Source of the DNA: a bacterium | Lineage (GTDB): Bacteria > Bacillota_I > Bacilli_A > RFN20 > CAG-826 | Length of the DNA: 64,000 nucleotides | Reading direction: 5' to 3' | Assembly (NCBI GenBank): GCA_963638555.1 | Contig: CAVHQU010000001.1 | Coordinates: 169,309 to 233,308 of the forward strand | Shown: positions 1 through 64,000 of the stretch, piece after piece | Layout: every line of letters begins with the position of its first letter | Numbering within the stretch: position 1 is the stretch's first letter | Translations under genes and position numbers: made by a program | The notes under the pieces: generated by a model | Database searches by the model: none | Seen by the model: the letters and a program-made list of their open reading frames with translations, nothing else | What the model was told of the DNA's origin: nothing

Positions 1-57
1 ATCAAAGACGATGCAGAATATGGTGCAGTTGCAAAGCTTACAATCACATTAAACTAA
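1..57 (+). CDS. 3' end of an unidentified upstream gene (C-terminal 18 codons ...AKLTITLN*)
   Basis: Open frame from window edge to TAA at 55-57; followed by hairpin terminator. Confidence 0.3.
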   Translation: MKDDAEYGAVAKLTITLN

Positions 58-72
58 TAATTAATGAAAATT

Positions 73-99
73 AGCTCGCTTAATCGCGAGCTTTTTTTG
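73..99 (+). terminator. Rho-independent terminator (agctcgc-ttaatc-gcgagct + T7)
   Basis: 7-bp perfect stem, 6-nt loop, followed by run of 7 T; sits just after a stop codon. Confidence 0.7.
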
Positions 100-256
100 T
101 TAACGAAAATTAGCGAGCTAATCTCTTCTTTCATCTTTTTTGATCGTTTTTCAATATTTCAATCAAATTTGATAATTCTATACCGGTAAAGTTTTATTTA
201 GTGATAAACTAAACATGTAATCATTCAAAAAGAATGAAATTATAGAGAGGTATATT

Positions 257-1402
257 ATGTCTTACAGATTCATGTTAAACGAAACTTCTTATCATGGACA
301 CGGCGCTATTGAAAACATCGTTCCTGAAGTCCAAGCAAGAGGTTTTAAAAAAGCTTTAGTTTGCTCCGATCCAGATTTAGTAAAATTCGGCGTCACAGCA
401 AAAGTTACAGATTTATTGGATAAGGCCGGCATCGCTTATAAGCTTTATTCAAACATCAAACCAAATCCAACAATTGAGAACGTCACAAGCGGTGTTGCTG
501 CATGCAAAGAAGCTGGCGCAGATTTCATTATTGCTATCGGTGGCGGTTCTTCAATGGATACTTCTAAAGCGATTGGCATCATCATGACAAATCCAGAGTT
601 TGCTGATGTTAGATCATTAGAAGGCGTTGCTCCAACAAAGAAACCATGCTTGCCAATCATTGCGGTCGCAACAACTGCTGGCACAGCTGCTGAAGTCACG
701 ATCAACTACGTTATCACCGATGTTGAAAAGAAGAGAAAATTCGTTTGCGTTGATGCACACGATATGCCTATTGTCGCCATTGTTGATCCAGATATGATGT
801 CCACAATGCCAAAAGGTTTAACGGCCGCAACAGGTATGGATGCTTTAACACATGCTATTGAAGGCTATATCACACGTGGTGCATGGACAATGTCCGATAT
901 GTTCCATCTTAAGGCCATTGAAATCATCGGAAAGTCTCTCCGCAAGGCTGTTATAAATGATCCAGATGGTCGTGAAGGAATGGCTTTAGGGCAATATATT
1001 GCTGGTATGGGTTTCTCCAACGTTGGCTTAGGCATCGACCATGCTATGGCTCATACTCTTTCGGCATATTATGACATCCCACATGGCGTTGCTTGCGCTA
1101 TGCTTCTTCCTATCGCTATGGAATTCAATGCAGACGTAACAGGCGAAAAATATAAAGATATCGCTATTGCATTAGGCGTTAAAGGGGTTGATAATATGAC
1201 TCAAGAAGAATATCGCGCTGCTGCCATTAATGCCGTTAAGCAACTTTCAAGTGATGTTGGCATTCCAACAAAATGTGAAAAGATTCTCGCTAGCGATTTA
1301 GATAGTTTGGCAACCGATGCTCTCCATGACGCTTGTTATCCGGGCAATCCAAAAGAAGCAACACATGATGAAGTCGTTGCTCTCTTCAAAAAATTAATGT
1401 AG
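257..1402 (+). CDS. Iron-containing (group III) alcohol dehydrogenase, lactaldehyde/propanediol oxidoreductase-like
   Basis: 381 aa; Fe-ADH signatures GGGSSMD, AxxTTAGTAAE, His-rich metal site (DHAMAHTL); RBS gagagg 8 nt upstream. Confidence 0.9.
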   Translation: MSYRFMLNETSYHGHGAIENIVPEVQARGFKKALVCSDPDLVKFGVTAKVTDLLDKAGIAYKLYSNIKPNPTIENVTSGVAACKEAGADFIIAIGGGSSMDTSKAIGIIMTNPEFADVRSLEGVAPTKKPCLPIIAVATTAGTAAEVTINYVITDVEKKRKFVCVDAHDMPIVAIVDPDMMSTMPKGLTAATGMDALTHAIEGYITRGAWTMSDMFHLKAIEIIGKSLRKAVINDPDGREGMALGQYIAGMGFSNVGLGIDHAMAHTLSAYYDIPHGVACAMLLPIAMEFNADVTGEKYKDIAIALGVKGVDNMTQEEYRAAAINAVKQLSSDVGIPTKCEKILASDLDSLATDALHDACYPGNPKEATHDEVVALFKKLM

Positions 1403-1488
1403 TCCATGCATAGGTGAGTATTCTCCATTTCACCTATTCATATCATACGTTTCCACCTGTCTCCTTCCTGTTTTTGAGGAAACGTATG

Positions 1489-1525
1489 AAAAAATCCATC
1501 CCTACCTTTCCGGGATGGATTTTTA
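1489..1525. terminator. Bidirectional Rho-independent terminator between convergent genes
   Basis: 13-bp perfect stem aaaaatccatccc / gggatggattttt with 9-nt loop; A-run and T-run on either side. Confidence 0.75.
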
Positions 1526-1530
1526 ATTAA

Positions 1531-3114
1531 CTACTTCTTCAATTTCTCAAATTTTTCTAAATCAGCTAACTTTAACTGAAAATTTTTAGTTTCTTCTTTT
1601 GAAAGTTTCTTAAGCCTTTCTTTTTGCTTACTAATTTCCAATAAAGATTTCTCCTTTGGATAATTAGGATTATTAAGATTGGCATTGAGAATCTTATCGG
1701 CAATCATCGCATCCTTAAGAAGATTGTTGTCATTCTTCGGCTCGGGCTTCTTTAAAGAGATACCTTTGTCCATTGGTTTAGATTCAGGTTTCTTTCTCTT
1801 GCTTTCGCCAACAACAAGAATAATACCTTCAGGAATGGCAGAAGATGATCCGCCAGAAACAGATCCTTTAACCTTAACAACTTTGATCTTCTTTTTGGAT
1901 AGATCATCGTCTTTTTTAGTTACACGGGTCTCTTTCTTTTGGTTTTGAGGTTGAACTTTCTTCTTTTCAAGAAGTGGTTTATTCTCCATCTTAGGCTGTT
2001 TCGTTTTAGGCTTATCTTCTTTTTTAGCGATTGATACAGTGTATTCCTTATCTTTGTTGAAGACGTATACCTTATCGCCTTTTTTAAAAGTGAAACTATT
2101 GCCTTTAGCACCCAAGACATCAACTGCAGTTAAATCGTCATGCGTTAAGTCTAATTCACCATGAATATCAGCAAAATAGGATACAGATGGGTCTCTGACA
2201 ATCGTGTGATAATTAAGTGCAAGACGTTTTAGAGCCTCGCTAGGAAGTTTCCCTTGTCCGAGTGGAAGATTGTCTTCTTTAACTGGGTTTTCTTTTTTAT
2301 CAGCCTTTTTAGACGCGGATATGAGGCTTTCTTTAGTGTTAATAAGCATCTCTTTGCTGAAATGAAGATTGATATTCTTAGATTGATCCCCTGCTTTTTT
2401 CAATCTAGATAATTGGTCATCAATGTCTCTGAGTTTGAGTTTAAGCTTATAGTTTTGATTGGTTAGGTTCTTGCTTAATTTCTCATCCTCTTGAATTAAT
2501 GTTTTTTGAAGTTTTGTTAATTGGATTGGTTTTTTGTTGTCTTTTTCTTCTTTCTGAAAAGACGAAGCGTCACGTTTCTTGTTGAAAGGTGCTTTAGGTC
2601 CATTTTCCCCTGGATTCTTTTCTAATTCAGAATCTTGATTGATGCGATACACGTTAAGGTATCTCCCCTTTTGTGAATCAAGATTGTTCATCTTCAATAA
2701 ATCTGTCGTTAATGTTTTGTCTTGGGTGATAACTAACAATTTATTGTGAATTCTAAGACCTGACACTCTGGTGTAAATTGCATTGTCTGCAAACGATTCC
2801 CCTAACGTTTTAGTAATTGTTAATGCATGGGTGTGCCATTTATCGTGGCGAATGATTTTTAAGGCTCTTGCGGCAGCGAGTCTAGACGAAGCACGTTCTT
2901 TACTTTTCTCTTTGGCGTGTTTCTTTAACTCATCAAGGCATTCACCAAGAACAATTACTTGCAATTCTTCTCTCCAATATTCTTTTGAGGATACCAATTT
3001 ATCCATGAATAATGGGAAGGTGTCTTCCATCAAGGAACATGTGTCCACGAAGACGTAGTCGTATTCATTTAAGAATTTCGCTAAGCTCGAGGATTCTAAT
3101 TCCTCTTGATACAT
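1531..3114 (-). CDS. Hypothetical protein: N-terminal PIN-like domain, central coiled coil, Lys-rich low-complexity C-terminal region
   Basis: 527 aa; N-term 'YVFVDTCSL' resembles the PIN-domain acidic motif; very K/E-rich repeats; no specific family recognised. Confidence 0.5.
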   Translation of the reverse strand: MYQEELESSSLAKFLNEYDYVFVDTCSLMEDTFPLFMDKLVSSKEYWREELQVIVLGECLDELKKHAKEKSKERASSRLAAARALKIIRHDKWHTHALTITKTLGESFADNAIYTRVSGLRIHNKLLVITQDKTLTTDLLKMNNLDSQKGRYLNVYRINQDSELEKNPGENGPKAPFNKKRDASSFQKEEKDNKKPIQLTKLQKTLIQEDEKLSKNLTNQNYKLKLKLRDIDDQLSRLKKAGDQSKNINLHFSKEMLINTKESLISASKKADKKENPVKEDNLPLGQGKLPSEALKRLALNYHTIVRDPSVSYFADIHGELDLTHDDLTAVDVLGAKGNSFTFKKGDKVYVFNKDKEYTVSIAKKEDKPKTKQPKMENKPLLEKKKVQPQNQKKETRVTKKDDDLSKKKIKVVKVKGSVSGGSSSAIPEGIILVVGESKRKKPESKPMDKGISLKKPEPKNDNNLLKDAMIADKILNANLNNPNYPKEKSLLEISKQKERLKKLSKEETKNFQLKLADLEKFEKLKK

Positions 3115-3281
3115 ATGTAGATATATTTACCTCCTTACAATATGATTGTAACTTAAAAAATGTCAAAAGCCAAAATTATGTTAATTGTCATATGAAAATG
3201 AGCAAGTTTTACAATCAATGTAAGTCCTTAAACGAGAAACAATGCAAGAGAGGTTTTTTTGCTATAAAATAATCCACGTAG

Positions 3282-3893
3282 ATGAAAGACTTATCTAAAA
3301 CCGTATCAAAAAATTTATCATTGCTTAGAAAAGCTAGAGGGTTAACTCAAGGCCAGTTAGCTGAAAAATTTTCATATTCCGATAAATCGATATCAAAATG
3401 GGAGACGGGCGAAGGCCTGCCAGATATCAACATTCTTTCAGAATTAGCATCTTTCTATGGTGTTACGCTTGACTACCTAATTCAAGAGCATTCAGAAGAA
3501 ATGCTTGAACATGATGGGAAAGTCGACCCAAGAGATATTAGGAGAAACAAAATCATTGTTGTTGCCTTGTCCGTAGTCTTTGTTTGGACTATTGCAGCTG
3601 TAATATATTCCGCTTTAAGAATGGCGAAGATTGATACATGGTCCCCATGGTTGATATATATCTGGGCTGTTCCTGCATCGTTTATTGTTACGCTTTACTT
3701 TGGAAAGAAATGGGGGAGGAAAGAACACATCCTCATTGGCTTAATCTGCTTGTATTGGACATTTGCCTTTGCCTTGTATATAGAACTTGGCATGGATATT
3801 ACAATTGGGTGGAATTTATGGTTCATCGGTCTAATACCTATACCAGCAACCGTAGGAACAGTCTTCTTTGCTCTTTCAACATCTAAAGATTAA
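3282..3893 (+). CDS. XRE-family helix-turn-helix transcriptional regulator with C-terminal transmembrane segments
   Basis: N-term 'LRKARGLTQGQLAEKFSYSDKSISKWETGEGLPDINILSELASFYGVTLDYL' is a classic Cro/C1 HTH; 3-4 hydrophobic helices follow. Confidence 0.85.
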   Translation: MKDLSKTVSKNLSLLRKARGLTQGQLAEKFSYSDKSISKWETGEGLPDINILSELASFYGVTLDYLIQEHSEEMLEHDGKVDPRDIRRNKIIVVALSVVFVWTIAAVIYSALRMAKIDTWSPWLIYIWAVPASFIVTLYFGKKWGRKEHILIGLICLYWTFAFALYIELGMDITIGWNLWFIGLIPIPATVGTVFFALSTSKD

Positions 3894-3957
3894 TGCGCTA
3901 TCCTTGTATCTAGTGCATTATTTTTCTAAAATATCAAATAGTTTAGAGAGGTTGCTT

Positions 3958-4632
3958 ATGGATTCAATTCGTGTAATAAAGGTAAAACAAAGCGTATTTG
4001 CAAATAATAATGCAAGAGCCGCTGAAGTTAGAAAGAAGCTCAAAGAGAAAAATGTCTATCTTGTTAATTTAATGTCCTCTCCAGGAAGCGGAAAAACCAC
4101 ATTCTTGGTTGCCCTTATTAACAAATTGAAGAATGATCTTAGAATTGGCGTTATGGAAGCAGATATTGATGCTACAGTCGACGCAGAAACGATTTCAAAT
4201 AAGACAGGGGTCAAGTCAATTCAGATCCATACCTCAGGAGAATGTCATCTTGATGCTAAGATGGTCGATGACTCATTAGATGGATTTGGCGTTGATGATT
4301 TAGATTTGGTCTTCCTAGAAAACATTGGAAACCTTGTTTGTCCAGCTGAATTTGATACAGGGGCATCCTCTTCTTTCGAGTTGTTATCAATTCCTGAAGG
4401 CGATGATAAGCCTTTAAAATATCCACTTATGTTTACAGTGGCAAATGTTGTTATCTTTACTAAGATGGACGCAATCTCTGTTTTTGATTTTGATATTCAA
4501 AAAGCCGAAGAACGTATCCTTAAATTGAATCCAAACACTAAGTTCTTCCCCGTTTCTGCCAAAACTGGCCAAGGCATTGATGAATTGGCCGCTTATCTTC
4601 TTAAAGAAGTCAAAACTTATCAGGCAAAATAA
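3958..4632 (+). CDS. hypB: HypB-type G3E-family nickel-binding GTPase (hydrogenase/Ni-enzyme maturation factor-like)
   Basis: P-loop 'NLMSSPGSGKTTFL', 'SGECHLDA' (Cys-His) and 'ENIGNLVCPAEFD' (Cys) Ni-site motifs as in HypB; start moved to ATG 3958 (RBS agagagg) rather than the 3868 ORF-track start. Confidence 0.8.
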   Translation: MDSIRVIKVKQSVFANNNARAAEVRKKLKEKNVYLVNLMSSPGSGKTTFLVALINKLKNDLRIGVMEADIDATVDAETISNKTGVKSIQIHTSGECHLDAKMVDDSLDGFGVDDLDLVFLENIGNLVCPAEFDTGASSSFELLSIPEGDDKPLKYPLMFTVANVVIFTKMDAISVFDFDIQKAEERILKLNPNTKFFPVSAKTGQGIDELAAYLLKEVKTYQAK

Positions 4633-4674
4633 CTACACACAAAAACTATATTTTCAATATATCTATGGATACGT

Positions 4675-5448
4675 TTGGAGGCAAGCATGAACGCAGGTAA
4701 AAAAGCAGTCATATTTGTCGTTTCCTATTTAGGCGTCACAATTGTCGGAGGTCTTGTAATTTTTGGGTTATTCTTTAAGGCAATAGTTAATGATGTTTAC
4801 TCCAATAGATACCAAGAAACTAACTTTTCTCCATATACAAAATGGGTAAATGCTGATTATTCAACGAGAATATACTGCATGAATTGCAAATACGGTGAAT
4901 ATGGCTATACAACAATTAATGGTCAAGAGGAATTTTTTTGCTGGACGACATGTACTGGTTACAACAATACTTGCAAAAACGATAATATGGTCTTTTATTT
5001 CCCTGAACGCGATGAATCCATAAGGATGGTTGAAACGGTAAACGCTTCAAAAAATGATGAACTAACTCTCAAGCCTTATAGAGTCGATACAATAATTTCA
5101 AATAATTGGTCAGAAAAATTTTCTAAAGCAGAGTTTAACAGTGAAGATATCGATATGCGTTATTCTTTTTTGACAAAAATATACAGTCCTGAGTTAGATC
5201 TTAAATTCAAAATAAACTACTCTGAAGAAAAAAATGATGGTGGTTATAAGATGCATGCATATTTCAACAACGAATTGATAGAAGCGGCTTTTACCGACAA
5301 AACTCATATAAAATTGACCATTAACGATTCTATTAGCGAAGGATCATGGTCATTTGCGAAAGAAAACTATTATTTAAAATTTACTAAAGATGAGTTATTT
5401 GGTAAAGAAGGTGAGACGCTCACGTTCAAAACCAAAGTTGAGTATTAA
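4675..5448 (+). CDS. Hypothetical membrane-anchored Cys-rich protein
   Basis: N-terminal TM helix; Cys-rich stretch CMNCKYGEYGYTTINGQEEFFCWTTCTGYNNTCKN; no family recognised. Confidence 0.5.
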   Translation: MEASMNAGKKAVIFVVSYLGVTIVGGLVIFGLFFKAIVNDVYSNRYQETNFSPYTKWVNADYSTRIYCMNCKYGEYGYTTINGQEEFFCWTTCTGYNNTCKNDNMVFYFPERDESIRMVETVNASKNDELTLKPYRVDTIISNNWSEKFSKAEFNSEDIDMRYSFLTKIYSPELDLKFKINYSEEKNDGGYKMHAYFNNELIEAAFTDKTHIKLTINDSISEGSWSFAKENYYLKFTKDELFGKEGETLTFKTKVEY

Positions 5449-5481
5449 AAATGGTTAGCGATTATGCTAACCATTTTCCTT

Positions 5482-7599
5482 TTATTTTTCTACGACTATT
5501 TGTCCATCTTTTACGTCAACTGTGAACTTGTTTTTCGTATCAATCTCACCTTTGATGATTGCAGTAGCAAGTACAGTCTCAATTTTGTCTTGGATGAATC
5601 TCTTGATTGGTCTAGCACCGAAATTTGGTGAATAGGATGAATCAAGGACATATTTTCTAAGATTGTCAGTAAATTCGACGGAGTAGAATTGATTTTCAAG
5701 TCTTTCCTTGAGTTCGTTCAACATTTTATCAACGATCTTTAGTTGGACATCCTTATTTAACGGATTGAAATATACTATCTCATCAATACGGTTAAGGAAT
5801 TCAGGCTTAAATGTATGATGGAGCAAATCTTCAACCTTCGAGTTCTCTCCGTTAAGGATATATTCGCTGCCCAAATTGGATGTCATGATAATGATTGTAT
5901 TCTTGAAATCAACTAAGTGGCCTTGAGAATCAGTTAAACGACCATCATCAAGTATTTGCAAGAGAAGATTGAATACTTCAGGGTCAGCTTTTTCAATCTC
6001 ATCAAAGAGAACGATTGAATATGGATTCCTACGCACCTTTTCAGTAAGCTGTCCTCCTTCTTCATAGCCAACATAGCCGGGAGCTGCACCAATTAAACGT
6101 GATACAGAATATTTTTCCATATATTCAGACATATCAATACGGATAATGTTGTTTTCGTTATCGAAAAGGGCTTCCGCCAATGCTTTCGCTACTTCAGTTT
6201 TACCAACACCGGTAGGGCCTAAGAACATGAAGGACCCGATAGGTCTATTAGGATTTTGAATACCAGCTCTTTGACGAAGAATAGCGTTAGATACTAATTG
6301 AATGGCATTGTCTTGTCCAATGACTCTCTTTTGAAGGGTTTCCTTTAAATCAAGGACCTTCTCTTTATCTCCTTTAGAAATTCTTGATACAGGTATGCCT
6401 GTTCTTTTTGCAACAATCTTTGCAATGGATTCAGAATCAACTATTTCATCAACAAGTCTTTCCGTATCGTTGGTAGATTCGGTTATCTCTTTGATGCGTT
6501 TCTCATATTCAGGAATTGTTTGATACTGAAGTTTTGAAGCCTTTTCGAAGTTCCCTTCTTGGAAATAGTTGGCAAGTTCTACTTTTGCTTCTTCTATCTT
6601 GTTTTTAAGATCTTTTGCTTCTTTGATTTGGGCTTTCTCTTTTTGCCATTCAGCAGTTAATTTACTAGATTTATCTTTGTATTCAGAAAGTTCTTTATCA
6701 AGCTCAACTAAACGTTTCTTTGAAGAATCGTCATTTTCTTTCGTAAGCGCTACACGTTCGACCTCTAATGAGCGAATCTTACGGTTTGTTTCATCAAGTT
6801 CAGTTGGCATTGATTCAATTTCAACCTTGATTCCTGCGCACGCTTCATCAATCAAATCGATTGCCTTATCTGGCAAGAAACGATTAGTGATGTATCTATT
6901 AGATAATGTCGCAGCAGAAATGAGTGCATTATCAGTGATTCTAACGCCATGGTACGACTCAAATCTCTCTTTTAAACCACGAAGAATCGTTATTGTGTCT
7001 TCAACTGTTGGCTCTTCGATCATTACAGTTTGGAAACGTCTTTCAAGAGCGCGGTCTTTTTCAATGTATTGTCTATATTCGTTTAATGTTGTCGCACCGA
7101 TGCAGTCTATTTCACCACGAGCAAGCATCGGTTTAAGCATATTTGAAGCATCCATTGCGCCATCTGTTCTGCCTGCGCCAACGATTAAGTGAATCTCATC
7201 AATGAAAAGGACTATCTTGCCATCTGATTGTTTGATTTTATTCAGGACAGCCTTCAAACGCTCCTCAAATTCACCACGATATTTAGCGCCCGCAATAAGA
7301 GCACCCATATCAAGTTCATATATTTCTTTGTCTTTTAATGTAGCAGGGACATCGTTTTTGACGATTCTTTCCGCAAGCCCTTCTACTATTGCTGTTTTGC
7401 CAACGCCTGGTTCGCCAAGCAAGATAACGTTGTTCTTTGTCTTTCTTGCTAATATTTGTATGACCTTGCGAATTTCTTCATCACGGCCAATAACTGGATC
7501 TATTTTCCCGTTTTTTACATCCGCATTAACGTTGCGGCCAAATTTATCAAGGATGTTTTCATCTTGGGAATAGTCTTCCATTCCATTCATTTCATTCAT
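5482..7599 (-). CDS. clpB: ATP-dependent chaperone ClpB (form lacking N-terminal domain)
   Basis: 705 aa; two AAA+ modules ([16 protein letters not shown]) separated by a long coiled-coil M-domain; begins directly at NBD1 as in Mollicutes ClpB; RBS aggagg. Confidence 0.95.
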
Positions 7600-7659
7600 A
7601 ATTTAAAACCTCCTATTTTCAATTCCTTTAGCAGGAACACCATTATTATACTCATTCTT

Positions 7660-7686
7660 TTAGCACTCGCAAGTCTTGAGTGCTAA
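7660..7686. promoter_or_regulatory. CIRCE operator (HrcA binding site) TTAGCACTC-N9-GAGTGCTAA upstream of clpB
   Basis: Perfect match to CIRCE consensus; a TATAAT -10 lies immediately downstream on the minus strand, then AGGAGG and the clpB ATG. Confidence 0.85.
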
Positions 7687-7815
7687 TTCTTGCTAAATAA
7701 TATTTCCTATCTTTAGATAGAAATTTGCTGAATAAGTAATTTATTACTTGTTTTTTTCGACATATATCGCTTTAATATTAGCGGACTGTATAGGTTTGAA
7801 AGTCGAATTGTATTT

Positions 7816-8409
7816 ATGGAAAAGAAATTAATTATCGTCAGCGCACCGCCAGCAAGCGGCAAAACATATGTATCAAAGAAATTAGCCGAATCATTGGAAC
7901 ATGTTACATATTTAGATAAAGATAGCTTAGTTCCTCTTAGCAATGTTGCATATAAGATTGCAGGTCTTCCAGTTGAAAGAGAAGGCGAATTCTTTAAAAA
8001 GAACATTCGTGATGTTGAATATGATGTCATCCTAGAGATGGCTTTTACCGCTTTGCATTATGAAGATATCGTTTTAATTAACGCTCCATTCACAAAAGAA
8101 ATACATCACCCAGAGTATATTGAAACATTAAGAAAGAAACTCGCAGAGCAATACAACGCTCACTTAGTCATTGTCTGGGTTGTTTGCGATATTAAAACGG
8201 TTAAAGCAAGAATGATCGCAAGAAACTCGGATAGAGACGTTTTCAAGATTAAGAATTTTGATTCATGGGTTAAGACGCAAGATTTCAACATTCCGACATA
8301 TCTCAAAGTTGAAAATGATCCATATTCATTAGTTATATTTGATAACTCCAATGATGAAGTATTTGCTAAATCGATGAAAGATACTGTTGCATTGCTTGAA
8401 GAGAAATAA
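7816..8409 (+). CDS. P-loop NTPase / putative small-molecule or nucleotide kinase (AAA_33/zeta-toxin-like fold)
   Basis: Walker A 'VSAPPASGKTYV'; ~200 aa single-domain kinase-like protein. Confidence 0.6.
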   Translation: MEKKLIIVSAPPASGKTYVSKKLAESLEHVTYLDKDSLVPLSNVAYKIAGLPVEREGEFFKKNIRDVEYDVILEMAFTALHYEDIVLINAPFTKEIHHPEYIETLRKKLAEQYNAHLVIVWVVCDIKTVKARMIARNSDRDVFKIKNFDSWVKTQDFNIPTYLKVENDPYSLVIFDNSNDEVFAKSMKDTVALLEEK

Positions 8410-8419
8410 GTTTCCATTG

Positions 8420-8445
8420 GCATCACGTTGTGATGCTTTTTCTTT
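8420..8445 (+). terminator. Rho-independent terminator (gcatcac-gttg-tgatgc-TTTTT)
   Basis: Hairpin + T-run directly after stop of 7816..8409. Confidence 0.6.
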
Positions 8446-8538
8446 AATTCATGGGGTGCGTGTGTTAATCTTTGCAAAAAAATAGAAAAATAAAAACTGC
8501 ATTGGTTTAACCACAATGCAGCTTTCAACGAATTGAAT

Positions 8539-9489
8539 TTAATCAATAAACAATGCGGCTGCGCCTAAGATACCAGCGTCATTTCCTAAAGTAGAAACGA
8601 ACACTTTAACTGGAGCGGTACATTCAAAGCCGTATTTCTTTTCTTTGAGTTTCTTCTCAATAGCGTTTGTAAGATATTCTCTTTGATTCGAGAGACCACC
8701 GCCTAGAACAATCGCATCAGGTCTAAATATGTTGCAATAATTTAAGCATCCAACTGTTAGATAATCTTCATATTGATCAACTACCTTTAATGCAGTCTTA
8801 TCGCCTTGTTTAGAACATTCGAATGCAGTTTTTCCATCAACCTTTGAAAGATCATACGCGACATAATCCCACATAGCGGAATTCTTGTCATTTTCCATTG
8901 CTTCTTTTGTTTGGCGAATAAGAGCCGTAACTGAGGCGTATGCTTCGAAGCAGCCTTTAAGGCCGCAAGAGCATTGAACTCCATTCATGGCAATTATCAT
9001 ATGGCCCATCTCGCCGCCCTTGCCTTCATTACCCACATAAAGATGGTCATTGAGATAGATTCCTCCACCAACGCCTGTGCCTAATGTCAATAAAACGAGG
9101 TTGTGGTAATTCTTTCCAACGCCAAATTTAGCTTCACCAGCCATAGCAGCATTTGCATCATTGGCAATTCTTGCCTTCATACCTGTCTTCTTTTCAACAA
9201 TATCCACAATCGGAAGATGATGCCAATTAAGGTTTCCTGAGAAATCACAGCATCCCGTATCAGAGTTAATGGATCCTGGCGAGCCAATACCGATTCCAGC
9301 AAAATCAGATTTTTTGAAATCACATTTAAAGATCTGCTCATTGATTAAATCACCTAAACGATTAATAAGTTCTTCTTGTGTTGCACTCTTATCAATTGGG
9401 AAGCCAAAACGATTAAGGATTTCTCCTTTCTCGGAAACGAATCCACCTTTAATGGAAGTTCCACCGATATCAATTCCTACGTATTTCAT
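8539..9489 (-). CDS. glcK: ROK-family glucokinase
   Basis: N-term 'VGIDIGGTSIKGG'; ROK zinc motif 'CSCGLKGCFEAYAS'. Confidence 0.9.
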   Translation of the reverse strand: MKYVGIDIGGTSIKGGFVSEKGEILNRFGFPIDKSATQEELINRLGDLINEQIFKCDFKKSDFAGIGIGSPGSINSDTGCCDFSGNLNWHHLPIVDIVEKKTGMKARIANDANAAMAGEAKFGVGKNYHNLVLLTLGTGVGGGIYLNDHLYVGNEGKGGEMGHMIIAMNGVQCSCGLKGCFEAYASVTALIRQTKEAMENDKNSAMWDYVAYDLSKVDGKTAFECSKQGDKTALKVVDQYEDYLTVGCLNYCNIFRPDAIVLGGGLSNQREYLTNAIEKKLKEKKYGFECTAPVKVFVSTLGNDAGILGAAALFID

Positions 9490-9500
9490 TGTTTTCTCCT

Positions 9501-10610
9501 TTATTTAACTAATTTATCAAACAATTCTTTTGCAGCAATAATCGCATCATCCATATCAAAATAACGATAGAGAGCTAAACGTCCCAAGAAATACACATGT
9601 GGTTCAAGTTTCTTTACTTCATCAAGGTATTTCTTTGCTAAATCATTATTTTTTGCATCATTGACGGTGTAATAAGGAATTTTTCCATCAGAATATGTGT
9701 CTGGGTATTCCTTGTAGATAATTGTTGAATGATGGTTTTCACAATATGGGTCAAAATGCTTATGTTCTGTTATTCTCGTGTATCCAACATCTTTTGAAGT
9801 GTAATTAACAACTGGATTTGATTGATAATCATCAATATTGAGAGTTTCTTCTTCAAAGCGTAATGATCTCCATTCAAGTTTGCCAAAACAGTAGTCAAAA
9901 TAGGAATCTAACTGACCCGTGTATATGATTACTGGTGCAACGGAGGCATATTTTTCTTTTTCTTTGAGGTAATCAACGTTATATATAACATCAATTCCTT
10001 TAGCAAGATTCTTGGCGAATTCAGAGTAACCGCCCTTAGGAAGGCCTTGATAGCAATCATTGAAATAATTGTTGTTATATTCAAATCTTAATGGGAGGCG
10101 TTTGATAATTGATGCAGGGAGATCCTTGCAATCTCTTCCCCATTGTTTCTCAGTGTATTCTTTGATGAGTTTTGTATAAACAGTTCTTCCAACCATGTTT
10201 AAAGCTTGCTCTTCAAGATTCTTTGGCTCTTTGATACCTTCTTTTTCAATCTCTTGAGCAATGATTGCTTTAGCTTCTTCTGGCATATTTACACCCCATA
10301 ATTCATGGAACGTGTTCATATTGAATGGAAGGTGATATCTTTCACCGTGATAGTTTGCAATAGGACAATTCATGAATGGATAAACCTCAGAATGTTCATT
10401 GAAGAAATTCCAAGCAAAGTCATCGGATGTGTGAAAAATATGAGGGCCATATGTGTGTACAATAATTCCATCAATGTTTTCTGTAGCGATGTTTCCACCT
10501 AAATGGTCTCTTTTTTCTAAGATCAAAACTTTTTTGCCAGCATCGGCTAATAGTCTAGCGATGCTTAATCCGGATAAACCGGCCCCAATAATTAGATAAT
10601 CGTAATTCAT
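9501..10610 (-). CDS. glf: UDP-galactopyranose mutase
   Basis: FAD fold 'YDYLIIGAGLSGLSIA', 369 aa, characteristic Glf internal motifs (YTKLIKEYTEKQWG; YPDTY; HVYFLGRLALYRYFDMDDAI). Confidence 0.9.
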   Translation of the reverse strand: MNYDYLIIGAGLSGLSIARLLADAGKKVLILEKRDHLGGNIATENIDGIIVHTYGPHIFHTSDDFAWNFFNEHSEVYPFMNCPIANYHGERYHLPFNMNTFHELWGVNMPEEAKAIIAQEIEKEGIKEPKNLEEQALNMVGRTVYTKLIKEYTEKQWGRDCKDLPASIIKRLPLRFEYNNNYFNDCYQGLPKGGYSEFAKNLAKGIDVIYNVDYLKEKEKYASVAPVIIYTGQLDSYFDYCFGKLEWRSLRFEEETLNIDDYQSNPVVNYTSKDVGYTRITEHKHFDPYCENHHSTIIYKEYPDTYSDGKIPYYTVNDAKNNDLAKKYLDEVKKLEPHVYFLGRLALYRYFDMDDAIIAAKELFDKLVK

Positions 10611-10665
10611 GAAAACATTATAACATAGAAAAAGCCATTAAGTTCATTAATGGCTCTTAAGGTAT

Positions 10666-12447
10666 TTATTTAGATTCAACGAAGGCCGCTAATTTAGCAT
10701 TATCATAAAAATTAGCACGTTCATATTCATAGTCTGGGGTGATACCACCATCATTATCAATCATCTTTCCGTCTTTTTCATAATTAAGACGTTCGGTGCC
10801 TGACATTTGAACGATCATTCCATCGGCAGTAACACAATTTCTAACGACACATGAACCTCCGCCAGATTTTTCACCGATAATTTTAGCGGCACCTGTTGTT
10901 TTGCAAATGGTCGGGAAGAGATTGGCGCAAGAAAACGAGTACGATGAAGTCAAAGCGTAGAAATTATACTTGCCAGCAAATGAATCATTATCGTCAAATT
11001 TTCCATCAAGATTCGTATCAACATTATAAGAGAGAGTTGTAGTTGACTTAGTTGTTGGATTATCGAGGTAAATCTTAACATCTTTTGTTAAGAAACCCAT
11101 TGTTTCGATTAAAGCATCGACAGCTCCACCACCATTGAGAGTTACATCGATGACAACGTTCTCAATTTCTGAGTGCTTTTGAATTTGGCTGAAACACGAA
11201 TAGAAGATTGCAAACGTTTCAGTTGAAGTTAGAGAAGATGCGTTTTGTGGAGTGATTTTAGTTCCATTTGTTTCATAGGAATCAAGACGGATAATCGCCG
11301 TCTTATTTTGAATCGAGAAACCAGGAACATTTCCGCCAAAAGCATTTATTCTTAAGGCTCTTAATTCGTTGTATGAATTTGATAGAGTTCTAACACGTTC
11401 ACTACTTTGAACATTTCCTCTAGTAGTGTTATTAACATCCCCATAGAAAGATGAAAAGGTGCCCGTTGAAGTGTGACCATCTCCAAATACCGTAATATAA
11501 AGTTCATTGATTCCAGTCTCATAAGTACGTGTATCACGCGATTTCAAATGATCACGAACTGTTGAGTAATTTGCTTTGAGATATGTATCAAAATCAGAAT
11601 TCTTAAAGTATTTGTCATTAAAACCATAGAAGTTGTTGAAGTTGAAACAAAGGGAATTATAAGCGTATTCTGCCATTGTTGAACTCCTCTTAGAGCCACT
11701 TGAATAAGCGCCACTGTAATAGGCCTTACAGTATGAAGAGGCTACCGATTCGCCTGAAGCTGACTTTTGAGGTTTTGTGAAATACGAAGAAATTGCAGCA
11801 TAGAAATCGGTTCCATTGAAAGCAAATGGTGATGCGACAGATTCAAAAAGAGTGCTCTCAACAACGCTGTAAGGAAGATAAACGTCAGATCCATCAGCGA
11901 TTGTATCTAAATTTGAAGCGGCAAGGTTAAATGTTGTCGAGCCTGGATCGGTGAATTTGTATTTGCTTGTATCTGTCTTAATAAGTGAATTTTCTTTATC
12001 AGCCGTATCAGCTAAGCCATTTATGACAGATGATCCGCTTAAAGCTTGTATAAACTTCTCATAACTATTAAAAGTTATCGTATCTTTTTCGACATTGATG
12101 GCGATCGTGTATGTAAATTCTTTGCTAGGAAGCTCAAAAGTATATACGTTATCATCAAAATCGCTGTAATAAGAATCTGAACCGGTAAGTGCGTTTAAAA
12201 CCTCAGAAAACGAAACATAAGGAATGTCTTCATATGTTCTATATTTAAGTGTTCCTTTCGACTTTGTAACTATATCTGTTTTATCGTCGCTTAGAGTTCC
12301 GCCATATAAGTTTGCTGTTTTGACTTCGCTTAAATCAGCTGCTTTCGGGTCAGTTTTGCCGAATTGGCATGAGGTAAGTATCGATAATGCAGCGCCAGAT
12401 AAAACACAAATACTGACGAATGGTATTAATTGTAATTTCTTTTTCAT
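10666..12447 (-). CDS. Lipoprotein, S41 (C-terminal processing peptidase)-like domain
   Basis: Lipobox 'ILTSCQ'; C-terminal region 'FGDGHTSTG ... LNGGGAVDALIETMGF ... SFSCANLFP ... IIGEKSGGG' resembles S41/tail-specific-protease core; paralog of 59419..61194. Confidence 0.6.
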   Translation of the reverse strand: MKKKLQLIPFVSICVLSGAALSILTSCQFGKTDPKAADLSEVKTANLYGGTLSDDKTDIVTKSKGTLKYRTYEDIPYVSFSEVLNALTGSDSYYSDFDDNVYTFELPSKEFTYTIAINVEKDTITFNSYEKFIQALSGSSVINGLADTADKENSLIKTDTSKYKFTDPGSTTFNLAASNLDTIADGSDVYLPYSVVESTLFESVASPFAFNGTDFYAAISSYFTKPQKSASGESVASSYCKAYYSGAYSSGSKRSSTMAEYAYNSLCFNFNNFYGFNDKYFKNSDFDTYLKANYSTVRDHLKSRDTRTYETGINELYITVFGDGHTSTGTFSSFYGDVNNTTRGNVQSSERVRTLSNSYNELRALRINAFGGNVPGFSIQNKTAIIRLDSYETNGTKITPQNASSLTSTETFAIFYSCFSQIQKHSEIENVVIDVTLNGGGAVDALIETMGFLTKDVKIYLDNPTTKSTTTLSYNVDTNLDGKFDDNDSFAGKYNFYALTSSYSFSCANLFPTICKTTGAAKIIGEKSGGGSCVVRNCVTADGMIVQMSGTERLNYEKDGKMIDNDGGITPDYEYERANFYDNAKLAAFVESK

Positions 12448-12560
12448 TGTTTTTTCTCCTATTCGTTTATCGAGCGTTATTATAAATGCAAAAAATATTT
12501 AGTCATACCTAAATATTAAATATTTAAAAATATTTTGTTTGCATCAAGCTAATTCGAGAA

Positions 12561-13262
12561 CTAAGCTTCATGTACATTTTCTTTTTTTATCGTTTTATGA
12601 ACGTCTTTTAAGGAAAGAATACAAAAAACAACAGGCACCAACGGTGCAAGATTACTCAAAGTTTCAAGAACCGAAATATAACTTTCAAAAGGCAAATAAT
12701 ATTGAGCAATACCAAATGGAACGCTTAATGTGATGAAACCAATACCAATTAACATCAAGACTTCCCAAATAAGTTTCTCCTTAGGGAAGAAAACGGTTAT
12801 TGCAAATGTCAATATCGATAAAAGAAGGCAGCCAAACTCAATAAAATATAAAATATTGCGAAGAGTAAAGGCTTCATGAAGTTTCTCGGGCAATGCAATT
12901 AACTCGGGCGTTACCATGGCACCAGCAACAACCACCCAAGCAAAAAGATAGAAAGTAGACAATCCTTGTATACCTATCAGTTCTTTTTTCTTGGCAATAT
13001 CAGCTATGCCATCAACAAAGGTAAACAAGATGATGGCAAAGATAAGTTGGATGGCTTCATAAGAGATGGCTTGGTTTAAATCAGTAAGAGCATCACCAGT
13101 GACGCTGCTTTTCTCTATTGTGTATAAGATAATCAAAGTAACGCCAAAAATAATGTGAAATATATCGAAAATAGTGAAGCCAAAGAAATTGTAATTCTTG
13201 AATGGATGTTTTTTCGTATCGTTGTCAGTTTTAGTTTTGAATTGTTCAGGATCTAGTTTCAT
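12561..13262 (-). CDS. Hypothetical polytopic membrane protein
   Basis: 233 aa, 5-6 predicted hydrophobic helices; no family recognised. Confidence 0.5.
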   Translation of the reverse strand: MKLDPEQFKTKTDNDTKKHPFKNYNFFGFTIFDIFHIIFGVTLIILYTIEKSSVTGDALTDLNQAISYEAIQLIFAIILFTFVDGIADIAKKKELIGIQGLSTFYLFAWVVVAGAMVTPELIALPEKLHEAFTLRNILYFIEFGCLLLSILTFAITVFFPKEKLIWEVLMLIGIGFITLSVPFGIAQYYLPFESYISVLETLSNLAPLVPVVFCILSLKDVHKTIKKENVHEA

Positions 13263-13283
13263 AGCAATTAAGAATGATAATCC

Positions 13284-14048
13284 TTACTCGGCTTTTTTGG
13301 TAGGAAGAATATACTCATTCAAGTCATTTGCTTGATTCAAATTTCTTGTCGCAAAGTAGAGAGGATAAAAGAAAACTAAGGCGAATATTATCGTCACGAT
13401 TGAGGTGAATAATGCAGCCGGCAATTTGCTAACCGATGCAATGAATGCCGCTTCAAAAGTCGTCCCAAGCATAATAGAGAAAAGTATTCTAAGAAAGAAT
13501 TCGCCAACAACATTGACCAATAAGCCGCAAACAAGGGCAAACAACAAGCATTTAGTTGAAACAGGCATCCAAAATGATGCAATCAAGGCAATAAGCAAAA
13601 TTCCACAAAGAATTGATGAGGCAATGACAGCGGTTAATGAATAGCCAGATCCATTGGTGAGATATCCATAAAGTATCCAGCCAAAAGCAATTAAGCCGAC
13701 CCCTGTAGCGATTCCGAGCATTAACGTGCCATTAATTTTCTTTTTTAAGCAGATTCTAAAAAGCAATCCAACAACAAACCCAAAAAGGAATTTGACGATG
13801 AAACTTCTAAGATATGTATTCCATCCATATCCTAAAGCAATGTCACAAAATCCCATGCCTAAAGAGCCGGCAAGTCCACCAATAAGCGGTCCGCATAAGA
13901 GACCTGCCAATACGCAGAATAAGTTGCCTAAGTGAATTTTGCTTGTTCCTAAGGGAATCGAAATGAAGGTTCCGCCAAAGCATAAAGCGATAAATATTGC
14001 ACAATAAATGATTTTTATTAATAATGATCTTTCTTTGCTCATAATCAT
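13284..14048 (-). CDS. Putative ECF-transporter substrate-binding (S) component / small vitamin-uptake membrane protein
   Basis: ~6 TM, Gly-rich helices (GNLFCVLAGLLCGPLIGGLAGSLGMGFCDIALG) typical of ECF S components; no specificity assignable. Confidence 0.4.
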   Translation of the reverse strand: MIMSKERSLLIKIIYCAIFIALCFGGTFISIPLGTSKIHLGNLFCVLAGLLCGPLIGGLAGSLGMGFCDIALGYGWNTYLRSFIVKFLFGFVVGLLFRICLKKKINGTLMLGIATGVGLIAFGWILYGYLTNGSGYSLTAVIASSILCGILLIALIASFWMPVSTKCLLFALVCGLLVNVVGEFFLRILFSIMLGTTFEAAFIASVSKLPAALFTSIVTIIFALVFFYPLYFATRNLNQANDLNEYILPTKKAE

Positions 14049-14188
14049 TCAAGATATTAGATAAGCATAATGATTAAATCAAGTAAATGTTTTGTAATTG
14101 TTCCATTCCATCGACATTTTTATTTTTGCTCACTAGCCAATATTTCAAGAATCATTTATTATGTAAAGGTCAGGTAAAAGAAACGTAA

Positions 14189-15919
14189 ATGTTTAGTAAC
14201 TTAATCCTCGAAAGTTCAGCAAGCAGTTCTCTGTTAGTCCAAATCTTACTAATGATCGGTGGGTTAGGTGCCCTTTTCGTTGGTATGAACATGCTCCAAG
14301 CCGCAACTGAAAAGCTCGCAACTGGAGGTCTTAAAAAATTATTTAAGAAAACCGCCAATTCAAAATTAGCAGGTGTTGGCATTGGCACACTAGCCACCAT
14401 GATTATGCAATCAAGTGGAGCTACGACTATCATGGTAGTTGGCTTTGTTAACGCAGGCGTTATGACTTTGGTTCAGGCTGCTACATATATCATGGGCGCA
14501 AATATTGGCACTACTATAACTGCTCAAATAGTCGCATTAGGCGGTTTATCATCTTCGTCTCTTCCTTTAACGCAAATCATCATTTCTTTAACTCTCGTTG
14601 GCGTCATCATGAGAATGATTTGCCACAAGAGATGGCCGAAGGTTGCCTTCGCTGGAGATATGATAACTGGTCTAGGTCTCATTTTCTTAGGTTTGAATAC
14701 AATGACAACAAATATGAGTGCTCTTCTTACAGACAATGAAGCAATCAAAAACGCACTCACGTCCCTCACCAATCCATTCCTTCTCTTGTTAATCGGTATC
14801 GTTTTAACTGCATTAGCTCAATCGTCTTCTGCTATCACTTCAATCGTTTTAGCTCTTGCAATGGCAGGTGCTGTCGTTGGTGGCAGTGGAAACGGTGTCC
14901 TTTATCTTATCTTAGGTTCCAACATCGGTTCATGTTCTACTGCGCTATTATCAGCAATAGGATCAACAACTAATGGCAAAAGAACTGCAGTCATCCACTT
15001 GTTATTCAACGTCTTTGGCTCCATTATCTTCTTTATTATTCTTATTTGCTGGCCTAACGCAATGGAAAGCACCTTAGCAAAATGGTTCCCTAATTCTCCT
15101 GCGACTCAAATTGCTATGTTCCACACTTTCTTTAATGTTGTTGTAACAATCCTTTTCTTGCCATTTACAAAATTCTTGGCTTTCTTAGCAAGCAAAATTA
15201 TTCCAGAAAAAGGCAAGAATCCAGAAGAAGATCTTCTCGATTCAAGATTCCTCGCTACCCCTGAAGTCGCCTTAACCCAAGCCATTTCTTATTATCACAT
15301 CATGGCTAAACTAGCCTTAGACGACTTAAATATGGCTTTAGATGCGTTTGTGGTAAAAGATGGTAATAAGAAGTCTCAAATTGATGACTTAGAAAACAAA
15401 GTTTTGCGTATGTCAAAAGAGCTTAGCGGATTCATCGTTCAAATATCCGCTAATGGAGTTTCGGAAGAATCTCAAAAGAGAATTTCAAGAATGCAATTAG
15501 ATATTGCCGACATTGTCCGTTTAACCGAGGTTGCAGACAATATAACAGGTTATACAAACCATGAAATTAATGATGAATTAACATTCTCAGCCGTCGTTTT
15601 TGATGATTTGAAAATAATGAAGGCAAAGATTGAAGAGATGTTTGCCAAAGTAGATAAAATCGTCGATAAACCAACATTGAATGATTTGAATATCGCCCGC
15701 AAGATGGAAGATGGGATTGATGATATGCGAACATCAATGGTCAAAGGTCACCTAAAAAGGCTTGAGAGTGGGGAATGTAAGCCTCAAAACTCAAATATAT
15801 TTATCAATTTAGTTGGCAATCTTGAAAGATGCGGGGACCATCTTAACTTTATTGCGGAACGTTCATGTAGTGATCTTCTTCCTAAAGACGAAGAAAACAA
15901 CATTACATTGCACCCTTAA
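14189..15919 (+). CDS. Na+/phosphate cotransporter family protein (NptA/YjbB-like) with C-terminal PhoU-like domains
   Basis: Duplicated 'QSSGATTIMV / AQSSSAITSIV' Na/Pi-cotransporter repeats; C-terminal helical PhoU-like region. Confidence 0.85.
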   Translation: MFSNLILESSASSSLLVQILLMIGGLGALFVGMNMLQAATEKLATGGLKKLFKKTANSKLAGVGIGTLATMIMQSSGATTIMVVGFVNAGVMTLVQAATYIMGANIGTTITAQIVALGGLSSSSLPLTQIIISLTLVGVIMRMICHKRWPKVAFAGDMITGLGLIFLGLNTMTTNMSALLTDNEAIKNALTSLTNPFLLLLIGIVLTALAQSSSAITSIVLALAMAGAVVGGSGNGVLYLILGSNIGSCSTALLSAIGSTTNGKRTAVIHLLFNVFGSIIFFIILICWPNAMESTLAKWFPNSPATQIAMFHTFFNVVVTILFLPFTKFLAFLASKIIPEKGKNPEEDLLDSRFLATPEVALTQAISYYHIMAKLALDDLNMALDAFVVKDGNKKSQIDDLENKVLRMSKELSGFIVQISANGVSEESQKRISRMQLDIADIVRLTEVADNITGYTNHEINDELTFSAVVFDDLKIMKAKIEEMFAKVDKIVDKPTLNDLNIARKMEDGIDDMRTSMVKGHLKRLESGECKPQNSNIFINLVGNLERCGDHLNFIAERSCSDLLPKDEENNITLHP

Positions 15920-16419
15920 TCAAAGATGTATTCTTGGCGGTTAGAGTAACCGTCTTTTTTTAATGAAGAATCAAGGAAATTGTATTTCTTTGGCATTAGT
16001 TTTAATAAATGAAGGGACGCGTTCATTTTCTTGATTGTTTCAAGATTGATGCCTTTTCTTTTAGCAATTGAAATAAATTCGTTAGAATCTTCAGATACAA
16101 CTTCTGCAACTGCTTCTATTTGCAAAGAATGAATCGAAGAAAAACCACTGTATGGTTCATATATTGTAGCTGCGACATTCTTATTCTTTTCAAGATATTT
16201 GAATTTAAGCCCACCCTCGGAAAATAGATAGAAACATCCATCATAATAATTATATTCAATTGGAGTACACCTAACTTCTTCTCCATACCCTGTGGCTAAA
16301 GCCATCGTATTGTGATTTAAGATAAAGTCTTCAATCTTCTTAAAGAGTTCTTCTTTTTCGATCTTCTTAGATTGAGCATCTCTCTTGATCCAATATTCAC
16401 TTGCTTCCTTATAATTCAT
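15916..16419 (-). CDS. Pyridoxamine 5'-phosphate oxidase-like FMN-binding protein
   Basis: PNPOx-fold motifs (MALATGYGEEVRCTPIEY...GCFYLFSEGG); start set at internal ATG 16419 with RBS aagagg; the 16512 ORF-track start adds an unsupported extension. Confidence 0.7.
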   Translation of the reverse strand: MNYKEASEYWIKRDAQSKKIEKEELFKKIEDFILNHNTMALATGYGEEVRCTPIEYNYYDGCFYLFSEGGLKFKYLEKNKNVAATIYEPYSGFSSIHSLQIEAVAEVVSEDSNEFISIAKRKGINLETIKKMNASLHLLKLMPKKYNFLDSSLKKDGYSNRQEYIFD

Positions 16420-16516
16420 ACACGCATTACCTCTTTTTGATATTTTAACACATTTACTTCGTTGAATTAGCAGACCAATCTTACTAAAATTTATTAGTCT
16501 TAAAGGAGACAAGTCT

Positions 16517-17251
16517 ATGATTCTATATTACATTCGTCACGGAGAACCTAATTATGAGTTAGATTGTTTAACTCCATTAGGAGAGAAAGAAGCAATTGCT
16601 TTATCAGAATTATTAAAGAAAAAAGGCGTTGATAAGATATATGCTTCAAGCATGGGAAGGGCACAAGCTACCGCTAAGCCTACAGCCGAAGTATTTAATC
16701 TTCCAATCATTTCTTGTGATTGGGCTAGAGAAGATAAAACCTGGGAAAACTACGCGGCTCCAATAGACAATAAAGGAACCACATGGGTATTCTGGATTCC
16801 TAAATGGGTCGAGGAATTCATGTCAGACGAAAGTATGGAAGCAGGATATGAATTCTATAAGCTTCCTGTATACGATGAAATCAATCTTAGAAAAGGGATT
16901 GAAGCAACAGACAAAGCCGTAGATAAGTTCATGTTAGAACTTGGATATGAACATGATCGCAAGCATAAATGCTACAGAGAAATCAAAAAAGACGAAGACC
17001 ATATAGCGTTATTCGCTCATCATGGATTTGGAATGGCCTTCTTGTCTTCTTTGTTAGATATACCATATTCATATTTATCGTTAAGAATAGACATGGGTCA
17101 TACTAATTTCACGGAAATTGAATTTAAAGCAAATGAAAATGGATTGGTATTTCCAAAAATCCTTCATTTAGCAGATGACGCTCATCTATACAAGGAGGAT
17201 TTAGCATTTAATTCTGAACCAACCGCATTATATATCGAGGAGAAGAAATAA
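16517..17251 (+). CDS. Histidine phosphatase family protein (phosphoglycerate-mutase-like)
   Basis: N-terminal catalytic 'YYIRHGEP' RHG motif; 244 aa. Confidence 0.8.
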   Translation: MILYYIRHGEPNYELDCLTPLGEKEAIALSELLKKKGVDKIYASSMGRAQATAKPTAEVFNLPIISCDWAREDKTWENYAAPIDNKGTTWVFWIPKWVEEFMSDESMEAGYEFYKLPVYDEINLRKGIEATDKAVDKFMLELGYEHDRKHKCYREIKKDEDHIALFAHHGFGMAFLSSLLDIPYSYLSLRIDMGHTNFTEIEFKANENGLVFPKILHLADDAHLYKEDLAFNSEPTALYIEEKK

Positions 17252-17252
17252 T

Positions 17253-18350
17253 ATGGAAGAAACAATTCAAGAAGAAAAGAAGCCTTCATTTTGGAAGAAC
17301 CTTAAAGAAAAACTGATGACCACCACAAATGGTATGGCCATAGGTCTTTTTGGAACTTTGATTATTGGAACGATACTAGATTTATTTGCTCAAATACCAT
17401 TCCTTTCGTCTTTATCTAGCTGGACAACCGTCATTAAAGGCTTAATGGGTGCCGGCATTGGTTTAGGTGTTGCTCTCTCATTAAAGAAAAGCGGCGTTGT
17501 CGTTGTAGCATCAATGGCGGCTGGCATGATTGGAAACTATGCATTCTCATTTGCAGATGGATCGGTTTCTTCAATCAGTGATCCCCTTTCTTGCTACATC
17601 AGTTCAGTTCTTTGCCTTTTAGCCATTAAATACATCATGAGAAAGAAGACACCTGTCGATATCATTCTTCTCCCTCTTGTTGGATTGGTTTGTTCCTTGC
17701 TCTACTCCTTCTTATTAGCTACTTATGTTCATTACATTACCGTTGGCTTAGGCTGGATCATCGAAAAGACATTTAACGTTGTTCCATTCTTAATGTGCAT
17801 CTTAATCTCCGTTCTTGTTGGTATGGCGCTTACTGCCCCTATATCCTCAGTGGCAATATGTGTTGCAATCAAGATTGGTGGAACTCCTTTAGCTGCTTAC
17901 GCGGCCTTGATTGGTTGTTGCACCCAAATGGTTGGTTTTGCAGTCCATACAGCAAGAGATAACAAATGGGGCTCAGTTATTGCTGTCGGTATTGGAACAT
18001 CAATGCTTCAATTTAAAAACATCGTTAGAAAACCATTGGTTTGGTTACCGACAATCATTGTTTCAGCAATCTTAGGCCCTCTAGCAATGCTTATGCCAAT
18101 TGAAGATGCTGCTTACTATGCTGAAAATGGATTTACTTCATCATTGTCTGTTGCAGGCGGCATGGGAACATCAGGTTTGGTTGGCCCATTAAATGTTCTT
18201 GCAGCTAATAACTACAACTGGGTTCTTATCATCGAAGTAATTTGTTTCTGCATCATCTTGCCAATCATCTTAGTATTCTTAGTTGATTTATTATTCAGAA
18301 AACTAGGTTGGATTCAAAAAGGCGATTTCTCGCTTAATTCGGACTTATAA
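17253..18350 (+). CDS. Polytopic membrane protein, putative permease
   Basis: 365 aa, ~10 hydrophobic helices, Gly/Ala-rich; family not recognised. Confidence 0.45.
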   Translation: MEETIQEEKKPSFWKNLKEKLMTTTNGMAIGLFGTLIIGTILDLFAQIPFLSSLSSWTTVIKGLMGAGIGLGVALSLKKSGVVVVASMAAGMIGNYAFSFADGSVSSISDPLSCYISSVLCLLAIKYIMRKKTPVDIILLPLVGLVCSLLYSFLLATYVHYITVGLGWIIEKTFNVVPFLMCILISVLVGMALTAPISSVAICVAIKIGGTPLAAYAALIGCCTQMVGFAVHTARDNKWGSVIAVGIGTSMLQFKNIVRKPLVWLPTIIVSAILGPLAMLMPIEDAAYYAENGFTSSLSVAGGMGTSGLVGPLNVLAANNYNWVLIIEVICFCIILPIILVFLVDLLFRKLGWIQKGDFSLNSDL

Positions 18351-18468
18351 AACTATCCCTCTTGCATGAGGGATTTTTAATAGCTTCCTTGCCTTTCTTA
18401 ATAACAAAATAAAGGGTGCGTGTAGCGATATTTAAGCAATTCGTTAGCAATGTAAGCAAAAGAAAAAG

Positions 18469-18493
18469 CGTCTCTGTGCTGAGACGCTTTAAC
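18469..18493 (-). terminator. Rho-independent terminator for lipoprotein gene 18504..20480
   Basis: aagcgtctc-tgtgc-tgagacgctt hairpin, T-run on the minus strand. Confidence 0.65.
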
Positions 18494-18503
18494 AAATATT
18501 AGT

Positions 18504-20480
18504 TTATTCGGCTGTTACAACTTGTGAGAATTCCATCGTAGATGAATCGGAATCACATTCGAGAGTTAAGCCAAGTTTGTCTGCCTTTCCATCAACAAGG
18601 AACATGCTAACACGGCCTTCATCCCAGTTTTTCCAAGAAGAGGAAAAATCAGAGAATGAAATCTCATTTTCATCTAATTCCCATTTGAACGTATCCGTAT
18701 ATTCTTTACCAGAATCGGTGATAGTTTGAACTCTTTCACATGTACCATCAGCAGAGAACTTAAGCGTAACGGAATATCCCCAAATACTAGTATGTGTGAA
18801 TGTATGATTCACTAAGAAATTGGTAAAATTGGTTTGTGAATTGATGACATAGAATTTCTTTTCGACTTTTACTGTTGGGTCAGCTGCTGAAGCCAAAGTA
18901 ATTGTTACCAATCCTTGTTTTTTTGTCGTGATTGTTAATTCTCCGCTAGAGGAAACCTCAACTGTAAGTCTATCTTCATTCGATGAAGTCGCAGTTATTG
19001 GTTCGTTGATTGTGCTTGATGGTTCAGTAGCGTAACGCCATGTATATGTTTTTCCAGAAAGTAAACTTGTTGATCTGTTTCCGATATCAGATGTTGAGCT
19101 AAAGGAAATTGAGGCGATTTGCGCTTTAGTAACGGTGACGCCACTAACAGTGATGCTTGTTAAGTAATAAGCGCCTGTCGTTTCTCTCTTGGCGTAATAT
19201 TCATACGTTAAATCAGCCGTACCCGCGCCAACGATTTCGAAATTGCCTTGATCATCAACTTTAATAACATCTTCGTTTGATGACGCTGAAGCGGTTAATT
19301 GAGTATAAACAGTATTAGCTGGTTCATATTTGTTTGCATAGCCGTAAATTGTTGAATATGAGCTTGAAACGGTTAAGTCTTCAACATCATGGACTTTCCA
19401 ATATGAGTCTTTGGCAGTTAATTTAACCGATGAAACATTCGTAAGGAAATAATCATTTGGATTGATAACATCATCACCAAATCCATCGGTCTTTGTTCCG
19501 TAGGTGATTGTGCCAGACTCTTTTAATGAAGAAAAAGCAGTATCCGTTGGATCGTCGTCCATAGAATATGTGACCTTATTTAAACAATCATACGAAATCA
19601 ATCTTGTCTTAGTGGAATTCATCGTATATTCCGCTTTAAGCTGAGTCGTAACAGTTTGACCGCTTTCAGTGTAAGAATATGTAACATCGATATTGTAATA
19701 GATATCGCCATTTTCTAAGGTAACTGGTGTTACTTTAGTCTTTCCTGTCTGAGCAACATACATATTTTCGACGATATTGCTGCCAATAAAGTTATATAAA
19801 TTGCCAGTTAAGTTTGCAGCTGCATTCGCTTGGAAATCAGATGAAAGAATATATTGAGAGGAGGATAATCCTGCAGCAGTTGCTTCTGCATCAGTATCCA
19901 CTATAAATAGTTTTGAAGCAGAATCTTGATATGCTTGTGGATTCTTGCTTGGATTGCTGTAGTCGGTAACTTTAACGAACATCTCAAATTCGTTTGTTTT
20001 AGAAGAGTCAGTTTCATCTTCATAAGCATCAGTTACTTTTGTTGCGACAGTTTTAAAAGTATCGCTTGTCTCTAATTTTCCATCAACAAGACGTTTGTAG
20101 GTTCCTGTTGAGGAAGATGATCCATCTAAGTAGTTTGTGTATACTTGTTCAGTCGTATTAACAATTGATGTGCTGGAATCAACATTCTTATAAGTAACAC
20201 TTGCGGCATTATTTAATTCTTCTTTTTGAAGTTTGGCGATTTCAGCTAAAGCATCTTCAAATGAAATGGAGTTATCATCGATTGAAGACGATGAAGATTC
20301 GCTACTTGATGAAGACTCAGAAGAGATTTCAGATTCACTTGAAGAGGATTTCTCGCTCGTTGAAGAACTCTCACTTGTGCTATTCTCGGAAGAATTTGCA
20401 TCGACGGACGAATTTGCAGTTCCACATCCAGCAAGTAATATTGCTAATGAGAGTACGCCAATTAATTTAGTTTTTTTCAT
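18504..20480 (-). CDS. Large Ser-rich surface lipoprotein
   Basis: Signal/lipobox 'LAILLAGCGT'; long poly-Ser/Glu linker; 658 aa. Confidence 0.8.
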   Translation of the reverse strand: MKKTKLIGVLSLAILLAGCGTANSSVDANSSENSTSESSSTSEKSSSSESEISSESSSSSESSSSSIDDNSISFEDALAEIAKLQKEELNNAASVTYKNVDSSTSIVNTTEQVYTNYLDGSSSSTGTYKRLVDGKLETSDTFKTVATKVTDAYEDETDSSKTNEFEMFVKVTDYSNPSKNPQAYQDSASKLFIVDTDAEATAAGLSSSQYILSSDFQANAAANLTGNLYNFIGSNIVENMYVAQTGKTKVTPVTLENGDIYYNIDVTYSYTESGQTVTTQLKAEYTMNSTKTRLISYDCLNKVTYSMDDDPTDTAFSSLKESGTITYGTKTDGFGDDVINPNDYFLTNVSSVKLTAKDSYWKVHDVEDLTVSSSYSTIYGYANKYEPANTVYTQLTASASSNEDVIKVDDQGNFEIVGAGTADLTYEYYAKRETTGAYYLTSITVSGVTVTKAQIASISFSSTSDIGNRSTSLLSGKTYTWRYATEPSSTINEPITATSSNEDRLTVEVSSSGELTITTKKQGLVTITLASAADPTVKVEKKFYVINSQTNFTNFLVNHTFTHTSIWGYSVTLKFSADGTCERVQTITDSGKEYTDTFKWELDENEISFSDFSSSWKNWDEGRVSMFLVDGKADKLGLTLECDSDSSTMEFSQVVTAE

Positions 20481-20591
20481 TATGTTATGACCTCCAAAGG
20501 GGTTTCTTAGTGAGACTAAGACTCGTGCATTATATTACAAAAAGAATTAAAGTGTGCTTTTTAATTTCTATATGTATATAATTCTCACGTT

Positions 20592-21419
20592 ATGAAAAAG
20601 AATTTATTGTTATTATTAGCCTCTAGCATGTTGCTTGGAGCGTGCACTGGAAACTCTCAAGAATCATCTTCTCCAAATCAAGCATCTTCATCTTCTGAAG
20701 CTATTTCATCTGAAGAATCATCAAGCGAGGAATCTTCATCTTCTCAAGAACTTCATATTGACACAAGATTAGTTGGTACATGGTACATCAACTCTTCAAC
20801 TACGGGAACGTTGCCAATCAATGGAATATTTACCGTAAACGCTGATGACACGCTTGAAATAGGTGAAAGAACCTTGACACTAAGTGGTCATTACGAAACA
20901 TATGAAGAAACTTATAAATTCGTATATGGATCGATTTCTTTTATCATTTCGTACGATGAAGATCATGATTACGCCGACTATGCATATCAAAACACAAACG
21001 AATCTGATCTTGGCTATGCCGCTAAAACACCAGTTCAATCTTCTAAATATGATTATGAAGGTGACACATTCCCAATGACGCAGTCTAAGGAATACCTAGA
21101 AACATCTTTAGATTTACCAACTTTTACTGCAACATCATATGCAGTGCAACTTTATACATCGCCACTATATGAAGTTAAATGTGCTGATATCGTTTGCTTC
21201 GGCGCAACTTTAGCAACCACTTCAGCTTATTTACAAACTTTATTAGATGATAATTATGAACTCTCTTACAAGAGCGGAACAATTTCAGAGCAAACATTCT
21301 ACACAGGACACGATTCTGCTAAAACATATTCTTTAAGAGTCATATTCTACAAAGGAGATACTGCTGCTGAAAATGAAGCGCATATCTTCTTATATAATTA
21401 CAATGAAAAGATTGCCTAG
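20592..21419 (+). CDS. Lipoprotein (Ser-rich linker), tandem paralog A
   Basis: Lipobox 'MLLGACTG'; TATAAT at 20576-20581. Confidence 0.8.
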   Translation: MKKNLLLLLASSMLLGACTGNSQESSSPNQASSSSEAISSEESSSEESSSSQELHIDTRLVGTWYINSSTTGTLPINGIFTVNADDTLEIGERTLTLSGHYETYEETYKFVYGSISFIISYDEDHDYADYAYQNTNESDLGYAAKTPVQSSKYDYEGDTFPMTQSKEYLETSLDLPTFTATSYAVQLYTSPLYEVKCADIVCFGATLATTSAYLQTLLDDNYELSYKSGTISEQTFYTGHDSAKTYSLRVIFYKGDTAAENEAHIFLYNYNEKIA

Positions 21420-21428
21420 GAGAAGAAC

Positions 21429-22301
21429 ATGAAGAAATACTTATTGCCTTTATTAAGCTCAATCTTATTGCTCGGAGCATGTACAGGAGCAAAAGAAAAT
21501 ACCTCTTCATCAAGTGAAGAGATTTCTTCCGATTCTTCAATTGAATCATCTTCTAGCGAATCAGAACAATACAAAGCATTGAATGCCTTAGCTGATAAAC
21601 TTTTCTCTCTTGAGGGAGAAGTCAAAACAGCCAAGACGATCATGAATAGAGAATTCATCTATCCAGGAACAGGCTCTTTCACAATGAATGTTAAGAATGT
21701 CTATGAAACAACTAGATATACTCATAGCACGTCAGATTATGTTGTAGAAACAAACGGAACGGAAACAATTGAGGGTTCCTCTTCTTCAACATACAAGACT
21801 CAAATATACAACGACACAAAGAAGTTCTATAAAGTAACTGCATACGAAGGCGAAAGCAATACCGTCGAAAGTAATACTTACGATGTTGAAAAAGTCGAAG
21901 CAACATACGATGTTGGCCCTGCTCAAACAGAAATAGCAAATTTCCAAGCCATTCTATTAAATGAGCAATCGTACGCCGAAAAAGGAACCCCTGAGCTCTT
22001 TGAATGGACATTTGATAACATCGAAGGCATCGAAGAGGATGAATTCCTCAAGTATTCTTACACAATCTCCATATATCAAACGCAAGAAGGGAGAAAAACT
22101 CTAACAACTTCTTACAAATACGAAAACACATTCACGATTAAAAATGATTTAATCACGAAACTTGAACAAAAATATGAGATGAATCAATATGTGAGTTCTG
22201 CAACAAACACTTTGAAAGTATCTCTTACAACAGAATACACTCAAGGGCAGTTTGAAGAATTTACAGGTACTCTCTTAAGTAACAAGAAAACATTAAATTA
22301 A
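21429..22301 (+). CDS. Lipoprotein (Ser-rich linker), tandem paralog B
   Basis: Lipobox 'ILLLGACTG', same N-terminal architecture as 20592..21419. Confidence 0.8.
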   Translation: MKKYLLPLLSSILLLGACTGAKENTSSSSEEISSDSSIESSSSESEQYKALNALADKLFSLEGEVKTAKTIMNREFIYPGTGSFTMNVKNVYETTRYTHSTSDYVVETNGTETIEGSSSSTYKTQIYNDTKKFYKVTAYEGESNTVESNTYDVEKVEATYDVGPAQTEIANFQAILLNEQSYAEKGTPELFEWTFDNIEGIEEDEFLKYSYTISIYQTQEGRKTLTTSYKYENTFTIKNDLITKLEQKYEMNQYVSSATNTLKVSLTTEYTQGQFEEFTGTLLSNKKTLN

Positions 22302-22303
22302 GA

Positions 22304-22334
22304 AAAAGAACGGATGCGTGTGTCCGTTCTTTTT
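22304..22334. terminator. Bidirectional terminator (aagaacgga-tgcgtgtg-tccgttctt-TTTT)
   Basis: 9-bp perfect stem between convergent genes. Confidence 0.7.
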
Positions 22335-23599
22335 TATTTTTCAGCATCTGTTCCTGATAAGAAATCAGTTATAGCGTCATCGAAATTGATAACGATATGG
22401 ACAGTTTTTCCATATCTATTATCGATAAATTTAGATAAATCGTTTTTTATTTGTTTTCGTTCCTTCTCATTATCCATCTCATCAGGGAGGATCATGTCAA
22501 AAATAAGATTGACGTTTTTCTCTCCCGAAACAATCCTGAAGTCATGGAAATGTATATCTTTGTTTGTTTTTGAAATGAATTCTTCGACAAGTTTCTTGTA
22601 TTTTTCAGTATCGGGATCATCAATCATTATCGGATCCATATGAACAGTGAGATGGATATGTAGCAATGAATAGGTTTCTTTTTCTAATAAATCGCACAGT
22701 TCATGAGAAATCATAACATCGTTTTTTGCATCTACTTCAACGTGTATGACACCAAAAATAACTTGTCCATAAGTATGAAGCTCCAAATCATGAACGCCTA
22801 AAACACCATTATGTTTCAAAAGGAGATTTACCAAAGACTTGATCAATTCTTCAGACGGCTTTTCTCCAACAAGAGAATTTGCCGCCTCTTTGATGATTCC
22901 TATGCCAGAAACAATAACTAAAACAGCAACGAACAAGGTGAAGAAACAATCAACATCATATTTAGTAAAGTATGAAATAAGAATTCCAATGATTACTAGG
23001 GAAGTAGATATGCAATCATTAAGAGCATCTTTACCTAACGCCTTCAATTGTTGAGAATTAATTCTCTTTCCGTAAGAAAAATATATCGAGGATTGGGTTA
23101 TCTTAACTAAAATAGCTAAAGAAAGTAAGCATAAGGAGACAACATACATCGTATAAGAGAATTCTCTAATTGATGGGGTACCCGTATTAATTATTGATTG
23201 AATAAAGGTTATTAAATCTCTTGCTCCTTGGTATGCCATTACGGCACCTAAGGCGATGATTACACAGCCAATAATCAAAGAAATAATGTATTCGGTTCTT
23301 TGATGGCCATATGGGTGTTCTTTATCGGCAGGCTTAAAGGTCATTTTCACGCCAAATACACTTAAAGCGTTATTCCCAAAATCAGAAAGGTTATTAACGG
23401 AATCAGATATCAATGAGTATAGTCCTAAAATGATACCCATGATAATTTTAGAAATGAAAAGCAAAAAATTAGTTATTAATCCAAAAAAAGATGCGACAAG
23501 CCCGTGCTTCTTTTGAACCACTGGATCTTTAACGTTTTTGTAGTCTTTAACAAATAATTTAAGTAATAGCTTTCCCATACACATGGATTGTAAGGCCAA
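22334..23599 (-). CDS. Cation diffusion facilitator (CDF) family metal efflux transporter
   Basis: CDF motifs 'SDSVNNLSD', 'HPYGHQRTE', cytoplasmic C-terminal domain 'HVEVDAKNDV'; alternative start 23578. Confidence 0.85.
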   Translation of the reverse strand: MALQSMCMGKLLLKLFVKDYKNVKDPVVQKKHGLVASFFGLITNFLLFISKIIMGIILGLYSLISDSVNNLSDFGNNALSVFGVKMTFKPADKEHPYGHQRTEYIISLIIGCVIIALGAVMAYQGARDLITFIQSIINTGTPSIREFSYTMYVVSLCLLSLAILVKITQSSIYFSYGKRINSQQLKALGKDALNDCISTSLVIIGILISYFTKYDVDCFFTLFVAVLVIVSGIGIIKEAANSLVGEKPSEELIKSLVNLLLKHNGVLGVHDLELHTYGQVIFGVIHVEVDAKNDVMISHELCDLLEKETYSLLHIHLTVHMDPIMIDDPDTEKYKKLVEEFISKTNKDIHFHDFRIVSGEKNVNLIFDMILPDEMDNEKERKQIKNDLSKFIDNRYGKTVHIVINFDDAITDFLSGTDAEK

Positions 23600-23686
23600 A
23601 TGAAAAGTATGTATAAATTAACTTATAAAAATCTTTCAATTTAACGAAATGATTTTTATTTTTCTTATGTGATATACTAATGCCGT

Positions 23687-24391
23687 ATGATAAATGTCGC
23701 TATCGTTGAAGACAACAAGCAAGATTCCGAAAGGCTCGAATCTTTCCTAGTCAAATATCAGGGAGAAAATAAAGTAGATTTTGATATTAAGAAATTTGAG
23801 GATCCTACCCCTTTCTTAAAAACATATCATTCTGATTATGATTTGATATTTTTTGACATTCAAATGCCTAATATGAATGGCATGGATGCAGCAAAAGAAA
23901 TTCGTAAAATAGATAAGAAAGTTTTAATTGTATTCATCACTTATCTAGGACAATGCGCAATACAAGGCTATCAAGTTGAAGCACTTGATTTCGTCGTTAA
24001 ACCGATTGAATATGATGAATTCAAGTTAAAAATAGAACGTGCCTTATGTAGAATTCATAAAGATGAGAAAAAATTCATAATGATCAAGCAAAGGGCAACT
24101 GAAATTAAAATTCTTCAAGAAGATATCATTTACGTTGAGTCGATGCATCATCGAACCTTCTATCACACGGCAAACGAAATATATAAAGTAACGACCCCGT
24201 TAAGTAAAATAGAAAAGATTTTGGATCAAGACATGTTTGCTAGATGCAACAATTGTTATCTCGTAAATCTAAGATATGTCACTGGCATTATTGATCACGA
24301 TTGTCAATTAGGCGACATCACTTTGCAAATCTCTCAGCCTAGAAAGAAAGAATTTCTATCTAGATTTATAGATTATATGGAGGGCAAATGA
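23687..24391 (+). CDS. LytTR-family response regulator
   Basis: REC domain (VAIVEDN...DLIFFDIQMPNMNGMD) + C-terminal LytTR DNA-binding domain; overlaps next gene by ATGA. Confidence 0.9.
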   Translation: MINVAIVEDNKQDSERLESFLVKYQGENKVDFDIKKFEDPTPFLKTYHSDYDLIFFDIQMPNMNGMDAAKEIRKIDKKVLIVFITYLGQCAIQGYQVEALDFVVKPIEYDEFKLKIERALCRIHKDEKKFIMIKQRATEIKILQEDIIYVESMHHRTFYHTANEIYKVTTPLSKIEKILDQDMFARCNNCYLVNLRYVTGIIDHDCQLGDITLQISQPRKKEFLSRFIDYMEGK

Positions 24392-25743
24392 TATCAACTT
24401 GGCTTAGCAATTTTCTAAACAATCTTATTCCAGGTTTATCTACACAATTTGTCATCGTTCTTTCGTATACGATAGAAATGATTGTTGCATGTTTAATATT
24501 TGGAATAAGAATCCCTAGGAGAAAAGGCTTCTTTTGGATTGTGCCTGTCTATATTGTAGGCTGTTTCCTACTAATTTTCCCTGTCTCTATATTGCGTTTA
24601 TATATAAATAATTGGAATAGATTCGGCACAGGCATTTTTCACTCGACTTACGGCTCTTTATTGATTATTGGCTATTTGTTTGCTGCCCATAAAGAAGAAA
24701 CGTATGAAACGATGCTTGATTTCGTTTCCATAGATGCTTCAACAATGTTAATTGGTAAATTCTATTCACTTCTTCTAAATATGGCAGGCAAAGATACAAC
24801 TAAATCGATGTCTTTTTTCCAAGATAGCAATAATCTAAGAGATTGGAGCATATACTGGATTTTGCATATCATTCTATACATACTCTTCGTCTTCCTTTTC
24901 TTCAATCAAAGAAGCCAATCTCTATCACACAAAGCAAAAAGAAACATCCTTGCATTAACTATTGGGTCCGTTCTTTTAATGAATATTGTTTTTTCGATAT
25001 CAAGTCCTTACGAAACGGAATCGATGGCATTAATGATAGTTATCAAACTTTTCACATGCCTTATTTGTTTATTCATTCTTTTCATCCGTGCAGGTTTGCT
25101 TAATCAATCGAAGAAAGAAAACGAAGCGGAACTCATGTATGAACTCTTTACGCAAGAAAAACAGCAATTTGATTCATGCAGAGCCTCAATCGATGTAATC
25201 AATAGAAAAACTCATGATCTTCGTCATCAATTGTCTTCCCTTGAAGGGAAACTCTCACAAGAAGAGATCAAAGAGTTAAAAGACGCAACACGTATATATG
25301 ATTCAACAATTCAAACTGGGAATGATGTTCTTGATGCAATAATATACGAAAAGCAACTACGTTTTGAAAAAGAAAACATCCACTTCACCTGCATGTTAGA
25401 TGGAAAGGCAGTTTCTTTCATTAAGCAAGAACATCTATATTCTTTGATGAATAATCTTTTGGGCAATGCCATCGAAGCAACTTCGAAACTAAAAGAGGGA
25501 AGAATCATCGATTTAACAATTAAAAAGAAAATGGGCTTCATCATCATTGAAGAGTTGAACACATTTGATGGCAAAATCTCTTTTGATGACAAAAACCGCC
25601 CAATTTCAAGCAAAAAAGATGGCCATAATCATGGCTTTGGAACAAAAAACATATCTTACGTAGTTAAGGAATATCATGGCGAAATAAAATATCAAACTCA
25701 AGACAATACATTCCGCGTCTTAATCTATTTTCCAGATAATTAA
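24388..25743 (+). CDS. Sensor histidine kinase, HPK10 (AgrC/ComD-like) subfamily
   Basis: 6-7 N-terminal TM helices; H-box 'THDLRHQL'; N-box 'NLLGNAIEA'; GHKL ATPase C-terminus. Confidence 0.85.
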   Translation: MISTWLSNFLNNLIPGLSTQFVIVLSYTIEMIVACLIFGIRIPRRKGFFWIVPVYIVGCFLLIFPVSILRLYINNWNRFGTGIFHSTYGSLLIIGYLFAAHKEETYETMLDFVSIDASTMLIGKFYSLLLNMAGKDTTKSMSFFQDSNNLRDWSIYWILHIILYILFVFLFFNQRSQSLSHKAKRNILALTIGSVLLMNIVFSISSPYETESMALMIVIKLFTCLICLFILFIRAGLLNQSKKENEAELMYELFTQEKQQFDSCRASIDVINRKTHDLRHQLSSLEGKLSQEEIKELKDATRIYDSTIQTGNDVLDAIIYEKQLRFEKENIHFTCMLDGKAVSFIKQEHLYSLMNNLLGNAIEATSKLKEGRIIDLTIKKKMGFIIIEELNTFDGKISFDDKNRPISSKKDGHNHGFGTKNISYVVKEYHGEIKYQTQDNTFRVLIYFPDN

Positions 25744-25849
25744 AAATGTTAATTTGGTTCATCTAAATTAGAGTTTGGTTCATTAGTCTTTTAAAATGTA
25801 AGCGGTTTCTTTAATGTTTCCTCACAATCAAAATTTTGGAGGAAACACA

Positions 25850-27073
25850 ATGAAAAAGATTTTGACAATTAGTCTCCTAGCGACAATGGGCGCTTTGATG
25901 ACACTCACATCCTGTGGCGGAAGCAAGGAAAACACCGATTCATCAGCAAATGGTGCCTCTTCTGAAGAAACCGCTTCTTCTATCCAACCTGTAGTAGAAA
26001 GAAAATTGACTGGTTCATATTTAACTAGCGCTCAACTTTCTTATATGAATATGCGTCCAACATACAACTACTACACCACAAAATTCTCGTTCGAAGGCCT
26101 TGAAACATATTCAGATGGTTCTTACGTCTTCACGTTGGTTTCAATGTGCTATTCAGGTTTAAACTTACCAGAATCAGGTTCTGATGCCAGTGGATCCGAA
26201 AGAGAAAATTTTGTCAAAAAGTTCTATGGAACATATACATCTAAAACAAATGAATTAGATGATAGTATGTTAGACATCACTCTTGATATTCCTACACGTC
26301 TTACTAATGCATATAACTGTCAATATTTTGCTGATACAGCCGCCTGGACAGATGCAATGGCAACAGCCGTTTCAACAGATTCCTATGGTAACGTTTCAGA
26401 AACAAAATACACCGCTGAAACATATTTAGCGTCCCAAGCCTTCAATAAGACGACAGTTTCCGTTACAACATCTACCGCATCATTCGATTATTTCACTTTA
26501 AGAGAAGATGGCGCAGCTGATCCAAAAGTCACCGTCTCAACCGAAACATATGGTCTAACCGGTGCCTATCTTTCCCCATCAAGTTTAGCTTATAGCAATT
26601 TCCGCCCAACATATAACTACTACACCACAAGATTCGCGGAAGAGTACATCGAAACATATTCAGATGGAACATATCGCGCAGATATCATTTCTTCTATGTT
26701 CTCTGGATTAAACTTACCAGAAGAAGGAAATGATGCTAGTGGATCTGATCGTGCGAACTATATTCAAAGCTTCTATGGCAAATACGCATCCAAGACAAAT
26801 GAATTAGATGAAACCATGATTGATTTAACAATCAAATCACCAACGACAGTTAAATTAACATACGATGCTGCCTATTTCATTGATTCTGACAATTGGACAG
26901 ACGCAATGTCTAATGCAACCGCAACAACCGATAGAACAACTGGTGAGAAAACAATCAATTATAAAACTGGGGCAGAATATTTGAATGCAGTCAAATTCGA
27001 TGATCAAGAAATCTCTGTTACCACTTCAACAGCGTCATTTGATTTTATTAAATTAAGCGCTGAACTTAACTAA
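25850..27073 (+). CDS. Lipoprotein with internal tandem domain duplication
   Basis: Lipobox 'LTSCGG'; two ~150-aa repeats (RPTYNYYTT(K/R)F...YSDG(S/T)Y...SGLNLPE(S/E)G(S/N)DASGS...TNELD(D/E)(S/T)M(L/I)D(I/L)T); start ATG 25850 with RBS ggagga. Confidence 0.8.
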   Translation: MKKILTISLLATMGALMTLTSCGGSKENTDSSANGASSEETASSIQPVVERKLTGSYLTSAQLSYMNMRPTYNYYTTKFSFEGLETYSDGSYVFTLVSMCYSGLNLPESGSDASGSERENFVKKFYGTYTSKTNELDDSMLDITLDIPTRLTNAYNCQYFADTAAWTDAMATAVSTDSYGNVSETKYTAETYLASQAFNKTTVSVTTSTASFDYFTLREDGAADPKVTVSTETYGLTGAYLSPSSLAYSNFRPTYNYYTTRFAEEYIETYSDGTYRADIISSMFSGLNLPEEGNDASGSDRANYIQSFYGKYASKTNELDETMIDLTIKSPTTVKLTYDAAYFIDSDNWTDAMSNATATTDRTTGEKTINYKTGAEYLNAVKFDDQEISVTTSTASFDFIKLSAELN

Positions 27074-27090
27074 TTTAAGGGGCACGTGTA

Positions 27091-30012
27091 ATGAAATTCA
27101 GAAAATTTAGAGGAGGTGCGGCAATTGGTGTTTGTGTTCTTTCATTGAGCACATTCGCTTCAATTCTTGCCTTTGAGAACTCTGGGCAAGTCGATATTGC
27201 CTTAGGCATCACAGGTGAGAAAAACACCAAACAAAGTGCATACTCTTCATTAGAAGAAATGCATGTCGCTGAAAAGGCAAATGAAATCCAAACGGAAGAA
27301 GAAGGTTCTGTCCTTTTCTACAATGAAAATAATGCTCTTCCATTATCTAATGCAAAGAAAGTTACTTTACTTGGCAGAACGGCTGCCGACAATATCTTCA
27401 AAGGCGGATCAGGCGGATCAACTACCACAGATGAAACTGCCACTTCCCTTTATGAAGCGTTAACTGCTCAAGGATATTCAATCAACGAAACAGTTTATAA
27501 TGCCTTAAAAGAATCACCAATCAAACGTGCTAGAGGCGATATTGGCGAAGTTCCTGCATCCTTCTACACGGATGATATGAAAAACTCTTTCAAAGAATAC
27601 GGTGATGCGGCCATCATCGTCTTGGGGAGATACTCTGGCGAGCAACAAGACTTGTGCGCTGGAGGTGACTCAGGTCAAGATAATGCGGTTGATGCCAATG
27701 GCGATCCTGTGGATTCTTCAGGTATTCGTATGCTCGCTCTTCATGATGAAGAAAGAGACATGATCAAGATGGCGGTTGAATCAAAAGCATTCTCCAAAGT
27801 CGTTGTCTTGCTTAACACTGTTAACCCAATGGAAATTGGTGAACTCAAAGGATTAGGCGTTGATGCATGTTTATGGGTTGGGATTCCTGGCTATACTGGT
27901 TTTGAAGGGGTTGCAAACATCCTTTCAGGAAAGGCAGATCCTTCAGGTCGTTTAGCTGATACATATGCTACTAACTCCTTAAGTGCGCCTGCAATGAGAA
28001 ACTATGGTTCATTTAACTGGGATAACATCACAGCTTCAGGTCAAAATAAGTACTTGGTTTATGCAGAAGATATTTATATTGGTTATAAATATTACGAAAC
28101 ACGTTACAACGATCAAATATTAGGTATCAACAATGCCACTTCAAGCAAAGGTTGCTATGCTTCCTCTTCTTCTTGGGATTATGCAGCCGAAATGGATTAC
28201 ACATTTGGCTATGGTACATCTTATGCTTCATTCACTCAAAAACTTGATTCATTAAAATGGGACAAGGACGCTCATACTGTCACCGCAAAAGTCACAGTTA
28301 AGAATGAAGGTTCAACTTCTTATACTGGCAAATCTAAGAATACTGTCGAATTATACGCTTCCCTTCCTTATGAAAAAGGCCAAGCGGCTAAATCAGCCAT
28401 TCAATTGATTGGCTATGGCAAAACAAAAGAGTTGGCTAAAGGTGAGGAAGATACAGTCACAATCACTGTTGATGATTATCTATTTGCAACATACGACCAA
28501 AACGCAACAAACGGAGCCGACACAACAAAGAAAGGCTGCTACACATTTGATGCAGGTGAATATTTCTTCGCTATTGGTGCTGATGCTCATGACGCATTAA
28601 ACAATGTTCTAGCTAAAAAAGGCAAAACAGGTCTCTTCGATGCAGATGGTAAATCTGTTTCAGGTGACGTCTCAAAGGTTGCAACTGATACTTTGGCTCA
28701 ATTGGATAACGTTACCCATGCAAAATCTCATGAGAATGAAAATGTTGTTGTTTCCAACCAGTTTGATGATATGGACATCAACTATTTCGAAGATAACGCA
28801 GTCACATATCTAACAAGAGATGATTGGAATACCTATCCAGTTCGTTATACAGGTTTATCTGCGACAGATGATATGAAAACTATCATCGATGGTCATACAT
28901 ATTCAAAACCAGCTGACGCACCAGACATCTCCGAATTCAAATATTCTCAAAAATATGATGAGACCATGATGCTAGCTGAACTCGTCAATGAGCCATATGA
29001 TTCCGATAAATGGGATACGTATATTGATCAATTAACGCCTTCTCAACTTGCCGCAATCACTGGCGAAAAGTTTGGCAACACAGGCTTAACTGACTATGGT
29101 TGCCCAGACAACTCTGCAGCCGATGGCCCAGATGGTATTCAAGCAAACACTGGCTTCTCTCATGTATGCGAAAACCTTGCAGCTTCAACATATAATGATG
29201 AATTATTGAAGAAACGTGGTGAATTCATGGCTGAAGACGGCATGTATTCAGGTCAAAACGGTGTTTATGGATTTGGTGCAAACATGCATAGAACCGTATA
29301 TGCCGGAAGAAACTTTGAATACTATTCCGAAGATATGATTCTTTCTTACCTTGCTGGCGCAGCCCAAACAAAAGCGGCCCAAGATAAAGGATTAACAACA
29401 TACGTTAAGCATTTCTGCGCTAACGACCAAGAAGTTTGGAGAAACGGTTCTTCAACAATCATGCGCGAACAAGCATATCGTCAAGGACCACTCAAAGGTT
29501 TTGAAGGCTCCTTCACCAAAGGAGAATCTCTTGGAACGATGACCTCTAACGCCCGTGTTGGCTTTAGAACAGTTTCTATGGACTATGGCACTATGACAAC
29601 TGTTCTTAGAAACGAATGGGGATTTAAAGGAACGGCCATGACCGACTCCTCTAAAGGTTCAACTCATTATCTCTATACAAAGGAATCAGTTGCAGCTGGT
29701 ATCGATCAATTTAACAACGACGAAACCAGAGGAACAACAGACATGAAAAACTATCTCATCAAGGAAAAAGATGGTTATCTTTGGAAGAGGGCAAGGGAGA
29801 TAGCCCATCACTACTTCTACACAATCTCTAGAAACTTCTGTATGTCTGGTTTATCAAAAGACACAGTTGTCGAATCAAAGACATCTTGGTGGAAAACAGC
29901 ATTAATCGCTTTAATAAGCGTTGAAGCAGTTATCACAGTCGGCTTAGCTGGCACAGCTGCCGTTGGGGGAATCCTCTCCTACAGCAAAAAAAGAAAGGAA
30001 GGTAACGAATAA
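27091..30012 (+). CDS. Glycoside hydrolase family 3 protein, domain-permuted, with N-terminal signal and C-terminal TM anchor
   Basis: GH3 catalytic-domain motif 'VKHFCANDQEVWRNG' in the C-terminal half; GH3 alpha/beta sandwich and Fn3-like domains precede it; terminal hydrophobic helix + KKRK. Confidence 0.8.
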   Translation: MKFRKFRGGAAIGVCVLSLSTFASILAFENSGQVDIALGITGEKNTKQSAYSSLEEMHVAEKANEIQTEEEGSVLFYNENNALPLSNAKKVTLLGRTAADNIFKGGSGGSTTTDETATSLYEALTAQGYSINETVYNALKESPIKRARGDIGEVPASFYTDDMKNSFKEYGDAAIIVLGRYSGEQQDLCAGGDSGQDNAVDANGDPVDSSGIRMLALHDEERDMIKMAVESKAFSKVVVLLNTVNPMEIGELKGLGVDACLWVGIPGYTGFEGVANILSGKADPSGRLADTYATNSLSAPAMRNYGSFNWDNITASGQNKYLVYAEDIYIGYKYYETRYNDQILGINNATSSKGCYASSSSWDYAAEMDYTFGYGTSYASFTQKLDSLKWDKDAHTVTAKVTVKNEGSTSYTGKSKNTVELYASLPYEKGQAAKSAIQLIGYGKTKELAKGEEDTVTITVDDYLFATYDQNATNGADTTKKGCYTFDAGEYFFAIGADAHDALNNVLAKKGKTGLFDADGKSVSGDVSKVATDTLAQLDNVTHAKSHENENVVVSNQFDDMDINYFEDNAVTYLTRDDWNTYPVRYTGLSATDDMKTIIDGHTYSKPADAPDISEFKYSQKYDETMMLAELVNEPYDSDKWDTYIDQLTPSQLAAITGEKFGNTGLTDYGCPDNSAADGPDGIQANTGFSHVCENLAASTYNDELLKKRGEFMAEDGMYSGQNGVYGFGANMHRTVYAGRNFEYYSEDMILSYLAGAAQTKAAQDKGLTTYVKHFCANDQEVWRNGSSTIMREQAYRQGPLKGFEGSFTKGESLGTMTSNARVGFRTVSMDYGTMTTVLRNEWGFKGTAMTDSSKGSTHYLYTKESVAAGIDQFNNDETRGTTDMKNYLIKEKDGYLWKRAREIAHHYFYTISRNFCMSGLSKDTVVESKTSWWKTALIALISVEAVITVGLAGTAAVGGILSYSKKRKEGNE

Positions 30013-30449
30013 TGAATAACTACATCAAAGGGACCTTGCTTAGAAAAAGAAATATAGGCGAATGGATTACATTAGGCGTCAGCGTCTATATGTTAATCGT
30101 TGCAATCGTTTATCTTATTCTTGATGGCGGAGCAATGAAAATTCCAGATTACTCTAAAACATTAGCGTTCTGGATGTTGATTGCTGGCTCCATACTTGGA
30201 TTATCAACCGCTTTCTATGACGTTCGTTTCCTCAATTCAAGCATTACCCTAGTCTCGTTCGCCTGTTTCTCCGTTGCGGCTGGAAGACAACTCTATCTTG
30301 CCGGTTATCCAATTGCCGATTTAGCTACTGGAGTCAACTGGTTTGGCGGAAGCCTAGGTATTTACCTTGGCATGTTCATCGCGATGATGATTGGCGTTAT
30401 CGTCGAAATATTCGCATTATTCATGAAACAAAGTAAATTTGAAGACTAA
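30012..30449 (+). CDS. Small 4-TM membrane protein, hypothetical
   Basis: 145 aa, start overlaps GH3 stop (TAATG); hydrophobic. Confidence 0.55.
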   Translation: MNNYIKGTLLRKRNIGEWITLGVSVYMLIVAIVYLILDGGAMKIPDYSKTLAFWMLIAGSILGLSTAFYDVRFLNSSITLVSFACFSVAAGRQLYLAGYPIADLATGVNWFGGSLGIYLGMFIAMMIGVIVEIFALFMKQSKFED

Positions 30450-30628
30450 GTAAAGCATTCAACAATAAGCATCTAGCCTCTTGGTTAGGTGCTTTTTTAT
30501 TTGAATAATTGATACACGCATCCCCTGTTTTTAAAAATAACGTTTCTTTATTTTAACAGTCAGTAAATAATGGCTATAATATTCACATAAATTGGTAATT
30601 TATTATCTAGAAAGATGGAGGAAAACAC

Positions 30629-32404
30629 ATGAACGTCTTCGATAAGAGAGTTGCTCTTCTTCAAGCACACATGAAGAAGGATGGCATTAAAGCATATATT
30701 ATTCCAGCAACAGATCCTCATATGTCTGAGGAATCTCATTCACATTTCACAAGAGAGAGATTCTATTTCTGCTCATTCTTAGGAAATGATGGAACGTTAT
30801 TAGTTACTCAAGATGCTTACTACCTTTACACAGATGGTAGATATTGGGCTCAAGCTGAATGGGAATTAGACGGAAGTGAGTGCAAACTCGTCTATGCTGG
30901 CAGAGCAGGCGTTCCAACTTTAGCCGAATTCGTTAAAGAGAATGATTTATATCCATTAGGCCTAGATTCATCCTTACTTTCTTATGGAGGTTTAAAAGAT
31001 CTTTACAAAGATTCAGAGCATAAGATCAGACAAGTTTCCTATCGCTATATGATTAAAGACTTGCCAGCCTTGCCAAAAGAAAAGATTTGGAAGGTTGATC
31101 AATCTCTTCTCTCCACAACGATGGAAGAAAGAGTTAATGCAGCCATGGATGTCGTTAATAAAGCAGGCGCTAAAGCATTAGTCATCCCAGCCCTTGATGA
31201 TGTTGCCTACATTTTAGGATATCGTGGTAACGATATTCCATGCACGCCCGTCTTCTATTCATATATCTACATCGATGAAACAAGAAAAGTTCACTTATTT
31301 ATCGATAATGAAAAACTTCCTGATGGGGGAATTCCTGAAGTTGAAGTTCATGGCTATGATACGTTCTTTGACTTCCTTAGAGAACATTGTGAAATCAAAA
31401 CATATGTCGATGCACAAAACACAAACGCAAGAATCTGTTCTATTTTGAAGAATAAAGTCTTTGGAAATAACCCTACAATCGCTCAAAAAGCAATCAAAGG
31501 TCCAAAAGAAATTGAAAACACAAAAAAGATTCAAGAAATTGATGGCTTAGCAGTATTGAAGCTCATGAAATATGTTGATGAGAATCTTGGAAAAGAAGAA
31601 CTCACCGAATATGCATGCGCAAAATACATTGACGATGCAAGAAAGAGTGATGATAAATGCTTCGACATTTCCTTTACTACTATTGCCGCTTTAGATGCAA
31701 ATGCAGCCATGATGCATTACCATCCAAGCGAAAACGATTCACCCAAAATCAGTGCTGACAACCAACTTCTTCTTGTTGATTCAGGCGGACAATATTATGG
31801 CGGAACGACTGATACAACAAGAACGTTCATTATCGGTTCCAACGTTTCTGATGAAGTCAAAGTAGACTACACAAAAACACTAAAGTCACAAATCAATTTA
31901 TCTACATGCGTCTTTGAAAAAGGATGCTCAGGTCACGAAATCGATATCATGGCTAGAGAAATCATGTGGAAAGAAGGATTGGATTACAAATGCGGAACAG
32001 GTCACGGTGTTGGCTATATGTCTTGCGTGCATGAAGGTCCAATTGGTTTCAGATATTATCACCGCGAAGGAGTTTACGATGATGCAATTCTTGAACCTGG
32101 ACACATCATTACAATTGAACCTGGTGTCTACAAAGCAAGAAAACATGGCATCCGTTTGGAGAATAATCTTCTTGTTGTTCCTGCATTTGAAACGAATGAT
32201 GGTATCTTCTATAAATTCGAAACAATCACATATGCACCATATGATCCTAGAGGAATCGTTGTCTCAATGTTAACTGATGAAGAACTTGCTTGGGTAAATT
32301 CTTATAATCAAATGGTTTATGAGAAATTATCAGCTCTCATCAAAGATGATTACGATCTCCTTGCATATTTGAAACAAGTAACTTCGCCATTAGTTAGGGC
32401 ATAA
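30629..32404 (+). CDS. pepP: Xaa-Pro aminopeptidase (M24B, aminopeptidase P, three-domain form)
   Basis: 591 aa; C-terminal pita-bread metal ligands (DSGGQYYGGTTDTTRT; HGVGY; EPG; IRLEN). Confidence 0.85.
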   Translation: MNVFDKRVALLQAHMKKDGIKAYIIPATDPHMSEESHSHFTRERFYFCSFLGNDGTLLVTQDAYYLYTDGRYWAQAEWELDGSECKLVYAGRAGVPTLAEFVKENDLYPLGLDSSLLSYGGLKDLYKDSEHKIRQVSYRYMIKDLPALPKEKIWKVDQSLLSTTMEERVNAAMDVVNKAGAKALVIPALDDVAYILGYRGNDIPCTPVFYSYIYIDETRKVHLFIDNEKLPDGGIPEVEVHGYDTFFDFLREHCEIKTYVDAQNTNARICSILKNKVFGNNPTIAQKAIKGPKEIENTKKIQEIDGLAVLKLMKYVDENLGKEELTEYACAKYIDDARKSDDKCFDISFTTIAALDANAAMMHYHPSENDSPKISADNQLLLVDSGGQYYGGTTDTTRTFIIGSNVSDEVKVDYTKTLKSQINLSTCVFEKGCSGHEIDIMAREIMWKEGLDYKCGTGHGVGYMSCVHEGPIGFRYYHREGVYDDAILEPGHIITIEPGVYKARKHGIRLENNLLVVPAFETNDGIFYKFETITYAPYDPRGIVVSMLTDEELAWVNSYNQMVYEKLSALIKDDYDLLAYLKQVTSPLVRA

Positions 32405-32424
32405 TCGATTCAATTCAATATTAA

Positions 32425-32449
32425 GCGTTACATGATGTAACGCTTTTTT
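32425..32449 (+). terminator. Rho-independent terminator (agcgttacat-g-atgtaacgct-TTTTT)
   Basis: 10-bp palindrome + T-run after pepP. Confidence 0.7.
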
Positions 32450-32518
32450 GTTACGTTTGTTTCATTATAATTGAATTTTAACTAAATTTTACATATACTT
32501 TCGTCATGAGAAAAAAAT

Positions 32519-34108
32519 ATGTGCCAAAAATTATCGCACCTTCTTCTATTTATCTCTACAATCGTCTCCGTTTCTAATTTTGGCGTATCAAGAAGTCAAA
32601 AGTCTACTAACGAAAAAACGTTTTTTTCTAGGAAACTTATTCGTTCAACCAAGAAATCAGAAAAGAATGAGGATTCCTATTTTGATTATAAATTTGATGG
32701 AGCAAACGAATACCGGGAATCTAATGGCGATGAATTTGAAAAAGTTGATTGTATAAACGGCTCAAATTCATCAATAAAAATTCAAAATGAACCGGGCCGA
32801 GAAACTGTATTGAAAGCAGTTACTGAGCCAAATAGTGAAAGCACAAAAACGATTTCATATAACGATATCAAAGAGAATAATGATACTTTTTTAACTGCAA
32901 CCAATATGTATTCAGTTGGTTCATATAAGGACGGAATCACAAAAATGTGGTCTTGGCGTTATGCGACCATAAATCAAAAAACGGAGGGACCGCTTTGGTG
33001 GAAGAAAACATACATTGATAAAGATTTTTATTCGTTCGATGTAGCTTGCAGCGGAACGTTAAATATTTCTTTAACTGAGATTCCATCGAATTGTGACTAT
33101 GACATGCGTTTATATAGATTAGAAGATGAAATAAACGCAAACGCCGCTACATTAAATTTTGATAACTATGAAGGGTGCAGCCGAAATTCAAAAGGCCAGG
33201 ATGAATATATCTCATACTCTGTTGTGCCTGGAACATATTATATTTGTGTTTATTCATATAACGATCAAACTTATGATAATGACAATCCGTATAAAATTAC
33301 GTTTGAAGAAATATCTAATTCCGGAACAAGCGAAACTTCTTACTATATAGATGTCGGGAGAGTTGAAAACGACATAGGAGCTATATGGATAAGTGATTAC
33401 TCTCCTTTCGGTTTATCGCCGATGACTTTAACGGACACCCAAGCAAGGAAAAAATTCACAAACTATGATTGTTACCCATATATACAACATTTAGCGAACA
33501 ATTATGAAGATTGTAGCATCAATTTCGCAGTTCTTTACCTCTGGAATTTGCAAGCGCGTGCTTATATATATGCTTGGGCACAAAACATATTGAACTCATT
33601 ATACAATTACAATAATTGGGCAAATGATTCTGTAAGTTCTTTTGGGGTCCATTTAAACGATGCTTCAATGGCAGTAACAGTTGGTGGGACAATCATAAAC
33701 ACAATAAGCGAAGCCACAATCGCAGAAACTGCAAAAGCCGCTTTAAACTCATTAGGCTTTTTATCCAGTCTCGCTGGATCTGTGATATCTCTAATTTCTT
33801 TTGTGAACTCATTTTCTTTGGAGAATGAGTTTCAAATCAGCAGAAAGAATTTGATTCAATATTTGGTTAATATCAAGGCGGCCTTTGAAATAGGAACCGG
33901 CAGTAACGAAGATCAAACGATAATGCTTAAATTCAGATATCACTTCAGTGAAAAACAATATATTGATTGGTCACCAAGGTACGAATTAGGCGAAGCAAAT
34001 ATGCATAATGAAGATTACGTTTCACTTCAAATTCCAGGTAGTGGGATAAAAGGAACGGCACATGGAATACACTCAACAACCGATTTAGAAAAATATTTAA
34101 GGAGTTAA
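32519..34108 (+). CDS. Secreted protein with PPC-like (pre-peptidase C-terminal-type) beta-sandwich domain and C-terminal hydrophobic hairpin; module 1
   Basis: Signal peptide; 'DKDFYSFDV...GTLNISL...CDYDMRLY...PGTYYICVYSYNDQ...NPYKITFEE' fits the PPC pattern D.D.Y.F/D.DL.LY/G.YY.V.Y; ~50-aa Gly/Ala/Ser-rich hydrophobic segment near C-terminus; paralog of 34605..36176. Confidence 0.7.
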   Translation: MCQKLSHLLLFISTIVSVSNFGVSRSQKSTNEKTFFSRKLIRSTKKSEKNEDSYFDYKFDGANEYRESNGDEFEKVDCINGSNSSIKIQNEPGRETVLKAVTEPNSESTKTISYNDIKENNDTFLTATNMYSVGSYKDGITKMWSWRYATINQKTEGPLWWKKTYIDKDFYSFDVACSGTLNISLTEIPSNCDYDMRLYRLEDEINANAATLNFDNYEGCSRNSKGQDEYISYSVVPGTYYICVYSYNDQTYDNDNPYKITFEEISNSGTSETSYYIDVGRVENDIGAIWISDYSPFGLSPMTLTDTQARKKFTNYDCYPYIQHLANNYEDCSINFAVLYLWNLQARAYIYAWAQNILNSLYNYNNWANDSVSSFGVHLNDASMAVTVGGTIINTISEATIAETAKAALNSLGFLSSLAGSVISLISFVNSFSLENEFQISRKNLIQYLVNIKAAFEIGTGSNEDQTIMLKFRYHFSEKQYIDWSPRYELGEANMHNEDYVSLQIPGSGIKGTAHGIHSTTDLEKYLRS

Positions 34109-34110
34109 TC

Positions 34111-34608
34111 ATGATAGAAAAAAATTACATAATCAGCAAATCTCAGCATTTTAAATGGAAATTCAGAAGTGCTTGGCCATTTTATTTAGTGATGGTTTCA
34201 TCCTTTTTGGCAGCATTTTCTTCTTTTGTTGCTATCGGCTGTAAAATCAATTTAAATCAAATGGACAATTCTTATTTCTTTTTATACATAATCTTCTTAG
34301 TTTGTCTTCCTTTAGGACTATTAACGTTACGTTTAATCATTAATTTTTCAAATAAAATTCTTTTCGAAGATGTCAAAGTAGAAATAGACCCATTCACCAA
34401 AACAATAACCGTCACTAGTAAGGATGACAGGGGCAATGTACTAACGACCATAAATAAAATTGCATATAAAAAGGAAAAGAAAAAATATTTCATATTGGGC
34501 AGAGAATGGGGGCGTTTCTTTTACGTCCCGAAAGCCGGAATGAAGAAAGACGACATTAAAACAATCAGAGCAATAAAACCATTGAAAGTTGAGAAATATC
34601 ATCAATGA
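34111..34608 (+). CDS. Small 2-TM membrane protein with cytoplasmic beta-rich (bacterial PH-like?) domain; module 1 partner
   Basis: 'KWKFRSAWPFYLVMVSS...' two TM helices then ~90 aa soluble domain; paralog of 36179..36661; overlaps next gene (ATGA). Confidence 0.65.
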   Translation: MIEKNYIISKSQHFKWKFRSAWPFYLVMVSSFLAAFSSFVAIGCKINLNQMDNSYFFLYIIFLVCLPLGLLTLRLIINFSNKILFEDVKVEIDPFTKTITVTSKDDRGNVLTTINKIAYKKEKKKYFILGREWGRFFYVPKAGMKKDDIKTIRAIKPLKVEKYHQ

Positions 34609-36176
34609 GAAATCACAAAATCACAAAAAACATATCTTTAGCTTTTTTATTCATTTTATCATCATTGACGCCCTCAGCAAGAAGTCAAAACCTATCATTC
34701 TTTAGTGGGCAAAAAATAAGCAAAAGATTAGAACTCCAAGCATCTAAAAAGGATGATTCAAATTTTGATTATGAATTTGATACTTCTTCCTCTTTCTCAA
34801 ACAATGGGTCCGACGAATTCGAATCTATGGGATTAAACGATGGAAAACGGTCAGGAGAAAAAATAGAAAATAATAACGGGGAAATTTATGTCACAAAAAA
34901 TGAAAACAATGTTACTAAAAGTGATATTTCTACAGCAACTTATAACGATAGCTGCGAAAACAATGACTCTTTTTTAACCGCTTCAAGTGCTTATGCCGTT
35001 GGCACGAACGATGGTGGAATATATAAACATTGGGTTTGGTGCTATGCAACAATTAGTCAAAAAACTGAAGGCATGCTTTGGTGGAAACAGACCTATATAG
35101 ACAAGGATTTCTATTCTTTTGATGTAGTTTCGGTTGGAACTTTAAAGGTTACTTTAAGTGATATTCCTACTAATTGTGATTATGATCTACGTTTATATAA
35201 AATTGAAGACAAATTAGAATGCTCATATGCCAGTTGTAACTTTGATGATCCGATTGCCTCAAGTGCAAATGCATCGAATACGGATGAGAATGTTTCGATT
35301 TCGGTTAAACCTGGAACATATTACGCTTGTGTCTATTCTTACAAAGACCAAACTTTTGATAACAACAACCCATATAAATTGACATTTGAAGAGGATGTAG
35401 ATGACACAAGGTATGGTTCATATTATTCTATAAATAATGGAAGAAATGATGGAGATTTAGGTGCAGTATGGCGCAGCGACTACAAACCGTTAGGAATTAC
35501 TCCAGTAAACATATCAGAAGAAAACGCCCAAGTAGGTCTTGCAAATTCATCCACTTATCCGTACATAAAGCATTTGATTGATAAATATTCTTCTGACGAA
35601 AAAATTACATACGCCATAGTTTATGTATGGGATGTTGAACTAAGAGCGTTGATACGATCTGCATTACAATTGATATTAGAAGAAATCTACGAAAGAGAGG
35701 AAACATATTTCAATGCATTTAATATAAGTTGGAATGCGGCAAATTTATTTATTTCAATAGGCGGCCTTATTGTAAGCACTATATCTTTGGCTAATATAGC
35801 AACATCGGCTTTATTAACTGGTGCAATAACCGCAACTTCACTTTCGATGGGTTTTATTTCAACAATTTTATCATTTGCTATAGGTTATCAATTCCAAATA
35901 GAAAGACAAGAATTGATAAATTATTTAATAAATGCAATAAGCGCCTTTGAAGTTGGAAAAGGAAGCAATAATAAAGAAGTCGTAATGTTAAAGTTCAAAT
36001 ATAGGTTCATTAAAAAAGAACGTTGGTATTTAGATTGGACTCCATCTTATGATGTAGATGGTCAAAATAGATATAACGAAGATCAAATTACTCATCAATT
36101 GAAAGGAAGTCCAATAAACGGAAGGATAATAGGTTTTCAAGACGAACACACTCTATACAACTTATTAGGATTTTAG
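34605..36176 (+). CDS. Secreted PPC-like-domain protein with C-terminal hydrophobic hairpin; module 2
   Basis: ~40% identical over full length to 32519..34108 (…WWKQTYIDKDFYSFDV…NCDYDLRLY…PGTYYACVYSYKDQTFDNNNPYKLTFEE…). Confidence 0.7.
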   Translation: MRNHKITKNISLAFLFILSSLTPSARSQNLSFFSGQKISKRLELQASKKDDSNFDYEFDTSSSFSNNGSDEFESMGLNDGKRSGEKIENNNGEIYVTKNENNVTKSDISTATYNDSCENNDSFLTASSAYAVGTNDGGIYKHWVWCYATISQKTEGMLWWKQTYIDKDFYSFDVVSVGTLKVTLSDIPTNCDYDLRLYKIEDKLECSYASCNFDDPIASSANASNTDENVSISVKPGTYYACVYSYKDQTFDNNNPYKLTFEEDVDDTRYGSYYSINNGRNDGDLGAVWRSDYKPLGITPVNISEENAQVGLANSSTYPYIKHLIDKYSSDEKITYAIVYVWDVELRALIRSALQLILEEIYEREETYFNAFNISWNAANLFISIGGLIVSTISLANIATSALLTGAITATSLSMGFISTILSFAIGYQFQIERQELINYLINAISAFEVGKGSNNKEVVMLKFKYRFIKKERWYLDWTPSYDVDGQNRYNEDQITHQLKGSPINGRIIGFQDEHTLYNLLGF

Positions 36177-36178
36177 CT

Positions 36179-36661
36179 ATGGAAAATTTAGTAATGGTTT
36201 TAAATGTTAGTGGTTTAAGGAAATGGAAATTTCAATCAGGATGGGGCTACCTAATACCAGCAATTATAGTCATCCCATTTTCAATTTTTATTGCCGTTGA
36301 ACTCATTTTAAGCGTAAATGGTAATATCGAAAGACTTCAAACTGCAAACATATATACATATTGGTACTTCATATCATTATTGTTATTACCATCGTCAATA
36401 ATGCCATATAAGCATTACTCCAAGGAAATGTATGGTAAACAGTTAAAATTGAAAGTTTCATTCGACGAAAAAGTTGTAACCGGGACATTCATGGCAAAAA
36501 ATGGAGATACTCGTTCTAACAAAATAGAAATTGAATATGTAAAAGAATATGTCAAATATTTTAAGATTGGAAGAAGTTTCTACAACTTCTATTTCCTTCC
36601 AAAAAGCAAATTATCTAAAGAGCAATTAGAAGCAATTAGAAGCTTAAAAAAGCCTAATTAG
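36179..36661 (+). CDS. Small 2-TM membrane protein; module 2 partner
   Basis: 'RKWKFQSGWGYLIPAIIV...' same architecture as 34111..34608 incl. C-terminal 'YFKIGRSFYNFYFLPK' vs 'YFILGREWGRFFYVPK'. Confidence 0.65.
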   Translation: MENLVMVLNVSGLRKWKFQSGWGYLIPAIIVIPFSIFIAVELILSVNGNIERLQTANIYTYWYFISLLLLPSSIMPYKHYSKEMYGKQLKLKVSFDEKVVTGTFMAKNGDTRSNKIEIEYVKEYVKYFKIGRSFYNFYFLPKSKLSKEQLEAIRSLKKPN

Positions 36662-36956
36662 AAATACACGCCTCCGCTATTTTTAAAATCTTTAACAGTT
36701 TTTTCTAATATAAATTCGTTTTCGGTTTGAGTAAGAATTTTGCATTTATTACCATTTCTATACTCACCATCAGAATCGGCTAAATTAAGAGTTTTCATTC
36801 CTTTTAATTCAAGTTCATATGTGTTGACATAACCGCCACTCTCATATTTGCTAGCTCATAAGTTGGTTGTCAATTATTTCATTTGAACCATGATAAACTA
36901 TCATGATTGTATTTTACTACAATATTTTTTACTTATATTCTTGTATTTGAATACAA

Positions 36957-37712
36957 CTATTTAATGAATGACGAAATCAAGGAAACCACTTCTTTTCTTT
37001 GCTCTGTAACTGTTATTGTTGGAGTTCCGTCACCACTTTGAATGCCATAATCTCCAAAATACGAATGTATTCCGCCTTCAATCGTATGTTCTTCTAATTG
37101 AGGAAGATATTGCTTGTTTGATTCATATTTGCCTTTATTGATAACCTTATCGTTACTTGCCAATAAAGATAATGTTTTTAAGTTACTAGAAGTTAGATCA
37201 ACGGTTGAATATGCAGCCAAAAGAACGACCCCGTTATACTCTTTTGAGTGATTTCCTAGATATGAACACGCCATTGCTCCGCCCAAAGAATGGCCGCCAA
37301 TATACCAATTAGTGACATTCGGCATTAAAGATTGTTTGTTATCTGCACCATTCATATTAAAAACAGCTAAATTGAATGGCATCTTAACCAAGACCGATGA
37401 AATGCCTTGATCAGATAGATCTCTCAATAAGGGGGCATATGCCTTATATTCAACTTTACCGCCTGGATAGAAAATAAATCCGTTTGTGGATTTTCCATCT
37501 TTTGGTTGGAAGGTAACGTAATCGTTTTTATCTTCTACTTTAGATAATGCTGAATCATTCAAATACGTTAACGCATCATTTGTGGCATGCTGATAAATGC
37601 CAACATAAATAAAGAATGCAGCCGCTACCGCTACAAGCACTCCACCAATTGAGGATGAGATAATAATTATTCTTTTAGTTCTTTTTTTCATAACACGAAT
37701 ATTATCGTTCAA
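36957..37712 (-). CDS. Membrane-anchored alpha/beta hydrolase (esterase/lipase-like)
   Basis: N-terminal TM; nucleophile elbow 'GGHSLGG'. Confidence 0.75.
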   Translation of the reverse strand: MNDNIRVMKKRTKRIIIISSSIGGVLVAVAAAFFIYVGIYQHATNDALTYLNDSALSKVEDKNDYVTFQPKDGKSTNGFIFYPGGKVEYKAYAPLLRDLSDQGISSVLVKMPFNLAVFNMNGADNKQSLMPNVTNWYIGGHSLGGAMACSYLGNHSKEYNGVVLLAAYSTVDLTSSNLKTLSLLASNDKVINKGKYESNKQYLPQLEEHTIEGGIHSYFGDYGIQSGDGTPTITVTEQRKEVVSLISSFIK

Positions 37713-37717
37713 TATCC

Positions 37718-38221
37718 TTATTTCTTAAATGATATATTCTCTAATTTAAGAAGCTTTTCTTTTCTATCTATTCCTCCAGCATATCCAACTAAAGAACCAT
37801 CTTTGCCTAAAATCCTGTGGCAAGGAATTATTATGGATATAGGGTTATGTGATATGGCATTGCCAGCAGCTTGGGCAGACATTTTTTCTTTATTTAATTT
37901 ATGCGCTACTTCTTTTGCTATTTCACCATATGTTTTAGCGTGTCCATATGGAATAGTTAGAAGAATATCTAGAACTAGTTTTTGAAAAGGAGAGAACCCG
38001 TATGCTAATTTAGGAGTAAATTTTGGTTCCTCTCCAATAAAATAAATATCAAGCCAACGTTTGGTTTCTAAAATTGTCGTAGTGTCTTTACATTCTGTTT
38101 TATCAGTTAACTTAGATCCAAAATATTTCTGATCATTGAACCACAAGCCAATAAGAAAACCATCCTCTTCAGCAAGAGTCATCTTTCCTAAAGGAGATTC
38201 ATATTCAGAAACGTAAATCAT
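37718..38221 (-). CDS. ogt: Methylated-DNA--protein-cysteine methyltransferase
   Basis: Active site 'IIPCHRILG'; HTH 'TYGEIAKEV'. Confidence 0.9.
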   Translation of the reverse strand: MIYVSEYESPLGKMTLAEEDGFLIGLWFNDQKYFGSKLTDKTECKDTTTILETKRWLDIYFIGEEPKFTPKLAYGFSPFQKLVLDILLTIPYGHAKTYGEIAKEVAHKLNKEKMSAQAAGNAISHNPISIIIPCHRILGKDGSLVGYAGGIDRKEKLLKLENISFKK

Positions 38222-38222
38222 A

Positions 38223-39758
38223 TTATTCTAATTCAATTGTGCTCGGTGGTTTTGATGTGAAATCATAGACAACGCGGTTAACCCCTTTGACTTCATTGAC
38301 AATTCTATTAGAAATATGAGTAATGACCTCAAACGGAATGTTTGCAGGCTTAGCAGTCATGAAATCATCTGTTGTTACTGCGCGTAAAACAATCGCATAG
38401 TCGTATGTTCTACCATCACCCATAACACCAACAGAACGCATATTTGATAATGCGGCAAAATATTGATTTATCTTTTTATCTAGACCAGCATTTTTTATTT
38501 CTTCGCGGAATATCGCATCGGCGTCTTGAACAATTTTGATCTTATCTTGCGTGATATCACCTATGATTCTGATGCCCAATCCAGGTCCTGGGAATGGTTG
38601 ACGATAGACTAATTCGGCTGGTATCCCTAACAATAAACCAAGTTCTCTAACTTCATCTTTAAATAAATCTTTTAAAGGTTCAACGATTCCTTCAAAGCCA
38701 ATGTCTTTTGGAAGGCCACCAACATTGTGGTGAGATTTAATCGTTTGAGATATGCCTAAACCAGATTCAATACGGTCTGGATAAATAGTTCCTTGCGCTA
38801 AATATTCACATGCAGGTATCTTCTCCTTTGTTTCTTTAAAAACATCAATGAAAGATTTACCGATGATTTTTCTCTTTTGCTCAGGATCAGTGACTCCTGC
38901 AAGACGTTCTAAGAATAACTTAGAGACATCGACAGGGATGAAATTGAATGAGAATTTAGATTTATCGGAGAAGAGAGATATAACGGACTTTGCTTCATCT
39001 TTTCTTAATAAGCCATGATCGACGAATACGCATGTAAGTTGATCGCCAATAGCTTTGCCAATTAAAGCAGCAACAACGGATGAGTCAACTCCACCAGAAA
39101 GAGCACAGATGACCTTTTTATCACCAACTTGTTCTTTGATTTCTTTAATTTTGTCATCAATGAATGAAGATGGTTTCCATGTTGGTGAACATCCACAAAT
39201 ATCCCAAACAAAATTTTCTATCATCTTTTGTCCATACTCTGAATGTTCTACTTCAGGGTGGAATTGCGTTGCATAAAGTTTTCTTTCTTCGTTTGCGTAT
39301 ATTGCATTCTTGCAAGCTTTAGAACTTGCCAAGCATCTAAAACCTTCTGGAAGAACTGTAACTTCATCATTATGGGACATGAAAACGTTATTGATTTCAG
39401 GAACGCCTTTCGTCAAAAGAGAGGATGCGTGTACTGATATTTGAATATTTCCATATTCGGTATTACCTCTATTTTCGACTTTTCCGCCTAAGGTATAAGC
39501 CATAAGCTGGCAACCATAGCAAATGCCAAGAATTGGTTTTCCTAAAGAAAAAATCTTCTCATCGATATGAGGAGACTTAGGATCATAAACGGAATTAGGG
39601 CCGCCAGTAAAGATGATGCCCTTAACATCAGGAGATGCTAAAACATCTAATGATGTCGTGAAAGGAAGAACTTCCGAGTAGACGTTGGTTTGTCTGACTC
39701 GGCGGGCAATCAATTGGTTATATTGACCACCGAAATCTAAAACTATTATTTTTTCCAT
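38223..39758 (-). CDS. guaA: GMP synthase (glutamine-hydrolysing)
   Basis: 511 aa; GATase ([10 protein letters not shown]), ATP-PPase 'SGGVDSSV' P-loop, C-terminal dimerisation domain. Confidence 0.95.
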
Positions 39759-39850
39759 ACGCTCTATTTAACCACTTAAGAAAAAATCAAAGCAACATAA
39801 AAGTGCTTAACAATGTATAAATATTTTTACGCCTCTTCAATCAAATCTCA

Positions 39851-40534
39851 TTAAAAATGAGCAAGCGTTTCTATTAAATCATCTATAACTAAATCAACCT
39901 TTATATTGTCAGTATCAATGCTCTTCTTGTTATAAAAACATGTCTTCATTCCAAAATCTCTTCCGCCAGCCATATCTGAAGTTAAGGAATCACCAATAAT
40001 GCATGTTTCTTCAGGCAATATTTGTTGTTCTTCATTCAATTCTTTAAACGCGCCGGAAAAGAATTCTTTAGATGGTTTGGAATGGCCAAGTTTTTCTGAA
40101 ATGAAGAAATATTTGAAACATTTATCCATATTGGCAATTTTTAAACGATGTAACTGTTGTTCATAAGGGCCATTTGATGCAACACACAAGATATATTTCT
40201 TTGAAAGGTATTCAAGCATCTCATAAGCATGAGGAACCACTATTGCACTTTCAAAAAGATTATCTTTGTAATATCTATCAAATTTAACACTGTCAAACTC
40301 TATGCCTAATTTATCGAAAAATCTTTGAAAACGAACTTTTTGGAGTTCAGGCATGCTAATTTCACCTTTTTCTATTTGTCTCCAAAGTTGATTGTTAACT
40401 TCATGAAAAATATCAAGCATGCTCAAATCAAATTTTCCTAAAGAAAAATCGGAAAAACCTTTTTCAAGAATATATTTTGTATATTCATCAAAATCTAAGA
40501 GAGTGTTATCTACATCAATGAATATCGCTTTCAT
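39851..40534 (-). CDS. HAD-superfamily hydrolase (subfamily IA, YjjG/5'-nucleotidase-like)
   Basis: Motif I 'FIDVDNTLLDF'; motif IV 'IGDSLTSD'. Confidence 0.8.
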   Translation of the reverse strand: MKAIFIDVDNTLLDFDEYTKYILEKGFSDFSLGKFDLSMLDIFHEVNNQLWRQIEKGEISMPELQKVRFQRFFDKLGIEFDSVKFDRYYKDNLFESAIVVPHAYEMLEYLSKKYILCVASNGPYEQQLHRLKIANMDKCFKYFFISEKLGHSKPSKEFFSGAFKELNEEQQILPEETCIIGDSLTSDMAGGRDFGMKTCFYNKKSIDTDNIKVDLVIDDLIETLAHF

Positions 40535-40837
40535 GATTCATATTATATATAAAAAGATTATGAAATGCTCATAACTGTTTCTTTACAAATATTTTTACAT
40601 TTGGAAAAGAAATAAAGGTTCCTTCGATTTAAAGAAAAACAAGTTAACTTTTTTATATTTTTCGCAGTGCAATATCGCATTATAAATAAAATCGATAATT
40701 TGTCACTAACTTTTTTTCAATTTTACTAGTTAATATCTAATGATTTTTATCTGTAAGCGCTTTCAGTAAAATTATGAAAAATAATTATTTAAATTTTCAC
40801 GCACGTGTATAAAATCACGTCATCGAGGTAAAAAACT

Positions 40838-43072
40838 ATGAAAAAATCCAAATTATTAGCAGTCACTCTTCTAGGAGCAGTCTTGGCCTTAGCAGGTTGT
40901 GGCGAAACTCACACTTCTTCATCCGAAGGAGCATCTTCATCCACTGAATCTAGCGTTTCCGGAAGTTCATCATCTTCATCGTCAAGTTCAGAAGTTTCAT
41001 CTTCATCATCCGAAGAAGCATCAAGCAGTTCATCAAGTTCTGATTCAACACCAGCAGGTTTATCAAAGGCTGATGTTTCTGACATCATTGCAAAAGCAAT
41101 CACAGCTCAAGGAACAAAAGTCTGCAGTGGTGTAATGTCGGATGATTATGGTTCAACCACATCATATGAATATGGTACAGATAAGTACGGTAACTTCACA
41201 AAGATTACAAATTCCTATAGCACATACTATTATGGTTATAATGCTGCAGGTGACATCTACGGTCTCCAAGTCTCATCGTATAATGGATCTTTATCAACCC
41301 CATGGAGCGTTGATGCAAAATCAATCTACGGCCCTAGCGCATATTTTTCTTCTGTAAACACTGGTTCATACCTTTATGGTGTTCAAGGCATTCTTGAGCA
41401 TATCTCTGGCGTTATTGAAGCCGATGCCAATGGTGATTTTGAAGTCGATGGCGATAGCACAGCATTCTCATTTAGCGTTGGTGTCGTCGGAACATTATGG
41501 GGCAGCACGGCCTTACATGTATGGTCACTTGATTTCACGATGGAAGATGACATAGTTAGTGTCCTTACAGTCAAATGCACATCATATACAGGTGACAATA
41601 TCGAAGCCGATTATGAAACAAACAAATATTCAGTTGTTGAAGGAGCCGATGCTGAACAAACAACCAGATTTGTATTCGCTCAATCAATTGGCGACAAAAC
41701 TGCAACAAACCCATATGATATCGAAGGTTTATATTTCACTTCCGTCAACTACAAAGATTCCGATGGAAACGATCTTGGCGCAGAATATTCAGTAGGTGCA
41801 TCCAGCAACATTGCCTTTACTGTTGATTCGTATGAACCATCTACAGCAAGCTTTAGCATCGATGGAATCACGTTGACCCACGATAATACCGACAATCCAT
41901 ATGGCATCTCTGGTGGTTACTACAATGGCAAATATACCATCTACGCTTATAACGAAGGCGACTACAACGTTACACTATCAACAGCCCACACTTCTAAGAC
42001 ATTCCTTCTCCACGTCACAAAACCAACAGCAAGCGAAATCAGCTATGTCCAAGGTTATACAAAAGAAGGCGATACATATTCTTATGTCGATGTTAATGAA
42101 GAAGCCAAAGCAACCGTCTATGCTGGACAATCTATCTCTTTAAGCGCAACAATTTCTCCAACAAAAGCTGATCAATCCTACACAGCAGAGATTGTAGGTG
42201 ATAATGCTGATGATGCAACATTGGTTTCCGAAACAATCAAACCAGATACATGGTCTGATGATACAAGTGTTTATACATTCACATCCAACGTCCCAGGCAC
42301 ATACGAAGTTAAGATTACTTCCGCAACAGTTACAACTGTCAGCAAGACAATCACAATCACTGTCGTTGCTGCTCCAGAACTCTCTGGCTTACTTGCAAAG
42401 AGATATACATACACAGTCGCTGAACCTGGCACTGGCGTTAAGATCTACGACGATATCACATTCACCCCAAGTGCATCTGATGCAACAACAGGTACCGTTT
42501 CTATCTACACATATGACTATGAAAATTCAACTGGCTCTACCGTTGAATGCTCCTACACATATGATGCAGTAACAAGATCATTCTCATTAACGAAAGATGG
42601 CGCAGCGTATACGACTGTAAGCTTAGCATTCTCCACATCCTATAACTTAGTAATTACAACTGGAAGCGGTGATGATGCAGTTTCAACAATCGTTAAAGAA
42701 TTCGATGTCGCAACAATCTTAAAGAACACAGCCTGGTATGCTACAGCCAGCAATGATGCAGATGTTTCCTTTAGTTTCATGTACGATGGAACAGTTTCAT
42801 TCGAAACATGCATTTCCGGATATGATGAATGGGGCGATTGGGATTACACGCTTGATGCATATAAATACTATATGGATTACTCCATCAGTGAAACAGATGA
42901 AGGTTATGTTATCGTTCTCAGCCAAGATGACTTAGACGAAATTGCCGAAATGGATTCTGGTTTCGATGGAATCACTAAGATTGTTATGGCAAAGGATTTC
43001 TCCAAACTAAGCGTCACTCTCTCTTATGATGGAACGGCCGAAACTGTAGACTGCTCTTATACCAGAGGTTAA
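40838..43072 (+). CDS. Large Ser-rich surface lipoprotein
   Basis: Lipobox 'LALAGCGE'; >70-residue poly-Ser tract; 744 aa. Confidence 0.8.
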   Translation: MKKSKLLAVTLLGAVLALAGCGETHTSSSEGASSSTESSVSGSSSSSSSSSEVSSSSSEEASSSSSSSDSTPAGLSKADVSDIIAKAITAQGTKVCSGVMSDDYGSTTSYEYGTDKYGNFTKITNSYSTYYYGYNAAGDIYGLQVSSYNGSLSTPWSVDAKSIYGPSAYFSSVNTGSYLYGVQGILEHISGVIEADANGDFEVDGDSTAFSFSVGVVGTLWGSTALHVWSLDFTMEDDIVSVLTVKCTSYTGDNIEADYETNKYSVVEGADAEQTTRFVFAQSIGDKTATNPYDIEGLYFTSVNYKDSDGNDLGAEYSVGASSNIAFTVDSYEPSTASFSIDGITLTHDNTDNPYGISGGYYNGKYTIYAYNEGDYNVTLSTAHTSKTFLLHVTKPTASEISYVQGYTKEGDTYSYVDVNEEAKATVYAGQSISLSATISPTKADQSYTAEIVGDNADDATLVSETIKPDTWSDDTSVYTFTSNVPGTYEVKITSATVTTVSKTITITVVAAPELSGLLAKRYTYTVAEPGTGVKIYDDITFTPSASDATTGTVSIYTYDYENSTGSTVECSYTYDAVTRSFSLTKDGAAYTTVSLAFSTSYNLVITTGSGDDAVSTIVKEFDVATILKNTAWYATASNDADVSFSFMYDGTVSFETCISGYDEWGDWDYTLDAYKYYMDYSISETDEGYVIVLSQDDLDEIAEMDSGFDGITKIVMAKDFSKLSVTLSYDGTAETVDCSYTRG

Positions 43073-43102
43073 TATATCTCTTCGGAAAGAAGACTATATT
43101 AA

Positions 43103-45709
43103 ATGAAAAAACAAATATTAATTACCAGTGCGGCTATGCTTATGGCATTAGCTGCCACTGGTTGTAACGGAAACAATCAAAGTTCAGAAAGCGACGTTGC
43201 TTCGTCAGATGATTCTACGAGCAGCGTTGCTTCCTCCTCATCCGCTTCACCAATCATCGTTGATGATTTCTCTGAAGCATTAAGCAATACACGTTACTAC
43301 GCAATCACGAGCTCATCCGGCGAGAAAACATATTACACAGAAGTTTTTACTGATAACTTCTACTATAGTGGCACTAGCTCATCCGGATACATGATTCCCG
43401 AAGAAGATAGTGGATACATCCACCCAGTATCGGGCAATTACAGTGATGGCGAAGATGGTTCATATTCTTTAGCAATTAACGTTTATGGGCGTGTAGCTGA
43501 AGCCAAGCAATATTCAGTTATCAGAAGTTCTACATTCTTAGGTTTGGTCAATAATTACGTAAAAACTTTCGAAAAGGTAAGTGATACAAAATTCAAATCT
43601 ACTGATGAAACTCTTATTTCTGAAGTTGCATATTTCTTTGAATCCAAATTGCTTCGCTACGCCAATAACATCGTTTTTGATGTTGATGACTTAGGCAGAA
43701 TTTCTCATCTCTACATTAACGAAGACGATGAATCACTCATGGATTCAGCAATCTCTGAGGTCGAACGTACAGATGTCTACCTATATAACGACTGGGTAAA
43801 GAATGGCTCAATTATTGAAGATCGTATCCAAGACTACAAGAACTTAGATAGCGCTCTTCTTAACCCAAAGTCTCTTTACAATAACCAAATCGTCAAATTC
43901 AACGCAATAGTCACTGGTGTCGATGACAATGGTGATGTCTATGTTGCCCAAACAGATTCAACAGGCGTTAACATTGGCATGCGTATCGAAGGAGTCTCTA
44001 ACAAAAACTTCGAAGTCTATGACAATGTCGTAGTTGAAACCACAATTGCAACAAATAACAATGTTGTTTACGGTACGAATGGTGTTATTACATACGTCTC
44101 TGAAGGCAATTATATTCCTCAATTTTCTGAAGAGGGGATTGTTGATTACTATGGTGGAGGATACTATGCCTACTACTATTTCTCTTCTTCTACATACTAC
44201 GCTGATTCGATCTATACGACATATGCATATGTTGCTACATTGCCAGAATTGGTTTCCGGTAAGGATTTAGTCGTATCACTTGTCTTCCCTAATGTTTACA
44301 GCGCTACCGAGACTTATTATGCAAGTTTTGTCCTTCCTTCATATTTAAACGATGAAACAAGAACATTGGCATATAACACTCTTAAAGCAGCTGGTATCTA
44401 TGGCGAAGATGATGCATATGAATTATGTTTTGACTCAATCATCATGAGAAGAAACGCTTCAGTTAAAGGTTTCTCCCTTCAACTCCTCCCAAGTTCTTTA
44501 ATTTATAAGAAGCTTACGGCCGTTCAAAAGATTGAACAAATATGTGGCTTAGCAAACTTCCCGTTGCCAACAAGCGTCACTCCTTTATCATATAAATTTG
44601 GTAAAGGCACTGACTACAATCTTGAATCACAATATGGAATCACAACCAGCGATAACGTTAACGGTTTGTTCGTTGGCGAAACTGATATTTCAGAAGATGA
44701 CTACAATACATTTATCTCTAGCCTAGAGACAATAGGTGTCACCAAATATGATGAAATAGAGGATACGTATAGCTATCGTCACCTCATTTACACATATAAT
44801 GGCTACATCATTGATACGATGTTTGTTGCAGCCACTTGGATTGGGGCTTCAAACCAATTAAGTATCTGGATTTATAAATCCGATACCGCAAATATAGTTA
44901 GATGCCCAACCGTTCAAGAACGCATAAAGGAAAAAGCCCCATGGTTTGATTCTTCATCTTTCTTGAGATATGCAGATAGCTATGACGCAGATTATCACGT
45001 CTTTGAAATTAGTAATTACGCTAACGTTCAATATGACGAACCACTAATCGCCGTAACATTAGATCTCAACACAAATGTTGGCGAAGATTACAAAAAGACT
45101 CTTGTTCAGACGATGGGTTATAAGCAATACAAAGTTGATGGTAAATCCTATACCTATAAATCAAGAGGACAAGTCCATTACGTCTTTCAAAAAGATGAAG
45201 GCCAATTCGTTGATGTTGCTACATATCCAACAACCGATTATACATACACGGGTCACGCCAAATGGAATTACCGTGTTGAAATACTAATCTATCGTGGAGA
45301 TGCTCCAATCACTGTTCCAACCTATTCTGATTTGACTCCTCTATCAGATTTGTATGCGGCTAAGGATTCTTCTCTTGCATATGCCTCAGCATTACCAAGC
45401 GACGCTAAAGTCGAAGTATGGAAAGATATGTGGGAAGATGATCCATATTATGATCTTCTCAAATATGGCTATTGTCACCGTGATGAAGCGTTCGTATACA
45501 CATCAAATATTGATGAAGCATACGAATCAATCAAGACAGGCTTAGCAAACGCTGGATATAAAGAGTCCGAAACATATGAAGAATATGAAAACTGCACTCT
45601 TTATAGCAGGGTCTTCAAAGGTGAATATTATTACGTATTCGTCATGAAAACCACAAAAGGCTATGTACGCGTCATAAACGACTTAGGCGGCATGGATTTC
45701 TATAGTTAA
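43103..45709 (+). CDS. Large surface lipoprotein
   Basis: Lipobox 'LAATGCNG'; Ser-rich linker; 868 aa. Confidence 0.8.
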   Translation: MKKQILITSAAMLMALAATGCNGNNQSSESDVASSDDSTSSVASSSSASPIIVDDFSEALSNTRYYAITSSSGEKTYYTEVFTDNFYYSGTSSSGYMIPEEDSGYIHPVSGNYSDGEDGSYSLAINVYGRVAEAKQYSVIRSSTFLGLVNNYVKTFEKVSDTKFKSTDETLISEVAYFFESKLLRYANNIVFDVDDLGRISHLYINEDDESLMDSAISEVERTDVYLYNDWVKNGSIIEDRIQDYKNLDSALLNPKSLYNNQIVKFNAIVTGVDDNGDVYVAQTDSTGVNIGMRIEGVSNKNFEVYDNVVVETTIATNNNVVYGTNGVITYVSEGNYIPQFSEEGIVDYYGGGYYAYYYFSSSTYYADSIYTTYAYVATLPELVSGKDLVVSLVFPNVYSATETYYASFVLPSYLNDETRTLAYNTLKAAGIYGEDDAYELCFDSIIMRRNASVKGFSLQLLPSSLIYKKLTAVQKIEQICGLANFPLPTSVTPLSYKFGKGTDYNLESQYGITTSDNVNGLFVGETDISEDDYNTFISSLETIGVTKYDEIEDTYSYRHLIYTYNGYIIDTMFVAATWIGASNQLSIWIYKSDTANIVRCPTVQERIKEKAPWFDSSSFLRYADSYDADYHVFEISNYANVQYDEPLIAVTLDLNTNVGEDYKKTLVQTMGYKQYKVDGKSYTYKSRGQVHYVFQKDEGQFVDVATYPTTDYTYTGHAKWNYRVEILIYRGDAPITVPTYSDLTPLSDLYAAKDSSLAYASALPSDAKVEVWKDMWEDDPYYDLLKYGYCHRDEAFVYTSNIDEAYESIKTGLANAGYKESETYEEYENCTLYSRVFKGEYYYVFVMKTTKGYVRVINDLGGMDFYS

Positions 45710-45712
45710 TAA

Positions 45713-45742
45713 TTCCCGATCTCTCAAGAGATCGGTTTTTTC
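45713..45742 (+). terminator. Rho-independent terminator (ccgatctct-caag-agagatcgg-TTTTTT)
   Basis: 9-bp perfect stem + T6 right after stop. Confidence 0.75.
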
Positions 45743-45849
45743 TATTTGATGGTATTTAGTCAAAAATGTACTTAAATTTTATTTAAAGGAAATAATTGAC
45801 TTAAGGATTATGCTCAAATAGAATTAAGCGTGTTTGGAGGGGAACGATT

Positions 45850-45966
45850 ATGAATATATTAGCCGGATTATCAATAATGGCTACTTGCATCACTTTTAAT
45901 GCATTCAAAATTGGCGAATCTACAATAGAAAATCCATTAGGAACACTACTGGGAGTAAAGCAATGA
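45850..45966 (+). CDS. Small hydrophobic peptide (38 aa), hypothetical
   Basis: TTGACT-17-TAGAAT promoter at 45796-45824, RBS ggagggg, ATG; product MNILAGLSIMATCITFNAFKIGESTIENPLGTLLGVKQ; an 18-aa hydrophobic ORF (45963..46019) overlaps its stop by ATGA. Confidence 0.35.
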   Translation: MNILAGLSIMATCITFNAFKIGESTIENPLGTLLGVKQ

Positions 45967-46080
45967 TGTTGGCATCTACGTTATCGATGGTCAGTATTGC
46001 ACTAATAGTTGGAGTTTGATACCAAATGAATAAAAATATGTTTTTCCCTGTCCTCCGCCTTACTTTTTTCGTGTAGTAAG

Positions 46081-46734
46081 GTGGATTTGGATAATTATCA
46101 CTCAGACACACTAATCAATATTTTCAAAACACAAAAATCTTGGTCTAATCAAAATAGTTTTCGTTACAAAGAGAAAGATGGTTTTATTTGCTCTGCATTT
46201 TTTTCTATCTACGACAATTGCATCTATGGCCTATTTGGTGGCACATATTGCAAATACGATTTTGAAGAAGAAATCGCAACTTTTATAGAAGATAACGCCA
46301 AAAGAAACGTAGTTTATCCTAAAATCTCAAACATTGATGAATTTTTTTCAACAATATGTGATGAATATAGCTATGAAAAAATCATTTCAGCAAATGACTT
46401 ATTGCCAGGCGTTGAGGATATTTTGCTAACTTGCGACAGCTGGCAATTAATCCTTGATTCAGAATCTCCACGAATCGTCAAAATCTTTTCATTTGAATCG
46501 TTTCTAAAAAGCGAAAAAATAATTTCAGCAATTAAGACCGTTTATAAAACAGAAGAATCCTTTAACGCATGGTTAGAGTCAAGTAAATATACATTTGATG
46601 ATGAAGAAATAGCAGTTGGTATTAGTTTAAATAAAGAAAGAGATCAAATCATTCCTCAAATCAATGTGGGGTCTTTAAGCACTTCATTTGAAAGATATGG
46701 AGATTTTAGTAGTTACCCTAACTATTTTAACTGA
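46081..46734 (+). CDS. Hypothetical cytoplasmic protein (GTG start), possible orphan immunity-type protein
   Basis: 217-aa ORF with GTG start; no family recognised; sits in a gene-poor AT-rich islet. Confidence 0.35.
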   Translation: MDLDNYHSDTLINIFKTQKSWSNQNSFRYKEKDGFICSAFFSIYDNCIYGLFGGTYCKYDFEEEIATFIEDNAKRNVVYPKISNIDEFFSTICDEYSYEKIISANDLLPGVEDILLTCDSWQLILDSESPRIVKIFSFESFLKSEKIISAIKTVYKTEESFNAWLESSKYTFDDEEIAVGISLNKERDQIIPQINVGSLSTSFERYGDFSSYPNYFN

Positions 46735-46909
46735 ATAACAAATTTCTCTTATTACATCGTTTATAAATATCCATTTTTGCAAGCTTAATAAAATCTTCAT
46801 CATTTAAATCAAAAATGTGAGATAGTTTTCTTCTATCTCACATGCTTATGGTTTGAATCTATGTAAACTATATATTCTTATTACTATATTGGCATTACCT
46901 TATCTTACC

Positions 46910-47053
46910 TCCTAGTAACTAATCTCTCTGAAGATCCCATAAATCTTCGAATGAGTCTTTCGTTCCCATCATTGTATTTAAATTTTCGATTAATAAGTCG
47001 GTTGATGGTAACTCAACTTCTAACCCAGTTCTACTATTTTGAATTTCTATCAT
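46910..47053 (-). CDS. Small protein (47 aa) preceded by 10-codon leader ORF (47057..47089)
   Basis: Minus-strand TTGACA-17-CATAAT promoter (47153..47181); leader ORF MKLRKGILKR has RBS aaaggagg; 47-aa ORF MIEIQNSRTGLEVELPSTDLLIENLNTMMGTKDSFEDLWDLQRD. Confidence 0.3.
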
Positions 47054-47313
47054 ATATTATCTTTTAAGAATTCCCTTCCTTAGTTTCATAAGAGCTACCT
47101 CCTTTAATTCAAGAGTAACATTTTCTTTGTTTTTGTTTCTCTTGATGGCAACATTATGACCTATTATGTAATGATTGTCAATACCTAAAGTAACATTTTT
47201 TTATTTTCGTAACTTTATTATATACTGTATAGAAAAATCTAGTATGTAATTGCCCTTTTGATAAAGGAGCGTATTCTAACAGTAGAAACGAAACAGCATA
47301 GAGAGGAACAACT

Positions 47314-47671
47314 ATGGGCTTTAAAACAGGCGGTGGCAATCATTTACAAGCATACGACATAAAAACCGGTCAATATACCGACGAGGAATTACATGAAATG
47401 AAGAAAAAGGATATGGAGAATCTAGTCTTTGTGCAATATATTTGGTTATGACATTTCAAAATATCCGTTCCATTATCCAAAAATGAAAATACATGATAGA
47501 GATTATTGTCAAACATTCATAGAATATTTCCGAAAACAGATAACTTCATTTCATATTGATAATCGTAAGATGCTATATCTCCTTACCTGGCACGAAAAGG
47601 ACGATAAAAGCAAATACCTTGAGAAAATAGGTTATTCAAAAGAAAGGCCTGATGAATTAAGTAAAGATTAA
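47314..47671 (+). pseudogene. Frameshifted gene (two overlapping frames: 47314..47448 and 47429..47671), unknown function
   Basis: Good RBS (gagagg) + ATG 47314; frame ends ...LVFVQYIWL*; the +1 frame continues CNIFGYDISKYP... over the same bases; consistent with a 1-nt indel. Confidence 0.45.
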
Positions 47672-47840
47672 AATTTGCATTCAAAAGAGAAAGATTAATA
47701 TTTTCTAGATTGGACGAATATGGTTTGAATTGCGTCGAAGAAATCGAACTCAAAGGGCATAAAGTAAAAACATATTGGCAAATTAATTTAGATGATTCTT
47801 CAGCCAAATTTGTTACATTAATACCAGGAGGGTTAAAGAA

Positions 47841-48050
47841 ATGAACGTTAAAATTGGCGATTGCATAAAGACATTAGTAGATAAAACAACTTACATGGAA
47901 GATAGCGATTATTTTATCGTTAAAAAAGGAAGTGAAGGACTTGTATGCGAAGTCTACAACGATGGCGGAGTACTTGTCGAAATCGAAGAAAACGACGAAC
48001 ATCCGTTTGCATTAGTTTCTTACAGAGCAGATGAGTATGAAAAATCTTGA
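47841..48050 (+). CDS. Small DUF4926-like protein (69 aa)
   Basis: RBS aggaggg; pattern 'GD.I.TL.D......G..G.V.EVY.DG...VE........AL.S......E' resembles the DUF4926 small-protein family. Confidence 0.5.
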   Translation: MNVKIGDCIKTLVDKTTYMEDSDYFIVKKGSEGLVCEVYNDGGVLVEIEENDEHPFALVSYRADEYEKS

Positions 48051-48061
48051 AAGCCTTTATT

Positions 48062-48294
48062 ATGTATAAAGTTAAGACTTCCATTAAAATTGGTTATCGC
48101 ATAAAACATTAGTAGATAAAACCACATATTGGGGAGATAGTGGCAATTTTCTATTGCCAAAAGGCAGTGAAGGCCTCGTATGTGAAGTTTATGATGAAAC
48201 GATTCTTGTGGAATTCGCAGAAACAAGTGAACGTTCATTCGCTTTACAAGACTATAAAATCGGCGAATACGAAATAATAAGTAAGGACGATTGA
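48062..48294 (+). pseudogene. Frameshifted tandem paralog of 47841..48050
   Basis: DNA-level similarity to upstream copy with a 1-nt deletion (ataaaacatt vs ataaagacatt) giving TAG after 17 codons; the downstream frame KTLVDKTTYWGDSGNFLLPKGSEGLVCEVYDETILVEFAE... is intact. Confidence 0.55.
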
Positions 48295-48302
48295 GAATTC
48301 AA

Positions 48303-49112
48303 TTATTTCTCAATAACCATAACATTTACTCTGCCTGTTGCAACAGTGCGCGCATCTAAGGCGATAATCTTGTTTTTATCGTCTTTGAATATAGGATTTG
48401 TTTTAGCAACTTCTTCGTTAAAAGAGTCTGGAGCGAGATATCGATAGAATGCTGAAGAATGCCAATGGCCAACAACTAAAGTTTTGCCTTTAGCCTCTTC
48501 GGGATTGAAATATCCTTCTAAATACATAATATATGGGCAACCCCATGCTGCGTTTTCCCAAATCTTTTCATCAGTTTGGTTTCTCCAATTTGGATCGTAT
48601 TTAAAACCAAAAAACGTACATTGCGTATCAAGTCTATCCATATTCTTTAAAGGAATAAATGAGTGAACAAAAATAAGGTTATCTAATTCAAAATAGTTAA
48701 CCCATTCATCAGAAAACATCCAATCAACTATTTCTTTGATTATTCTTGCGTGCAAGTGATTAGAAAGAAAAGATGGTCCACATTCCTCCGGATCCAACTT
48801 ATAATTGCCTGCTTCGAGAAATTGAAAAAATGTTTTGCTAGTCCCATTGGTGTTATCCCATATATCAGGATATTTTTTATGCGATAATTCTCTAAATAGA
48901 TATTCATGATTTCCTCTAATTAGAATTCTTCTATCTCTAGGCAAAGTTTTAATCCATTTATAGAGCTTCACCGCTTCATTGCCTCTATCAAAAAGATCAC
49001 CGCAAATAATAATTTTATGTTCTGGATTTTCTCTATCAAATCCAGCTTCTGATAAAGCCTTCATATATATTGAGAAGAATCCATGAATATCACTGGAAAC
49101 GAAGTATTTCAT
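48303..49112 (-). CDS. Calcineurin-like metallophosphoesterase
   Basis: 'VSSDIHGFF', 'ICGDLFDRG', 'GNHE' metallophosphatase motifs. Confidence 0.85.
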   Translation of the reverse strand: MKYFVSSDIHGFFSIYMKALSEAGFDRENPEHKIIICGDLFDRGNEAVKLYKWIKTLPRDRRILIRGNHEYLFRELSHKKYPDIWDNTNGTSKTFFQFLEAGNYKLDPEECGPSFLSNHLHARIIKEIVDWMFSDEWVNYFELDNLIFVHSFIPLKNMDRLDTQCTFFGFKYDPNWRNQTDEKIWENAAWGCPYIMYLEGYFNPEEAKGKTLVVGHWHSSAFYRYLAPDSFNEEVAKTNPIFKDDKNKIIALDARTVATGRVNVMVIEK

Positions 49113-49139
49113 ATATACGTACCCCTTGTTTTTATATTT

Positions 49140-50282
49140 TTATAAGTTGTTAAAAAGTCTTTCAAAAAGTTCTTTCCAAGAATTTTCAATGTTTTTTTCT
49201 TGGTATTTTTCTGCAAATTCATATGTGCTTCGTTTAAGGGATTGAAGCTTGTCTTTGTCTTTTAAGAGTTCAATTATCTTATTAGCAAAAGCATCTGGAT
49301 CATTTGAATCAATAACATAACCGTTAATATCATTTTTTATTACGGAACTCGTTGGGTCGCCCATCTCTTTCCAAATAGTTGGAACTGAGAGAGTATTGGC
49401 CTCAATAACAGTTAAAGGGAAACCTTCAAATTTAGATGTAATTAAATAAAGATCGCTTTCTAGATAATGAGGTTCTAATTGAGATATGCCTGATATCAAA
49501 TGAACGTTTTTTAGATTATTTTCTTTGATATAGTTTTCCATTTTTGGCTTCATGCTGCCATTACCATATATGTTAAAAACATACTTGAAACCTTTTTCAT
49601 CTAGAGATTTAGCCACCTTTAGTAACATCATCGGATCTTTTTGATCTTCGAACCTGCAAGCGCTCATGATGGTGTTGCTATGATATTCAAAATTCTCTTT
49701 TCTTTTAAATCTTGATGGATTGTAGATTACTGAACTAGGAAGTTTGTTATCTTTATCGATTGCTTTTCTGGTCGCATCAGTAAGAAAAATGTAATAAGAA
49801 GGTTTCTTCGATAAGCATCTGAATATTTTTGAAACAAACGATTTATATAATTTTGAGTTGAAATGAAAATGCTGAACAATAAATCTGTTTTTTGGTGCAA
49901 ACAAAAGAAGCTCTTGGCTAGCAAAAACGAAAATATCATCTTTGCTTGACATCTTTTCTAGCTTTTTTCTCCATTTGAATCTTCCAAACGTATATTCATG
50001 AAGACACGTAAATAGAAGTTTTAAGGCTTTAAGATAATGATGGTCATTCCATTTCTTGCCAAAATTAGAATCCAATTGAGATATTTCATCTTTAAAAGAA
50101 ATATCTTCCAAAACGATGTTCTTGGGAAGATCGTATTTTATTTTTTCTCTATCTATTTTAGAAAACGGAATGAGGTGAATCTCATAATCATTCTCTAACA
50201 TCCTAATAATTTGGAGGGTAACCATTTCGGTTCCTCCAATATTATTAAGTTGTTGAATGCACCAATAGATTTTTTTCTTCAT
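49140..50282 (-). CDS. Glycosyltransferase family 4 (GT-B, group 1)
   Basis: C-terminal 'SKFEGFPLTVIEANTLSVPTI' GT4 E-x7-E motif region. Confidence 0.8.
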   Translation of the reverse strand: MKKKIYWCIQQLNNIGGTEMVTLQIIRMLENDYEIHLIPFSKIDREKIKYDLPKNIVLEDISFKDEISQLDSNFGKKWNDHHYLKALKLLFTCLHEYTFGRFKWRKKLEKMSSKDDIFVFASQELLLFAPKNRFIVQHFHFNSKLYKSFVSKIFRCLSKKPSYYIFLTDATRKAIDKDNKLPSSVIYNPSRFKRKENFEYHSNTIMSACRFEDQKDPMMLLKVAKSLDEKGFKYVFNIYGNGSMKPKMENYIKENNLKNVHLISGISQLEPHYLESDLYLITSKFEGFPLTVIEANTLSVPTIWKEMGDPTSSVIKNDINGYVIDSNDPDAFANKIIELLKDKDKLQSLKRSTYEFAEKYQEKNIENSWKELFERLFNNL

Positions 50283-50323
50283 GAAGATATTATACTAAAT
50301 ATTCTCAGTCTTTACCCTTAAAT

Positions 50324-51601
50324 CTACACACGCACCCCTTCTTTTTGATATTTATCCTTAATTTTTATAATTTGAGAACGCGCAAGAATTTCTTTCTTAG
50401 CAAGCTCATGAGCGAGTTCATCTAAGAATGGGCGATTATCAATTAACATTTGTTTTGTTTTAGCATAGAAAACGTTCATCTCATGTGCAATGAGGTTGTT
50501 TTGCTTAGTCTTCAAATCTTCCGAAGCCGTCCTACCATCACAAATCATTGCATCAAATCCGTAAGCGCCAAGCGTTGGATATCTATGGAGAATTCTATAA
50601 GCTCTATCAACGTCGCTTTCGACACCCATATCTTCTTCGCCATAAACGATTTCAGTCGCAGCCTTGCCAGCTAATAAAGCCATAACTCTGTTATCCATAT
50701 TAGATTTATATGCCCAATAATCGTCCGGATTGCTCAAAGAAGTGAAACCAGCATTATCGCTATAATGGTTCTTAATAGTAAGAAGATTAACGCATCCAGG
50801 ATTGAGAATTTCAGCAATAACAGCATGCCCCGCTTCGTGATAAGCCGTTCTTAAGGCGACTTCTGGTGAATATCCACTTTCGCCTTCTGGAGCGCGGTAA
50901 ATGATTCTCATACATGCGTTAATGATATCCTCTTCTTCAATCGCTTTTTTATTGTTATACCCAGCATACAGTCCAGCAAGATTAATTACACTTTCAAGTT
51001 CAGCGCATGAATGACCGCTTAATAATCTAGCAATGTCCTCTGGGTTAATTCCTTCAACGTGGACCTTATTCGATAAATAATACTTAACGATTCCCGTTGC
51101 TTCATCAGTTCTAGGGGCATCAACTTTTATGACAGTATCAAACCTTCCAGCACGGATTAGAGAATCAGGAAGAGATTCCAGTGAATTTGTTGTAGCAAGA
51201 ACAAACACGCCTTTGTTTTTTACTTCATCAATGCAAGATTGAACAGTAATGTATTCCTCTGCGTTGCGGTGAAAATCATCTTCATTGGCGAACTTATCCA
51301 TATCATCCAAGAAGACAATAGATGGAGCATTCTCTAAAGCCAAATTGAATGCATTTCTAATTTGATTAACAAACTCTCCATCAGATTTATCTTTTCTACA
51401 CGTATATGCCTTTAACCCAGATTCTTCAATAAAGCAATTTGCCATGAGAGTTTTGCCAAGTCCTGGTTCACCATCTAATAACAATCCTTGTGAAAGGGTT
51501 ATTCCTAATTCTTCGTATTTCTTTCTGTTCTTAATTGAATCGCAAAGCCTTGCTAATTCTTTTTTGATTGATGAATAGCCAATAATTTTTTCAAAGCCCA
51601 T
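50324..51601 (-). CDS. Soluble FtsH-like AAA+ ATPase fused to M41 zinc-metallopeptidase domain (no transmembrane region)
   Basis: Walker A 'GEPGLGKT', Walker B 'VFLDDMD', SRH; 'TAYHEAGHAVIAEIL' HExxH and downstream 'AGKAATEIVYGEE...SDVDRA' match the FtsH protease domain; no N-terminal hydrophobic helices. Confidence 0.75.
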   Translation of the reverse strand: MGFEKIIGYSSIKKELARLCDSIKNRKKYEELGITLSQGLLLDGEPGLGKTLMANCFIEESGLKAYTCRKDKSDGEFVNQIRNAFNLALENAPSIVFLDDMDKFANEDDFHRNAEEYITVQSCIDEVKNKGVFVLATTNSLESLPDSLIRAGRFDTVIKVDAPRTDEATGIVKYYLSNKVHVEGINPEDIARLLSGHSCAELESVINLAGLYAGYNNKKAIEEEDIINACMRIIYRAPEGESGYSPEVALRTAYHEAGHAVIAEILNPGCVNLLTIKNHYSDNAGFTSLSNPDDYWAYKSNMDNRVMALLAGKAATEIVYGEEDMGVESDVDRAYRILHRYPTLGAYGFDAMICDGRTASEDLKTKQNNLIAHEMNVFYAKTKQMLIDNRPFLDELAHELAKKEILARSQIIKIKDKYQKEGVRV

Positions 51602-52093
51602 AATATTGTTCCTTTCTTAATTATCAATGTAGACGCATGAATAAAGTCGTTGCTGAAAATTAGGTTTTATAACCTTTATTGCTGTTATCTTTATCAGTAA
51701 GTGTATTTTCTGAATTTTGAGGTTGTTAACTTTAGCCTACTCAATAGTGTTATCAAGCATTCGCCTTAACAATAACTTCATACCCCCTCTTCAATAACAT
51801 TAAAGTGAAATGTTTGGTAATACTAAAAAATAATCAACAAATACTATTATCAAGTAAACTACATTTAGTCGATTAACCCGCTGTAGTGTGTAGTATTGGG
51901 TTTTGATCGATGTGGCTATAAGTATAGTTGTAGGTTAATATTTTGTCAATCTATGAACGTGATTAAAATAATATAATAAATTTATTTATTATATTTTTTT
52001 AAATGTTTTCATTATAACGACCGTTTAGCGCATAAAGAAAGGTGAGCAAATTTTCTTCGTCTCTTATATGTCTTTTTTTAATTTATTGCAGGA

Positions 52094-53389
52094 TTAATTT
52101 TTCAAACAACTGATAGGAACAACACAAACCCCATCTTCTCTTCTATAGCATGAACCATGACTCGTTAAAACCATTTTAAATTTTGGCGCCTCATGATTGC
52201 TAGCTACAACCCTTTTCTCAAATAATTTTAAAGAATTAGCTCCTTTTTCTATATTATCGGGGTCTGCCAATTTAATTTCTATTGCACCATATTTGCCATT
52301 TGGCAATTCAACAATGGCGTCTACTTCTTGCCCACTGCTGTCTCTATAGTGTTTAATCGTTGCATCTATAGACTCGGAATATACAGATAAATCTCTGATT
52401 GCAAAATCTTCGAAGAATAAGCCAAATGAATTTAAGTCATTCAGTAGATCGCTTGGATTTATCCCTAAACAAGCAGCCGCAATAGACGTATCAATGAAAT
52501 GATGAGTTGGAGCGTTTCTAACGGAAACAGAGCTTCTCAGATTAAGATTCCAGGCAGGCATATCATAGACAATAAACAAATCCTTCAAAACTTTAACATA
52601 AGTGTCAAACGTATCTTCATCTAGTTTTGATCTATTCCCAGATTCAATAATATCAGATATCATTTTCGTCTTTTTGGCTTGTGTAGATATATTTCTTGCA
52701 TATGATTTTAAAATTAAAGTCAACAGATCAATATTTTTACCTTTTAAAAATAGCGAAAAATCATCATTCTCATCTTCAATCGTGAATAAACCTTTATAAT
52801 AGTTTTTAGTGATACGTATCGCTTGTTCCGGATTGCTAACCTTGCTGGCCAAAGGCCATCCTCCCCTGCAAATTAGATTTGCAATATCGCTCAACGAAAT
52901 AGAATTGTCATAGTCAAATAAATTTTTAAATTCATAATCGTTCTCTTCAAAAAGAGACCTCAAAGAAACAATTCCAAGTGATTCTCCAGACTCATATAAA
53001 GTAAAAGGCTTGAGCGTCATTGAAACTATTCTTCCAGCGCCAGAATGTTGTATTTGTTGTGCACCGACTGGAGTTGTACTTCCAGTGATTATGTATTTTC
53101 CGAAAACATAATCATGGTCCAAATCGCTTTTTATGTAATTCCATATGTCAGGAACTTTTTGCCATTCATCAATCAAATGCGGATACTCGCCAACCAGTGC
53201 GCATCTTGGGTCAGCTTTCGCTAATCCAATGGCATTGGCCGTCTTCAATTCGGTAATCGATTTAGCGTATTGGGTACACATTGTTGATTTTCCGCAAAAT
53301 TTTGGCCCTGTCACCAAAACACAGCCCATTGAACTCAAATTTAATTTCAACGCATCTTCTGCAAGTCTTTTTATATATCTATCTGCCAT
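52094..53389 (-). CDS. AAA-superfamily ATPase with C-terminal DUF4143-type domain
   Basis: Walker A 'VTGPKFCGKST'; ~430 aa architecture typical of 'ATP-binding protein' AAA_14+DUF4143 family. Confidence 0.7.
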   Translation of the reverse strand: MADRYIKRLAEDALKLNLSSMGCVLVTGPKFCGKSTMCTQYAKSITELKTANAIGLAKADPRCALVGEYPHLIDEWQKVPDIWNYIKSDLDHDYVFGKYIITGSTTPVGAQQIQHSGAGRIVSMTLKPFTLYESGESLGIVSLRSLFEENDYEFKNLFDYDNSISLSDIANLICRGGWPLASKVSNPEQAIRITKNYYKGLFTIEDENDDFSLFLKGKNIDLLTLILKSYARNISTQAKKTKMISDIIESGNRSKLDEDTFDTYVKVLKDLFIVYDMPAWNLNLRSSVSVRNAPTHHFIDTSIAAACLGINPSDLLNDLNSFGLFFEDFAIRDLSVYSESIDATIKHYRDSSGQEVDAIVELPNGKYGAIEIKLADPDNIEKGANSLKLFEKRVVASNHEAPKFKMVLTSHGSCYRREDGVCVVPISCLKN

Positions 53390-53440
53390 ATAAGCACCTC
53401 ACATAAAAATTATATTCCTATCTCACTGATAAACAATATT

Positions 53441-53509
53441 ATTTTCGGTGTTTTGAAACTTTTATTTTCGGTGTTTTGAAACTTTTATTTTCGGTGTTTT
53501 GAAACTTTT
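53441..53509. repeat. Perfect 3 x 23-bp direct tandem repeat (attttcggtgttttgaaactttt)
   Basis: Read directly; lies in the promoter region of the minus-strand ATPase gene 52094..53389. Confidence 0.95.
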
Positions 53510-53517
53510 AAATCATT

Positions 53518-53546
53518 AAAAAAGAAAAAAGCTCGTTGACCGAGCT
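53518..53546 (-). terminator. Rho-independent terminator ending the 59.2->53.5 kb minus-strand operon
   Basis: agctcg-ttgac-cgagct hairpin followed (minus strand) by TTTTTTCTTTTT. Confidence 0.75.
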
Positions 53547-53548
53547 TA

Positions 53549-54250
53549 TCATTTCTTGAAATCTTCGTTTACTTTTTTCTCTACTTCATTGCAAATAACT
53601 TGTAATGAGCAGGAATGGCAATCCATTTTTACCTTATTCATCAAATGATCTAACGCTTTAGTAATGTTTTCACATTTCGTTACAATTGCGCTTAGCTCAT
53701 CGTATTTGTATTCATCAAAAGTAACAAAGATTGTCTTAACATTTTTAACAAAAGGGAGTTCTTTGTATTTGGAAATGAAATAATTTCCAAGCTTAGAAAA
53801 ATCTAAATGATCTTTTTTTAAAGAATTTTTAGAAACCAGAAGGCTTTCTTTTTTATTGAAAGCGGATTCTCTAACCATAACACCATCATAAGCAAAATGA
53901 TATTTCACATAGTCAAACTTACGAATGCTGTTATAAAGGACGTTTCCAGAGCCCATAAGGTCGTTATTAACGCTTGCAACGGTAATCCTCGCATAATTCC
54001 CATCGCCGTTAATTGAATTCAAATCTTGACCTATTAGAAGAATCTCATCATCGAATTCAGAATCAGTTAATAAATCGAGAACAACCCCTTTAAATTGGCT
54101 TGCACCTAATTCAAAGGCTTTTTCATTGCTGAAAATTAGTTGATTGTTATTCTCAATAAATGTTTGATTTTGATTGAGAGTTAGTCTTTTTGCTTCGTAT
54201 TTATTGTTGATTTCATTAACGTCATTAACTAAATCATCAAAAATAAACAT
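53549..54250 (-). CDS. Hypothetical protein with C-terminal CxxC motif
   Basis: 233 aa; 'DCHSCSLQVIC' near C-terminus; last gene of the HgdCAB-like operon; no family recognised. Confidence 0.5.
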   Translation of the reverse strand: MFIFDDLVNDVNEINNKYEAKRLTLNQNQTFIENNNQLIFSNEKAFELGASQFKGVVLDLLTDSEFDDEILLIGQDLNSINGDGNYARITVASVNNDLMGSGNVLYNSIRKFDYVKYHFAYDGVMVRESAFNKKESLLVSKNSLKKDHLDFSKLGNYFISKYKELPFVKNVKTIFVTFDEYKYDELSAIVTKCENITKALDHLMNKVKMDCHSCSLQVICNEVEKKVNEDFKK

Positions 54251-54252
54251 AA

Positions 54253-54471
54253 CTAGATTTTACGGTTTCTTTTCTTCTTGTCGTAGATCTTTGTTAAAAG
54301 AGGCTCCAAAGAAGAAGTTAATTTCATATCTAAGTTGAAGAAATAGATAATGAACAATAAGCCAAAGAGAGCAATGAATGCGCCAATGACCGTGCAAAGG
54401 ATGCTAATCCACAAAGCCCAGTTCAGATATGGGAAAAGTGTCCAGCTTAAGACAATTAAAGCGGTACCCAT
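54253..54471 (-). CDS. Small 2-TM membrane protein (72 aa)
   Basis: Two hydrophobic helices + basic tail KKKRNRKI; tightly packed between activase gene and 53549..54250. Confidence 0.5.
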   Translation of the reverse strand: MGTALIVLSWTLFPYLNWALWISILCTVIGAFIALFGLLFIIYFFNLDMKLTSSLEPLLTKIYDKKKRNRKI

Positions 54472-54473
54472 AT

Positions 54474-55280
54474 TTATCTTCCTCCTGCTAAGCCTTTTTG
54501 ACGGGCATATTCAGCAGCACCTAAAGCGCCCATTAATTGAGGATCGATAGGGAGGTTGACAACCTTTAAGTGTAAAACCTTTTCAATCGCGTCTTTTAAG
54601 CCATCGTTTTTAGCACAGCCACCAGTTAAGGTAATGTTATCAACTGCTCCAGCTTTCTTTGCCATGACGAAGCATCTTTTTGCAACTGAGAATTCAATGC
54701 CTGCAGCAATTTCGTCCATTGGTTTTCCTTCACCAACTAATGAGATAACTTCGGATTCAGCAAAAACCGTGCATTGAGCAGTGATAGGAATAATATTCTT
54801 TGCTTTCAAAGAAAGTTTTGAGAAAGTGTCTAAATCCATCTCGAAGGCTCTAGACATCGCTTCAAAGAATCTTCCTGTGCCAGCAGCGCATTTATCATTC
54901 ATAGCGAAATTAAGGACTGTTCCATCCGTATCAACGGCAATGCCTTTAACGTCTTGCCCACCAATATCAATAATTGCTTTGACGTTTGGATCAGTAACGT
55001 GGACACCCATCGCGTGGCAGGAAATCTCAGAAATATTTTCATCCGCAAAAGGAACTTTGTTTCTGCCATATCCTGTGCCAACCAAGTAAGATAAGTCTTT
55101 AGGGGAATTTAATCCTTCGACTTGAACAATTGCTTGATCTAAAGCATCTTGAGCGCTTAAAACGGAATTAATTCTGCTTCTTAAGGTAACATTTGCTACC
55201 ATCTTACCAGTTTCGTCGACAATAACGCATTTTGTATAGGTACTGCCGGAATCACAACCACCAAAATATTTCATATTCAT
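54474..55280 (-). CDS. 2-hydroxyacyl-CoA dehydratase activator (HgdC/BadF/BadG/BcrA/BcrD ATPase family)
   Basis: ASKHA fold 'YFGGCDSGSTYTKCVIVD'; cluster-ligand motif 'NDKCAAGTGRFFE' as in HgdC; ~268 aa. Confidence 0.85.
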   Translation of the reverse strand: MNMKYFGGCDSGSTYTKCVIVDETGKMVANVTLRSRINSVLSAQDALDQAIVQVEGLNSPKDLSYLVGTGYGRNKVPFADENISEISCHAMGVHVTDPNVKAIIDIGGQDVKGIAVDTDGTVLNFAMNDKCAAGTGRFFEAMSRAFEMDLDTFSKLSLKAKNIIPITAQCTVFAESEVISLVGEGKPMDEIAAGIEFSVAKRCFVMAKKAGAVDNITLTGGCAKNDGLKDAIEKVLHLKVVNLPIDPQLMGALGAAEYARQKGLAGGR

Positions 55281-55288
55281 TTATCTCC

Positions 55289-56836
55289 TTACCATGATTT
55301 TGCATCATCAATAACTTCTAAGCTTGGATCAACAGGTTCTTCTCTCATGACAGAGCGCATATATCTGTTAACTTGATCCCTAACGCCTTGTTTAGAAATG
55401 ACACGTGGGTCCATTAAATCGTGATCGACCCAAACGAGTTTGATACCATGTTCTCTAGCACGTTGTTCAAACATACCATGCATGCCATCGAGAGCTTTAC
55501 AAGAAATGTGTTCCCACAGAATAACCATATCGGCCTTGTAGTAATCGCAGAACTTCCAAAGATCATCAAGTAAGACTTCATAGCCACCATGGGTTCTGTT
55601 TCTCATAATCATCTCTTCATAAAGTTTAGCGATATCGTATATTGCTTGTTCAGGATCATCTTCTGAAATCTCGTCAAAGTAGCAGAGAGAAAGCATATCG
55701 ACTAATGGAACGATTCCCCAGCAGTTTTGAAGCCATGGGAGGAAGTCCGTATAGAATTGAGATTGAACGCCCCAGATGATTGCTCTATGACGCATCTCTT
55801 TGCAAACCATTGCTTTTCTCTTATAAGCTTTTTCAGCAAGCTTTGTAATCTTTCTATCAGCCTTAACGAAGTCATCGGAGCGACCGGCAACAGCCATGTA
55901 TGTTGTTTCAGAATATAAAGCTAAGTTAGCACCAAAGACTTGTGGGTAATCCGTTCTAGACATTTCCATCCAGGATTTACGAAGCCTTGTTTCTTCGTTG
56001 AAGCGTTTAGCACATTTGAAATAGTTATCCCAATTCCATTTTTCACCAGTTTTTTCTTCAATGAATTTGATAGCGTTTCTGATTTCTTGTGCAGCATATT
56101 CTTGAACGCCTTCTTCAGTATGTCTAAGAGGTGCAGCAATTTGGAAAGTAGGAACACCAAATTCTTCATATTTTTTACCCATGATGCCATTTCCCATCAA
56201 AGATCCATCACATGTTGTGTTACATTGAACGGCGCATGCGCCATAAATTGGCATATCTTCGTCAACTGCGCAGCCAGCTTCAGCGGCAGGCATTGGGCAA
56301 ACGTCGCCAGGAATACCCATTTCCTGAAGAACATCAAGATAGTGAGTGACAGCCATTGGATTTAATAAGACAGAGACATATACGGCTGCAGTTTCCCAAC
56401 TAACAGCATATAAGTTAGGGAAACCACACATGACGTGGAACATTTCGTTTTCATCAAGAACAACGCATTTCTTAGAGAATTTTTCATTATTTCCACATCT
56501 TTTATCTGCTTTGAATACTCTCGTTAAAAGTTGAGCAATATCTAGAGCAACCAAATCATATTCAGTATGAGCGATTCTAAGTGCTTCCTTTCTCAAACCC
56601 GTCGTATGTTTATCAATCATCATCGGGACAGCTAGATAGTTAAGCATCCATCTGTATCTAAAGAAACCTTTTAAATTATTTGGCTTAACGATGAATTTAG
56701 CCAACATCCACATGATTTTAAGCCAGCATCTGAAGTCATAGAAAGTGTCTACGAAGCCTCTCCACTCTCTTCTCTTTCTGACTTTTTTTCCGTTATAAAG
56801 CTTTCCTAAGGCTTCGGAACCTACTTTTGCTCCCAT
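55289..56836 (-). CDS. 2-hydroxyacyl-CoA dehydratase / benzoyl-CoA-reductase-like D-component, large (HgdA-like) subunit
   Basis: 515 aa; HGD-D family hallmarks (Cys-rich 'CPMPAAEAGCAVD...ACAVQCNTTCDGS', 'KFCDYYK'); shares its stop/start position with the next gene. Confidence 0.75.
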   Translation of the reverse strand: MGAKVGSEALGKLYNGKKVRKRREWRGFVDTFYDFRCWLKIMWMLAKFIVKPNNLKGFFRYRWMLNYLAVPMMIDKHTTGLRKEALRIAHTEYDLVALDIAQLLTRVFKADKRCGNNEKFSKKCVVLDENEMFHVMCGFPNLYAVSWETAAVYVSVLLNPMAVTHYLDVLQEMGIPGDVCPMPAAEAGCAVDEDMPIYGACAVQCNTTCDGSLMGNGIMGKKYEEFGVPTFQIAAPLRHTEEGVQEYAAQEIRNAIKFIEEKTGEKWNWDNYFKCAKRFNEETRLRKSWMEMSRTDYPQVFGANLALYSETTYMAVAGRSDDFVKADRKITKLAEKAYKRKAMVCKEMRHRAIIWGVQSQFYTDFLPWLQNCWGIVPLVDMLSLCYFDEISEDDPEQAIYDIAKLYEEMIMRNRTHGGYEVLLDDLWKFCDYYKADMVILWEHISCKALDGMHGMFEQRAREHGIKLVWVDHDLMDPRVISKQGVRDQVNRYMRSVMREEPVDPSLEVIDDAKSW

Positions 56837-58026
56837 TATTTTTTGCCTCCTTGAATCTTCTTAATCTCAATGCTTTCAACGAAAGCTTGAACTCTGGTTC
56901 TAATTTGTCCAGATGAACCAACAGCATATGGTCTATCAATAGAGAGAACAGGGTAGTTGTAATCGTCTCTAAGCATATGGGTGCCAGTCATTCTTTCGTA
57001 TGCCCATGGGTCACAGAATTTCATTTGCTCATAAATAATTCCATCGGCATGGTAATCTTTAGCAATTTGATTAACATATTCTTTTCTTTGTCTGAATTTT
57101 GGAAGATTCATATGGCGTGGGCACATGCATGAATGCATGTATTGGGCACATATTTGGGTTAGTACATCTTCATTGTCGTTAAGGATGATTTCTTGTCTTC
57201 CTGGAAGAGAACCGAAACAATATCTGTCAGCAACAACAAGGGCGCCAGATTCTTCAATGAGTTTAATCATATCGACATCATCAACTTCTGATCCGACGAC
57301 AGCAACCTTTGCACGGTATTTCTTTTTTGCATCTGGAACGCGTGTTTTTACTTCTTCAAGAGTCTCCTCAAGTTTATCGATTAATAAGTAATGAGGGCAG
57401 ACGTATGTGCACATGGTGATGATATGGAACTCATATCCAGTGATACGTGGGTTCTCTTCTTTTCTAAATTCACCTAGTTCGGTTATGATGCGGCAAATCT
57501 TGTTATGCTCCTTAACTGCTTCTCTTAAAGCATCATCAGAAACGTCTATTCCAAAATGTTCATGCAAAGAGTTTAAAATCTTCTTGCGGCATTCAGAAAC
57601 GTATAAGTTCAAGCCGTTATCATCGTCCTTCATAGGAACTTCTAGATATTCGTAGAAGAAATTATCTGCTGGCATTGTTTTGAGTAATTCCATGTTTTCA
57701 ACACAGCGATTGATCATTGAACAGCCATCAGGCGTAAAAAGGCAATCAAGATATTGATATCCGCCTTCGATAGCTCTTTCTAATAACGCTCTCGTATATT
57801 CACATAAAAAGGAGGTCATATAGTATGTCCCCATCTCAAGAGAGCCGGTACGTGGAGCTCTTAAACGTGAGGAGAAGCATCCTTTGAGGTTAAGAAGAAC
57901 TTCAGGAATTTGCGAGCATGTCGTGCCAAGGCACTTAAGCCCTTCTTCTTTTGCTTGTCTTACTAGATCATTATTCGCGTTATCTAGTAATTGCTCGAAA
58001 TAATACAAATGTTTTAAATCTTTCAT
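56836..58026 (-). CDS. 2-hydroxyacyl-CoA dehydratase-like D-component, small (HgdB-like) subunit
   Basis: 396 aa; 'CLGTTC', 'MKFCDPWAYE' and other HGD-D family features. Confidence 0.75.
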   Translation of the reverse strand: MKDLKHLYYFEQLLDNANNDLVRQAKEEGLKCLGTTCSQIPEVLLNLKGCFSSRLRAPRTGSLEMGTYYMTSFLCEYTRALLERAIEGGYQYLDCLFTPDGCSMINRCVENMELLKTMPADNFFYEYLEVPMKDDDNGLNLYVSECRKKILNSLHEHFGIDVSDDALREAVKEHNKICRIITELGEFRKEENPRITGYEFHIITMCTYVCPHYLLIDKLEETLEEVKTRVPDAKKKYRAKVAVVGSEVDDVDMIKLIEESGALVVADRYCFGSLPGRQEIILNDNEDVLTQICAQYMHSCMCPRHMNLPKFRQRKEYVNQIAKDYHADGIIYEQMKFCDPWAYERMTGTHMLRDDYNYPVLSIDRPYAVGSSGQIRTRVQAFVESIEIKKIQGGKK

Positions 58027-58036
58027 TTTGACCTCC

Positions 58037-58804
58037 TTATAATATTCCTAATTTTTCTAATGCAATTTTTGTGTTCTTAACGATATTTGAATCTTCGTTA
58101 AGAGAGAATACTGAATTGCCCTCAACATCCGAGAGCATCATTTCTTTGTCATCTGGAATTACGCTCAATAAGTTTAACGATTCGAGATTAAGTTTATTGA
58201 TATCTACTGTTTCGCTAACACGATTAAGAATCAATCCATCAGTTTCGTACATGACTAATTCTTTAGCAACCTTCTTTATCGTTTTTGTTACTTCAATGCC
58301 TTTCTTAGACGCATCGGAAACAAGAACTAGATGGGTGACCTTCTCCATTACTCTGCGATTAACTTGCTCAATACCCGCTTCACCATCAATAACCACATAA
58401 TCAAAATTATTGGCAAGAAGGCTTATTACTTCTTTGAGATAAGCGTTAACCTTGCAATAACATCCACTCGCTTCAGGACGACCTATAGCGAGGAAGGAGA
58501 TATTGTCTATTTCAACTAAAGCATCAAAGATTTGGTATTTTGCTTCGGAGAGAATTTCCAGAGCTGCTTTTGAGTCTCCATTCTCCGCATGTTCAATGAA
58601 TAACTTTCTTATATCATCTACCGTTGAAGATGAATTAACGCCTAACGCTGTCGCTAATCCAATGGCAGGATCAGCATCAATGGCTAAAATTTTCTTATCT
58701 GGATATTTTTCATGGAGCAATCTAACAGACAAGGCAGAAATTGAAGTCTTACCGACTCCACCTTTTCCACAAAAGGCTAATATAACTGGCTTACTCATAA
58801 TCAT
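58037..58804 (-). CDS. CooC/AcsF-type MinD-superfamily ATPase with CxC metal-binding motif
   Basis: Deviant Walker A 'FCGKGGVGKTS'; 'AIDADP'; 'GRPEASGCYCKVN' CxC motif characteristic of CooC-type nickel-insertion ATPases. Confidence 0.7.
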   Translation of the reverse strand: MIMSKPVILAFCGKGGVGKTSISALSVRLLHEKYPDKKILAIDADPAIGLATALGVNSSSTVDDIRKLFIEHAENGDSKAALEILSEAKYQIFDALVEIDNISFLAIGRPEASGCYCKVNAYLKEVISLLANNFDYVVIDGEAGIEQVNRRVMEKVTHLVLVSDASKKGIEVTKTIKKVAKELVMYETDGLILNRVSETVDINKLNLESLNLLSVIPDDKEMMLSDVEGNSVFSLNEDSNIVKNTKIALEKLGIL

Positions 58805-58995
58805 TTCTCATCTACATGGACAATAACGTATCCATCCACGAGGTTAGCTTTGGAGAGAATACCTTTTATTTCCACCTTTCTTTCCATCAAATCGGTGAAG
58901 ATTAATGAGTTTTGCTTCATTTCAATACTCATAACATTCTTCATCAAGATGTTTTTATCATCTATTTTGTCTTTATAAATCGTTGATAAACACAT
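58801..58995 (-). CDS. CooT-like small protein (N-terminal Met-Cys)
   Basis: 64 aa, begins 'MC', beta-rich, length and pattern resemble the CooT nickel-binding accessory protein; 4-bp overlap with CooC-like gene. Confidence 0.45.
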   Translation of the reverse strand: MCLSTIYKDKIDDKNILMKNVMSIEMKQNSLIFTDLMERKVEIKGILSKANLVDGYVIVHVDEK

Positions 58996-59005
58996 ATATG
59001 GTTCC

Positions 59006-59212
59006 TTATTTCTTTAATTCTTTCAAAGCCAATGAAAGAGATTTGTTGCCTTCCTCGAAAGAATTAATCGCATCTTCAACTTCTGCGTAAGCATCAGAAT
59101 TAACATCTTTTAAAGAATTGGCCAAATCTTGCAATTCTTCATTGTGATGTTCATTATGATTAATCATGTAATTAATGAGAGCAATGAGTTCTTCTTTATT
59201 GTTCGTTTCCAT
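59006..59212 (-). CDS. Small His-rich helical protein (68 aa), putative metal-binding
   Basis: 'MINHNEHHNEELQD' His cluster; first gene of the operon. Confidence 0.4.
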   Translation of the reverse strand: METNNKEELIALINYMINHNEHHNEELQDLANSLKDVNSDAYAEVEDAINSFEEGNKSLSLALKELKK

Positions 59213-59418
59213 AAAAATGACTCCAGGAATATATCATTATCATTTTATCGATAACTTTTTATCGAAATATACTTTATCACTTTCTGCCTTGCTTTATCAA
59301 GAAAATATCGAACTTTTTTGCGAAATTAGTACAGTTTAAAATGTTTGTTATTGCTAACCTTTTAAAAGGGGTAACCAGATCGCTAATAAATAAGTAAAAT
59401 ACTCAGGAGGTTTATTTT

Positions 59419-61194
59419 ATGAAAAAATGTTTAGGAATATTATTGTCAGGATTGTTTGTCCTTGGAGCGGTTTCTTGTTCAAATGAAACATCATCAAGCA
59501 GTCTTTCAAGTGAAGAATTGAGTCAAAAGAGCGTGAGCGTGTATCTAAATTCGCTTGATAAAACAGCTTCTGTAAATCTTCATTTCTATGATAAGGATGA
59601 ACAAATTCCATATATTGAGATGGATGATGCATTCAGGATCCGTAAAGCGTTATTTGATTCAGGAACAACTTATGAAACGCCAAATAAATCAACATACGAA
59701 ATAGCTAGAGACGGATCTCAATATACCGTCACGATTAACAAACGTGGAACGGCTACATTCGATATTGAAAATCAAACTCTAACAATTCCAAACTTGGGTT
59801 TAGTCCAAGCGTACTCATATAACGACACTCCATATGATATTTTATGCATGGATTCATCCTCTTCTTCGATTCATTATGTAACTCATCAGAAAAATGGCGA
59901 CAGTCTTAGAGCCTATGCATATATGGGCAATGAAATGGTTATTTCCCTTAAAGAATACAGCATACCTGTATATGAAAAAGATAATAAAGCGTATATTCCA
60001 TTAGATCTCTTCAACAACTTCTTTTTAAGCTATACGTATAACAATTTCGTCTATAACGGAGATGCTATATTTACATTCACCGGTCTTGATAATCCATCTG
60101 AAGAATATTTAAATAATTTCTATTTTTGTTCAAATGCTAAAAAGAAAAGAAGCAAAGAATTAGCTGAGTTCTCATACAATTCATTAATGCTCAACCTTAA
60201 TTACCAATACGGACTAAAAGAAAGACATTCATTTGGCGATTTTAGAAAAGAATTTAAAGATTTAGGATTAGAGGATTCTTTAAAATCCACAGACGAAAAA
60301 GAATACATGTCTGGCATATTTAAGTTTATTTACAACGCATTTGGCGATGGCCATTGTTCATTTCAAAGAAGAAGTCCATACTCTACAGCAAACATTTACG
60401 ATGAAGTAAGAGCATCAGCTAAGTCTTACGTCAATATTGGTTATGTTGAATTGATAAAATCATTAACTGAAAATGGAACATTCCGTTCTTCTGCCGCTGA
60501 AACAAATCCAGATTATGGAAAATGCTATTACGAAGACGGAGATACAGCCTATGTTAGATTTGATAAATTTTCTATGTTAAGCGAAATTCCAGATTATTAT
60601 CAAAACGCACCGACAGGTGATGAAACAGATCTATTTGGTGTAATTATATATGCAAATAAAAAGATTAAAGAAAACTCTGCAATTAAAAATGTTGTAGTTG
60701 ATATGGCCACAAACAGAGGTGGAGAAGAACCTTCATTAATATTTGCTCTCGGATGGTTATTAGGCAATGATGCAAGAGTTTCTCTTAAAAATCCTGTTAC
60801 TAACTGCGCATCAACCATTTATTACAATGCTGATGTAAATCTTGACGGGAAATATGATGTCACGAACGATACTCTTGAAGGATATAACAAATTCATTCTT
60901 ACATCTCATTCATCCTTCTCCTGTGGTAACGCATTCCCTTGTTTTGCAAAAGCTAGTGAAAAAGTAAAAATCATTGGTCAAACATCTGGCGGAGGAGCGT
61001 GTCAAGTTTTCCCTCTTGTGACAACGGATGGCACAGTAATCAATATTTCAGGCGGTGGAGTCCTATGTACAGAAAAGAACTCTCATTACGAGGACATTGA
61101 TGATGGCGCCACACCTGACTTCACTATAACCGAAACAGCGAACATATTTGATCGCGCATACACAACAAAGGTCGTTCATTCATTAGTTCTTTAA
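59419..61194 (+). CDS. Lipoprotein, S41 peptidase-like domain (paralog of 10666..12447)
   Basis: Lipobox 'LGAVSCSN'; 'AFGDGHCSFQ', 'TNRGGEEPSLIFALGWLLG', 'SFSCGNAFP', 'IIGQTSGGG' align with the paralog. Confidence 0.6.
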   Translation: MKKCLGILLSGLFVLGAVSCSNETSSSSLSSEELSQKSVSVYLNSLDKTASVNLHFYDKDEQIPYIEMDDAFRIRKALFDSGTTYETPNKSTYEIARDGSQYTVTINKRGTATFDIENQTLTIPNLGLVQAYSYNDTPYDILCMDSSSSSIHYVTHQKNGDSLRAYAYMGNEMVISLKEYSIPVYEKDNKAYIPLDLFNNFFLSYTYNNFVYNGDAIFTFTGLDNPSEEYLNNFYFCSNAKKKRSKELAEFSYNSLMLNLNYQYGLKERHSFGDFRKEFKDLGLEDSLKSTDEKEYMSGIFKFIYNAFGDGHCSFQRRSPYSTANIYDEVRASAKSYVNIGYVELIKSLTENGTFRSSAAETNPDYGKCYYEDGDTAYVRFDKFSMLSEIPDYYQNAPTGDETDLFGVIIYANKKIKENSAIKNVVVDMATNRGGEEPSLIFALGWLLGNDARVSLKNPVTNCASTIYYNADVNLDGKYDVTNDTLEGYNKFILTSHSSFSCGNAFPCFAKASEKVKIIGQTSGGGACQVFPLVTTDGTVINISGGGVLCTEKNSHYEDIDDGATPDFTITETANIFDRAYTTKVVHSLVL

Positions 61195-61210
61195 AATAAA
61201 AGGTTCCCAG

Positions 61211-61240
61211 CACTTACCGGGAACCTTTTTGATAAGGAAA
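61211..61240. terminator. Bidirectional terminator (ggttccc-agcacttac-cgggaacc-TTTTT)
   Basis: 8-bp stem between convergent genes. Confidence 0.7.
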
Positions 61241-61246
61241 TCGAGT

Positions 61247-61735
61247 TTATTCGAGGAGTCCTTTAATTGTTGTGCCTTTATAGGCAAATGTATACGAAGT
61301 TGAACTTGAAAAATCAACTGTGAATGCGACTAAAACATTTGGATGAGTTATAACTGTCGCATTTTCATCTATTGCATCAATTGTTGTTGTATCTGATCTC
61401 TTAGTTATATAAACCTTTTTGCCTTCAGTTCCAGCAGTGAATTGCCATCCATCAACAATTCCGTACGATGATGTTGTTTTGCCATCAATGGTAACCGTGA
61501 AATCATCTTTAGAAACTGTAACAGCTTTGCCAGTTCTATTTGCGACGCTAAATGTAGTTACGTAAATTGGTGTACTATCAGTTTCGCTAGCATTCATTTT
61601 TTGACAAAATTCACTAGATGTTGAATCGCTCTTTGAGAAAACTATATTTCCTGAATTTCCACCCATGCCATTACAGGAGGCTAACATTATCGGTAATCCA
61701 AGTAATCCGATCATCATTTTGATTGTTTTTTTCAT
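61247..61735 (-). CDS. Small lipoprotein
   Basis: Lipobox 'IMLASCNG'; 162 aa. Confidence 0.75.
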   Translation of the reverse strand: MKKTIKMMIGLLGLPIMLASCNGMGGNSGNIVFSKSDSTSSEFCQKMNASETDSTPIYVTTFSVANRTGKAVTVSKDDFTVTIDGKTTSSYGIVDGWQFTAGTEGKKVYITKRSDTTTIDAIDENATVITHPNVLVAFTVDFSSSTSYTFAYKGTTIKGLLE

Positions 61736-61962
61736 AATTCTTTTTCCTTATCTGAGAAGGTCTTTCCTTCTCGCATGGTTACATTATACACTATTCTGTA
61801 TCTTTGACAATAATTTTATGTAACATTTTATATTTTTTGTTATTTTTTTCTATAAATTAATTAACAAATGCATATAGAAACAAGGAATAATGTAAGAAAT
61901 AATTGCCTTCGTTTATAAAATAAACATTGAAAGTTTTTTAAATTTACGCATTATATCTAGGT

Positions 61963-63330
61963 ATGAAAAAATCTAATCTTATTTTATTAACATTACTTAG
62001 CACCACATTATTCTCATGCGGAGGAAACGATTCGTTAGATTCCACTGAATCCTCGTCAGCACAAGATGAAATCGTTGATGTTCTTCCTGATGGATATACA
62101 AATTCCGTCAAGGATTATTTGAAGGCATTAAAGAGCATCCACAACTACACAATCTCTGAAACGGTTTCTTCCACTGCAGCTACGTATGAAAACTATATTG
62201 TCGCCAAATATGATACAAAATCCTACTACTATGATTTCGGTTCAAATTCCTATGGATATATTCAATCCGACGATGGCGTGTATGCAGTTAACATCAAAAA
62301 TGACTCTTTAATTGGCGGAGAAATTTATCATGATGATGAAGGGAACGCTTATAAAGATTTATGGGGTCATGATTTCTTCAAAAGCTTTGCTTCATTAGAT
62401 GAGGAACAATTAGAAACAATTCCCGATGGAACAGTTGACGTATCTCTCAAAGGAAAGAAAAACAAACTAGCAATTCTTTCTATATTAGGGCTTGATTCGT
62501 CTTATTATGCAGGCATCGCATCAATGAAAGCGTCAATAAGTTCCAGCAACGCTTTAGGAATTAGCATCGAGATTGAAGATTCATCTGGTGCCACAATCAC
62601 AGTCGATTCAGTCGTATATGCTTTATTAACCACCAAAAACACGGAAATAGATGAATTCCTTGCCAATGGTGGAACATATTACGTTATCGACTCAGATTTC
62701 GCAAAAGCAAGAACTCTTATGAAGGGTAATAACTATACGCATAACTATTACTACAATAAGAAAATCGTTGGTGTTGAATATTTCAACGAGAACTACTACT
62801 TCGTCAACTGGGATTCATCCTATGTTGCTGAAACAGGCCAAATATTAGTTAATCAAGGCCTTATTGGCATCGATCATAAAAAAGATAGCAATGGCAATGC
62901 CTTAAATGGCGCATATCTTGTCACATTGAATAATGGTCAATTTAGCATAAGCCTCTCTTTCTATTACAATGAAGATCCAAACATTCCTACCGTATATCAT
63001 TACCCATCACTTATGTATATGTGGGACAATCCTGAATTCTTTGAAATGGATGAAACCCCATCAGATTTAGACGCATACTTCACAACCGATGACACCATCA
63101 TGATGAATAACTTCATTGAAAACTTCTCAATGTCTAGTCAAGTTGCTGACGTTAATGTCAGATCTCTCTCCATTGGTTGGAAAGATATTGAAGATGATTC
63201 AAACACCTCAAGAATTGTTCGTTTCTGCCTCTCGACAAGTGGAGGAGACGTCACTTATGATTTCTGCAATTTTGGAACGACAAATATCCCTGCATTCGAT
63301 TCGTTCTTAGCAGGTTTATCAGACCAATAA
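61963..63330 (+). CDS. Lipoprotein
   Basis: Lipobox 'TLFSCGG'; 455 aa. Confidence 0.8.
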   Translation: MKKSNLILLTLLSTTLFSCGGNDSLDSTESSSAQDEIVDVLPDGYTNSVKDYLKALKSIHNYTISETVSSTAATYENYIVAKYDTKSYYYDFGSNSYGYIQSDDGVYAVNIKNDSLIGGEIYHDDEGNAYKDLWGHDFFKSFASLDEEQLETIPDGTVDVSLKGKKNKLAILSILGLDSSYYAGIASMKASISSSNALGISIEIEDSSGATITVDSVVYALLTTKNTEIDEFLANGGTYYVIDSDFAKARTLMKGNNYTHNYYYNKKIVGVEYFNENYYFVNWDSSYVAETGQILVNQGLIGIDHKKDSNGNALNGAYLVTLNNGQFSISLSFYYNEDPNIPTVYHYPSLMYMWDNPEFFEMDETPSDLDAYFTTDDTIMMNNFIENFSMSSQVADVNVRSLSIGWKDIEDDSNTSRIVRFCLSTSGGDVTYDFCNFGTTNIPAFDSFLAGLSDQ

Positions 63331-63350
63331 AAACATTCAAAAATCATCGA

Positions 63351-63376
63351 AAGAGCGTACACGCATACGCTCTTTT
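63351..63376. terminator. Bidirectional terminator (agagcgta-cacgca-tacgctct-TTTTT)
   Basis: 8-bp perfect stem between convergent genes. Confidence 0.7.
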
Positions 63377-63435
63377 TTATTTTTCAAACAAAAAAGGCTA
63401 GGAATAAACCTAGCCAATTTTAGATCGATTAATGA

Positions 63436-64000
63436 TTAAGCATCGAGAGTGAACCATTCGTATTCAACGACATCATCCTCTTCTTCAGGATAGCCAATTA
63501 AATAGTTGGTATCAGTTGTATCTTGTCCACTCCATGTTGTTTCGCAAGCATAGAGACCAAGCAAACCATAATCTTCTAATGTTGAACCACCAATTTCAAA
63601 GCTTGTTAATGAATCACTTGTTGAAGAGCCATTGCCCGCATCAGCAAGTTTGAAGACCATTGAACCGCTATCGCCAATGCCATAGTAATAATAGAAATTG
63701 TATGTTGTGGTTCCAGTTAAGGTTAATGAGCCTTTCTTATACATGGTTCCGCCAATTTCTTTGCCATCATCAGCAGTGAATTTCATTGTTGCAGCAACGA
63801 ATGAACCTTCCATATAACGTGGGTCGGAGCTATTAACTTCTTCAGAGTAGTCATGAGCAGTCCATGTTGTGCCTTCAATCGAAGATGGGAGCAAGGATTG
63901 AGTTCCCGCCTTGACGGTAAGCTTAATCTCGCTAGAAACGCTGCTATCACGGCTATCTGTAACAGTTATTGTTTCAGTTAAGTTAGTATCTGTTGTAAGG
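63436..64000 (-). CDS. Surface protein, 3' portion (gene continues past the window end)
   Basis: Reading frame stays open upstream of the 63894 TTG to the window boundary (…TVTDSRDSSVSSEIKLTVKAGTQS…); Thr/Gly/Tyr-rich beta-type composition. Confidence 0.6.
   Translation of the reverse strand, partial: LTTDTNLTETITVTDSRDSSVSSEIKLTVKAGTQSLLPSSIEGTTWTAHDYSEEVNSSDPRYMEGSFVAATMKFTADDGKEIGGTMYKKGSLTLTGTTTYNFYYYYGIGDSGSMVFKLADAGNGSSTSDSLTSFEIGGSTLEDYGLLGLYACETTWSGQDTTDTNYLIGYPEEEDDVVEYEWFTLDA

Follow-up and report, generated by a model that had tools for sequence, protein, structure and literature searches.

HypB is a GTPase whose dimer interface carries a Cys-His...Cys site for Ni(II), and the metal is released when GTP is hydrolysed; the G-domains of HypB can bind Zn as well. 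Proteins annotated as "hydrogenase accessory" HypB are common across gut Firmicutes, Bacteroidales and small-genome Bacilli, and the loci examined lack a [NiFe]-hydrogenase context. The sole published explanation for such HypBs is their co-occurrence with the uncharacterised IsrA family ("putative isoprene reductase"). Within five genes of 988 IsrA homologues, HypA occurs in 73% of cases, HypB in 56% and DUF5692 in 40% (Kronen et al. 2023, PMC10134865). One example, Acetobacterium wieringae ISORED-2, has an IsrA-HypAB cluster, two hypA genes and no [NiFe] hydrogenase, and IsrA was proposed there as the nickel target (PMC10134865). The co-occurrence of HypAB and IsrA outside [NiFe]-hydrogenase systems is thus already reported. 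Double-cubane proteins have been tied to selenium (SAO) loci, not to nickel (Haft, preprint), and we found no literature linking CooC or CooT to HGD-D or double-cubane proteins in the library that we could search.

We analysed a 64-kb stretch of DNA, hereafter the window, which carries a hypB gene close to its left end and a cooT-cooC-led operon close to its right end (Table 1). The ORF finder lists the hypB frame from 3868 to 4632 (+), opening on TTG. The likely start is the ATG at 3958, with a GAGAGG ribosome-binding site (Shine-Dalgarno) 7 nt upstream, and the resulting length of 224 aa is the exact size shared with about 100 database homologues.

The product matches the Pfam family PF02492 (cobW/HypB/UreG, E 4e-16) and reaches 234.4 bits (E 1e-69) with TIGR00073, the hypB equivalog of NCBIfam, whose cutoff is 121.2 bits. 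A preliminary description of this DNA had named the gene a HypB-type GTPase with intact motifs and suggested a comparison with UreG and MeaB; both the assignment and the comparison come out in favour of HypB, as the UreG and MeaB models reach 29.7 and 17.8 bits, each well under its own cutoff. The motifs that it had read are all present. The P-loop string SPGSGKT spans residues 41-47 (GSGKT, 43-47), GECHLDA spans 93-99 and holds Cys95-His96, and NLVCPA closes the string ENIGNLVCPA at 120-129, made of the G3 motif ENIGNL (120-125) followed by Cys127. EGDDK lies at 146-150 and the G4 motif, TKMD (NKxD-type), at 167-170.

Three HypB structures come closest, from H. pylori (4LPS, E 6e-46), M. jannaschii (2HF8) and A. 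fulgidus (2WSM), and in all of them the CH and C columns coincide with C95, H96 and C127. Not one of the 79 aligned HypBs departs from G43, G45, K46, T47, C95, H96, N121, G123, N124, C127, P128 or K168; D170 is kept in 78. The N-terminal CxxCGC site and the His-rich stretch are both absent, which makes this a short, H. pylori-like form. Altogether, the gene encodes a bona fide HypB, a predicted Ni GTPase with an intact Cys-His...Cys site, and a chance match is ruled out. Its metal is presumably nickel.

Table 1 Features of the window discussed in the text (positions in nucleotides of the window).
Feature	Position	Strand	Description
XRE-type HTH protein, 203 aa	3282..3893	+	PF01381 N-terminal; hydrophobic C-terminal half; directly upstream of hypB
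hypB	3958..4632	+	224-aa G-domain-only HypB, predicted Ni-GTPase; P-loop 41-47, Cys95-His96, Cys127, G3 120-125, G4 167-170
Family-less ORF	4675..5448	+	257 aa (TTG 4675) or 253 aa (ATG 4687, GGAGG RBS); hydrophobic N-terminus
Hairpin terminator-like site	5448..5477	.	Between the 257-aa ORF and convergent clpB
Family-less protein, 233 aa (p240)	53549..54250	-	Operon end in 56/81 loci; invariant H202, C211, C214, C220
Small hydrophobic protein, 72 aa	54253..54471	-	In the operon at 42/81 loci
ATP-dependent activase	54474..55280	-	BcrAD_BadFG / CoA_E_activ
HGD2	55289..56836	-	515-aa divergent HGD-D family subunit, N-terminal extension
HGD1	56836..58026	-	396-aa HGD-D family subunit; related to double-cubane, BzdN, HadC; 10 invariant Cys
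cooC-like MinD/ParA-type ATPase	58037..58804	-	Deviant Walker A; CXC motif C115, C117
cooT	58801..58995	-	64-aa CooT-family protein, predicted Ni-binding; PF10133, 50 bits; Cys2 invariant
His/Glu-rich protein, 68 aa (His68)	59006..59212	-	Conserved upstream of cooT; E8, H19, H23, E26 in at least 90%

The flanks of hypB had been described as an XRE regulator and an unrelated membrane protein. Both hold: the upstream gene carries PF01381, and the downstream ORF, which matches no family, has a hydrophobic N-terminus; the apparent transmembrane segments of the two proteins were read by eye from their translations. The XRE gene stands directly upstream of hypB in all close relatives (dN/dS 0.07), and its product is a possible regulator. 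Further upstream, the Fe-ADH gene at 257-1402 is syntenic and codes for an ordinary group III alcohol dehydrogenase.

The content of the whole window was scanned with Pfam over ORFs of at least 110 aa lying outside larger ORFs, together with the small ORFs at 58.8-59.2 kb. Among these ORFs, several of which match no Pfam family, we found no hydrogenase, HypC/D/E/F, urease, CODH/ACS, LarA or nik/cbi transporter; the earlier remark that hypB has no hyp, hydrogenase or urease neighbours is borne out for the scanned 64 kb. Searches of the full 64 kb by regular expressions, tblastn and profile HMMs with filters off gave no HypA, IsrA-like or DUF5692 gene. The CooC- and CooT-like genes announced at 58 kb are where they were said to be. 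The CDF exporter listed with them as metal-handling machinery does exist at 22334-23599, but it is a generic Cation_efflux/ZT_dimer protein; with no evidence for nickel we rejected it as a nickel-specific exporter, and it adds nothing to the nickel inventory. Sister strains encode an ABC transporter on the 5' side of hypB, at a distance of 4-10 kb; its top matches are Mycoplasma-type OppC/D/F, and it was likewise rejected as a Nik system.

For the neighbourhood of hypB we used the 80 closest loci, with one genome per GTDB species. The two closest of them, L002 and L003, encode HypBs 86-88% identical to that of the window and share its gene order (FeADH / 527-aa gene / XRE / hypB ... clpB / AAA_33 / ROK / glf). 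In both, a 114-aa HypA (PF01155, 94 bits) begins 2 nt past hypB. hypA is also present, at the same 2-nt distance and in the same gene order, in L083-L086, with HypBs 91-92% identical (86-93% with L002 and L003), and is missing in all four contigs whose HypB is 98-100% identical: the window, L082, L168 and L169.

The edges of the change are sharp. DNA similarity between the window and its hypA-bearing relatives halts at the hypB stop codon (4631-4645) and restarts at about 5457-5507, the 3' end of clpB; no remnant of hypA is detectable between hypB and clpB in the window. The hypB-clpB gap of hypA-less strains holds the 253/257-aa ORF, which sits in the place of the sister species' hypA, with or without a 526-aa ORF. 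In hypA-bearing strains the same gap is occupied by different genes, among them those for DUF4143 ATPases, an SLFN-like helicase and ABC exporters. Such differing cargo marks the region from hypB to clpB, the 253/257-aa ORF included, as a variable island, and hypA disappeared in the course of its turnover. The label "stand-alone" given earlier to hypB is therefore right in that the window holds no hypA, but not as a description of its origin: in the light of sister species with the same gene order and a hypA, the present arrangement is a derived state, the product of a hypA deletion specific to this lineage, and not an ancestral orphan. A search for genus-type HypA returned only 12 proteins. 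Seven of these pair, indirectly, with contigs of HypBs at 84-93% identity; by the same indirect reasoning none pairs with window-type HypBs, and no relocated hypA was seen among the 12.

These observations bear on the idea that HypB works without an enzyme client of its own, having shifted to nickel or zinc buffering, or to regulation together with the upstream XRE-type protein. The constant position of the XRE gene in all close relatives and the ability of HypB G-domains to bind Zn would suit it, but such a role is without known precedent and the hypA retained by sister species implies delivery to a client. We regard this shift as quite improbable.

The locus is a natural experiment: hypB is still selected in the absence of its partner hypA. 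The hypB genes of the window and L082, both hypA-less with the same junction, differ at 46 nucleotides and at only 4 amino acids, giving a dN/dS of 0.021 at a dS of 0.36. Values for clpB, ROK and glf are 0.007, 0.014 and 0.012, respectively; the replacement ORF stands at 0.18, far above hypB. L082 and L168 served for this test, dS against L002 and L003 being saturated. hypB is thus under strong purifying selection in the hypA-less lineage.

This result bears on the view that hypB is a decaying relic, left by the deletion of hypA and the loss of its client and not yet pseudogenised. It is true that neither hypA nor an IsrA-like gene lies close by, and that a variable island adjoins the locus. 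Against a relic stand the catalytic and metal-binding residues, all intact, and the good ribosome-binding site, besides the low dN/dS between two hypA-less strains that share the deletion junction. As the value for hypB is near those of clpB, ROK and glf and much lower than that of the replacement ORF, decay is extremely unlikely.

In 58 of the 80 HypB loci, a Fe-S flavoprotein of about 925 aa is encoded next to hypB. hypA is found in 48, a DUF5692 membrane protein in 30 and a GntR regulator in 19. The flavoprotein combines Fer4, Fer4_20 and Pyr_redox_2 domains with an unannotated Cys-rich N-terminal part of about 330 aa; it is the IsrA family of Kronen et al. 2023, and these neighbour counts agree with the HypA, HypB and DUF5692 frequencies published for that family. 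In a search with this protein, none of the best 120 matches falls below 76% identity.

A neighbour-joining tree, unbootstrapped, places the HypB of the window within a Bacilli sub-branch of the IsrA-linked radiation. The sub-branch includes L006, linked to both IsrA and HypA, and the orphan HypBs of L004, L005 and L008, which have a different conserved context. In the same unbootstrapped tree, the sister group of this sub-branch contains every other IsrA-linked HypB, and those of H. pylori and the archaea lie outside. The gene therefore groups with IsrA-associated HypBs, and the window has no adjacent IsrA-like, hypA or DUF5692 gene. From its sequence, it is an ordinary new member of the known non-hydrogenase HypB branch that accompanies IsrA, and with this placement the lack of a hydrogenase context is expected and no anomaly.

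An ordinary hydrogenase or urease HypB, with canonical hyp and hydrogenase genes or ure genes outside the window, would be a further alternative. Its arguments are those of annotation: TIGR00073 is labelled a hydrogenase HypB equivalog, and the relatives are named "hydrogenase nickel incorporation protein HypB". The neighbourhoods say otherwise. No canonical hyp operon or [NiFe] hydrogenase was found within the 64-kb window or among the recurrent neighbours of the 80 relatives. In loci lacking the Fe-S flavoprotein, hydrogenase, HypC-F and urease are absent from the 25 most frequent neighbour Pfam families, a count that covers 19 of the 22 loci with no adjacent flavoprotein (L002, L003 and L012 left out) and that rare single occurrences in unannotated neighbours could escape; the other loci are dominated by IsrA. 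Sister species carry hypBA alone, with no hypCDEF nearby, and A. wieringae has the same type of cluster and no [NiFe] hydrogenase (PMC10134865). A hydrogenase or urease client is very improbable.

The second nickel-related locus of the window lies 49 kb from hypB. Its CooC-like ATPase finds CooC1 (3KJE) as the best solved structure, at E 5e-15, with GKGGVGKT aligned and GCYCK falling on QCYCR; the CXC motif is invariant in 50 unique orthologues. It has the MinD/ParA fold, deviant Walker A and CXC motif of CooC, and is found apart from [NiFe]-CODH/ACS: neither the window nor, by clustering, any of the 81 related HGD loci showed a CODH. HGD1 scores 143 bits with NF040772, against a cutoff of 350, and bears a distant likeness to BzdN, DCCP and HadC.

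The HGD set comprises these 81 loci, namely the window and 80 metagenomic relatives with HGD1 68-81% identical. Conservation along the operon is high (cooC in 68 loci, HGD2 in 69, activase in 61, p240 in 56). His68 and CooT are encoded just upstream of cooC in 16 loci, the window included; the slot immediately 5' of cooC is filled, depending on lineage, by His68 and CooT, by HypB or by HypA. In a sister taxon, HGD1 was found on a contig of 1.67 Mb, which is all that supports the small genome assumed in the preliminary description.

The two loci of the window meet in other genomes. An IsrA-like gene, sharing up to 81% identity with those beside hypB, occurs no more than 6 kb from the HGD operon in 41 of the 81 loci. 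In L116, L129, L130 and L145, hypB is directly upstream of cooC. The order in L116 and L129 is HypB-cooC-HGD1-HGD2-activase-p240-IsrA; L130 and L145 read HypB-cooC-HGD1, their contigs stopping before the downstream genes. L133 has the layout of L116 and L129, its cooC being masked in the ORF filter by an overlapping antisense ORF. Other arrangements are HypB-IsrA-HGD1-HGD2 (L138, L139 and L147), IsrA-HypA-cooC-HGD (L110 and L115) and, in L028, HypB-IsrA-cooC-HGD1-HGD2-activase-p240. HypB or HypA thus occurs at about 11 of 81 HGD1 loci, several of which are mutually close relatives, so that these amount to some 4-5 independent linkages. Seen from the HypB side, a cooC-HGD operon lies within 10 kb in only 1 of 80 loci. 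HypAB (with or without DUF5692), the IsrA-like protein and cooC(T)-HGD1-HGD2-activase-p240 form three modules of one neighbourhood network. What is new here is that the IsrA-like gene, and sometimes HypB or HypA, adjoins the conserved cooC-HGD-activase operon; at the level of gene neighbourhood, this points to a physical connection of a double-cubane-like reductase operon, led by cooC(T), with the HypAB/IsrA clusters.

The preliminary description had found no obvious client for the metal chaperones. The scanned window indeed shows no hydrogenase, urease, CODH/ACS or LarA, but the operon headed by cooT and cooC, with HGD1, HGD2 and the activase behind them, offers a candidate. cooC adjoins HGD1 more tightly (68 of 81 loci) than the IsrA-like gene does (41 of 81), and the predicted HGD1/HGD2 complex is accordingly the best candidate client of HypB visible in the window. 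Two points may count against it. The cooC-HGD operon has its own chaperones, so that it may do without HypB; and a prevalent sister taxon shows HGD1 on about 500 contigs but no close HypB in similar abundance, a hint that the operon can occur without this HypB. To our knowledge, a nickel site has never been shown in an HGD-D protein, a double-cubane protein or IsrA. It is the adjacency of chaperone genes, and this adjacency alone, from which we infer the nickel dependence of the IsrA and cooC-HGD systems.

The main alternative would have HypB serve a Fe-S flavoprotein of the IsrA type whose gene lies in another part of the genome, probably beside its own hypA, the operon at 58 kb being an electron-delivery partner or unrelated. 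A hypA beside a distant IsrA gene would make the copy adjacent to hypB dispensable. The higher frequency of HypA than of HypB near IsrA homologues (73% against 56%) indicates that an unlinked hypB is common, and A. wieringae sets an example of two hypA genes (PMC10134865). The linkage to IsrA of 58 of the 80 nearest HypB loci points the same way, as do L104 and L105, the closest IsrA-bearing HGD relatives (HGD1 75% identical), which read cooT-cooC-HGD...IsrA. However, an IsrA-like gene is missing from the 64-kb window, from a 10-kb radius around hypB in six relatives (partial genomes) and from a 6-kb radius around the HGD operon in L089, L091, L092 and L094 (81% identical), and none of the 12 genus-type HypA proteins pairs, on indirect grounds, with window-type HypBs. 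We consider a distant IsrA client possible but rather unlikely.

The reading that we put forward, and to which we would give about an even chance, is that of a functional HypB from the branch that accompanies IsrA and cooC-HGD, which lost its hypA by deletion and still feeds that reductase system. The hypA gene adjacent to hypB was deleted as the variable hypB-clpB island turned over. HypB would continue to supply nickel to the IsrA / cooC-HGD reductase system, as gene neighbourhoods suggest; its client could be the HGD1/HGD2 complex or an IsrA-like protein encoded outside the window. The small, predicted Ni-binding CooT may have assumed the carrier role of HypA.

A bolder version is conceivable, in which HypB, CooT and CooC would all serve one unrecognised nickel-dependent, ATP-driven reductase made of double-cubane-like HGD-D subunits and coupled to IsrA in many other gut anaerobes. 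We hold it to be unlikely. If true, the supercluster of hypAB, cooC(T), HGD1-HGD2-activase and IsrA would represent a new class of nickel enzyme system, and the lineage studied here, with neither hypA nor IsrA, would be its minimal form. More generally, if nickel is truly inserted in one of these proteins, the guts of humans and animals would be rich in a new type of nickel enzyme, which would also offer a handle on the substrates of double-cubane-type reductases.

Among described systems, the A. wieringae ISORED-2 HypB (VUZ27134.1; PMC10134865) is, like that of the window, a short form with the G-domain CH...C site only, and it too lacks an N-terminal CxxCGC or His-rich stretch. Relative to IsrA clusters, the difference lies in the partners: the nearest relatives of the window's HypB sit in clusters of hypB, an IsrA-like gene, hypA and DUF5692, whereas the window has none of these companions. 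The best solved homologue, H. pylori HypB (4LPS), shows the same G-domain-only architecture, with aligned Cys-His and Cys ligands, and sets a precedent for a non-hydrogenase client, urease. It differs in an N-terminal extension of about 13-17 residues, absent here, and in working with HypA and serving, via UreE/UreG, both hydrogenase and urease; the window encodes no such partner.

With the CooC/CooT/CooJ system of [NiFe]-CODH (3KJE), the operon at the other end of the window shares the deviant Walker A and CXC motifs of its CooC-like ATPase and the Cys2 of CooT. Contrary to that system, there is no cooS or acsA near the window's cooC, and the genes downstream code for two HGD-D subunits and an activase. 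HGD1 and HGD2 belong to the same HGD-D superfamily as DCCP/DCCP-R (6ENO), class I benzoyl-CoA reductase and 2-hydroxyacyl-CoA dehydratases, with an ATP-dependent activase of BcrAD type. They depart from DCCP in the score of HGD1, well under the NF040772 cutoff, and in what looks like a heteromeric pair, with a second subunit of 515 aa. Finally, operons of the window type are headed by cooC, with or without cooT, hypB or hypA, and often continue with an IsrA-like flavoprotein.

The operon cooC, HGD1, HGD2, activase, small hydrophobic protein and p240 (a 233-residue family-less protein) is conserved between the window and its relatives. HGD1 and HGD2 are two double-cubane-like (HGD-D) subunits. 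The slot ahead of it holds either a 68-residue His/Glu-rich protein with CooT, or HypB, or HypA. Among the 81 loci, which comprise the window and 80 metagenomic HGD1 relatives, 41 carry an IsrA-like Fe-S flavoprotein gene within 6 kb of the operon. Together, the conserved arrangement, the genes ahead of it and the nearby IsrA-like gene suggest a CooC-dependent, double-cubane-like reductase, possibly containing nickel. No description of the cooC/HGD1/HGD2/activase operon was found in the literature searched.

The IsrA-like query retains 76-91% identity throughout the best 120 matches listed (P0122-P0241), whose sources are labelled, among others, as Oscillospiraceae, Erysipelotrichaceae, Lachnospiraceae and Clostridia. 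Conservation across these labels is unusually high and may result from horizontal transfer. In two Oscillospiraceae-type loci, L013 and L021, a HypB of the same branch directly follows two [FeFe]-hydrogenase-like (Fe_hyd_lg_C) genes, themselves separated by a 390-residue gene; its neighbours there are these genes instead of an IsrA-like gene.

Between hypB(A) and clpB lies a hypervariable island whose cargo differs from strain to strain: family-less proteins of 257 and 526 residues, DUF4143/AAA_14 ATPases, an SLFN-like helicase, ABC exporters and a MarR regulator. Upstream of hypB, in L083 and L085, lies an Opp-type transporter with fused or expanded ATPase subunits, whose top matches are JCVI-syn/Mycoplasma OppC/D/F models. 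These features would be consistent with a Bacilli host that has a small genome and resembles Mollicutes. HGD1 of a sister taxon is carried on a 1.67-Mb contig.

Elsewhere in the window, a two-gene module is duplicated in tandem, the first copy encoding a PPC-domain protein of 529 residues and a 165-residue protein, the second their counterparts of 523 and 160 residues. A 973-residue GH3 glycosidase has a permuted domain order, Glyco_hydro_3_C and Fn3-like preceding the Glyco_hydro_3 N-terminal domain. Large ORFs of 744, 868, 658 and 455 residues remain without a Pfam assignment at E<=1e-4 to 1e-6.

Coordinates of the features (window positions unless a locus is named)
Feature	Position	Strand	Remark
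cooC-HGD operon	53549-59212	-	conserved; loci L028, L088-L167
68-residue protein, family-less	59006-59212	-	upstream of cooT
hypB(A)-clpB island	4633-5480; L082 10676-13400; L083 11023-16950; L003 11022-14530
Opp-type ABC transporter	L083 1-3734; L085 1-3708		outside window; roughly 6-10 kb upstream of hypB
Fe_hyd_lg_C genes and HypB	L013 5595-9860; L021 5424-9689
Duplicated module	32519-36661	+
GH3 glycosidase	27091-30012	+
Large Pfam-less ORFs	40838-45709; 18504-20480; 61963-63330	+; -; +

The 68-residue protein, with its HNEHHNEE stretch, stands ahead of cooT in 16 of the 81 loci, and cooT is present every time. E8, H19, H23 and E26 are kept in at least 90% of its nine unique sequences. A role as a new small metal-binding partner is possible, by analogy with CooJ.

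Follow-up and report, generated by a model that had tools for sequence, protein, structure and literature searches.

A tandemly duplicated gene pair of gut Bacilli that may encode an exported membrane-inserting protein and its two-helix membrane partner

Introduction

Pore-forming colicins such as colicin A and colicin E1 are soluble exported proteins that hide a long uncharged helical hairpin, and the adjacent gene (Cai or Cei) encodes a small polytopic membrane protein whose presumed target is the helices once they have inserted into the bilayer. Members of the ClyA family (ClyA, Hbl, Nhe) are likewise exported in soluble form and carry a hydrophobic 'beta-tongue' of ~30–50 residues that is beta when soluble and helical in the pore. 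PPC domains (PF04151), among them the collagen-binding domains (CBDs) of ColG and ColH, usually accompany secreted peptidases according to the Pfam definition, an attached peptidase being the usual context of the domain and not a requirement for membership. On the membrane side, the YdbS-like proteins DdE/DdF, with two transmembrane (TM) helices plus a bacterial PH domain, are required for the export of a leaderless membrane-active bacteriocin and for avoiding self-toxicity (PMC8657885).

Here we describe a four-gene module found in a 64,000-nucleotide stretch of a CAG-826 genome (the window), which pairs a PPC protein of a new kind with a small membrane protein. Reduced-genome gut Bacilli of this kind are known from metagenomes only. 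A self-contained, fast-evolving and often-duplicated pair with a new domain would be a candidate for a weapon or a surface system of such organisms, and it offers a handle on the role of 2-TM bacterial PH-like membrane proteins.

Results

The module consists of four co-oriented genes on the forward strand, a tandem duplicate of one large and one small gene: L1 (32519..34108, 529 aa), S1 (34111..34608, 165 aa), L2 (34605..36176, 523 aa, a paralogue of L1) and S2 (36179..36661, 160 aa, a paralogue of S1). A sister assembly (L034, 99.1% identical) has the same L1-S1-L2 layout, in agreement with an earlier note on this DNA that had recognised a duplicated two-gene module. That note also had the partners of each pair overlapping by ATGA; the overlap occurs only between S1 and L2, where the L2 start overlaps the S1 stop (34605–34608), and the partners within each pair are separated by 2-nt gaps (TAA-TC-ATG at 34106–34113 for L1/S1; TAG-CT-ATG at 36174–36181 for L2/S2). 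The Shine-Dalgarno sequence of S1, AAGGAG, sits inside the 3' end of L1. Whole-length identity between the copies, put at ~40% for both partners, is 42% for the large proteins and falls to 28% for the small ones. An intrinsic-terminator-like hairpin on the same strand (32423..32445, a 10-bp stem and then a run of T) ends the upstream M24 peptidase gene and bounds the module on its 5' side. A promoter-like site, TTGAAT-17-TATACT (32471..32499, forward strand), lies 20 nt 5' of the L1 start; it comes from a consensus scan only, in which sites of this kind showed no enrichment over shuffles. It is followed by an A7 run (about 32510–32517) whose length differs in the sister assembly; a second A7 tract lies at 34118. 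Length differences in these tracts may reflect either phase variation or assembly error.

The large proteins begin with a hydrophobic N-terminal leader that, judged from its sequence, is probably a signal peptide; in some relatives a lipobox-like Cys comes after it, a residue that varies even between close relatives. In L1 the leader is followed by a conserved N-motif (aa 53–105), the PPC beta-sandwich (32873..33310, aa 119–264, including the ENNDTF N-terminal motif) and a C-terminal domain that we call X (33314..34105, aa 266–529); the corresponding domains of L2 lie at about 34956–35393 and at 35394–36173, also on the forward strand. The PF04151 profile scores 44.3 bits for L1 and 31.8 bits for L2, both above the Pfam gathering cut-off of 25.9, which bears out the PPC-type sandwich read from the sequence earlier. 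The fold is a beta-sandwich of the ColG collagen-binding-domain type, and nowhere is the large protein better conserved. It differs from the ColG/ColH CBDs and other PF04151 domains in a conserved insertion of ~35 residues (ATISQKTSGW..W.KTY) and in having no attached peptidase domain: Pfam and NCBIfam searches found no peptidase family in L1 or L2, so that the usual PPC context is absent.

AlphaFold2 models domain X of L1 as an alpha/beta fold with pLDDT mostly 83–93, in which two halves flank a hydrophobic hairpin and fold together. No match to the domain was found in Pfam, among PDB sequences or by fold comparison, all structural matches covering the PPC sandwich only, and searches of PDB sequences, whether started from single proteins or from profiles, returned only chance TM or nanobody matches. 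The domain has 105 representatives among 1.84 billion proteins. Invariance is confined to aromatic, Pro, Gly and aliphatic positions and a single Ser; no His, Asp, Glu, Cys or Lys is invariant across the family.

The hairpin (L1, 33641..33820, aa 375–434; L2, 35718..35885, aa 372–427, inside a 66-aa run without charged residues; both forward strand) comprises two uncharged segments of 22 residues, along each of which Gly/Ser/Asn/Thr form a heptad stripe. These residues occupy stripe positions at frequencies of 0.91 and 0.79 compared with 0.17 and 0.14 at other positions; G390 and G413 are among the stripe residues. Uncharged runs reach 48–66 residues and contain two windows with Kyte-Doolittle values of at least 1.6, up to 2.66. 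The tip is almost uncharged family-wide, with 0.24 K+R per sequence versus 1.5 and 2.2 in the flanks, so the positive-inside rule expected for a built-in anchor is not followed; the Lys-rich flanks would suit binding from outside. Conservation of the large protein is lowest in the hairpin (29% between L1 and L2; family mean 25%). The proposal that it forms a hydrophobic double helix is supported by the periodicity of conservation across it, which is helical, and conflicts with the AlphaFold2 model, where residues 372–410 are built into the fold at pLDDT 83–88, the first segment taking the form of three short strands; confidence is low (pLDDT 48–52) for the second segment and the turn. The equivalent region of distant relatives is less hydrophobic, with charged residues and many beta-branched ones.

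S1 has a short N-terminal strand, TM helices at residues 22–45 and 54–80, and a C-terminal domain of five strands plus a helix; S2 likewise has two TM helices followed by a putative PH-like domain. Across 34 small proteins the N-terminal tails carry 167 Lys/Arg versus 44 in the loops, a bias that predicts an N-in topology in which a short loop faces outwards and the C-terminal domain lies in the cytoplasm, in keeping with the 2-TM protein with a soluble domain envisaged before. With its soluble domain predicted to be cytoplasmic, any contact of the small protein with the exported one must take place inside the membrane. The model, at a modest pLDDT of 63, suggests a PH-like sandwich and a C-terminal helix after the two TM helices. 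The YcxB-like profile PF14317 scores 14.8 bits for S1 and 13.5 bits for S2, both below its gathering cut-off of 23.3, and matches at E<=1 in only 2 of 19 partner proteins; bPH_2 (PF03703) is not among the matches listed at E<=1 for the small proteins. The assignment of the cytoplasmic domain as PH-like (YcxB-like) is weakly supported. A word-index search with S1 alone matched only S1 itself, and leave-one-group-out HMMs join most partners into one family (E 1e-5 to 1e-16).

A 2-TM ORF lies directly 3' of the large gene, overlapping it or at most a few nucleotides away, at every core-family locus examined (21 of 21 genome loci and three more metagenome contigs), the co-occurrence that had been named beforehand as a check. 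Seven of the 21 genome loci carry a second small gene; Sa and Sb, as we call the two, are each retained stably from species to species. A 2-TM partner is also present in roughly half of the distant X-domain relatives that were examined; four of seven distant subfamilies are without one, including P0090, which has a very hydrophobic hairpin, and in this small sample partner presence shows no clear relation to hairpin hydrophobicity. A metagenome scan for distant relatives with a hand-made DNA pattern gave six loci, all of one subfamily. One distant relative adjoins a gene fragment that looks subtilisin(S8)-like by eye. The module is rare (34 clusters among 5.8 billion proteins), is present in 1–3 copies per genome and has housekeeping neighbourhoods that differ between loci; it behaves as an accessory gene set.

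Beyond PPC and the sub-threshold YcxB match, Pfam, NCBIfam, PADLOC and PHROGs returned nothing. A match to a housekeeping family, which the earlier note would have taken as a refutation, was searched for and not found, and its view that no known family can be assigned, PPC excepted, stands after library, PDB and fold searches. We rejected a phage, plasmid or prophage origin (no relatives in phage, plasmid or IMG/VR collections and no PHROGs match). PADLOC gave no match to a component of anti-phage defence, and the trafficking domains and secretion-system genes of polymorphic toxin systems (LXG/T7SS, CDI, Rhs, MafB and others) are absent. Nor is the pattern that of polymorphic toxins, since domain X is kept family-wide and not swapped.

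The module evolves much faster than its syntenic neighbour. Where the adjacent HprK is 98–99% identical, the large protein is 72–82% and the small ones 46–80% identical, in line with the diversification originally suggested. Across syntenic species dS is saturated, so that the overall dN/dS, a value below 1, is uninformative on positive selection. In the sister strain, L1 differs by 11 nonsynonymous and four synonymous changes, and the flanks show the opposite skew (synonymous over nonsynonymous, 17:2 and 22:5). Broken copies recur: L008 is truncated, L020 is frameshifted, and in the sister strain L2 has Q28* and S1 is frameshifted.

Discussion

Several lines of evidence suggest that the module encodes an exported membrane-inserting protein and a cognate in-membrane immunity or handling protein, a reading that we prefer tentatively and to which we give somewhat less than an even chance. 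It draws on the invariant 2-TM pairing at core loci and the shared layout of the sister assembly; on the long uncharged hairpin with its heptad stripes and tip/flank charge pattern; on the charge-derived topology of the small protein and the second small gene at seven loci; on the accessory distribution, fast evolution and frequent decay; and on the DdE/DdF precedent (PMC8657885). Conserved adjacency of a secreted effector candidate and a small protein is also the general layout of toxin-immunity pairs. The likeliest mode of action would be that of a pore-forming bacteriocin accompanied by a membrane immunity protein. The four genes would be made as one operon, each small gene translationally coupled to its large one, and the large protein exported through Sec. 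The conserved ColG-type PPC sandwich might then bind a surface ligand on the target, and domain X release two 22-residue Ser/Gly-zipper helices that, as a hairpin, insert into the bilayer from its outer side and form oligomers. Only ~11 residues of the small protein would lie outside; in the producer its two TM helices would contact the hairpin within the membrane and block or remove it, and the cytoplasmic PH-like domain would perhaps keep the small protein oligomeric or membrane-bound. Duplication and divergence may have led to two specificities, L1/S1 and L2/S2.

There is also evidence that sits poorly with a toxin. Domain X has no sequence or fold likeness to the pores of colicins, ClyA/Hbl, aerolysin/CPE, MACPF/CDC or TcdA/B (one family member matched TcdA_TcdB_pore at E 0.011, below significance), and the AlphaFold2 model confidently places the first hydrophobic segment within the fold as strands. 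The most conserved part is the PPC and not a 'toxin' part, four of the seven distant subfamilies are partnerless, and dN/dS below 1 with saturated dS gives no demonstration of positive selection. Simple immunity would need no conserved cytoplasmic domain, and the joint retention of Sa and Sb looks more like that of subunits than of orphan immunity genes.

That last observation fits the main rival, a surface complex, which was also offered by the earlier note and which we consider doubtful although a live alternative. Here the hairpin would stay in the producer membrane as a re-entrant anchor during Sec export, with the PPC and both X halves outside, and the TM helices of the small protein would pack with it as a four-helix bundle, linking an external binding module for adhesion, or for capture of host or cell-wall polymer, to the cytoplasmic PH-like domain. 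Segments as hydrophobic as Kyte-Doolittle 2.66 would, from established knowledge, be expected by default to leave SecYEG into lipid; X halves that flank the hairpin and fold together, a small protein that is almost wholly membrane and cytoplasm, translational coupling suited to a stoichiometric complex, and a ligand-binding PPC as the best-conserved part all agree with it, and fast evolution and decay are also found in surface antigens. The charge pattern, however, is opposite to positive-inside for an anchor with its flanks out and its tip in. The lipobox-like Cys of some relatives would add tethering but is not conserved, even close to home, and several distant relatives lack the partner. 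For most RF39-type Bacilli, retention of a peptidoglycan wall is predicted (PMC10868615); a stalkless membrane-pinned protein would sit under such a wall, an odd position for an adhesin. The organism of the window was not itself placed in RF39.

The strands of the AlphaFold2 model raise another explanation, in which the 'hairpin' is the packed hydrophobic core of a soluble secreted binding protein and never enters a membrane, its small-residue stripes permitting close helix or strand packing; the small protein would then have a separate role, for instance in regulation or as an export or folding aid for a hydrophobic substrate. The confident modelling of residues 372–410, the less hydrophobic, charged and beta-branched-rich region of distant relatives and the dispensability of the partner in several of them favour this, as does the implication of bPH membrane proteins in hydrophobic-peptide export (PMC8657885). 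It nevertheless leaves a fastest-evolving hairpin beside a fast-evolving partner unexplained, and the second segment and turn are not built convincingly into the core. Moreover, to our knowledge, uncharged runs of 48–66 residues with two TM-grade windows are very unusual in water-soluble domains other than inside-out toxin domains, a comparison that is uncalibrated here. We judge it quite unlikely. Less probable still is that X is an unrecognised hydrolase- or peptidase-like enzyme targeted by the PPC, with the small protein as inhibitor or regulator: the alpha/beta fold, the habitual company of PPC domains, the subtilase matches among the structural matches and the S8-like-looking fragment beside one distant relative point that way, but X has no invariant catalytic-type residues and no Pfam, NCBIfam or PDB enzyme match, and a partner that is largely cytoplasmic could not reach an active site outside the cell to inhibit it.

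Returning to the membrane-inserting protein and its partner, we regard as fairly unlikely the stronger proposal that X founds a new structural class, namely antibacterial proteins of uncultured gut Bacilli that are exported by Sec and form pores with a helical hairpin, with the YcxB-like 2-TM/PH-like partner as in-membrane immunity protein. If a pore and its immunity protein are indeed encoded here, this would give a first concrete function to bacterial PH-domain membrane proteins of this widespread and uncharacterised type, and L1/S1 and L2/S2, as two diverged copies in one operon suited to comparing specificity, would be a natural matched set for mapping helix-helix recognition. Should the surface-complex or soluble reading be right, the domain family would still be new, and of ordinary interest. 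Literature on YcxB, and on PPC with bacteriocin or immunity, contained no description that we found of the L/S pair: the L and S families are new, and the kind of system is known if the toxin reading holds.

Among known systems, the colicin/immunity pairs offer a parallel, as an analogy only: an exported soluble protein that may conceal a long uncharged helical hairpin, an adjacent gene for a small polytopic membrane protein, and related pairs that would differ in specificity. Sequence and fold are unrelated, the colicin pore domain being an all-alpha bundle of ten helices and X being alpha/beta; export here would use a Sec-type leader in an organism of Gram-positive lineage, the partner has two TM helices and a cytoplasmic PH-like domain, and the module is without receptor/translocation architecture or a lysis gene. 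Clostridium perfringens enterotoxin (CPE) shares only the alignable sandwich with L1; its domain order is reversed, its pore module is an aerolysin-like beta-pore-former and it has no partner gene. The resemblance of S1 and S2 to YcxB-like, YdbS and DdE-type proteins consists in sub-cut-off matches to the YcxB-like profile, in few members, and in a modestly confident model, and unlike the YdbS/DdE systems the module is neighboured by no YdbT-like large (six-TM) partner gene and no peptide bacteriocin gene. Finally, the beta-tongue of the ClyA family, which switches from beta to helix, parallels the disagreement in X between AlphaFold2 strands and helical conservation periodicity.

Duplication and genomic setting of the module

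The module comprises four co-oriented genes, L1 (32519-34108, 529 aa), S1 (34111-34608, 165 aa), L2 (34605-36176, 523 aa) and S2 (36179-36661, 160 aa), in which L1 and L2 are 42% identical over their full length (E 6e-141) and S1 and S2 28% identical (E 5e-19). The earlier note placed an ATGA overlap within each pair; this overlap occurs only at the S1/L2 junction, and inside each pair the stop codon is separated from the next start by 2 nt. AAGGAG lies within the 3' end of L1, ahead of the S1 start. With this tight spacing, a terminator-like hairpin that ends the upstream M24 peptidase gene (32423-32445) and a promoter-like site ahead of L1 (32471-32499), L1-S1-L2-S2 look like a single operon. 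The flanking genes are housekeeping ones (GH3, M24 aminopeptidase, alpha/beta hydrolase, MGMT, GuaA), and no secretion-system or mobile-element genes were found in this neighbourhood.

The gap from S2 to the convergent hydrolase gene is occupied by a minus-strand gene remnant (36658-36906, beginning MIVYHGSNEIIDN) that is broken by stops and a frameshift and has a sub-threshold match to the N-terminus of DUF3990 (E 0.0028). At 27091-30449 another small membrane protein appears to be encoded beside a large exported one. The large partner is a GH3 protein of 973 aa that has a signal-like leader and, at its C-terminus, a TM anchor; the 145-aa ORF after it (30012-30449) overlaps its gene by one base, is multi-pass hydrophobic by eye, matches no family and shows zero differences from the sister strain. 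Pfam assigns no significant family to the ORFs at 25814-27073 (419 aa), 40838-43072 (744 aa) and 43103-45709 (868 aa).

The sister assembly L034 (GCA_963592895.1, CAVAYT010000020.1) is 99.1% identical to the window across 9.97 kb and carries L1-S1-L2 in the same order up to its contig end; the duplication of the gene pair is therefore real. Differences between the two assemblies are mostly synonymous in the flanks (synonymous:nonsynonymous 17:2 in GH3 and 22:5 in M24), whereas L1 shows the opposite ratio, with 4 synonymous and 11 nonsynonymous changes that include W161R at a residue otherwise invariant in the family. L2 of L034, in the region equivalent to window 32519-36161, carries the nonsense codon Q28*. 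There are only two indels, each in an A7 run: one at 32511, in the leader directly upstream of the L1 start, and one at 34118, a 1-nt deletion in L034 that frameshifts S1 at codons 3-5. Either could reflect phase variation or homopolymer assembly error.

Distribution and evolution of the pair

Among 5.8 billion proteins the large protein accounts for just 34 clusters. Scanning one genome per species gave 21 core-family loci, up to three per genome, in MAGs of uncultured 'Bacilli', 'Mollicutes' and Candidatus Enterosoma; in two other loci, L022 and L023, similarity to the large protein is confined to the PPC domain. At all 21 core loci the stop of the large gene is no more than a few nt from the start of an ORF of 129-176 aa that encodes two hydrophobic helices; seven loci carry two such small genes (Sa and Sb), and the whole pair is in tandem only in the window. 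The pair also occurs in three more contexts with unrelated housekeeping neighbourhoods. Leave-one-group-out HMMs place most partners, Sa and Sb included, in one family (E 1e-5 to 1e-16), those of L006/7 and L013/14 marginally. By the same HMMs the partners at L015 (11457-11876), L021 (11320-11709), L024 (2517-3032) and L025 (2043-2456) have no detectable homology to this family, yet they retain two TM helices and a small beta domain; a 2-TM partner at L041 (2503-2973), identified by inspection outside the HMM comparison, has a C-terminal beta domain seemingly unlike that of the main family. These loci may have exchanged the partner for another of the same architecture.

Domain X reaches further, with 105 representatives in an exhaustive HMM search of 1.84 billion proteins. 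In the distant tier, additional PPC-like repeats, Big_2 or other modules come after PPC-X. A downstream 2-TM ORF accompanies P0059 and all three evaluable metagenome loci of its subfamily, as well as P0065 and P0067, and none was found downstream of P0063, P0076, P0086 or P0090. Upstream of P0086 is a gene fragment (L027/L028, 1-1422) with GTSFSAPLV that looks subtilisin(S8)-like by eye. Phage, plasmid and IMG/VR collections held no relatives.

At hprK-syntenic loci whose HprK is 98-99% identical, the large proteins are 72-82% and the small ones 46-80% identical; at 89% HprK identity these values fall to 46-48% and 23-33%. Since dN/dS is 0.03-0.26 with dS saturated, the module genes are constrained yet fast-evolving, and these values give no demonstration of positive selection. 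Among the hprK-syntenic loci L016-L019 and L010, module dS is ~1.5-4 or saturated versus 0.57-0.96 for hprK, which might reflect older alleles, recombination or codon-usage differences. Two further copies are broken, L008 by truncation of the large gene and splitting of the small one and L020 by a frameshift. From this fast divergence and the broken copies (L034, L008, L020), the module behaves as a dispensable accessory element.

Architecture of the large and small proteins

L1 and L2 begin with a putative hydrophobic leader followed by a conserved N-motif (Y57, D71 and E74 invariant), a low-confidence linker, PPC and domain X. The PPC domain, which exceeds the Pfam cut-off in both, is ordinary and is the most conserved part (61% between L1 and L2; family mean 51%). 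Domain X, the last 260 residues, is modelled as alpha/beta with pLDDT mostly 83-93. All structural matches were limited to the PPC sandwich; domain X had no match in PDB-sequence profile searches or per-member Pfam scans, nor full-length L1 and L2 in NCBIfam, PADLOC or PHROGs.

Between helix 344-363 and strand 437-441 of L1 lies the hydrophobic hairpin of the earlier note, the least conserved part of the large protein (29% between L1 and L2; family mean 25%). In a set of 29 relatives its uncharged runs reach as many as 66 residues, and it usually has two 19-residue windows with Kyte-Doolittle values of at least 1.6. Column statistics resolve two 22-residue segments (L1 376-397 and 410-431), each with a Gly/Ser/Asn/Thr stripe at i, +4, +7, +11, +14, +18 and +21 (occupancy 0.91 and 0.79, versus 0.17 and 0.14 at other positions), a helical periodicity that fits a small-residue zipper. 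AlphaFold2, in conflict with this stripe, draws three short strands at L1 372-397 (window 33632-33709), and models the second segment and turn poorly (pLDDT 48-52); residues 372-397 may be structurally ambivalent, as ClyA-type beta-tongues are, or the model may be in error. K+R per sequence is 0.24 at the tip and 1.5 and 2.2 in the flanks, the reverse of the positive-inside expectation for a Sec-integrated anchor with flanks out and tip in.

The S1 model, of modest overall confidence (pLDDT 63), has a short N-terminal strand, TM helices at 22-45 and 54-80, five strands and a C-terminal helix. Because Pfam YcxB matches were sub-threshold and limited to S1 and S2, a PH-like/YcxB-like fold is only a lead. 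Among 34 partners K/R number 167 in N-terminal tails versus 44 in inter-helix loops, which predicts that the proteins are N-in, that the outside loop has a median of ~11 residues and that the C-terminal domain is cytoplasmic. Given this topology, contact with the large protein must be inside the membrane or via the short loop.

Possible functions and comparison with known systems

Several features lead us to favour, at somewhat short of an even chance, an exported protein that inserts into membranes, together with a cognate immunity or handling protein that acts within the membrane: the Sec-type leader and conserved binding sandwich; the zipper-striped, uncharged helical hairpin of a new domain, with charges unfit for a built-in anchor; the always-adjacent, faster-evolving membrane protein with contact only in the bilayer; and the patchy, multi-copy, decaying genomic behaviour. 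The main rival, a surface complex anchored by the hairpin, is somewhat unlikely. Anchoring is the default behaviour of such segments in SecYEG, two small genes are stably retained and PPC is highly conserved; however, the hairpin charge pattern argues against it, as does the peptidoglycan wall expected if the organism is RF39-type (PMC10868615), a placement that we assume. A binding protein that is purely soluble and has a helper seems improbable to us, and an unrecognised enzyme more so: domain X has no invariant His, Asp, Glu, Cys or Lys, so catalysis there is unlikely.

Neither domain X nor the partner family is described in the libraries and literature that were searched, nor is their association as a pair; metagenomes contain many comparable pairs of unknown function. 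If the toxin/immunity reading is true, this would be a known kind of system made from new families. The membrane-inserting protein and its partner would be analogous to pore-forming colicins and their immunity proteins, and the arrangement would echo the handling of the leaderless bacteriocin EntDD14, which requires 2-TM bacterial-PH proteins (PMC8657885).

Follow-up and report, generated by a model that had tools for sequence, protein, structure and literature searches.

A probable soluble regulatory protease: an FtsH-like AAA-M41 protein without a membrane anchor, from a large unnamed family of variable genomic islands

FtsH is called the only membrane-anchored AAA+ protease in passages of several papers (e.g. 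PMC8943139, PMC9020784), and what is known of its biology centres on the membrane. The window considered here (the whole 64-kb stretch of DNA that was analysed) carries a gene whose 425-residue product resembles the AAA and M41 parts of FtsH and lacks the anchor, raising the question of whether it is a fragment of ftsH, a soluble housekeeping protease or a protein with a role of its own. Our preferred answer, to which we assign a probability of roughly 0.6, is that the gene codes for a functional protein from a large family, still without a name, of soluble FtsH-like regulatory proteases that would act by targeted proteolysis. The features of the locus are collected in Table 1.

Table 1. Features of the FtsH-like gene, its upstream region and its neighbours (window coordinates).
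Feature	Position	Strand	Basis or remark
Anchorless FtsH-like AAA-M41 CDS	50324..51601	-	ATG start, 425 aa; Pfam, NCBIfam and PADLOC matches
AAA ATPase core, residues 40-161	51119..51484	-	Pfam AAA, E 1.5e-19
Walker A, GEPGLGKT	51449-51472	-	In AAA core
Walker B, IVFLDDMD, with D-D	51296-51319	-	In AAA core
Sensor-1 N139, Arg fingers R150 and R153	In AAA core	-	Motif census and FtsH alignments
AAA lid, residues 185-226	50924..51049	-	Pfam AAA_lid_3, E 3.9e-4, under gathering score
Peptidase_M41 domain, residues 251-414	50360..50851	-	Pfam PF01434, E 2.6e-15
HEAGH zinc motif, residues 255-259	50825-50839	-	In M41 domain
D330, third zinc-ligand position	50612-50614	-	Alignment with FtsH third-ligand region
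Ribosome-binding site AAAGGA, 9-14 nt before ATG	51610..51615	-	Sequence
In-frame stop TAA, 6 codons before ATG	51617-51619	-	Sequence
Promoter-like TTGACA-17-TATACT, 11/12 matches	51921..51949	-	Kept in relatives L099 and L001
Putative 5' leader, ~310 nt	51602..51914	-	Conservation versus L099
GT4 glycosyltransferase	49140..50282	-	Glycos_transf_1, 3.1e-30; begins 41 nt past FtsH-like stop
PPP-type metallophosphoesterase, NinI/ApaH-like	48303..49112	-	1.1e-13
AAA_14/DUF4143 ATPase, upstream neighbour	52094..53389	-	PADLOC candidate defence family PDC-S01, 2.9e-64
Perfect tandem repeat, 23 bp x 3.1	53439-53510
Low-GC segment (0.31-0.33), 4.6 kb	45741..50318	.	211 nt instead in syntenic relative L001/L002

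The protein combines AAA, lid and Peptidase_M41 domains and, as the first-pass annotation had claimed, has no transmembrane segment; both the HEAGH site and the acidic ligand downstream (D330) were found. The helices of the weakly scoring lid are present in the AlphaFold2 model. The NCBIfam model for the FtsH family, TIGR01241, is aligned over its positions 161-598 only, from which it follows that the part comprising the TM helices and the periplasmic domain is missing; about 150 residues are absent in the alignment with FtsH. The maximum 19-residue Kyte-Doolittle average is 1.19 and an in-frame stop lies just upstream, so that the claimed lack of this part is upheld. The protein does not reach the cut-offs of the full-length models, scoring 194.5 bits against the equivalog cut-off of 600 for TIGR01241 and 108.7 bits against 1008 for NF008004. 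Its predicted structure (pLDDT 85.4, pTM 0.77) had among its top Foldseek matches FtsH (PDB code 3KDS, TM 0.79), 7TDO (0.75) and the mitochondrial AAA proteases AFG3L2 (6NYY, TM 0.84) and YME1 (6AZ0, TM 0.78); the modelled fold is in agreement with that of the cytoplasmic region of FtsH.

An alignment restricted to the cytoplasmic part of FtsH would also be seen if the gene were a 5'-truncated ftsH pseudogene or if the TM helices were supplied by an upstream ORF, the two outcomes that the first-pass annotation had named beforehand as overturning its reading. Neither was found. The dN/dS ratio is 0.098 in comparison with a 93%-identical ortholog (L099), the gene has its own promoter-like site and its own ribosome-binding site preceded by the in-frame stop, the N-terminal residues F3, I7, G8 and Y9 are kept in the family, whose N-terminus is common to hundreds of relatives, and more than 150 divergent clusters are of equal length. 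The 492-nt upstream spacer holds no in-frame ORF able to supply TM helices and no hydrophobic in-frame ORF. A relative of 72% nucleotide identity also carries the gene at the corresponding place in its chromosome. It is intact and under purifying selection, and the truncated-pseudogene or split-anchor reading is refuted.

To judge from its upstream sequence, the gene appears to be expressed from its own putative σ70-like promoter, followed by a long conserved leader. The leader is 89% conserved with L099, compared with about 73% at synonymous sites, and a direct repeat within it (TAGTATT...TAGTATT) is conserved. The idea of a riboswitch or other structured RNA was considered and rejected: the leader gave no match to an Rfam family even at E <= 1, and its fold z-score of -1.38 denotes no significant predicted fold. 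Covariation was uninformative with only three or four sequences. A 14-codon upstream ORF in the leader is not conserved in the relative L001.

The anchorless family to which the protein belongs is large, strongly conserved, FtsH-like and without a name or prior study. Full-text searching of the literature found no description of it, and a paper on diDNases that describes DEDD nuclease genes in Clostridia islands (PMC11706625) does not mention an anchorless FtsH-like protein. Members are at present annotated merely as 'AAA family ATPase'. At least 150 clusters at 50% identity have a common architecture of ~420 residues; each of the best 150 representatives at this identity reaches E < 1e-76, the alignment starting at about residue 3 in almost every case, and every one of the best 120 matches is 413-452 residues long and carries AAA and M41 domains. 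The proteins begin exactly where the cytoplasmic part of FtsH begins. The family features (a length of ~405-460 residues, an N-terminus MxxFxxIxGY at the start of the AAA domain, LDDxDK, HEAGH and no TM segment) are all shared by the query, its 120 nearest matches and the 141 representatives at 50% identity. One representative (P0153) ends in an FtsK_gamma domain, a DNA-binding winged helix (49.8 bits), and a second (P0125) has a weaker match of 22.2 bits, under the Pfam gathering score. Four long multi-AAA matches (P0192, P0202, P0228 and P0269) were rejected as family members; they are tandem AAA or FtsH fusions, some with FtsH_ext, and score high because domain scores are summed.

Relatives are present in 385 species genomes, and the 80 carrier species listed among these all belong to the Clostridia, Negativicutes or Erysipelotrichaceae. 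The family is common in human and animal gut metagenomes, is patchily distributed and sits in low-GC variable islands; it is carried by a Butyrivibrio megaplasmid (pCY186) and, rarely, by viral contigs (only three of 2.9 million in IMG/VR). A phage origin was rejected, with these three contigs on the one hand and, on the other, only full-length FtsH-type genes of <30% identity in INPHARED. Cultured carriers include B. proteoclasticus B316 (which harbours pCY186), Butyrivibrio sp. VCD2006, Pseudobutyrivibrio sp. MD2005 and Schwartzia succinivorans DSM 10502. The term 'soluble FtsH paralog' from the first-pass annotation holds as regards the missing anchor, but the protein is a member of a large patchy family and not a lineage-specific paralog of the host ftsH. 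No canonical ftsH lies within the window.

The nucleotide-binding and zinc sites were compared across 141 family representatives at 50% identity, and the query was aligned with FtsH from Escherichia coli, L. eligens and Thermotoga maritima. Walker A is kept in all 141 representatives, the sensor-1 asparagine N139 in 138, the arginine fingers R150 and R153 (in the query segment RAGRFD) in 139 and 138, HExxH in 140 and D330 in 139. Walker B, which reads D-E in E. coli and L. eligens FtsH, is D-D in 139/141 representatives, with aspartate in place of the catalytic glutamate; this aspartate may still sustain hydrolysis. The pore-1 loop is four residues shorter than in FtsH and lacks the aromatic-hydrophobic-glycine signature (MFVG in FtsH), the alignments further showing a pore-2 loop shorter by 5-6 residues and an M41 domain without ~14 residues. 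An AAA module described beforehand as complete is thus so in its Walker A, sensor-1 and arginine fingers, but not in its Walker B or in its two short pore loops. The family-profile and MAFFT alignments place a Phe-Val opposite the Phe-Val of the FtsH pore, with the following GVGA deleted, and the phenylalanine (F77) is found in 124/141 representatives, whereas an alignment with VAT places Ser-Asp at the pore-1 position. Since the pore-1 alignment is ambiguous in this way, a modified but working pore loop is possible. As read from the sequences, the altered ATPase motifs suggest a mode of action other than that of FtsH.

These data bear directly on whether the protein is a general quality-control protease of the cytosol, that is, a soluble FtsH acting processively on misfolded or tagged proteins and overlapping with Lon and Clp. 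The full FtsH-like fold, the intact zinc and ATP-binding sites and the conserved Phe77-Val78, which could be a pore residue under one alignment, are consistent with such a role. However, the short pore loops and the D-D of Walker B are family-wide, the score of 194 versus 600 bits is far under the FtsH equivalog cut-off and the patchy, island-borne distribution is atypical of a housekeeping protease, making this role very unlikely.

In the window, the neighbours described in the first-pass annotation (a GT4 glycosyltransferase, a metallophosphoesterase, an AAA/DUF4143 ATPase and tandem repeats) were all found. The first two genes both lie inside a 4.6-kb insertion absent from the nearest relative, and the FtsH-like gene is probably co-transcribed with this recently inserted pair in this genome. 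The pair was rejected as conserved partners, as the whole of 45741-50318 is absent from the syntenic L001/L002. No GT4 counterpart was found near other family members, but the phosphoesterase is distantly related to phosphoesterases adjoining family members at 11 other loci, so that comparison of neighbourhoods left the two genes without the standing of conserved partners while revealing a distant recurrence of one of them. The AAA_14/DUF4143 gene is likewise not a conserved partner, being directly upstream at one other locus. The window copy is solitary and chromosomal.

Elsewhere the neighbours are highly variable and mostly without assigned function. The sole recurrent partner is a HTH-WYL-WCX regulator of one subfamily: members of a single WYL cluster lie within 10 kb at 44/83 loci, and at about 24 of 82 a WYL gene stands no more than two genes away. 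A search of the 64-kb window with representatives of this cluster (tblastn) found no WYL gene, and this linkage, the best contextual clue, is therefore not applicable locally. In islands of the Christensenellales type, a 43-residue ORF overlaps the stop codon of the FtsH-like gene; a membrane tether supplied by this ORF was rejected, its product being hydrophilic and the ORF absent from the window.

The first-pass annotation had suggested either a dedicated regulatory protease or part of a defence island. The variable-island context is clear, and defence genes (GmrSD pairs, BrxL, McrBC, DpdF, dGTPase, PDC-S26 and PtuA-like genes) stand near some loci; of the 282 neighbours covered by the scan, up to two genes away, only a small minority nevertheless match defence families other than WYL, and a defence-island reading is compatible with the data but weakly supported. 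In its explicit form, this reading would make the protein an anti-phage or abortive-infection effector, a soluble AAA protease that is restrained until infection and then degrades proteins of the phage or the host; the analogous cases are IetAS, the Lon-like BrxL and protease-based abortive-infection systems. HTH-WYL-WCX regulators control BREX and CBASS systems, and in many genomes a WYL sensor-regulator such as BrxR or CapW would control the protease. The resemblance of the AAA part to IetA, the PDC-S01 match of the upstream neighbour, the defence genes just listed and the patchy occurrence in low-GC islands all speak for such an effector. The similarity to IetA is, however, limited to a generic classical AAA module, there is no fixed partner gene and no adjacent IetS-like serine protease, the family as such is not in PADLOC, and on pCY186 and the viral contigs the gene is placed among genes for replication and nucleotide metabolism and not among defence genes. 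We consider a defence effector unlikely.

The same plasmid and viral loci raise the possibility that the protein is an accessory factor for the replication or maintenance of mobile-element DNA. Its targets for remodelling or degradation would be initiators, repressors, or replisome and regulatory proteins of the host. ClpXP, ClpAP and FtsH act in this manner on lambda O, CII, Xis and plasmid Rep proteins. On pCY186 the homolog is flanked by DnaX on one side and a DnaA/Hda-like gene on the other, PolC and DnaB are close by, WYL is in the same group and Rep is upstream; elsewhere, in islands, it has as a neighbour a DEDDh exonuclease, to which the FtsH-like gene is translationally coupled via the 43-residue ORF, together with DNA_pol3_alpha fragments and a DnaB_C-like ATPase on the same strand; and on viral contigs it is surrounded by SSB, ligase, NrdD, dUTPase and serine recombinases. 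The FtsK_gamma fusions of some members and the FtsK neighbours at some loci point the same way, and an analogue is offered by phytoplasma potential mobile units, for which passages of two papers (PMC8923039, PMC10210161) report an extra hflB with dnaB and dnaG. Against this, recognisable replication genes are absent at many loci, the family is on very few IMG/VR contigs, and the window copy has housekeeping flanks, the genes scanned in the 64 kb including none for replication, an integrase or a transposase; this copy would have to be a domesticated or stranded remnant. A role in element replication is likewise unlikely.

We therefore return to a soluble regulatory protease as the preferred reading. 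The M41 domains would assemble the protein into an FtsH-like ring in the cytosol, in which ATP binding and slow hydrolysis may serve as a conformational switch or gate and not as a processive pore-loop threading motor. The putative outcome is that particular soluble proteins undergo limited or targeted proteolysis. DNA-associated regulators or replication factors of the island, of a mobile element or of an invader would be the likeliest of these; general quality control of membrane proteins would not be its role. A bolder version, which we think quite improbable, is that the family represents a mechanistically new AAA+ protease, an FtsH-derived soluble ring with a nucleotide-gated M41 chamber that works without threading and forms the proteolytic arm of a WYL-sensed DNA-damage or invader module on Firmicutes mobile islands; specific regulators bound to DNA, replication factors or proteins of phages would be what it destroys. 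If that were true, the family would amount to a defence or element-control system not described before, and nature would have provided a test of what an FtsH protease is capable of once membrane and translocation motor are gone; should it prove to be a soluble ATP-dependent protease of the ordinary sort, the gain is a useful correction of annotation. The anchorless family has kept the zinc protease and the nucleotide site while the anchor was dropped and the catalytic glutamate and pore loops were altered, and for this reason it is a natural experiment on which parts of FtsH are needed for proteolysis. In gut Firmicutes it may also stand for a role of mobile islands in regulation or conflict that has so far gone unrecognised, and the cultured carriers make it testable.

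Among known systems, the closest is FtsH/HflB (MEROPS family M41; E. coli, and T. maritima, PDB codes 2CE7 and 3KDS), which has the same AAA-lid-M41 order, shares Walker A, the sensor-1 asparagine, two arginine fingers, HEXXH and the downstream aspartate ligand, and is 26-30% identical in sequence to the query. FtsH differs in having N-terminal TM helices and a periplasmic domain, the D-E of Walker B, longer pore-1 and pore-2 loops and the pore Phe-Val-Gly; it is universal and housekeeping, whereas the anchorless family is accessory and island-borne. YME1 and AFG3L2 are membrane-anchored, have canonical pore-loop aromatics and thread their substrates hand over hand. They share the AAA and M41 organisation and give the best superpositions of the model (6AZ0, 6NYY) but, unlike the anchorless family, are eukaryotic organelle enzymes. 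The chloroplast Ycf2-FtsHi pseudo-proteases (8XKU, 8XQW), which are also among the structural matches, are diverged FtsH paralogs with altered machinery that took the opposite course: FtsHi proteins retain the anchor and motor without the zinc site, while the anchorless family retains the zinc site (HExxH in 140/141) and has given up both the anchor and the canonical pore loops.

IetA (IteA) of the IetAS system has a similar classical-clade AAA module (PADLOC 1.8e-23, NCBIfam 1.9e-18) and is likewise found in accessory islands, although the score of 66.8 bits does not reach the IteA cut-off of 510. IetA lacks an M41 domain, its partner being IetS, a serine protease of the S8 type encoded separately; no serine protease was found among the window neighbours scanned (GT4, the phosphoesterase, AAA_14/DUF4143 and ORFs of 233, 217, 80 and 69 residues). 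A looser, purely functional analogy is provided by ImmA-ImmR of ICEBs1, IrrE/PprI-DdrO and CapP-CapH, in which, within mobile or stress-responsive modules, the gene for a zinc protease adjoins that for a transcription regulator; these proteases have a COG2856/ImmA-like fold and not M41, and they lack an AAA module. That the anchorless protease would cleave the WYL protein, as this analogy might suggest, is purely hypothetical. Finally, FtsH-type genes are found on mobile elements beside replication genes in phytoplasma units, jumbo phages and Clostridium botulinum plasmids; the jumbo-phage and C. botulinum plasmid proteins, at 574-576 residues and 26-29% identity, have the N-terminal region that the anchorless family lacks.

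Pfam identifies AAA and M41 domains in the 425-residue product of the FtsH-like gene (see table), as proposed in the first-pass annotation, and the neighbours named there (GT4, a metallophosphoesterase, an AAA_14/DUF4143 ATPase and a tandem repeat) are as described. The NCBIfam FtsH equivalog TIGR01241 matched over model positions 161-598 only, its cytoplasmic part, and scored 194.5 bits where the cut-off is 600; the protein contains no hydrophobic segment (maximum 19-residue Kyte-Doolittle mean of 1.19), confirming the lack of a transmembrane (TM) anchor. An in-frame TAA lies six codons 5' of the ATG, and the 492 nt separating this gene from the next contain no in-frame ORF able to supply TM helices.

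Features of the FtsH-like locus and protein (window positions unless residues are stated)
Feature	Position	Strand	Details
FtsH-like CDS	50324..51601	-	ORF call, 425 aa
AAA	residues 40-161		Pfam, E 1.5e-19
AAA_lid_3	residues 185-226		Pfam, weak match
Peptidase_M41	residues 251-414		Pfam, E 2.6e-15
Ribosome-binding site	9-14 nt upstream of FtsH-like ATG		AAAGGA
Promoter-like site	51949-51921	-	TTGACA-17-TATACT, conserved in L099, L001
Promoter-like site and leader	51602-51949	-	
GT4	49140-50282		same run, downstream of FtsH-like gene
Metallophosphoesterase	48303-49112		NinI/ApaH-like
Low-GC segment	45741-50318		4.6 kb, GC 0.31-0.33
AAA_14/DUF4143 ATPase	52094-53389	-	upstream neighbour of FtsH-like gene
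Perfect tandem repeat	53439-53510		23 bp x 3.1 (TTATTTTCGGTGTTTTGAAACTT)
Terminator-like hairpin	53529-53547		
233-aa ORF	53549-54250		
2-Hydroxyacyl-CoA dehydratase operon	54474-58026	-	

Comparison with a 93% identical ortholog at another family locus (L099) gave dN 0.033, dS 0.336 and dN/dS 0.098; a second ortholog (74% identical; loci L001/L002) is syntenic, adjoining the same 868-aa lipoprotein-like gene, HAD and guaA. The best 120 database matches are all 413-452 aa in length and all combine AAA with M41, while the best 150 representatives of a library clustered at 50% identity have E < 1e-76 in every case, are nearly all 405-460 aa long and align from about residue 3. The dN/dS ratio, the syntenic ortholog and the uniform length across relatives refute a fragment or 5'-truncated pseudogene of ftsH, which had been raised at first pass. 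The protein is an intact, selected, soluble FtsH-like member of a large accessory family. In a pattern scan limited to one genome per species, 385 loci had a relative; the 80 listed are all from Bacillota (80/80) and include Christensenellales-like Clostridia, Lachnospiraceae, Oscillospirales, Selenomonadaceae and other Negativicutes, and Erysipelotrichaceae, with strains of Butyrivibrio, Pseudobutyrivibrio and Schwartzia as cultured carriers in the scan. Source databases label the family 'AAA family ATPase' and nothing more, and literature searches found no paper describing it; these anchorless FtsH-like proteases with altered pore loops are a so far unnamed subfamily.

An AlphaFold2 model built from a 52-sequence alignment had a mean pLDDT of 85.4 and a pTM of 0.77. 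A Foldseek search of the PDB with this model ranked FtsH cytoplasmic regions first (3KDS, TM 0.79; 7TDO, 0.75), followed by AFG3L2 (up to 0.84), YME1 (0.78) and FtsHi subunits, a ranking that makes the protein, as modelled, structurally a true homolog of FtsH across its entire cytoplasmic unit.

The protein was aligned with FtsH from E. coli, Lachnospira eligens and a C. botulinum plasmid, the family profile was aligned to T. maritima FtsH and motifs were counted in 141 family representatives. Walker A (141/141), the sensor-1 Asn (138/141), the Arg fingers R150 (139/141) and R153 (138/141), HExxH (140/141) and the Asp at the third zinc-ligand position (139/141) are kept. Walker B, however, is L-D-D-x-D in 139 of the 141 versus I-D-E-x-D in FtsH; the pore-1 segment is four residues shorter than in FtsH and lacks the aromatic-hydrophobic-Gly motif, the pore-2 loop is shorter by 5-6 residues and the M41 domain has ~14 residues fewer. 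The 'complete AAA module' of the first-pass annotation is therefore overstated. Alignment of pore-1 is ambiguous: F77-V78 falls opposite Phe-Val in the FtsH alignments, with the following GVGA deleted, and S73-D74 takes the aromatic positions in the VAT alignment. In the model, F77 belongs to the opening turn of helix 74-90 rather than to a loop tip. This architecture and motif pattern would be unexpected to AAA+ protease specialists.

The established AAA+ mechanism assigns substrate gripping to the pore-1 aromatic and activation of water to the Walker-B Glu. Given these roles, the motifs suggest that the family would bind ATP and sense it between subunits and is unlikely to act as a canonical processive threading motor. 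We infer that the protein would form an M41-mediated ring in the cytosol, in which ATP would serve as a switch or gate, not as fuel for threading, and that proteolysis would be targeted to particular soluble proteins, probably DNA-associated. The patchy accessory distribution and the altered motifs make general quality control an unlikely role.

Clustering of every ORF within 10 kb at 83 loci revealed one strongly recurrent neighbour: HTH-WYL-WCX regulators of ~330-345 aa, all in one cluster, which occur at 44/83 loci, nearly always in the orientation of the FtsH-like gene and often directly downstream; WYL proteins account for 24 of the 282 neighbours within two genes. Seen less often than WYL are DUF2779/Cas4-like nucleases (11 loci), PPP-type phosphoesterases distantly related to that of the window (11 loci), DEDDh exonucleases, SpoVK-like AAA proteins, Macro, YAcAr, LRR_5, HD and ADP-ribosylglycohydrolases; most neighbours have no Pfam family. 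Anchorless family members inhabit variable or mobile DNA and are linked to WYL regulators. A role as a defence effector, a narrower version of targeted proteolysis, is less probable than the broader reading. PADLOC matches besides WYL are sporadic among immediate neighbours (PDC-S01, PDC-S26, PDC-S02, PtuA-like, DpdF, dGTPase and McrBC). The first-pass observation of an FtsH-like protease without the anchor stands; its interpretation as a dedicated regulatory protease or part of a defence island is supported in part only.

Islands of the Christensenellales type are arranged as WYL, variable cargo (a GmrSD pair, DUF2779, a DnaB_C-like ATPase), an unknown gene, the FtsH-like gene, a conserved, hydrophilic 43-aa ORF, a DEDDh exonuclease, YAcAr and a DNA_pol3_alpha fragment of 336 aa; one of these islands has BrxL and a LexA-like gene next to it. 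The FtsH-like stop overlaps the start of the 43-aa ORF in L091 (11266-11872), L003, L092, L093 and L094, and this ORF overlaps the DEDDh (RNase_T) gene. The exonuclease has two forms, of ~160 or ~450 aa, the shorter of which may correspond to the diDNases reported from Clostridia islands (PMC11706625).

In Butyrivibrio proteoclasticus pCY186 (L087, 117783-137048), a 40% identical homolog lies within the replication region, in the order Rep, HTH, WYL, MBL, DnaX, hypothetical gene, FtsH-like homolog, hypothetical gene, DnaA/Hda-like gene, SGNH, PolC, DnaB. A part in element replication, also a special case of targeted proteolysis, is about as probable as the defence role. This megaplasmid has its own replisome set (DnaX, PolC, DnaB, a DnaA/Hda-like protein and Rep). 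Only three IMG/VR contigs carry a family member, surrounded by SSB, ligase, NrdD, dUTPase, RF-1 and serine recombinases. One, L097 (IMGVR_UViG_3300011008_000004, 214 kb; member 37% identical), is a huge phage-like contig; neighbours in L097 and L096 comprise dUTPase, intein-containing NrdD, a class-I release factor, peptide deformylase, NAD-dependent ligase and SSB. A C-terminal FtsK_gamma winged-helix DNA-binding domain (residues 429-480, 49.8 bits, above the Pfam threshold) in the representative P0153 and a weaker match (residues 455-503, 22.2 bits, below the gathering score) in P0125 hint at action of the family on or near DNA.

In the window, the AAA_14/DUF4143 ATPase is matched along its entire length by PDC-S01 (E 2.9e-64), a single-gene family listed in PADLOC as a defence candidate, and a PDC-S01-like gene lies directly upstream of the FtsH-like gene in one other family locus. 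The 23-bp repeat, between the hairpin and the ATPase gene start, might serve that gene as an operator or iteron-like element. The low-GC segment contains GT4, the phosphoesterase, a DUF4926-like 69-aa ORF and 80-aa and 217-aa ORFs of no known family; the syntenic relatives L001/L002 have 211 nt in its place, so GT4 and the phosphoesterase are recent additions 3' of the FtsH-like gene. These three genes are likely to be co-transcribed in the source genome, since the gaps are 41 and 27 nt. The promoter-like site would imply a ~310-nt leader; together they are 89% identical to L099 versus ~73% at synonymous sites, and the leader region holds a conserved direct repeat, TAGTATT(N15)TAGTATT, and a G-rich block. 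Rfam gave no match for the leader, whose predicted fold is not significant (z = -1.38). Farther out, the flanks carry housekeeping or metabolic genes: GMP synthase, Ogt, HAD and the dehydratase operon (two HGD-D subunits and a BcrAD_BadFG activator), after which come a 72-aa hydrophobic ORF and a 233-aa Cys-containing ORF of no known family. No integrase or transposase was found among the window ORFs scanned, and neither a canonical ftsH nor a WYL gene is present in the 64 kb. The architecture and motif pattern of the family can be tested directly in its cultured carriers.

Likeness to IetA does not extend beyond the generic AAA module, and the window has no IetS partner beside the FtsH-like gene. 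ImmA-ImmR, IrrE-DdrO and CapP-CapH share a regulator-adjacent layout with the family by analogy only. The FtsH genes examined from phages and C. botulinum plasmids are, unlike the family, full-length (~575 aa) with the N-terminal region present. The protein departs from the FtsH equivalog in four defining respects: anchor, Walker-B Glu, pore-loop motif and curated score. Plant FtsHi keeps the anchor and motor and has lost the zinc site, so that the anchorless family is its mirror case. Among known systems, the family would work most like the FtsH/M41 AAA proteases, from which it descends.

Follow-up and report, generated by a model that had tools for sequence, protein, structure and literature searches.

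The eight minus-strand genes at positions 53549-59212 of the window (the whole stretch of 64,000 nucleotides that was analyzed) probably encode, judging from sequence, an uncharacterized, nickel-dependent enzyme. We arrive at this reading because an ATP-driven Fe-S reductase, nickel chaperones and a fragment of acetyl-CoA synthase (ACS) come together here, a combination absent from the papers searched. That the eight genes form one unit, specifying a new subtype of the archerase Fe-S enzymes (the class I BCR/HAD/DCCP family) that is matured with nickel, has in our judgement an even chance of being correct; possibly, the enzyme represents a new Ni-Fe-S class. It is the accessory set of g1, g2, g3 and g8 that distinguishes the unit. 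The gene combination is described nowhere among the papers and curated family models searched, in agreement with the original prediction, which knew of no described system joining HgdCAB-type genes with CooC/CooT genes, and public annotations give the orthologues generic names only. The same prediction proposed a candidate maturation system with nickel delivery; its gene content is there, and it is from this gene content that we infer the need for nickel.

All eight ORFs are present, in a run of overlapping or abutting genes as foreseen (Table 1), with intergenic gaps of at most 10 nt (+10, -4, +10, -1, +8, +2 and +2 nt for the junctions from g1 to g8, calculated from the coordinates) and a single terminator closing the run. 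The terminator hairpin, AAGCTCG-GTCAA-CGAGCTT followed by TTTTTCTTTTTT (53547-53529), starts 2 nt past the g8 stop codon. In the comparison with related loci, nucleotide similarity ends at 53546-53556 and at 59213, which delimits the operon. The promoter-like site is weak on its own because the consensus scan turns up just as many such sites in the region as are expected from shuffling, and its one argument is its placement upstream of g1. The candidate operator has the wider form TCGATAA-N4-TTATCGA; this site is the only match to YGATAANNNNTTATCR in the 64 kb window (0.05 expected). When up to one mismatch is allowed, 18 of the 43 related loci have a match at 25-95 nt upstream of g1, and these 18 are part of a total of only 35 matches in 968 kb. 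As also predicted, Pfam detects no CoA-transferase, CODH or hydrogenase domains among the listed ORFs that are 120 aa or longer at 40.8-53.4 kb or in the three large ORFs at 59.4-63.3 kb, and the HypB in the window is genuine (3868-4632; TIGR00073, 234 bits against a cut-off of 121).

Table 1. Genes of the unit and candidate control elements, in window positions.
Feature	Position	Strand	Description
g1	59006-59212	-	68 aa
g2	58801-58995	-	64 aa
g3	58037-58804	-	255 aa
g4	56836-58026	-	396 aa
g5	55289-56836	-	515 aa
g6	54474-55280	-	268 aa
g7	54253-54471	-	72 aa
g8	53549-54250	-	233 aa
Promoter-like site	59271-59300	-	TTGATA, 18 nt spacer, TAAAGT, TG extension; consensus scan only
Candidate operator	59249-59264		Perfect palindrome CGATAA-N4-TTATCG, 37-52 nt upstream of the g1 ATG
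Intrinsic terminator	53517-53547	-	7-bp stem, 5-nt loop, T-run

The core had been taken for an HgdCAB-like radical dehydratase. The HGD-D identity of both subunits and the HgdC-type activase are confirmed; what did not survive is the specific likeness to HgdAB, the core being closer to class I benzoyl-CoA reductase and to DCCP than to 2-hydroxyacyl-CoA dehydratase. 'Reductase of the BzdNO/DCCP type' fits better than 'radical dehydratase' because of the six-cysteine set of g4, which is that of BzdN and DCCP, and because the equivalog models for HadB (22 bits, cut-off 750) and HadC (85 bits, cut-off 700) score low. The top NCBIfam model of g4 (HGD-D, 294 bits in Pfam) is double_cubane, at 143 bits and thus under the equivalog cut-off of 350, and its top PDB matches are BzdN (8s02_B), DCCP (7yyl/6eno) and HadC. 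C37, C75, C102, C270, C302 and C338 of g4 are invariant, paralogues included, and fit, with near-identical spacing, the double-cubane ligands Cys36/73/100/263/293/327 of BzdN (PMC11971306) as well as the coordinating cysteines of the DCCP motif (PMC7317905), whose seventh, non-ligand cysteine is missing. g4 is accordingly predicted to hold a double-cubane [8Fe-9S] cluster. The nearest structures of g5 (HGD-D, 134 bits in Pfam; AF2 model with pLDDT 88) are BzdO (8s02_A; E 4e-14), HadB (3o3m_A), MbdO and DCCP. Its invariant C180, C209 and C446 correspond to the three [4Fe-4S] ligands of BzdO, Cys95/128/380 (PMC11971306). In the alignment with g4, two of the three fall on cluster ligands (C180 on C75, C446 on C338), and C209 is offset from C102 by three residues toward the N-terminus. 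Nothing in g5 hints at a further metal site: C372, kept in >90% of sequences, checked paralogues included, is not aligned with a cluster ligand. g5 is, on this comparison, a BzdO/HadB-type catalytic subunit with a predicted 3-Cys [4Fe-4S] site, carrying a family-specific helical N-terminal extension of ~120 aa. g6 is an HgdC/DCCP-R-type ATP-dependent activase (archerase; PF01869, BcrAD_BadFG, 192 bits; TIGR00241, 216 bits against a cut-off of 125) with invariant C131, in DKCAAGTG, and C170, and is the best conserved of the eight genes (78-97% identity across all loci).

Like the operon, BzdNO (class I benzoyl-CoA reductase; PDB 8s02; PMC11971306) involves a heterodimer of two HGD-D paralogues with an ASKHA-type ATP-dependent electron activator encoded alongside. 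However, identity between BzdNO and the operon proteins is low (13-17% in structural alignments), the equivalog models score far under their cut-offs, a BzdP/BzdQ pair stands in place of the single activase gene, the N-terminal extension is unique to g5 and the operon is devoid of aromatic-CoA pathway genes. The double-cubane cluster protein DCCP and DCCP-R (C. hydrogenoformans CHY_0487/0488; PDB 6eno, 7yyl; PMC7317905, PMC9351452) likewise form a two-component, ATP-dependent reductase, and DCCP-Ch, as g5, is extended at its N-terminus, in a manner that may close the substrate channel. DCCP is a homodimer with the double-cubane cluster as its active site, whereas the operon would specify a heterodimer in which catalysis falls to a distinct 3-Cys subunit; moreover, DCCP has no nickel-chaperone or ACS-like partners. 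Genes for CooT, a CooC-type ATPase, a protein with an ACS domain and a small membrane protein are not known from any BCR cluster.

The 64-aa 'MC...' product of g2 is CooT-like as anticipated (Pfam PF10133, 54 bits against a cut-off of 27, E 2e-14, profile positions 1-59 of 60), and Cys2, the nickel ligand of characterized CooT, is invariant in 51 orthologues. g3 is a MinD-family ATPase with a Walker A motif GKGGVGKT and a C115-x-C117 motif whose cysteines are invariant in 54 orthologues. Pfam gives generic CbiA/AAA_31 (MinD-type) matches only and no NCBIfam model is at or above its cut-off; among solved structures, C. hydrogenoformans CooC1 (3kje; E 5e-15) comes closest, and while the similarity is modest (58.7 bits), the CxC is aligned (ASGCYCKVN to GSQCYCREN), which upholds the earlier assignment to the CooC type. 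IMG labels orthologues of g3 'CO dehydrogenase maturation factor'. g1 is a small helical protein with the motif H19-N20-x2-H23-x2-E26, in which, across 48 orthologues, H19, N20 and H23 never vary and E26 is kept in at least 90-97% of the sequences; several orthologues have His-rich N-termini (e.g., MAHHHE, MEEKHTHIHNHNH, MGEHHNHIHNH), and orthologues have a precomputed match to PF26551 (DUF8180). It occupies the position of the third chaperone in the CooC/CooT/CooJ set that serves CODH, although its profile search returned no solved relative and no CooJ, and from its sequence it is presumed to be a metal-binding, perhaps nickel-binding, accessory protein. The pairing of an ATPase with an ACS-derived protein, g3 with g8, recalls that of AcsF with ACS; unlike these systems, the operon has no CODH and no complete ACS, g8 amounting to the A2 domain plus three cysteines.

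For g8, a 'CxxC protein' in the original prediction, the cysteine motif stands, in the form of an invariant C211-x2-C214-x5-C220, and what had been missed is that it follows a homologue of the ACS middle domain (A2/Pfam CdhC). Against the PDB, the family profiles find ACS chains only (E 7e-5 with a first profile, 7e-12 with a deeper one), in an alignment with M. thermoacetica ACS residues 331-482; the AF2 model (pLDDT 89.5) has ACS as all its top 20 Foldseek PDB matches, with E 1e-7 for the fold. The g8 of the window has no CdhC match in Pfam at E 0.1 or better, and orthologues exceed the gathering threshold of that family (L004, for example, with 46 bits). Profile, fold and the CdhC matches of orthologues place the homology at residues about 38-195 of g8, and the CxxC comes after A2 roughly where the first two A-cluster cysteines follow in ACS (AcsB/CdhC). 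The three cysteines are the only invariant residues among 52 representatives, down to 20% identity, in a family of 567 clusters at 50% identity. The ACS-domain homology strengthens the nickel reading. Nevertheless, the A1 and A3 domains are absent from g8, the ACS pattern CxxCx8Cx9C differs from CxxCx5C, and g8 has no Cys-Gly-Cys, with which ACS holds both nickels of its A-cluster. The HMMER alignment with ACS stops before the tail, so that the CxxCx5C lies outside the statistically supported part, and the three-cysteine pattern could equally accommodate an ordinary [4Fe-4S] cluster. CoFeSP and methyltransferase genes are likewise missing from the operon. g7, found between g6 and g8 in most loci, is a small membrane protein with two hydrophobic stretches and no family match in Pfam or NCBIfam; in its tail, F-x2-Y-x2-N-x-D-M-K, residues F40, Y43, N46, D48, M49 and K50 are at least 97% conserved.

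The unit is conserved in many gut Firmicutes. The gene-neighborhood check for co-occurrence of HGD-D and CooC-CxC genes, which the original prediction had called for, found it with gene order kept in ~55 assessable loci (the same genes in the same order in ~35 of the 40 genome loci and ~20 of the 21 metagenome loci that could be assessed), an arrangement far beyond chance. These loci span 26-60% GC, their flanks are unrelated, and some clades that keep the order are only ~30-40% identical in g5 and g8. In L052 the order is g4 g5 g6 g7 g2 g3 g8, with g1 missing and seven of the eight genes kept. Other variants split the unit into the HGD-D pair and a CooT/CooC/ACS-like module, and the smallest conserved pair is that of the CooC-like g3 with the ACS-like g8: the two remain adjacent where the unit is split (L042, L046, L054, L058) and are the only members left in L145. 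Conversely, the HGD-D pair stands alone in some Oscillospiraceae-type contigs (L067-L070), and the operon lacks g1 and g2 in L004, L049 and L061 as well as throughout most of a distant human-gut clade. These lone HGD-D pairs, the loss of g1 and g2 in some lineages and the lack of a nickel transporter in the examined flanks are observations that sit less well with nickel.

By homology, an ATP-driven g6 dimer would push a low-potential electron into g4, which would store electrons on its double-cubane [8Fe-9S] cluster, as BzdN does, and deliver them to g5, whose active site would be a 3-Cys [4Fe-4S] cluster like those of BzdO and HadB and would convert a substrate that is hard to reduce. The invariance of the six g4 and three g5 ligands and the fold of g5, nearest to BzdO and HadB, support this part of the scheme. 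Ni(II) would most likely be handed by g1 and g2 to the g3 dimer, which would use ATP to insert it into a site with cysteine ligands that g8 provides, either alone or when docked on the g4/g5 heterodimer; the CooT Cys2, the CooC1-like CxC and the HNxxH with its near-invariant Glu in g1 point in this direction. AcsF, a CooC-type ATPase, reportedly inserts nickel into ACS, and insertion by g3 would parallel this maturation of the A-cluster by a CooC homologue. That g8 matches ACS alone by profile and fold, and that g3 and g8 stay together, support the link.

Alternatively, g3 and g8 may assemble or insert the [8Fe-9S] double-cubane or another Fe-S cluster of a nickel-free enzyme, for which NifH and the Mrp/NBP35-type MinD ATPases are the model. 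g3 belongs to their P-loop group and gives weak Fer4_NifH and ParA/NUBPL matches; a cluster could sit on the dimer-bridging CxC, the three invariant cysteines of g8 suit a 3-Cys [4Fe-4S] site, a complex cluster is indeed required by g4, and several lineages manage without g1 and g2. We consider this rather unlikely. A dedicated cluster assembler is not generally needed, because BzdNO produced in E. coli carried its double-cubane cluster with no CooC-like helper (PMC11971306) and DCCP was likewise overproduced in E. coli (PMC7317905). Moreover, g3 has the CxC of CooC where Mrp/NBP35 have CxxC, CooT with its invariant Cys2 and the His-motif protein accompany g3 in about 40 loci, and g8 descends from a nickel enzyme. 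It is also conceivable that g3 and g8, together with g1 and g2, serve as a sensor or regulator of the reductase, for instance a switch that responds to nickel, CO or redox state and gates the enzyme, with no part in catalysis or in making its cofactor. The lone g3+g8 pair among housekeeping genes in L145 and L058 would fit, as would the much faster evolution of g8 and g1 (59-86% identity to the window proteins in L005-L035) than of g3-g6 (72-97%) and a g8 tail that, given its low model confidence, may fold only on a partner. Yet Pfam and NCBIfam show no DNA-binding or signaling domain in any of the eight proteins, operon position and translational coupling suggest stoichiometric partners, and we are aware of no precedent for CooC or CooT as sensors, all of which makes a switch improbable.

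The splitting of the unit raises the question of whether the CooT/CooC/ACS-like genes mature another nickel enzyme elsewhere, independently of the HGD-D and activase genes. The modules do occur at separate loci (L042, L046, L054 and L058 versus L067-L070), the orphan HypB of the window implies nickel handling beyond the operon, and a putative nickel enzyme module (IsrA-like with HypA/HypB) directly adjoins the operon in L049, L061 and L132. However, the accessory genes bracket the reductase genes, g1-g3 at the 5' end and g8 at the 3' end; their order outlasts the divergence in GC content and in g5 and g8, L052 is reshuffled without being dispersed, and no examined flank contains CODH, full ACS, hydrogenase or urease genes, leaving this explanation a slim chance. 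Least credible, and in our view very improbable, is the view that the core is a conventional enzyme of amino-acid fermentation, a 2-hydroxyacyl-CoA dehydratase of the HgdCAB/HadIBC type, whose neighbors are incidental: the HGD-D domains, the HgdC-type activase and the presence of HadB and HadC among the structural relatives are what it would predict, but the HadB and HadC scores are low, g4 has six cluster cysteines where HadC has three, the g5 family has its own N-terminal extension and no locus examined has a CoA-transferase or 2-hydroxyacid dehydrogenase gene.

The IsrA-type Fe-S flavoprotein (putative isoprene reductase family; PMC10134865) is absent from the 64 kb window and belongs to an unrelated protein family (NfnB/GltD-like, about 945 aa), linked to HypA/HypB rather than to CooC/CooT. 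Like the operon, it represents an uncharacterized enzyme family of anaerobes that travels with nickel chaperones and with no known nickel enzyme alongside.

The eight open reading frames of the operon (g1 to g8, numbered 5' to 3'; see the table below) coincide exactly in their coordinates with the original prediction. Successive genes are separated by +10, -4, +10, -1, +8, +2 and +2 nt, and a hairpin with a T-run lies directly 3' of the g8 stop codon (53547-53529). The operon encodes members of the archerase/double-cubane family together with an unprecedented accessory set made up of nickel-chaperone proteins and a protein derived from acetyl-CoA synthase (ACS). In line with the original prediction, no paper joining HGD-D proteins or archerases with CooC, CooT or an ACS domain was found among open-access papers and bioRxiv preprints. 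Moreover, there is no NCBIfam equivalog for g1, g2, g3, g7 or g8, and the orthologues found in public records carry generic names only.

Position of the operon genes in the window and nature of their products
Gene	Window position	Strand	Length (aa)	Product
g1	59006-59212	-	68	His-motif protein
g2	58801-58995	-	64	CooT
g3	58037-58804	-	255	CooC-type ATPase
g4	56836-58026	-	396	BzdN/DCCP-like protein
g5	55289-56836	-	515	BzdO/HadB-like protein
g6	54474-55280	-	268	HgdC-type activase (archerase)
g7	54253-54471	-	72	Small membrane protein
g8	53549-54250	-	233	ACS middle-domain homologue

As anticipated from the sequence, g4 and g5 are both HGD-D proteins (PF06050; 294 and 134 bits, for a cut-off of 28.4 bits) and g6 is an HgdC-type activase (TIGR00241; 216 bits, cut-off 125), more precisely an ASKHA-type activator in which both cluster cysteines of the monomer, C131 within the DKCAAGTG motif and C170, are invariant. 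The closest solved relatives of g4 are BzdN, DCCP and HadC. Six of its cysteines, C37, C75, C102, C270, C302 and C338, are invariant in about 50 orthologues and also in paralogues; they reproduce the spacing of the [8Fe-9S] ligands of BzdN, Cys36/73/100/263/293/327 (PMC11971306), as well as the DCCP motif, minus the non-ligand cysteine of DCCP (PMC7317905). Thus, g4 is predicted to be a double-cubane [8Fe-9S] subunit. Since it scores below the cut-offs of the corresponding equivalog models (NF040772 double_cubane, 143 bits against 350; TIGR03190 BzdN, 92 against 454), it is a relative and not an orthologue of these proteins. Two additional cysteines of g4, C178 and C210, located in the helical intermediate domain, are invariant even in distant paralogues; BzdN has no cysteine aligned with C178, and the C210 region aligns with a stretch of BzdN that is free of cysteines. 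The AlphaFold model of g5 (pLDDT 88) comes nearest to BzdO (E 4e-14), HadB and MbdO, all of them catalytic subunits, and also matches DCCP; in g5, the invariant C180, C209 and C446 are the counterparts of the BzdO ligands Cys95/128/380. Because g4 has the six-cysteine set, g5 the three-cysteine set and the operon a single archerase gene, the predicted core is built like BzdNO, with an electron-storing double-cubane subunit and a three-cysteine catalytic subunit. ATP-dependent electron transfer and catalysis is the best reading of the function of g4, g5 and g6.

Three other cysteines of g5, C201, C205 and C372, looked promising in the clade of the window as a site for nickel or for a second cluster. 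This site was dropped, because C201 and C205 are clade-specific, being lost in distant paralogues, and because C372 aligns with no cluster ligand; by hhalign, it closes a helix that precedes a strand and is not at the position of the double-cubane ligand C270. The N-terminal extension of g5 (residues 1-120) contains a strictly conserved (K/H)REWRG-x2-DT-x-YD motif and the invariant aromatic residues W38, Y61, W63 and Y67, a conservation shared by two sub-families with an identity of only about 40%. Nothing equivalent to this extension exists in BzdO, HadB or DCCP; it may form a docking surface or a channel lid.

The designation of the core as a radical dehydratase was borne out in part: the HGD-D subunits and the activase are present, but the scores fall far short of the HadB and HadC equivalog models (22.5 bits, cut-off 750, and 85.5 bits, cut-off 700), which makes dehydratase a less apt label for g4 and g5. 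In the 2-hydroxyacyl-CoA dehydratases (HgdAB/HadBC), the beta subunit has a single three-cysteine [4Fe-4S] cluster, whereas g4 has the six-cysteine set instead. Genes for a CoA-transferase or a 2-hydroxyacid dehydrogenase are absent from the flanks of the window operon and from every other locus flank examined. Likewise, no CoA-transferase, CODH or hydrogenase domain was detected by Pfam in the large flanking open reading frames between 40.8 and 63.3 kb, in line with the original prediction.

The last protein of the operon, g8, had been recognized by its CxxC motif alone; the CxxC tail is indeed present, and the protein proves to be a homologue of the ACS middle domain. Pfam returned no match for g8 of the window alone, but its orthologues score 23-46 bits for CdhC (PF03598), most of them above the cut-off of 24. 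When compared with the PDB, profiles of the family matched ACS chains only, with an E value of 7e-5 for close relatives and of 7e-12 for 52 diverse representatives, and the alignment covers residues 331-482 of M. thermoacetica ACS, that is, the middle (A2) domain. The best 20 Foldseek matches of the AlphaFold model (pLDDT 89.5) are also all ACS. Clustering at 50% identity divides the family into 567 clusters, whose members are almost all stand-alone proteins of about 235 residues. Family-wide, down to 20% identity, the only invariant residues are those of the tail, C211-x2-C214-x5-C220. The A-cluster of ACS is bound by a CxxCx8Cx9C motif and a Cys-Gly-Cys (CGC) nickel motif, and resides in the A3 domain; g8, in contrast, has CxxCx5C only and ends 13 residues past C220, with no A3 domain and no CGC motif. 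Lacking the A3 domain and the full set of A-cluster ligands, g8 is therefore not an acetyl-CoA synthase. The tail lies outside the supported alignment, at approximately the point at which the A-cluster cysteines of ACS begin after A2. Homology of its CxxC to Cys506/509 of ACS is suggestive only: the HMMER alignments end about 20 residues before the motif, and an ungapped extrapolation to Cys506/509 is about 5 residues off.

The assignment of g2 to CooT, made from the sequence, is supported by a full-length Pfam match (PF10133; 54 bits, cut-off 27). The protein begins with MCLSTIY, and C2 is invariant in 51 orthologues; in CooT, the cysteine of the N-terminal Met-Cys is a nickel ligand. Similarly, g3 was correctly described as a CooC-type ATPase. 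It has the deviant Walker A (KGG) P-loop of the MinD/Mrp group (GKGGVGKT, residues 13-20), with Pfam matches to CbiA, AAA_31 and ArsA, and its best solved relative is CooC1 of C. hydrogenoformans (3kje; E 5e-15). The two proteins align at the CxC motif (ASGCYCKVN in g3, GSQCYCREN in CooC1), which in CooC is a metal-binding motif at the dimer interface, and both cysteines, C115 and C117 on either side of a tyrosine, are invariant in 54 orthologues. No CODH and no complete ACS is encoded near g3 in any locus examined, the only related gene being that for the A2-domain protein g8. We infer that g3 may be a CooC-type nickel-inserting ATPase, with Ni(II) binding and ATP-dependent insertion as its predicted activities. 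As for g1, the residues H19, N20 and H23 of its HNxxHxxE motif (H19-N20-x2-H23-x2-E26) are invariant and E26 is nearly so, and its N-terminus is rich in histidine in several lineages, though not in all. An identification of g1 as CooJ was considered and rejected, as a profile search of the PDB gave no detectable solved relative and no CooJ, matching designed helical bundles only. CooJ has an H(W/F)xxHxxxH site and a His-rich tail, whereas g1 has HNxxHxxE, so that the likeness is functional at most.

We then considered the distribution of the operon. Scanning of genomes with a g8 alignment yielded 62 loci. Metagenomes were scanned with a g8 sub-family that is more distant; there were over 600 matches, and 80 of them, mostly from the human gut, were kept. 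Related loci are designated by L and a number, and identities refer to the proteins of the window. Where it could be assessed, the order g3-g4-g5-g6-(g7)-g8 is kept in about 35 of 40 loci from genomes and in about 20 of 21 from metagenomes, and g1 and g2 precede this block in about 40 loci. The loci differ in GC content (26-60%) and have unrelated flanks, nucleotide similarity to the window ending at 53546-53556 on one side and at 59213 on the other. In the closer relatives (L005-L035), g3 to g5 are 72-97% identical, g1 is 52-78% and g8 58-86% identical. One g5 cluster alone has 5440 member sequences. The near-identical operons of L005-L035 (72-97% protein identity for g3 to g6) come from metagenome-assembled genomes named 'H0xxxx-L1_cleanbin' that are labeled Bacteroides uniformis, Alistipes communis, Faecalibacterium prausnitzii, Parasutterella or Hallerella; either the taxonomy of these bins is unreliable, or else the operon is horizontally mobile. 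Other relatives are labeled Bacilli, Erysipelotrichaceae or Anaeroplasmataceae, and the window itself has a GC content of 36%; taken together, this suggests that the window stems from a gut bacterium of low GC content within the Bacilli.

Several loci depart from the common arrangement. The order in L052 is g4 g5 g6 g7 g2 g3 g8; g1, g2, g3 and g8 stand alone in L042, L046 and L054, as do g2, g3 and g8 in L058; L040 has g1, g2, g3, g6 and g8; and in L145 only g3 and g8 are found, between IMPDH and TruA. Conversely, an abundant lineage (L067-L070) has the HGD-D pair alone, and in a distant clade one or two additional HGD-D pairs, which are paralogous, often come after a single g3/g6/g8 set (L086, L148, L149). 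These split, reduced and expanded variants point to two modules, a catalytic pair that can be multiplied and a maturation/activation set, with the CooC-like and ACS-like proteins as the irreducible core, and the expanded variants suggest that several catalytic specificities may share one common accessory set. One or two additional HGD-D pairs beside a single CooC-like/activase/ACS-like set also occur in L111 and L146. The pairs of L148 lie, for example, at 11065-13880 and 17551-20495 on the minus strand, and the g5-type subunits of extra pairs are 33-36% identical to each other.

By homology with BzdNOPQ and DCCP/DCCP-R, g6 would put ATP-energized electrons into the double-cubane cluster of g4, from which they would pass to the open-iron [4Fe-4S] site in g5. 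At the same time, nickel would be supplied by g1, g2 and g3 to a site of cysteines in which g8 takes part, as inferred from what the chaperones are, from the origin of g8 in a nickel enzyme and from the precedent of ACS, for which AcsF reportedly represents a CooC-type ATPase that delivers nickel. The main rival explanation, which retains some probability, is that g3 and g8 handle iron-sulfur clusters and not nickel. Against this, BzdNO obtained its double-cubane cluster in E. coli with no helpers of this kind (PMC11971306) and DCCP was likewise overproduced in this host (PMC7317905); moreover, the motif of g3 is CxC, as opposed to the CxxC of the Mrp type. It is possible, though rather less likely than not, that the operon encodes a new class of Ni-Fe-S enzyme, in which g8 would carry, or help to build, a cysteine-ligated nickel site matured by its own set of CooC, CooT and His-motif proteins and driven to very low potential by the archerase via the double-cubane cluster; the system is abundant in Firmicutes of the human gut and rumen, and paralogous pairs would share one maturation/activation set. 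If true, this would be the first link between the BCR/HAD/DCCP family of radical enzymes and nickel biochemistry. Few types of enzyme are known to use nickel, and each addition to them has brought new chemistry with it. Archerases, which are driven by ATP, attain redox potentials among the lowest known from living systems and, to our knowledge, the physiological role of double-cubane proteins is largely open in the field. Were nickel involved, the operon would give dominant gut anaerobes both a new metalloenzyme and a new way of maturing it. Even without nickel, the operon would represent a widespread BzdNO-like reductase. In any event, the operon is very common in human-gut metagenomes, and the activase is 78-97% identical across all loci despite a spread of 30 points in GC content between lineages.

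Genes for HypA and HypB adjoin the operon in a few loci. HypA is encoded directly upstream of g3 in L049 and L061, after a 945-residue NfnB/GltD-like Fe-S flavoprotein, and HypB is present too in L061. This was rejected as independent proof of nickel delivery, because the block is an IsrA-type module, which normally has its own HypA and HypB: 73% of IsrA homologues neighbor HypA and 56% HypB, in what is a putative isoprene reductase module (PMC10134865). The two putative nickel systems are therefore merely side by side. The IsrA-like module (HypB, the flavoprotein, whose N-terminal 300 residues are unannotated, and HypA, with a TetR gene in L049) is found at 1166-4351 in L049, 556-4434 in L061 and about 14600-18400 in L132; only 2 nt separate it from g3 in L049, and the operons beside such modules are without g1 and g2. 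No HypA or IsrA-like gene was detected by tblastn in the 64-kb window. The window does have the intact HypB noticed at the outset, confirmed as genuine at 3868-4632 (plus strand; TIGR00073, 234 bits, cut-off 121), an orphan located 49 kb from the operon, between an XRE-type regulator and an unannotatable 257-residue protein (3282-3893 and 4675-5448). Neither hydrogenase nor urease was found in the part of the window whose reading frames were scanned with Pfam. This HypB may act for the operon, or for a different nickel enzyme encoded at another site of the genome.

The region upstream of g1 contains, at a distance of 37-52 nt, the perfect palindrome CGATAA-N4-TTATCG, which occurs once in the window, for 0.05 occurrences expected; with at most one mismatch, 18 of 43 loci have it upstream of g1, at a distance of 25-95 nt. 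The 7-4-7 geometry is reminiscent of Rex boxes, and the half-sites are reminiscent of Fur boxes in which the spacer is one base longer. Of the flanking families, only that of a Fur-family regulator gene appears repeatedly in different lineages (seven loci), 3.2 kb upstream in L001, L002 and L063 and about 0.9 kb downstream of g8 in L017, L021, L025 and L027; its neighbors in L001 are rubrerythrin and desulfoferrodoxin genes. A role of the Fur-family protein as the regulator of the operon is unproven: the palindrome match inside the FUR gene is conserved coding sequence, and the operator spacing is 6-4-6, against 6-3-6 for classical Fur. An upstream riboswitch such as NiCo was also discarded, with no Rfam match at E <=1 between 53000 and 60000.

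When surveyed for clues to the substrate, the flanks revealed generic or housekeeping genes only. In three lineages or more, genes for the salvage of nucleosides and nucleotides (nucleoside 2-deoxyribosyltransferase, uridine kinase, thymidine kinase, cytidylate-kinase-like) are close to the operon: in L001-L003 and L063, they precede g1 by about 0.3 kb, and they are found at 1070-2290 in L004, 4449-5656 in L040 and 3309-5035 in L148; this could be chance, or a faint hint as to the substrate. Copies of an iron-containing alcohol dehydrogenase gene of the window (257-1402), 70-77% identical at the nucleotide level, lie within the 10-kb operon flank in L033, L035, L042 and L065; in the window itself, the gene is 52 kb away. 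Finally, the window is rich in unannotatable surface proteins. Two large S41-peptidase-like proteins (10666-12447, minus strand; 59419-61194, plus strand) and several open reading frames, among them those at 61247-61735 and 61963-63330, have lipoprotein-type signal starts (for example LASCNG and FSCGG), and most are without a family match.
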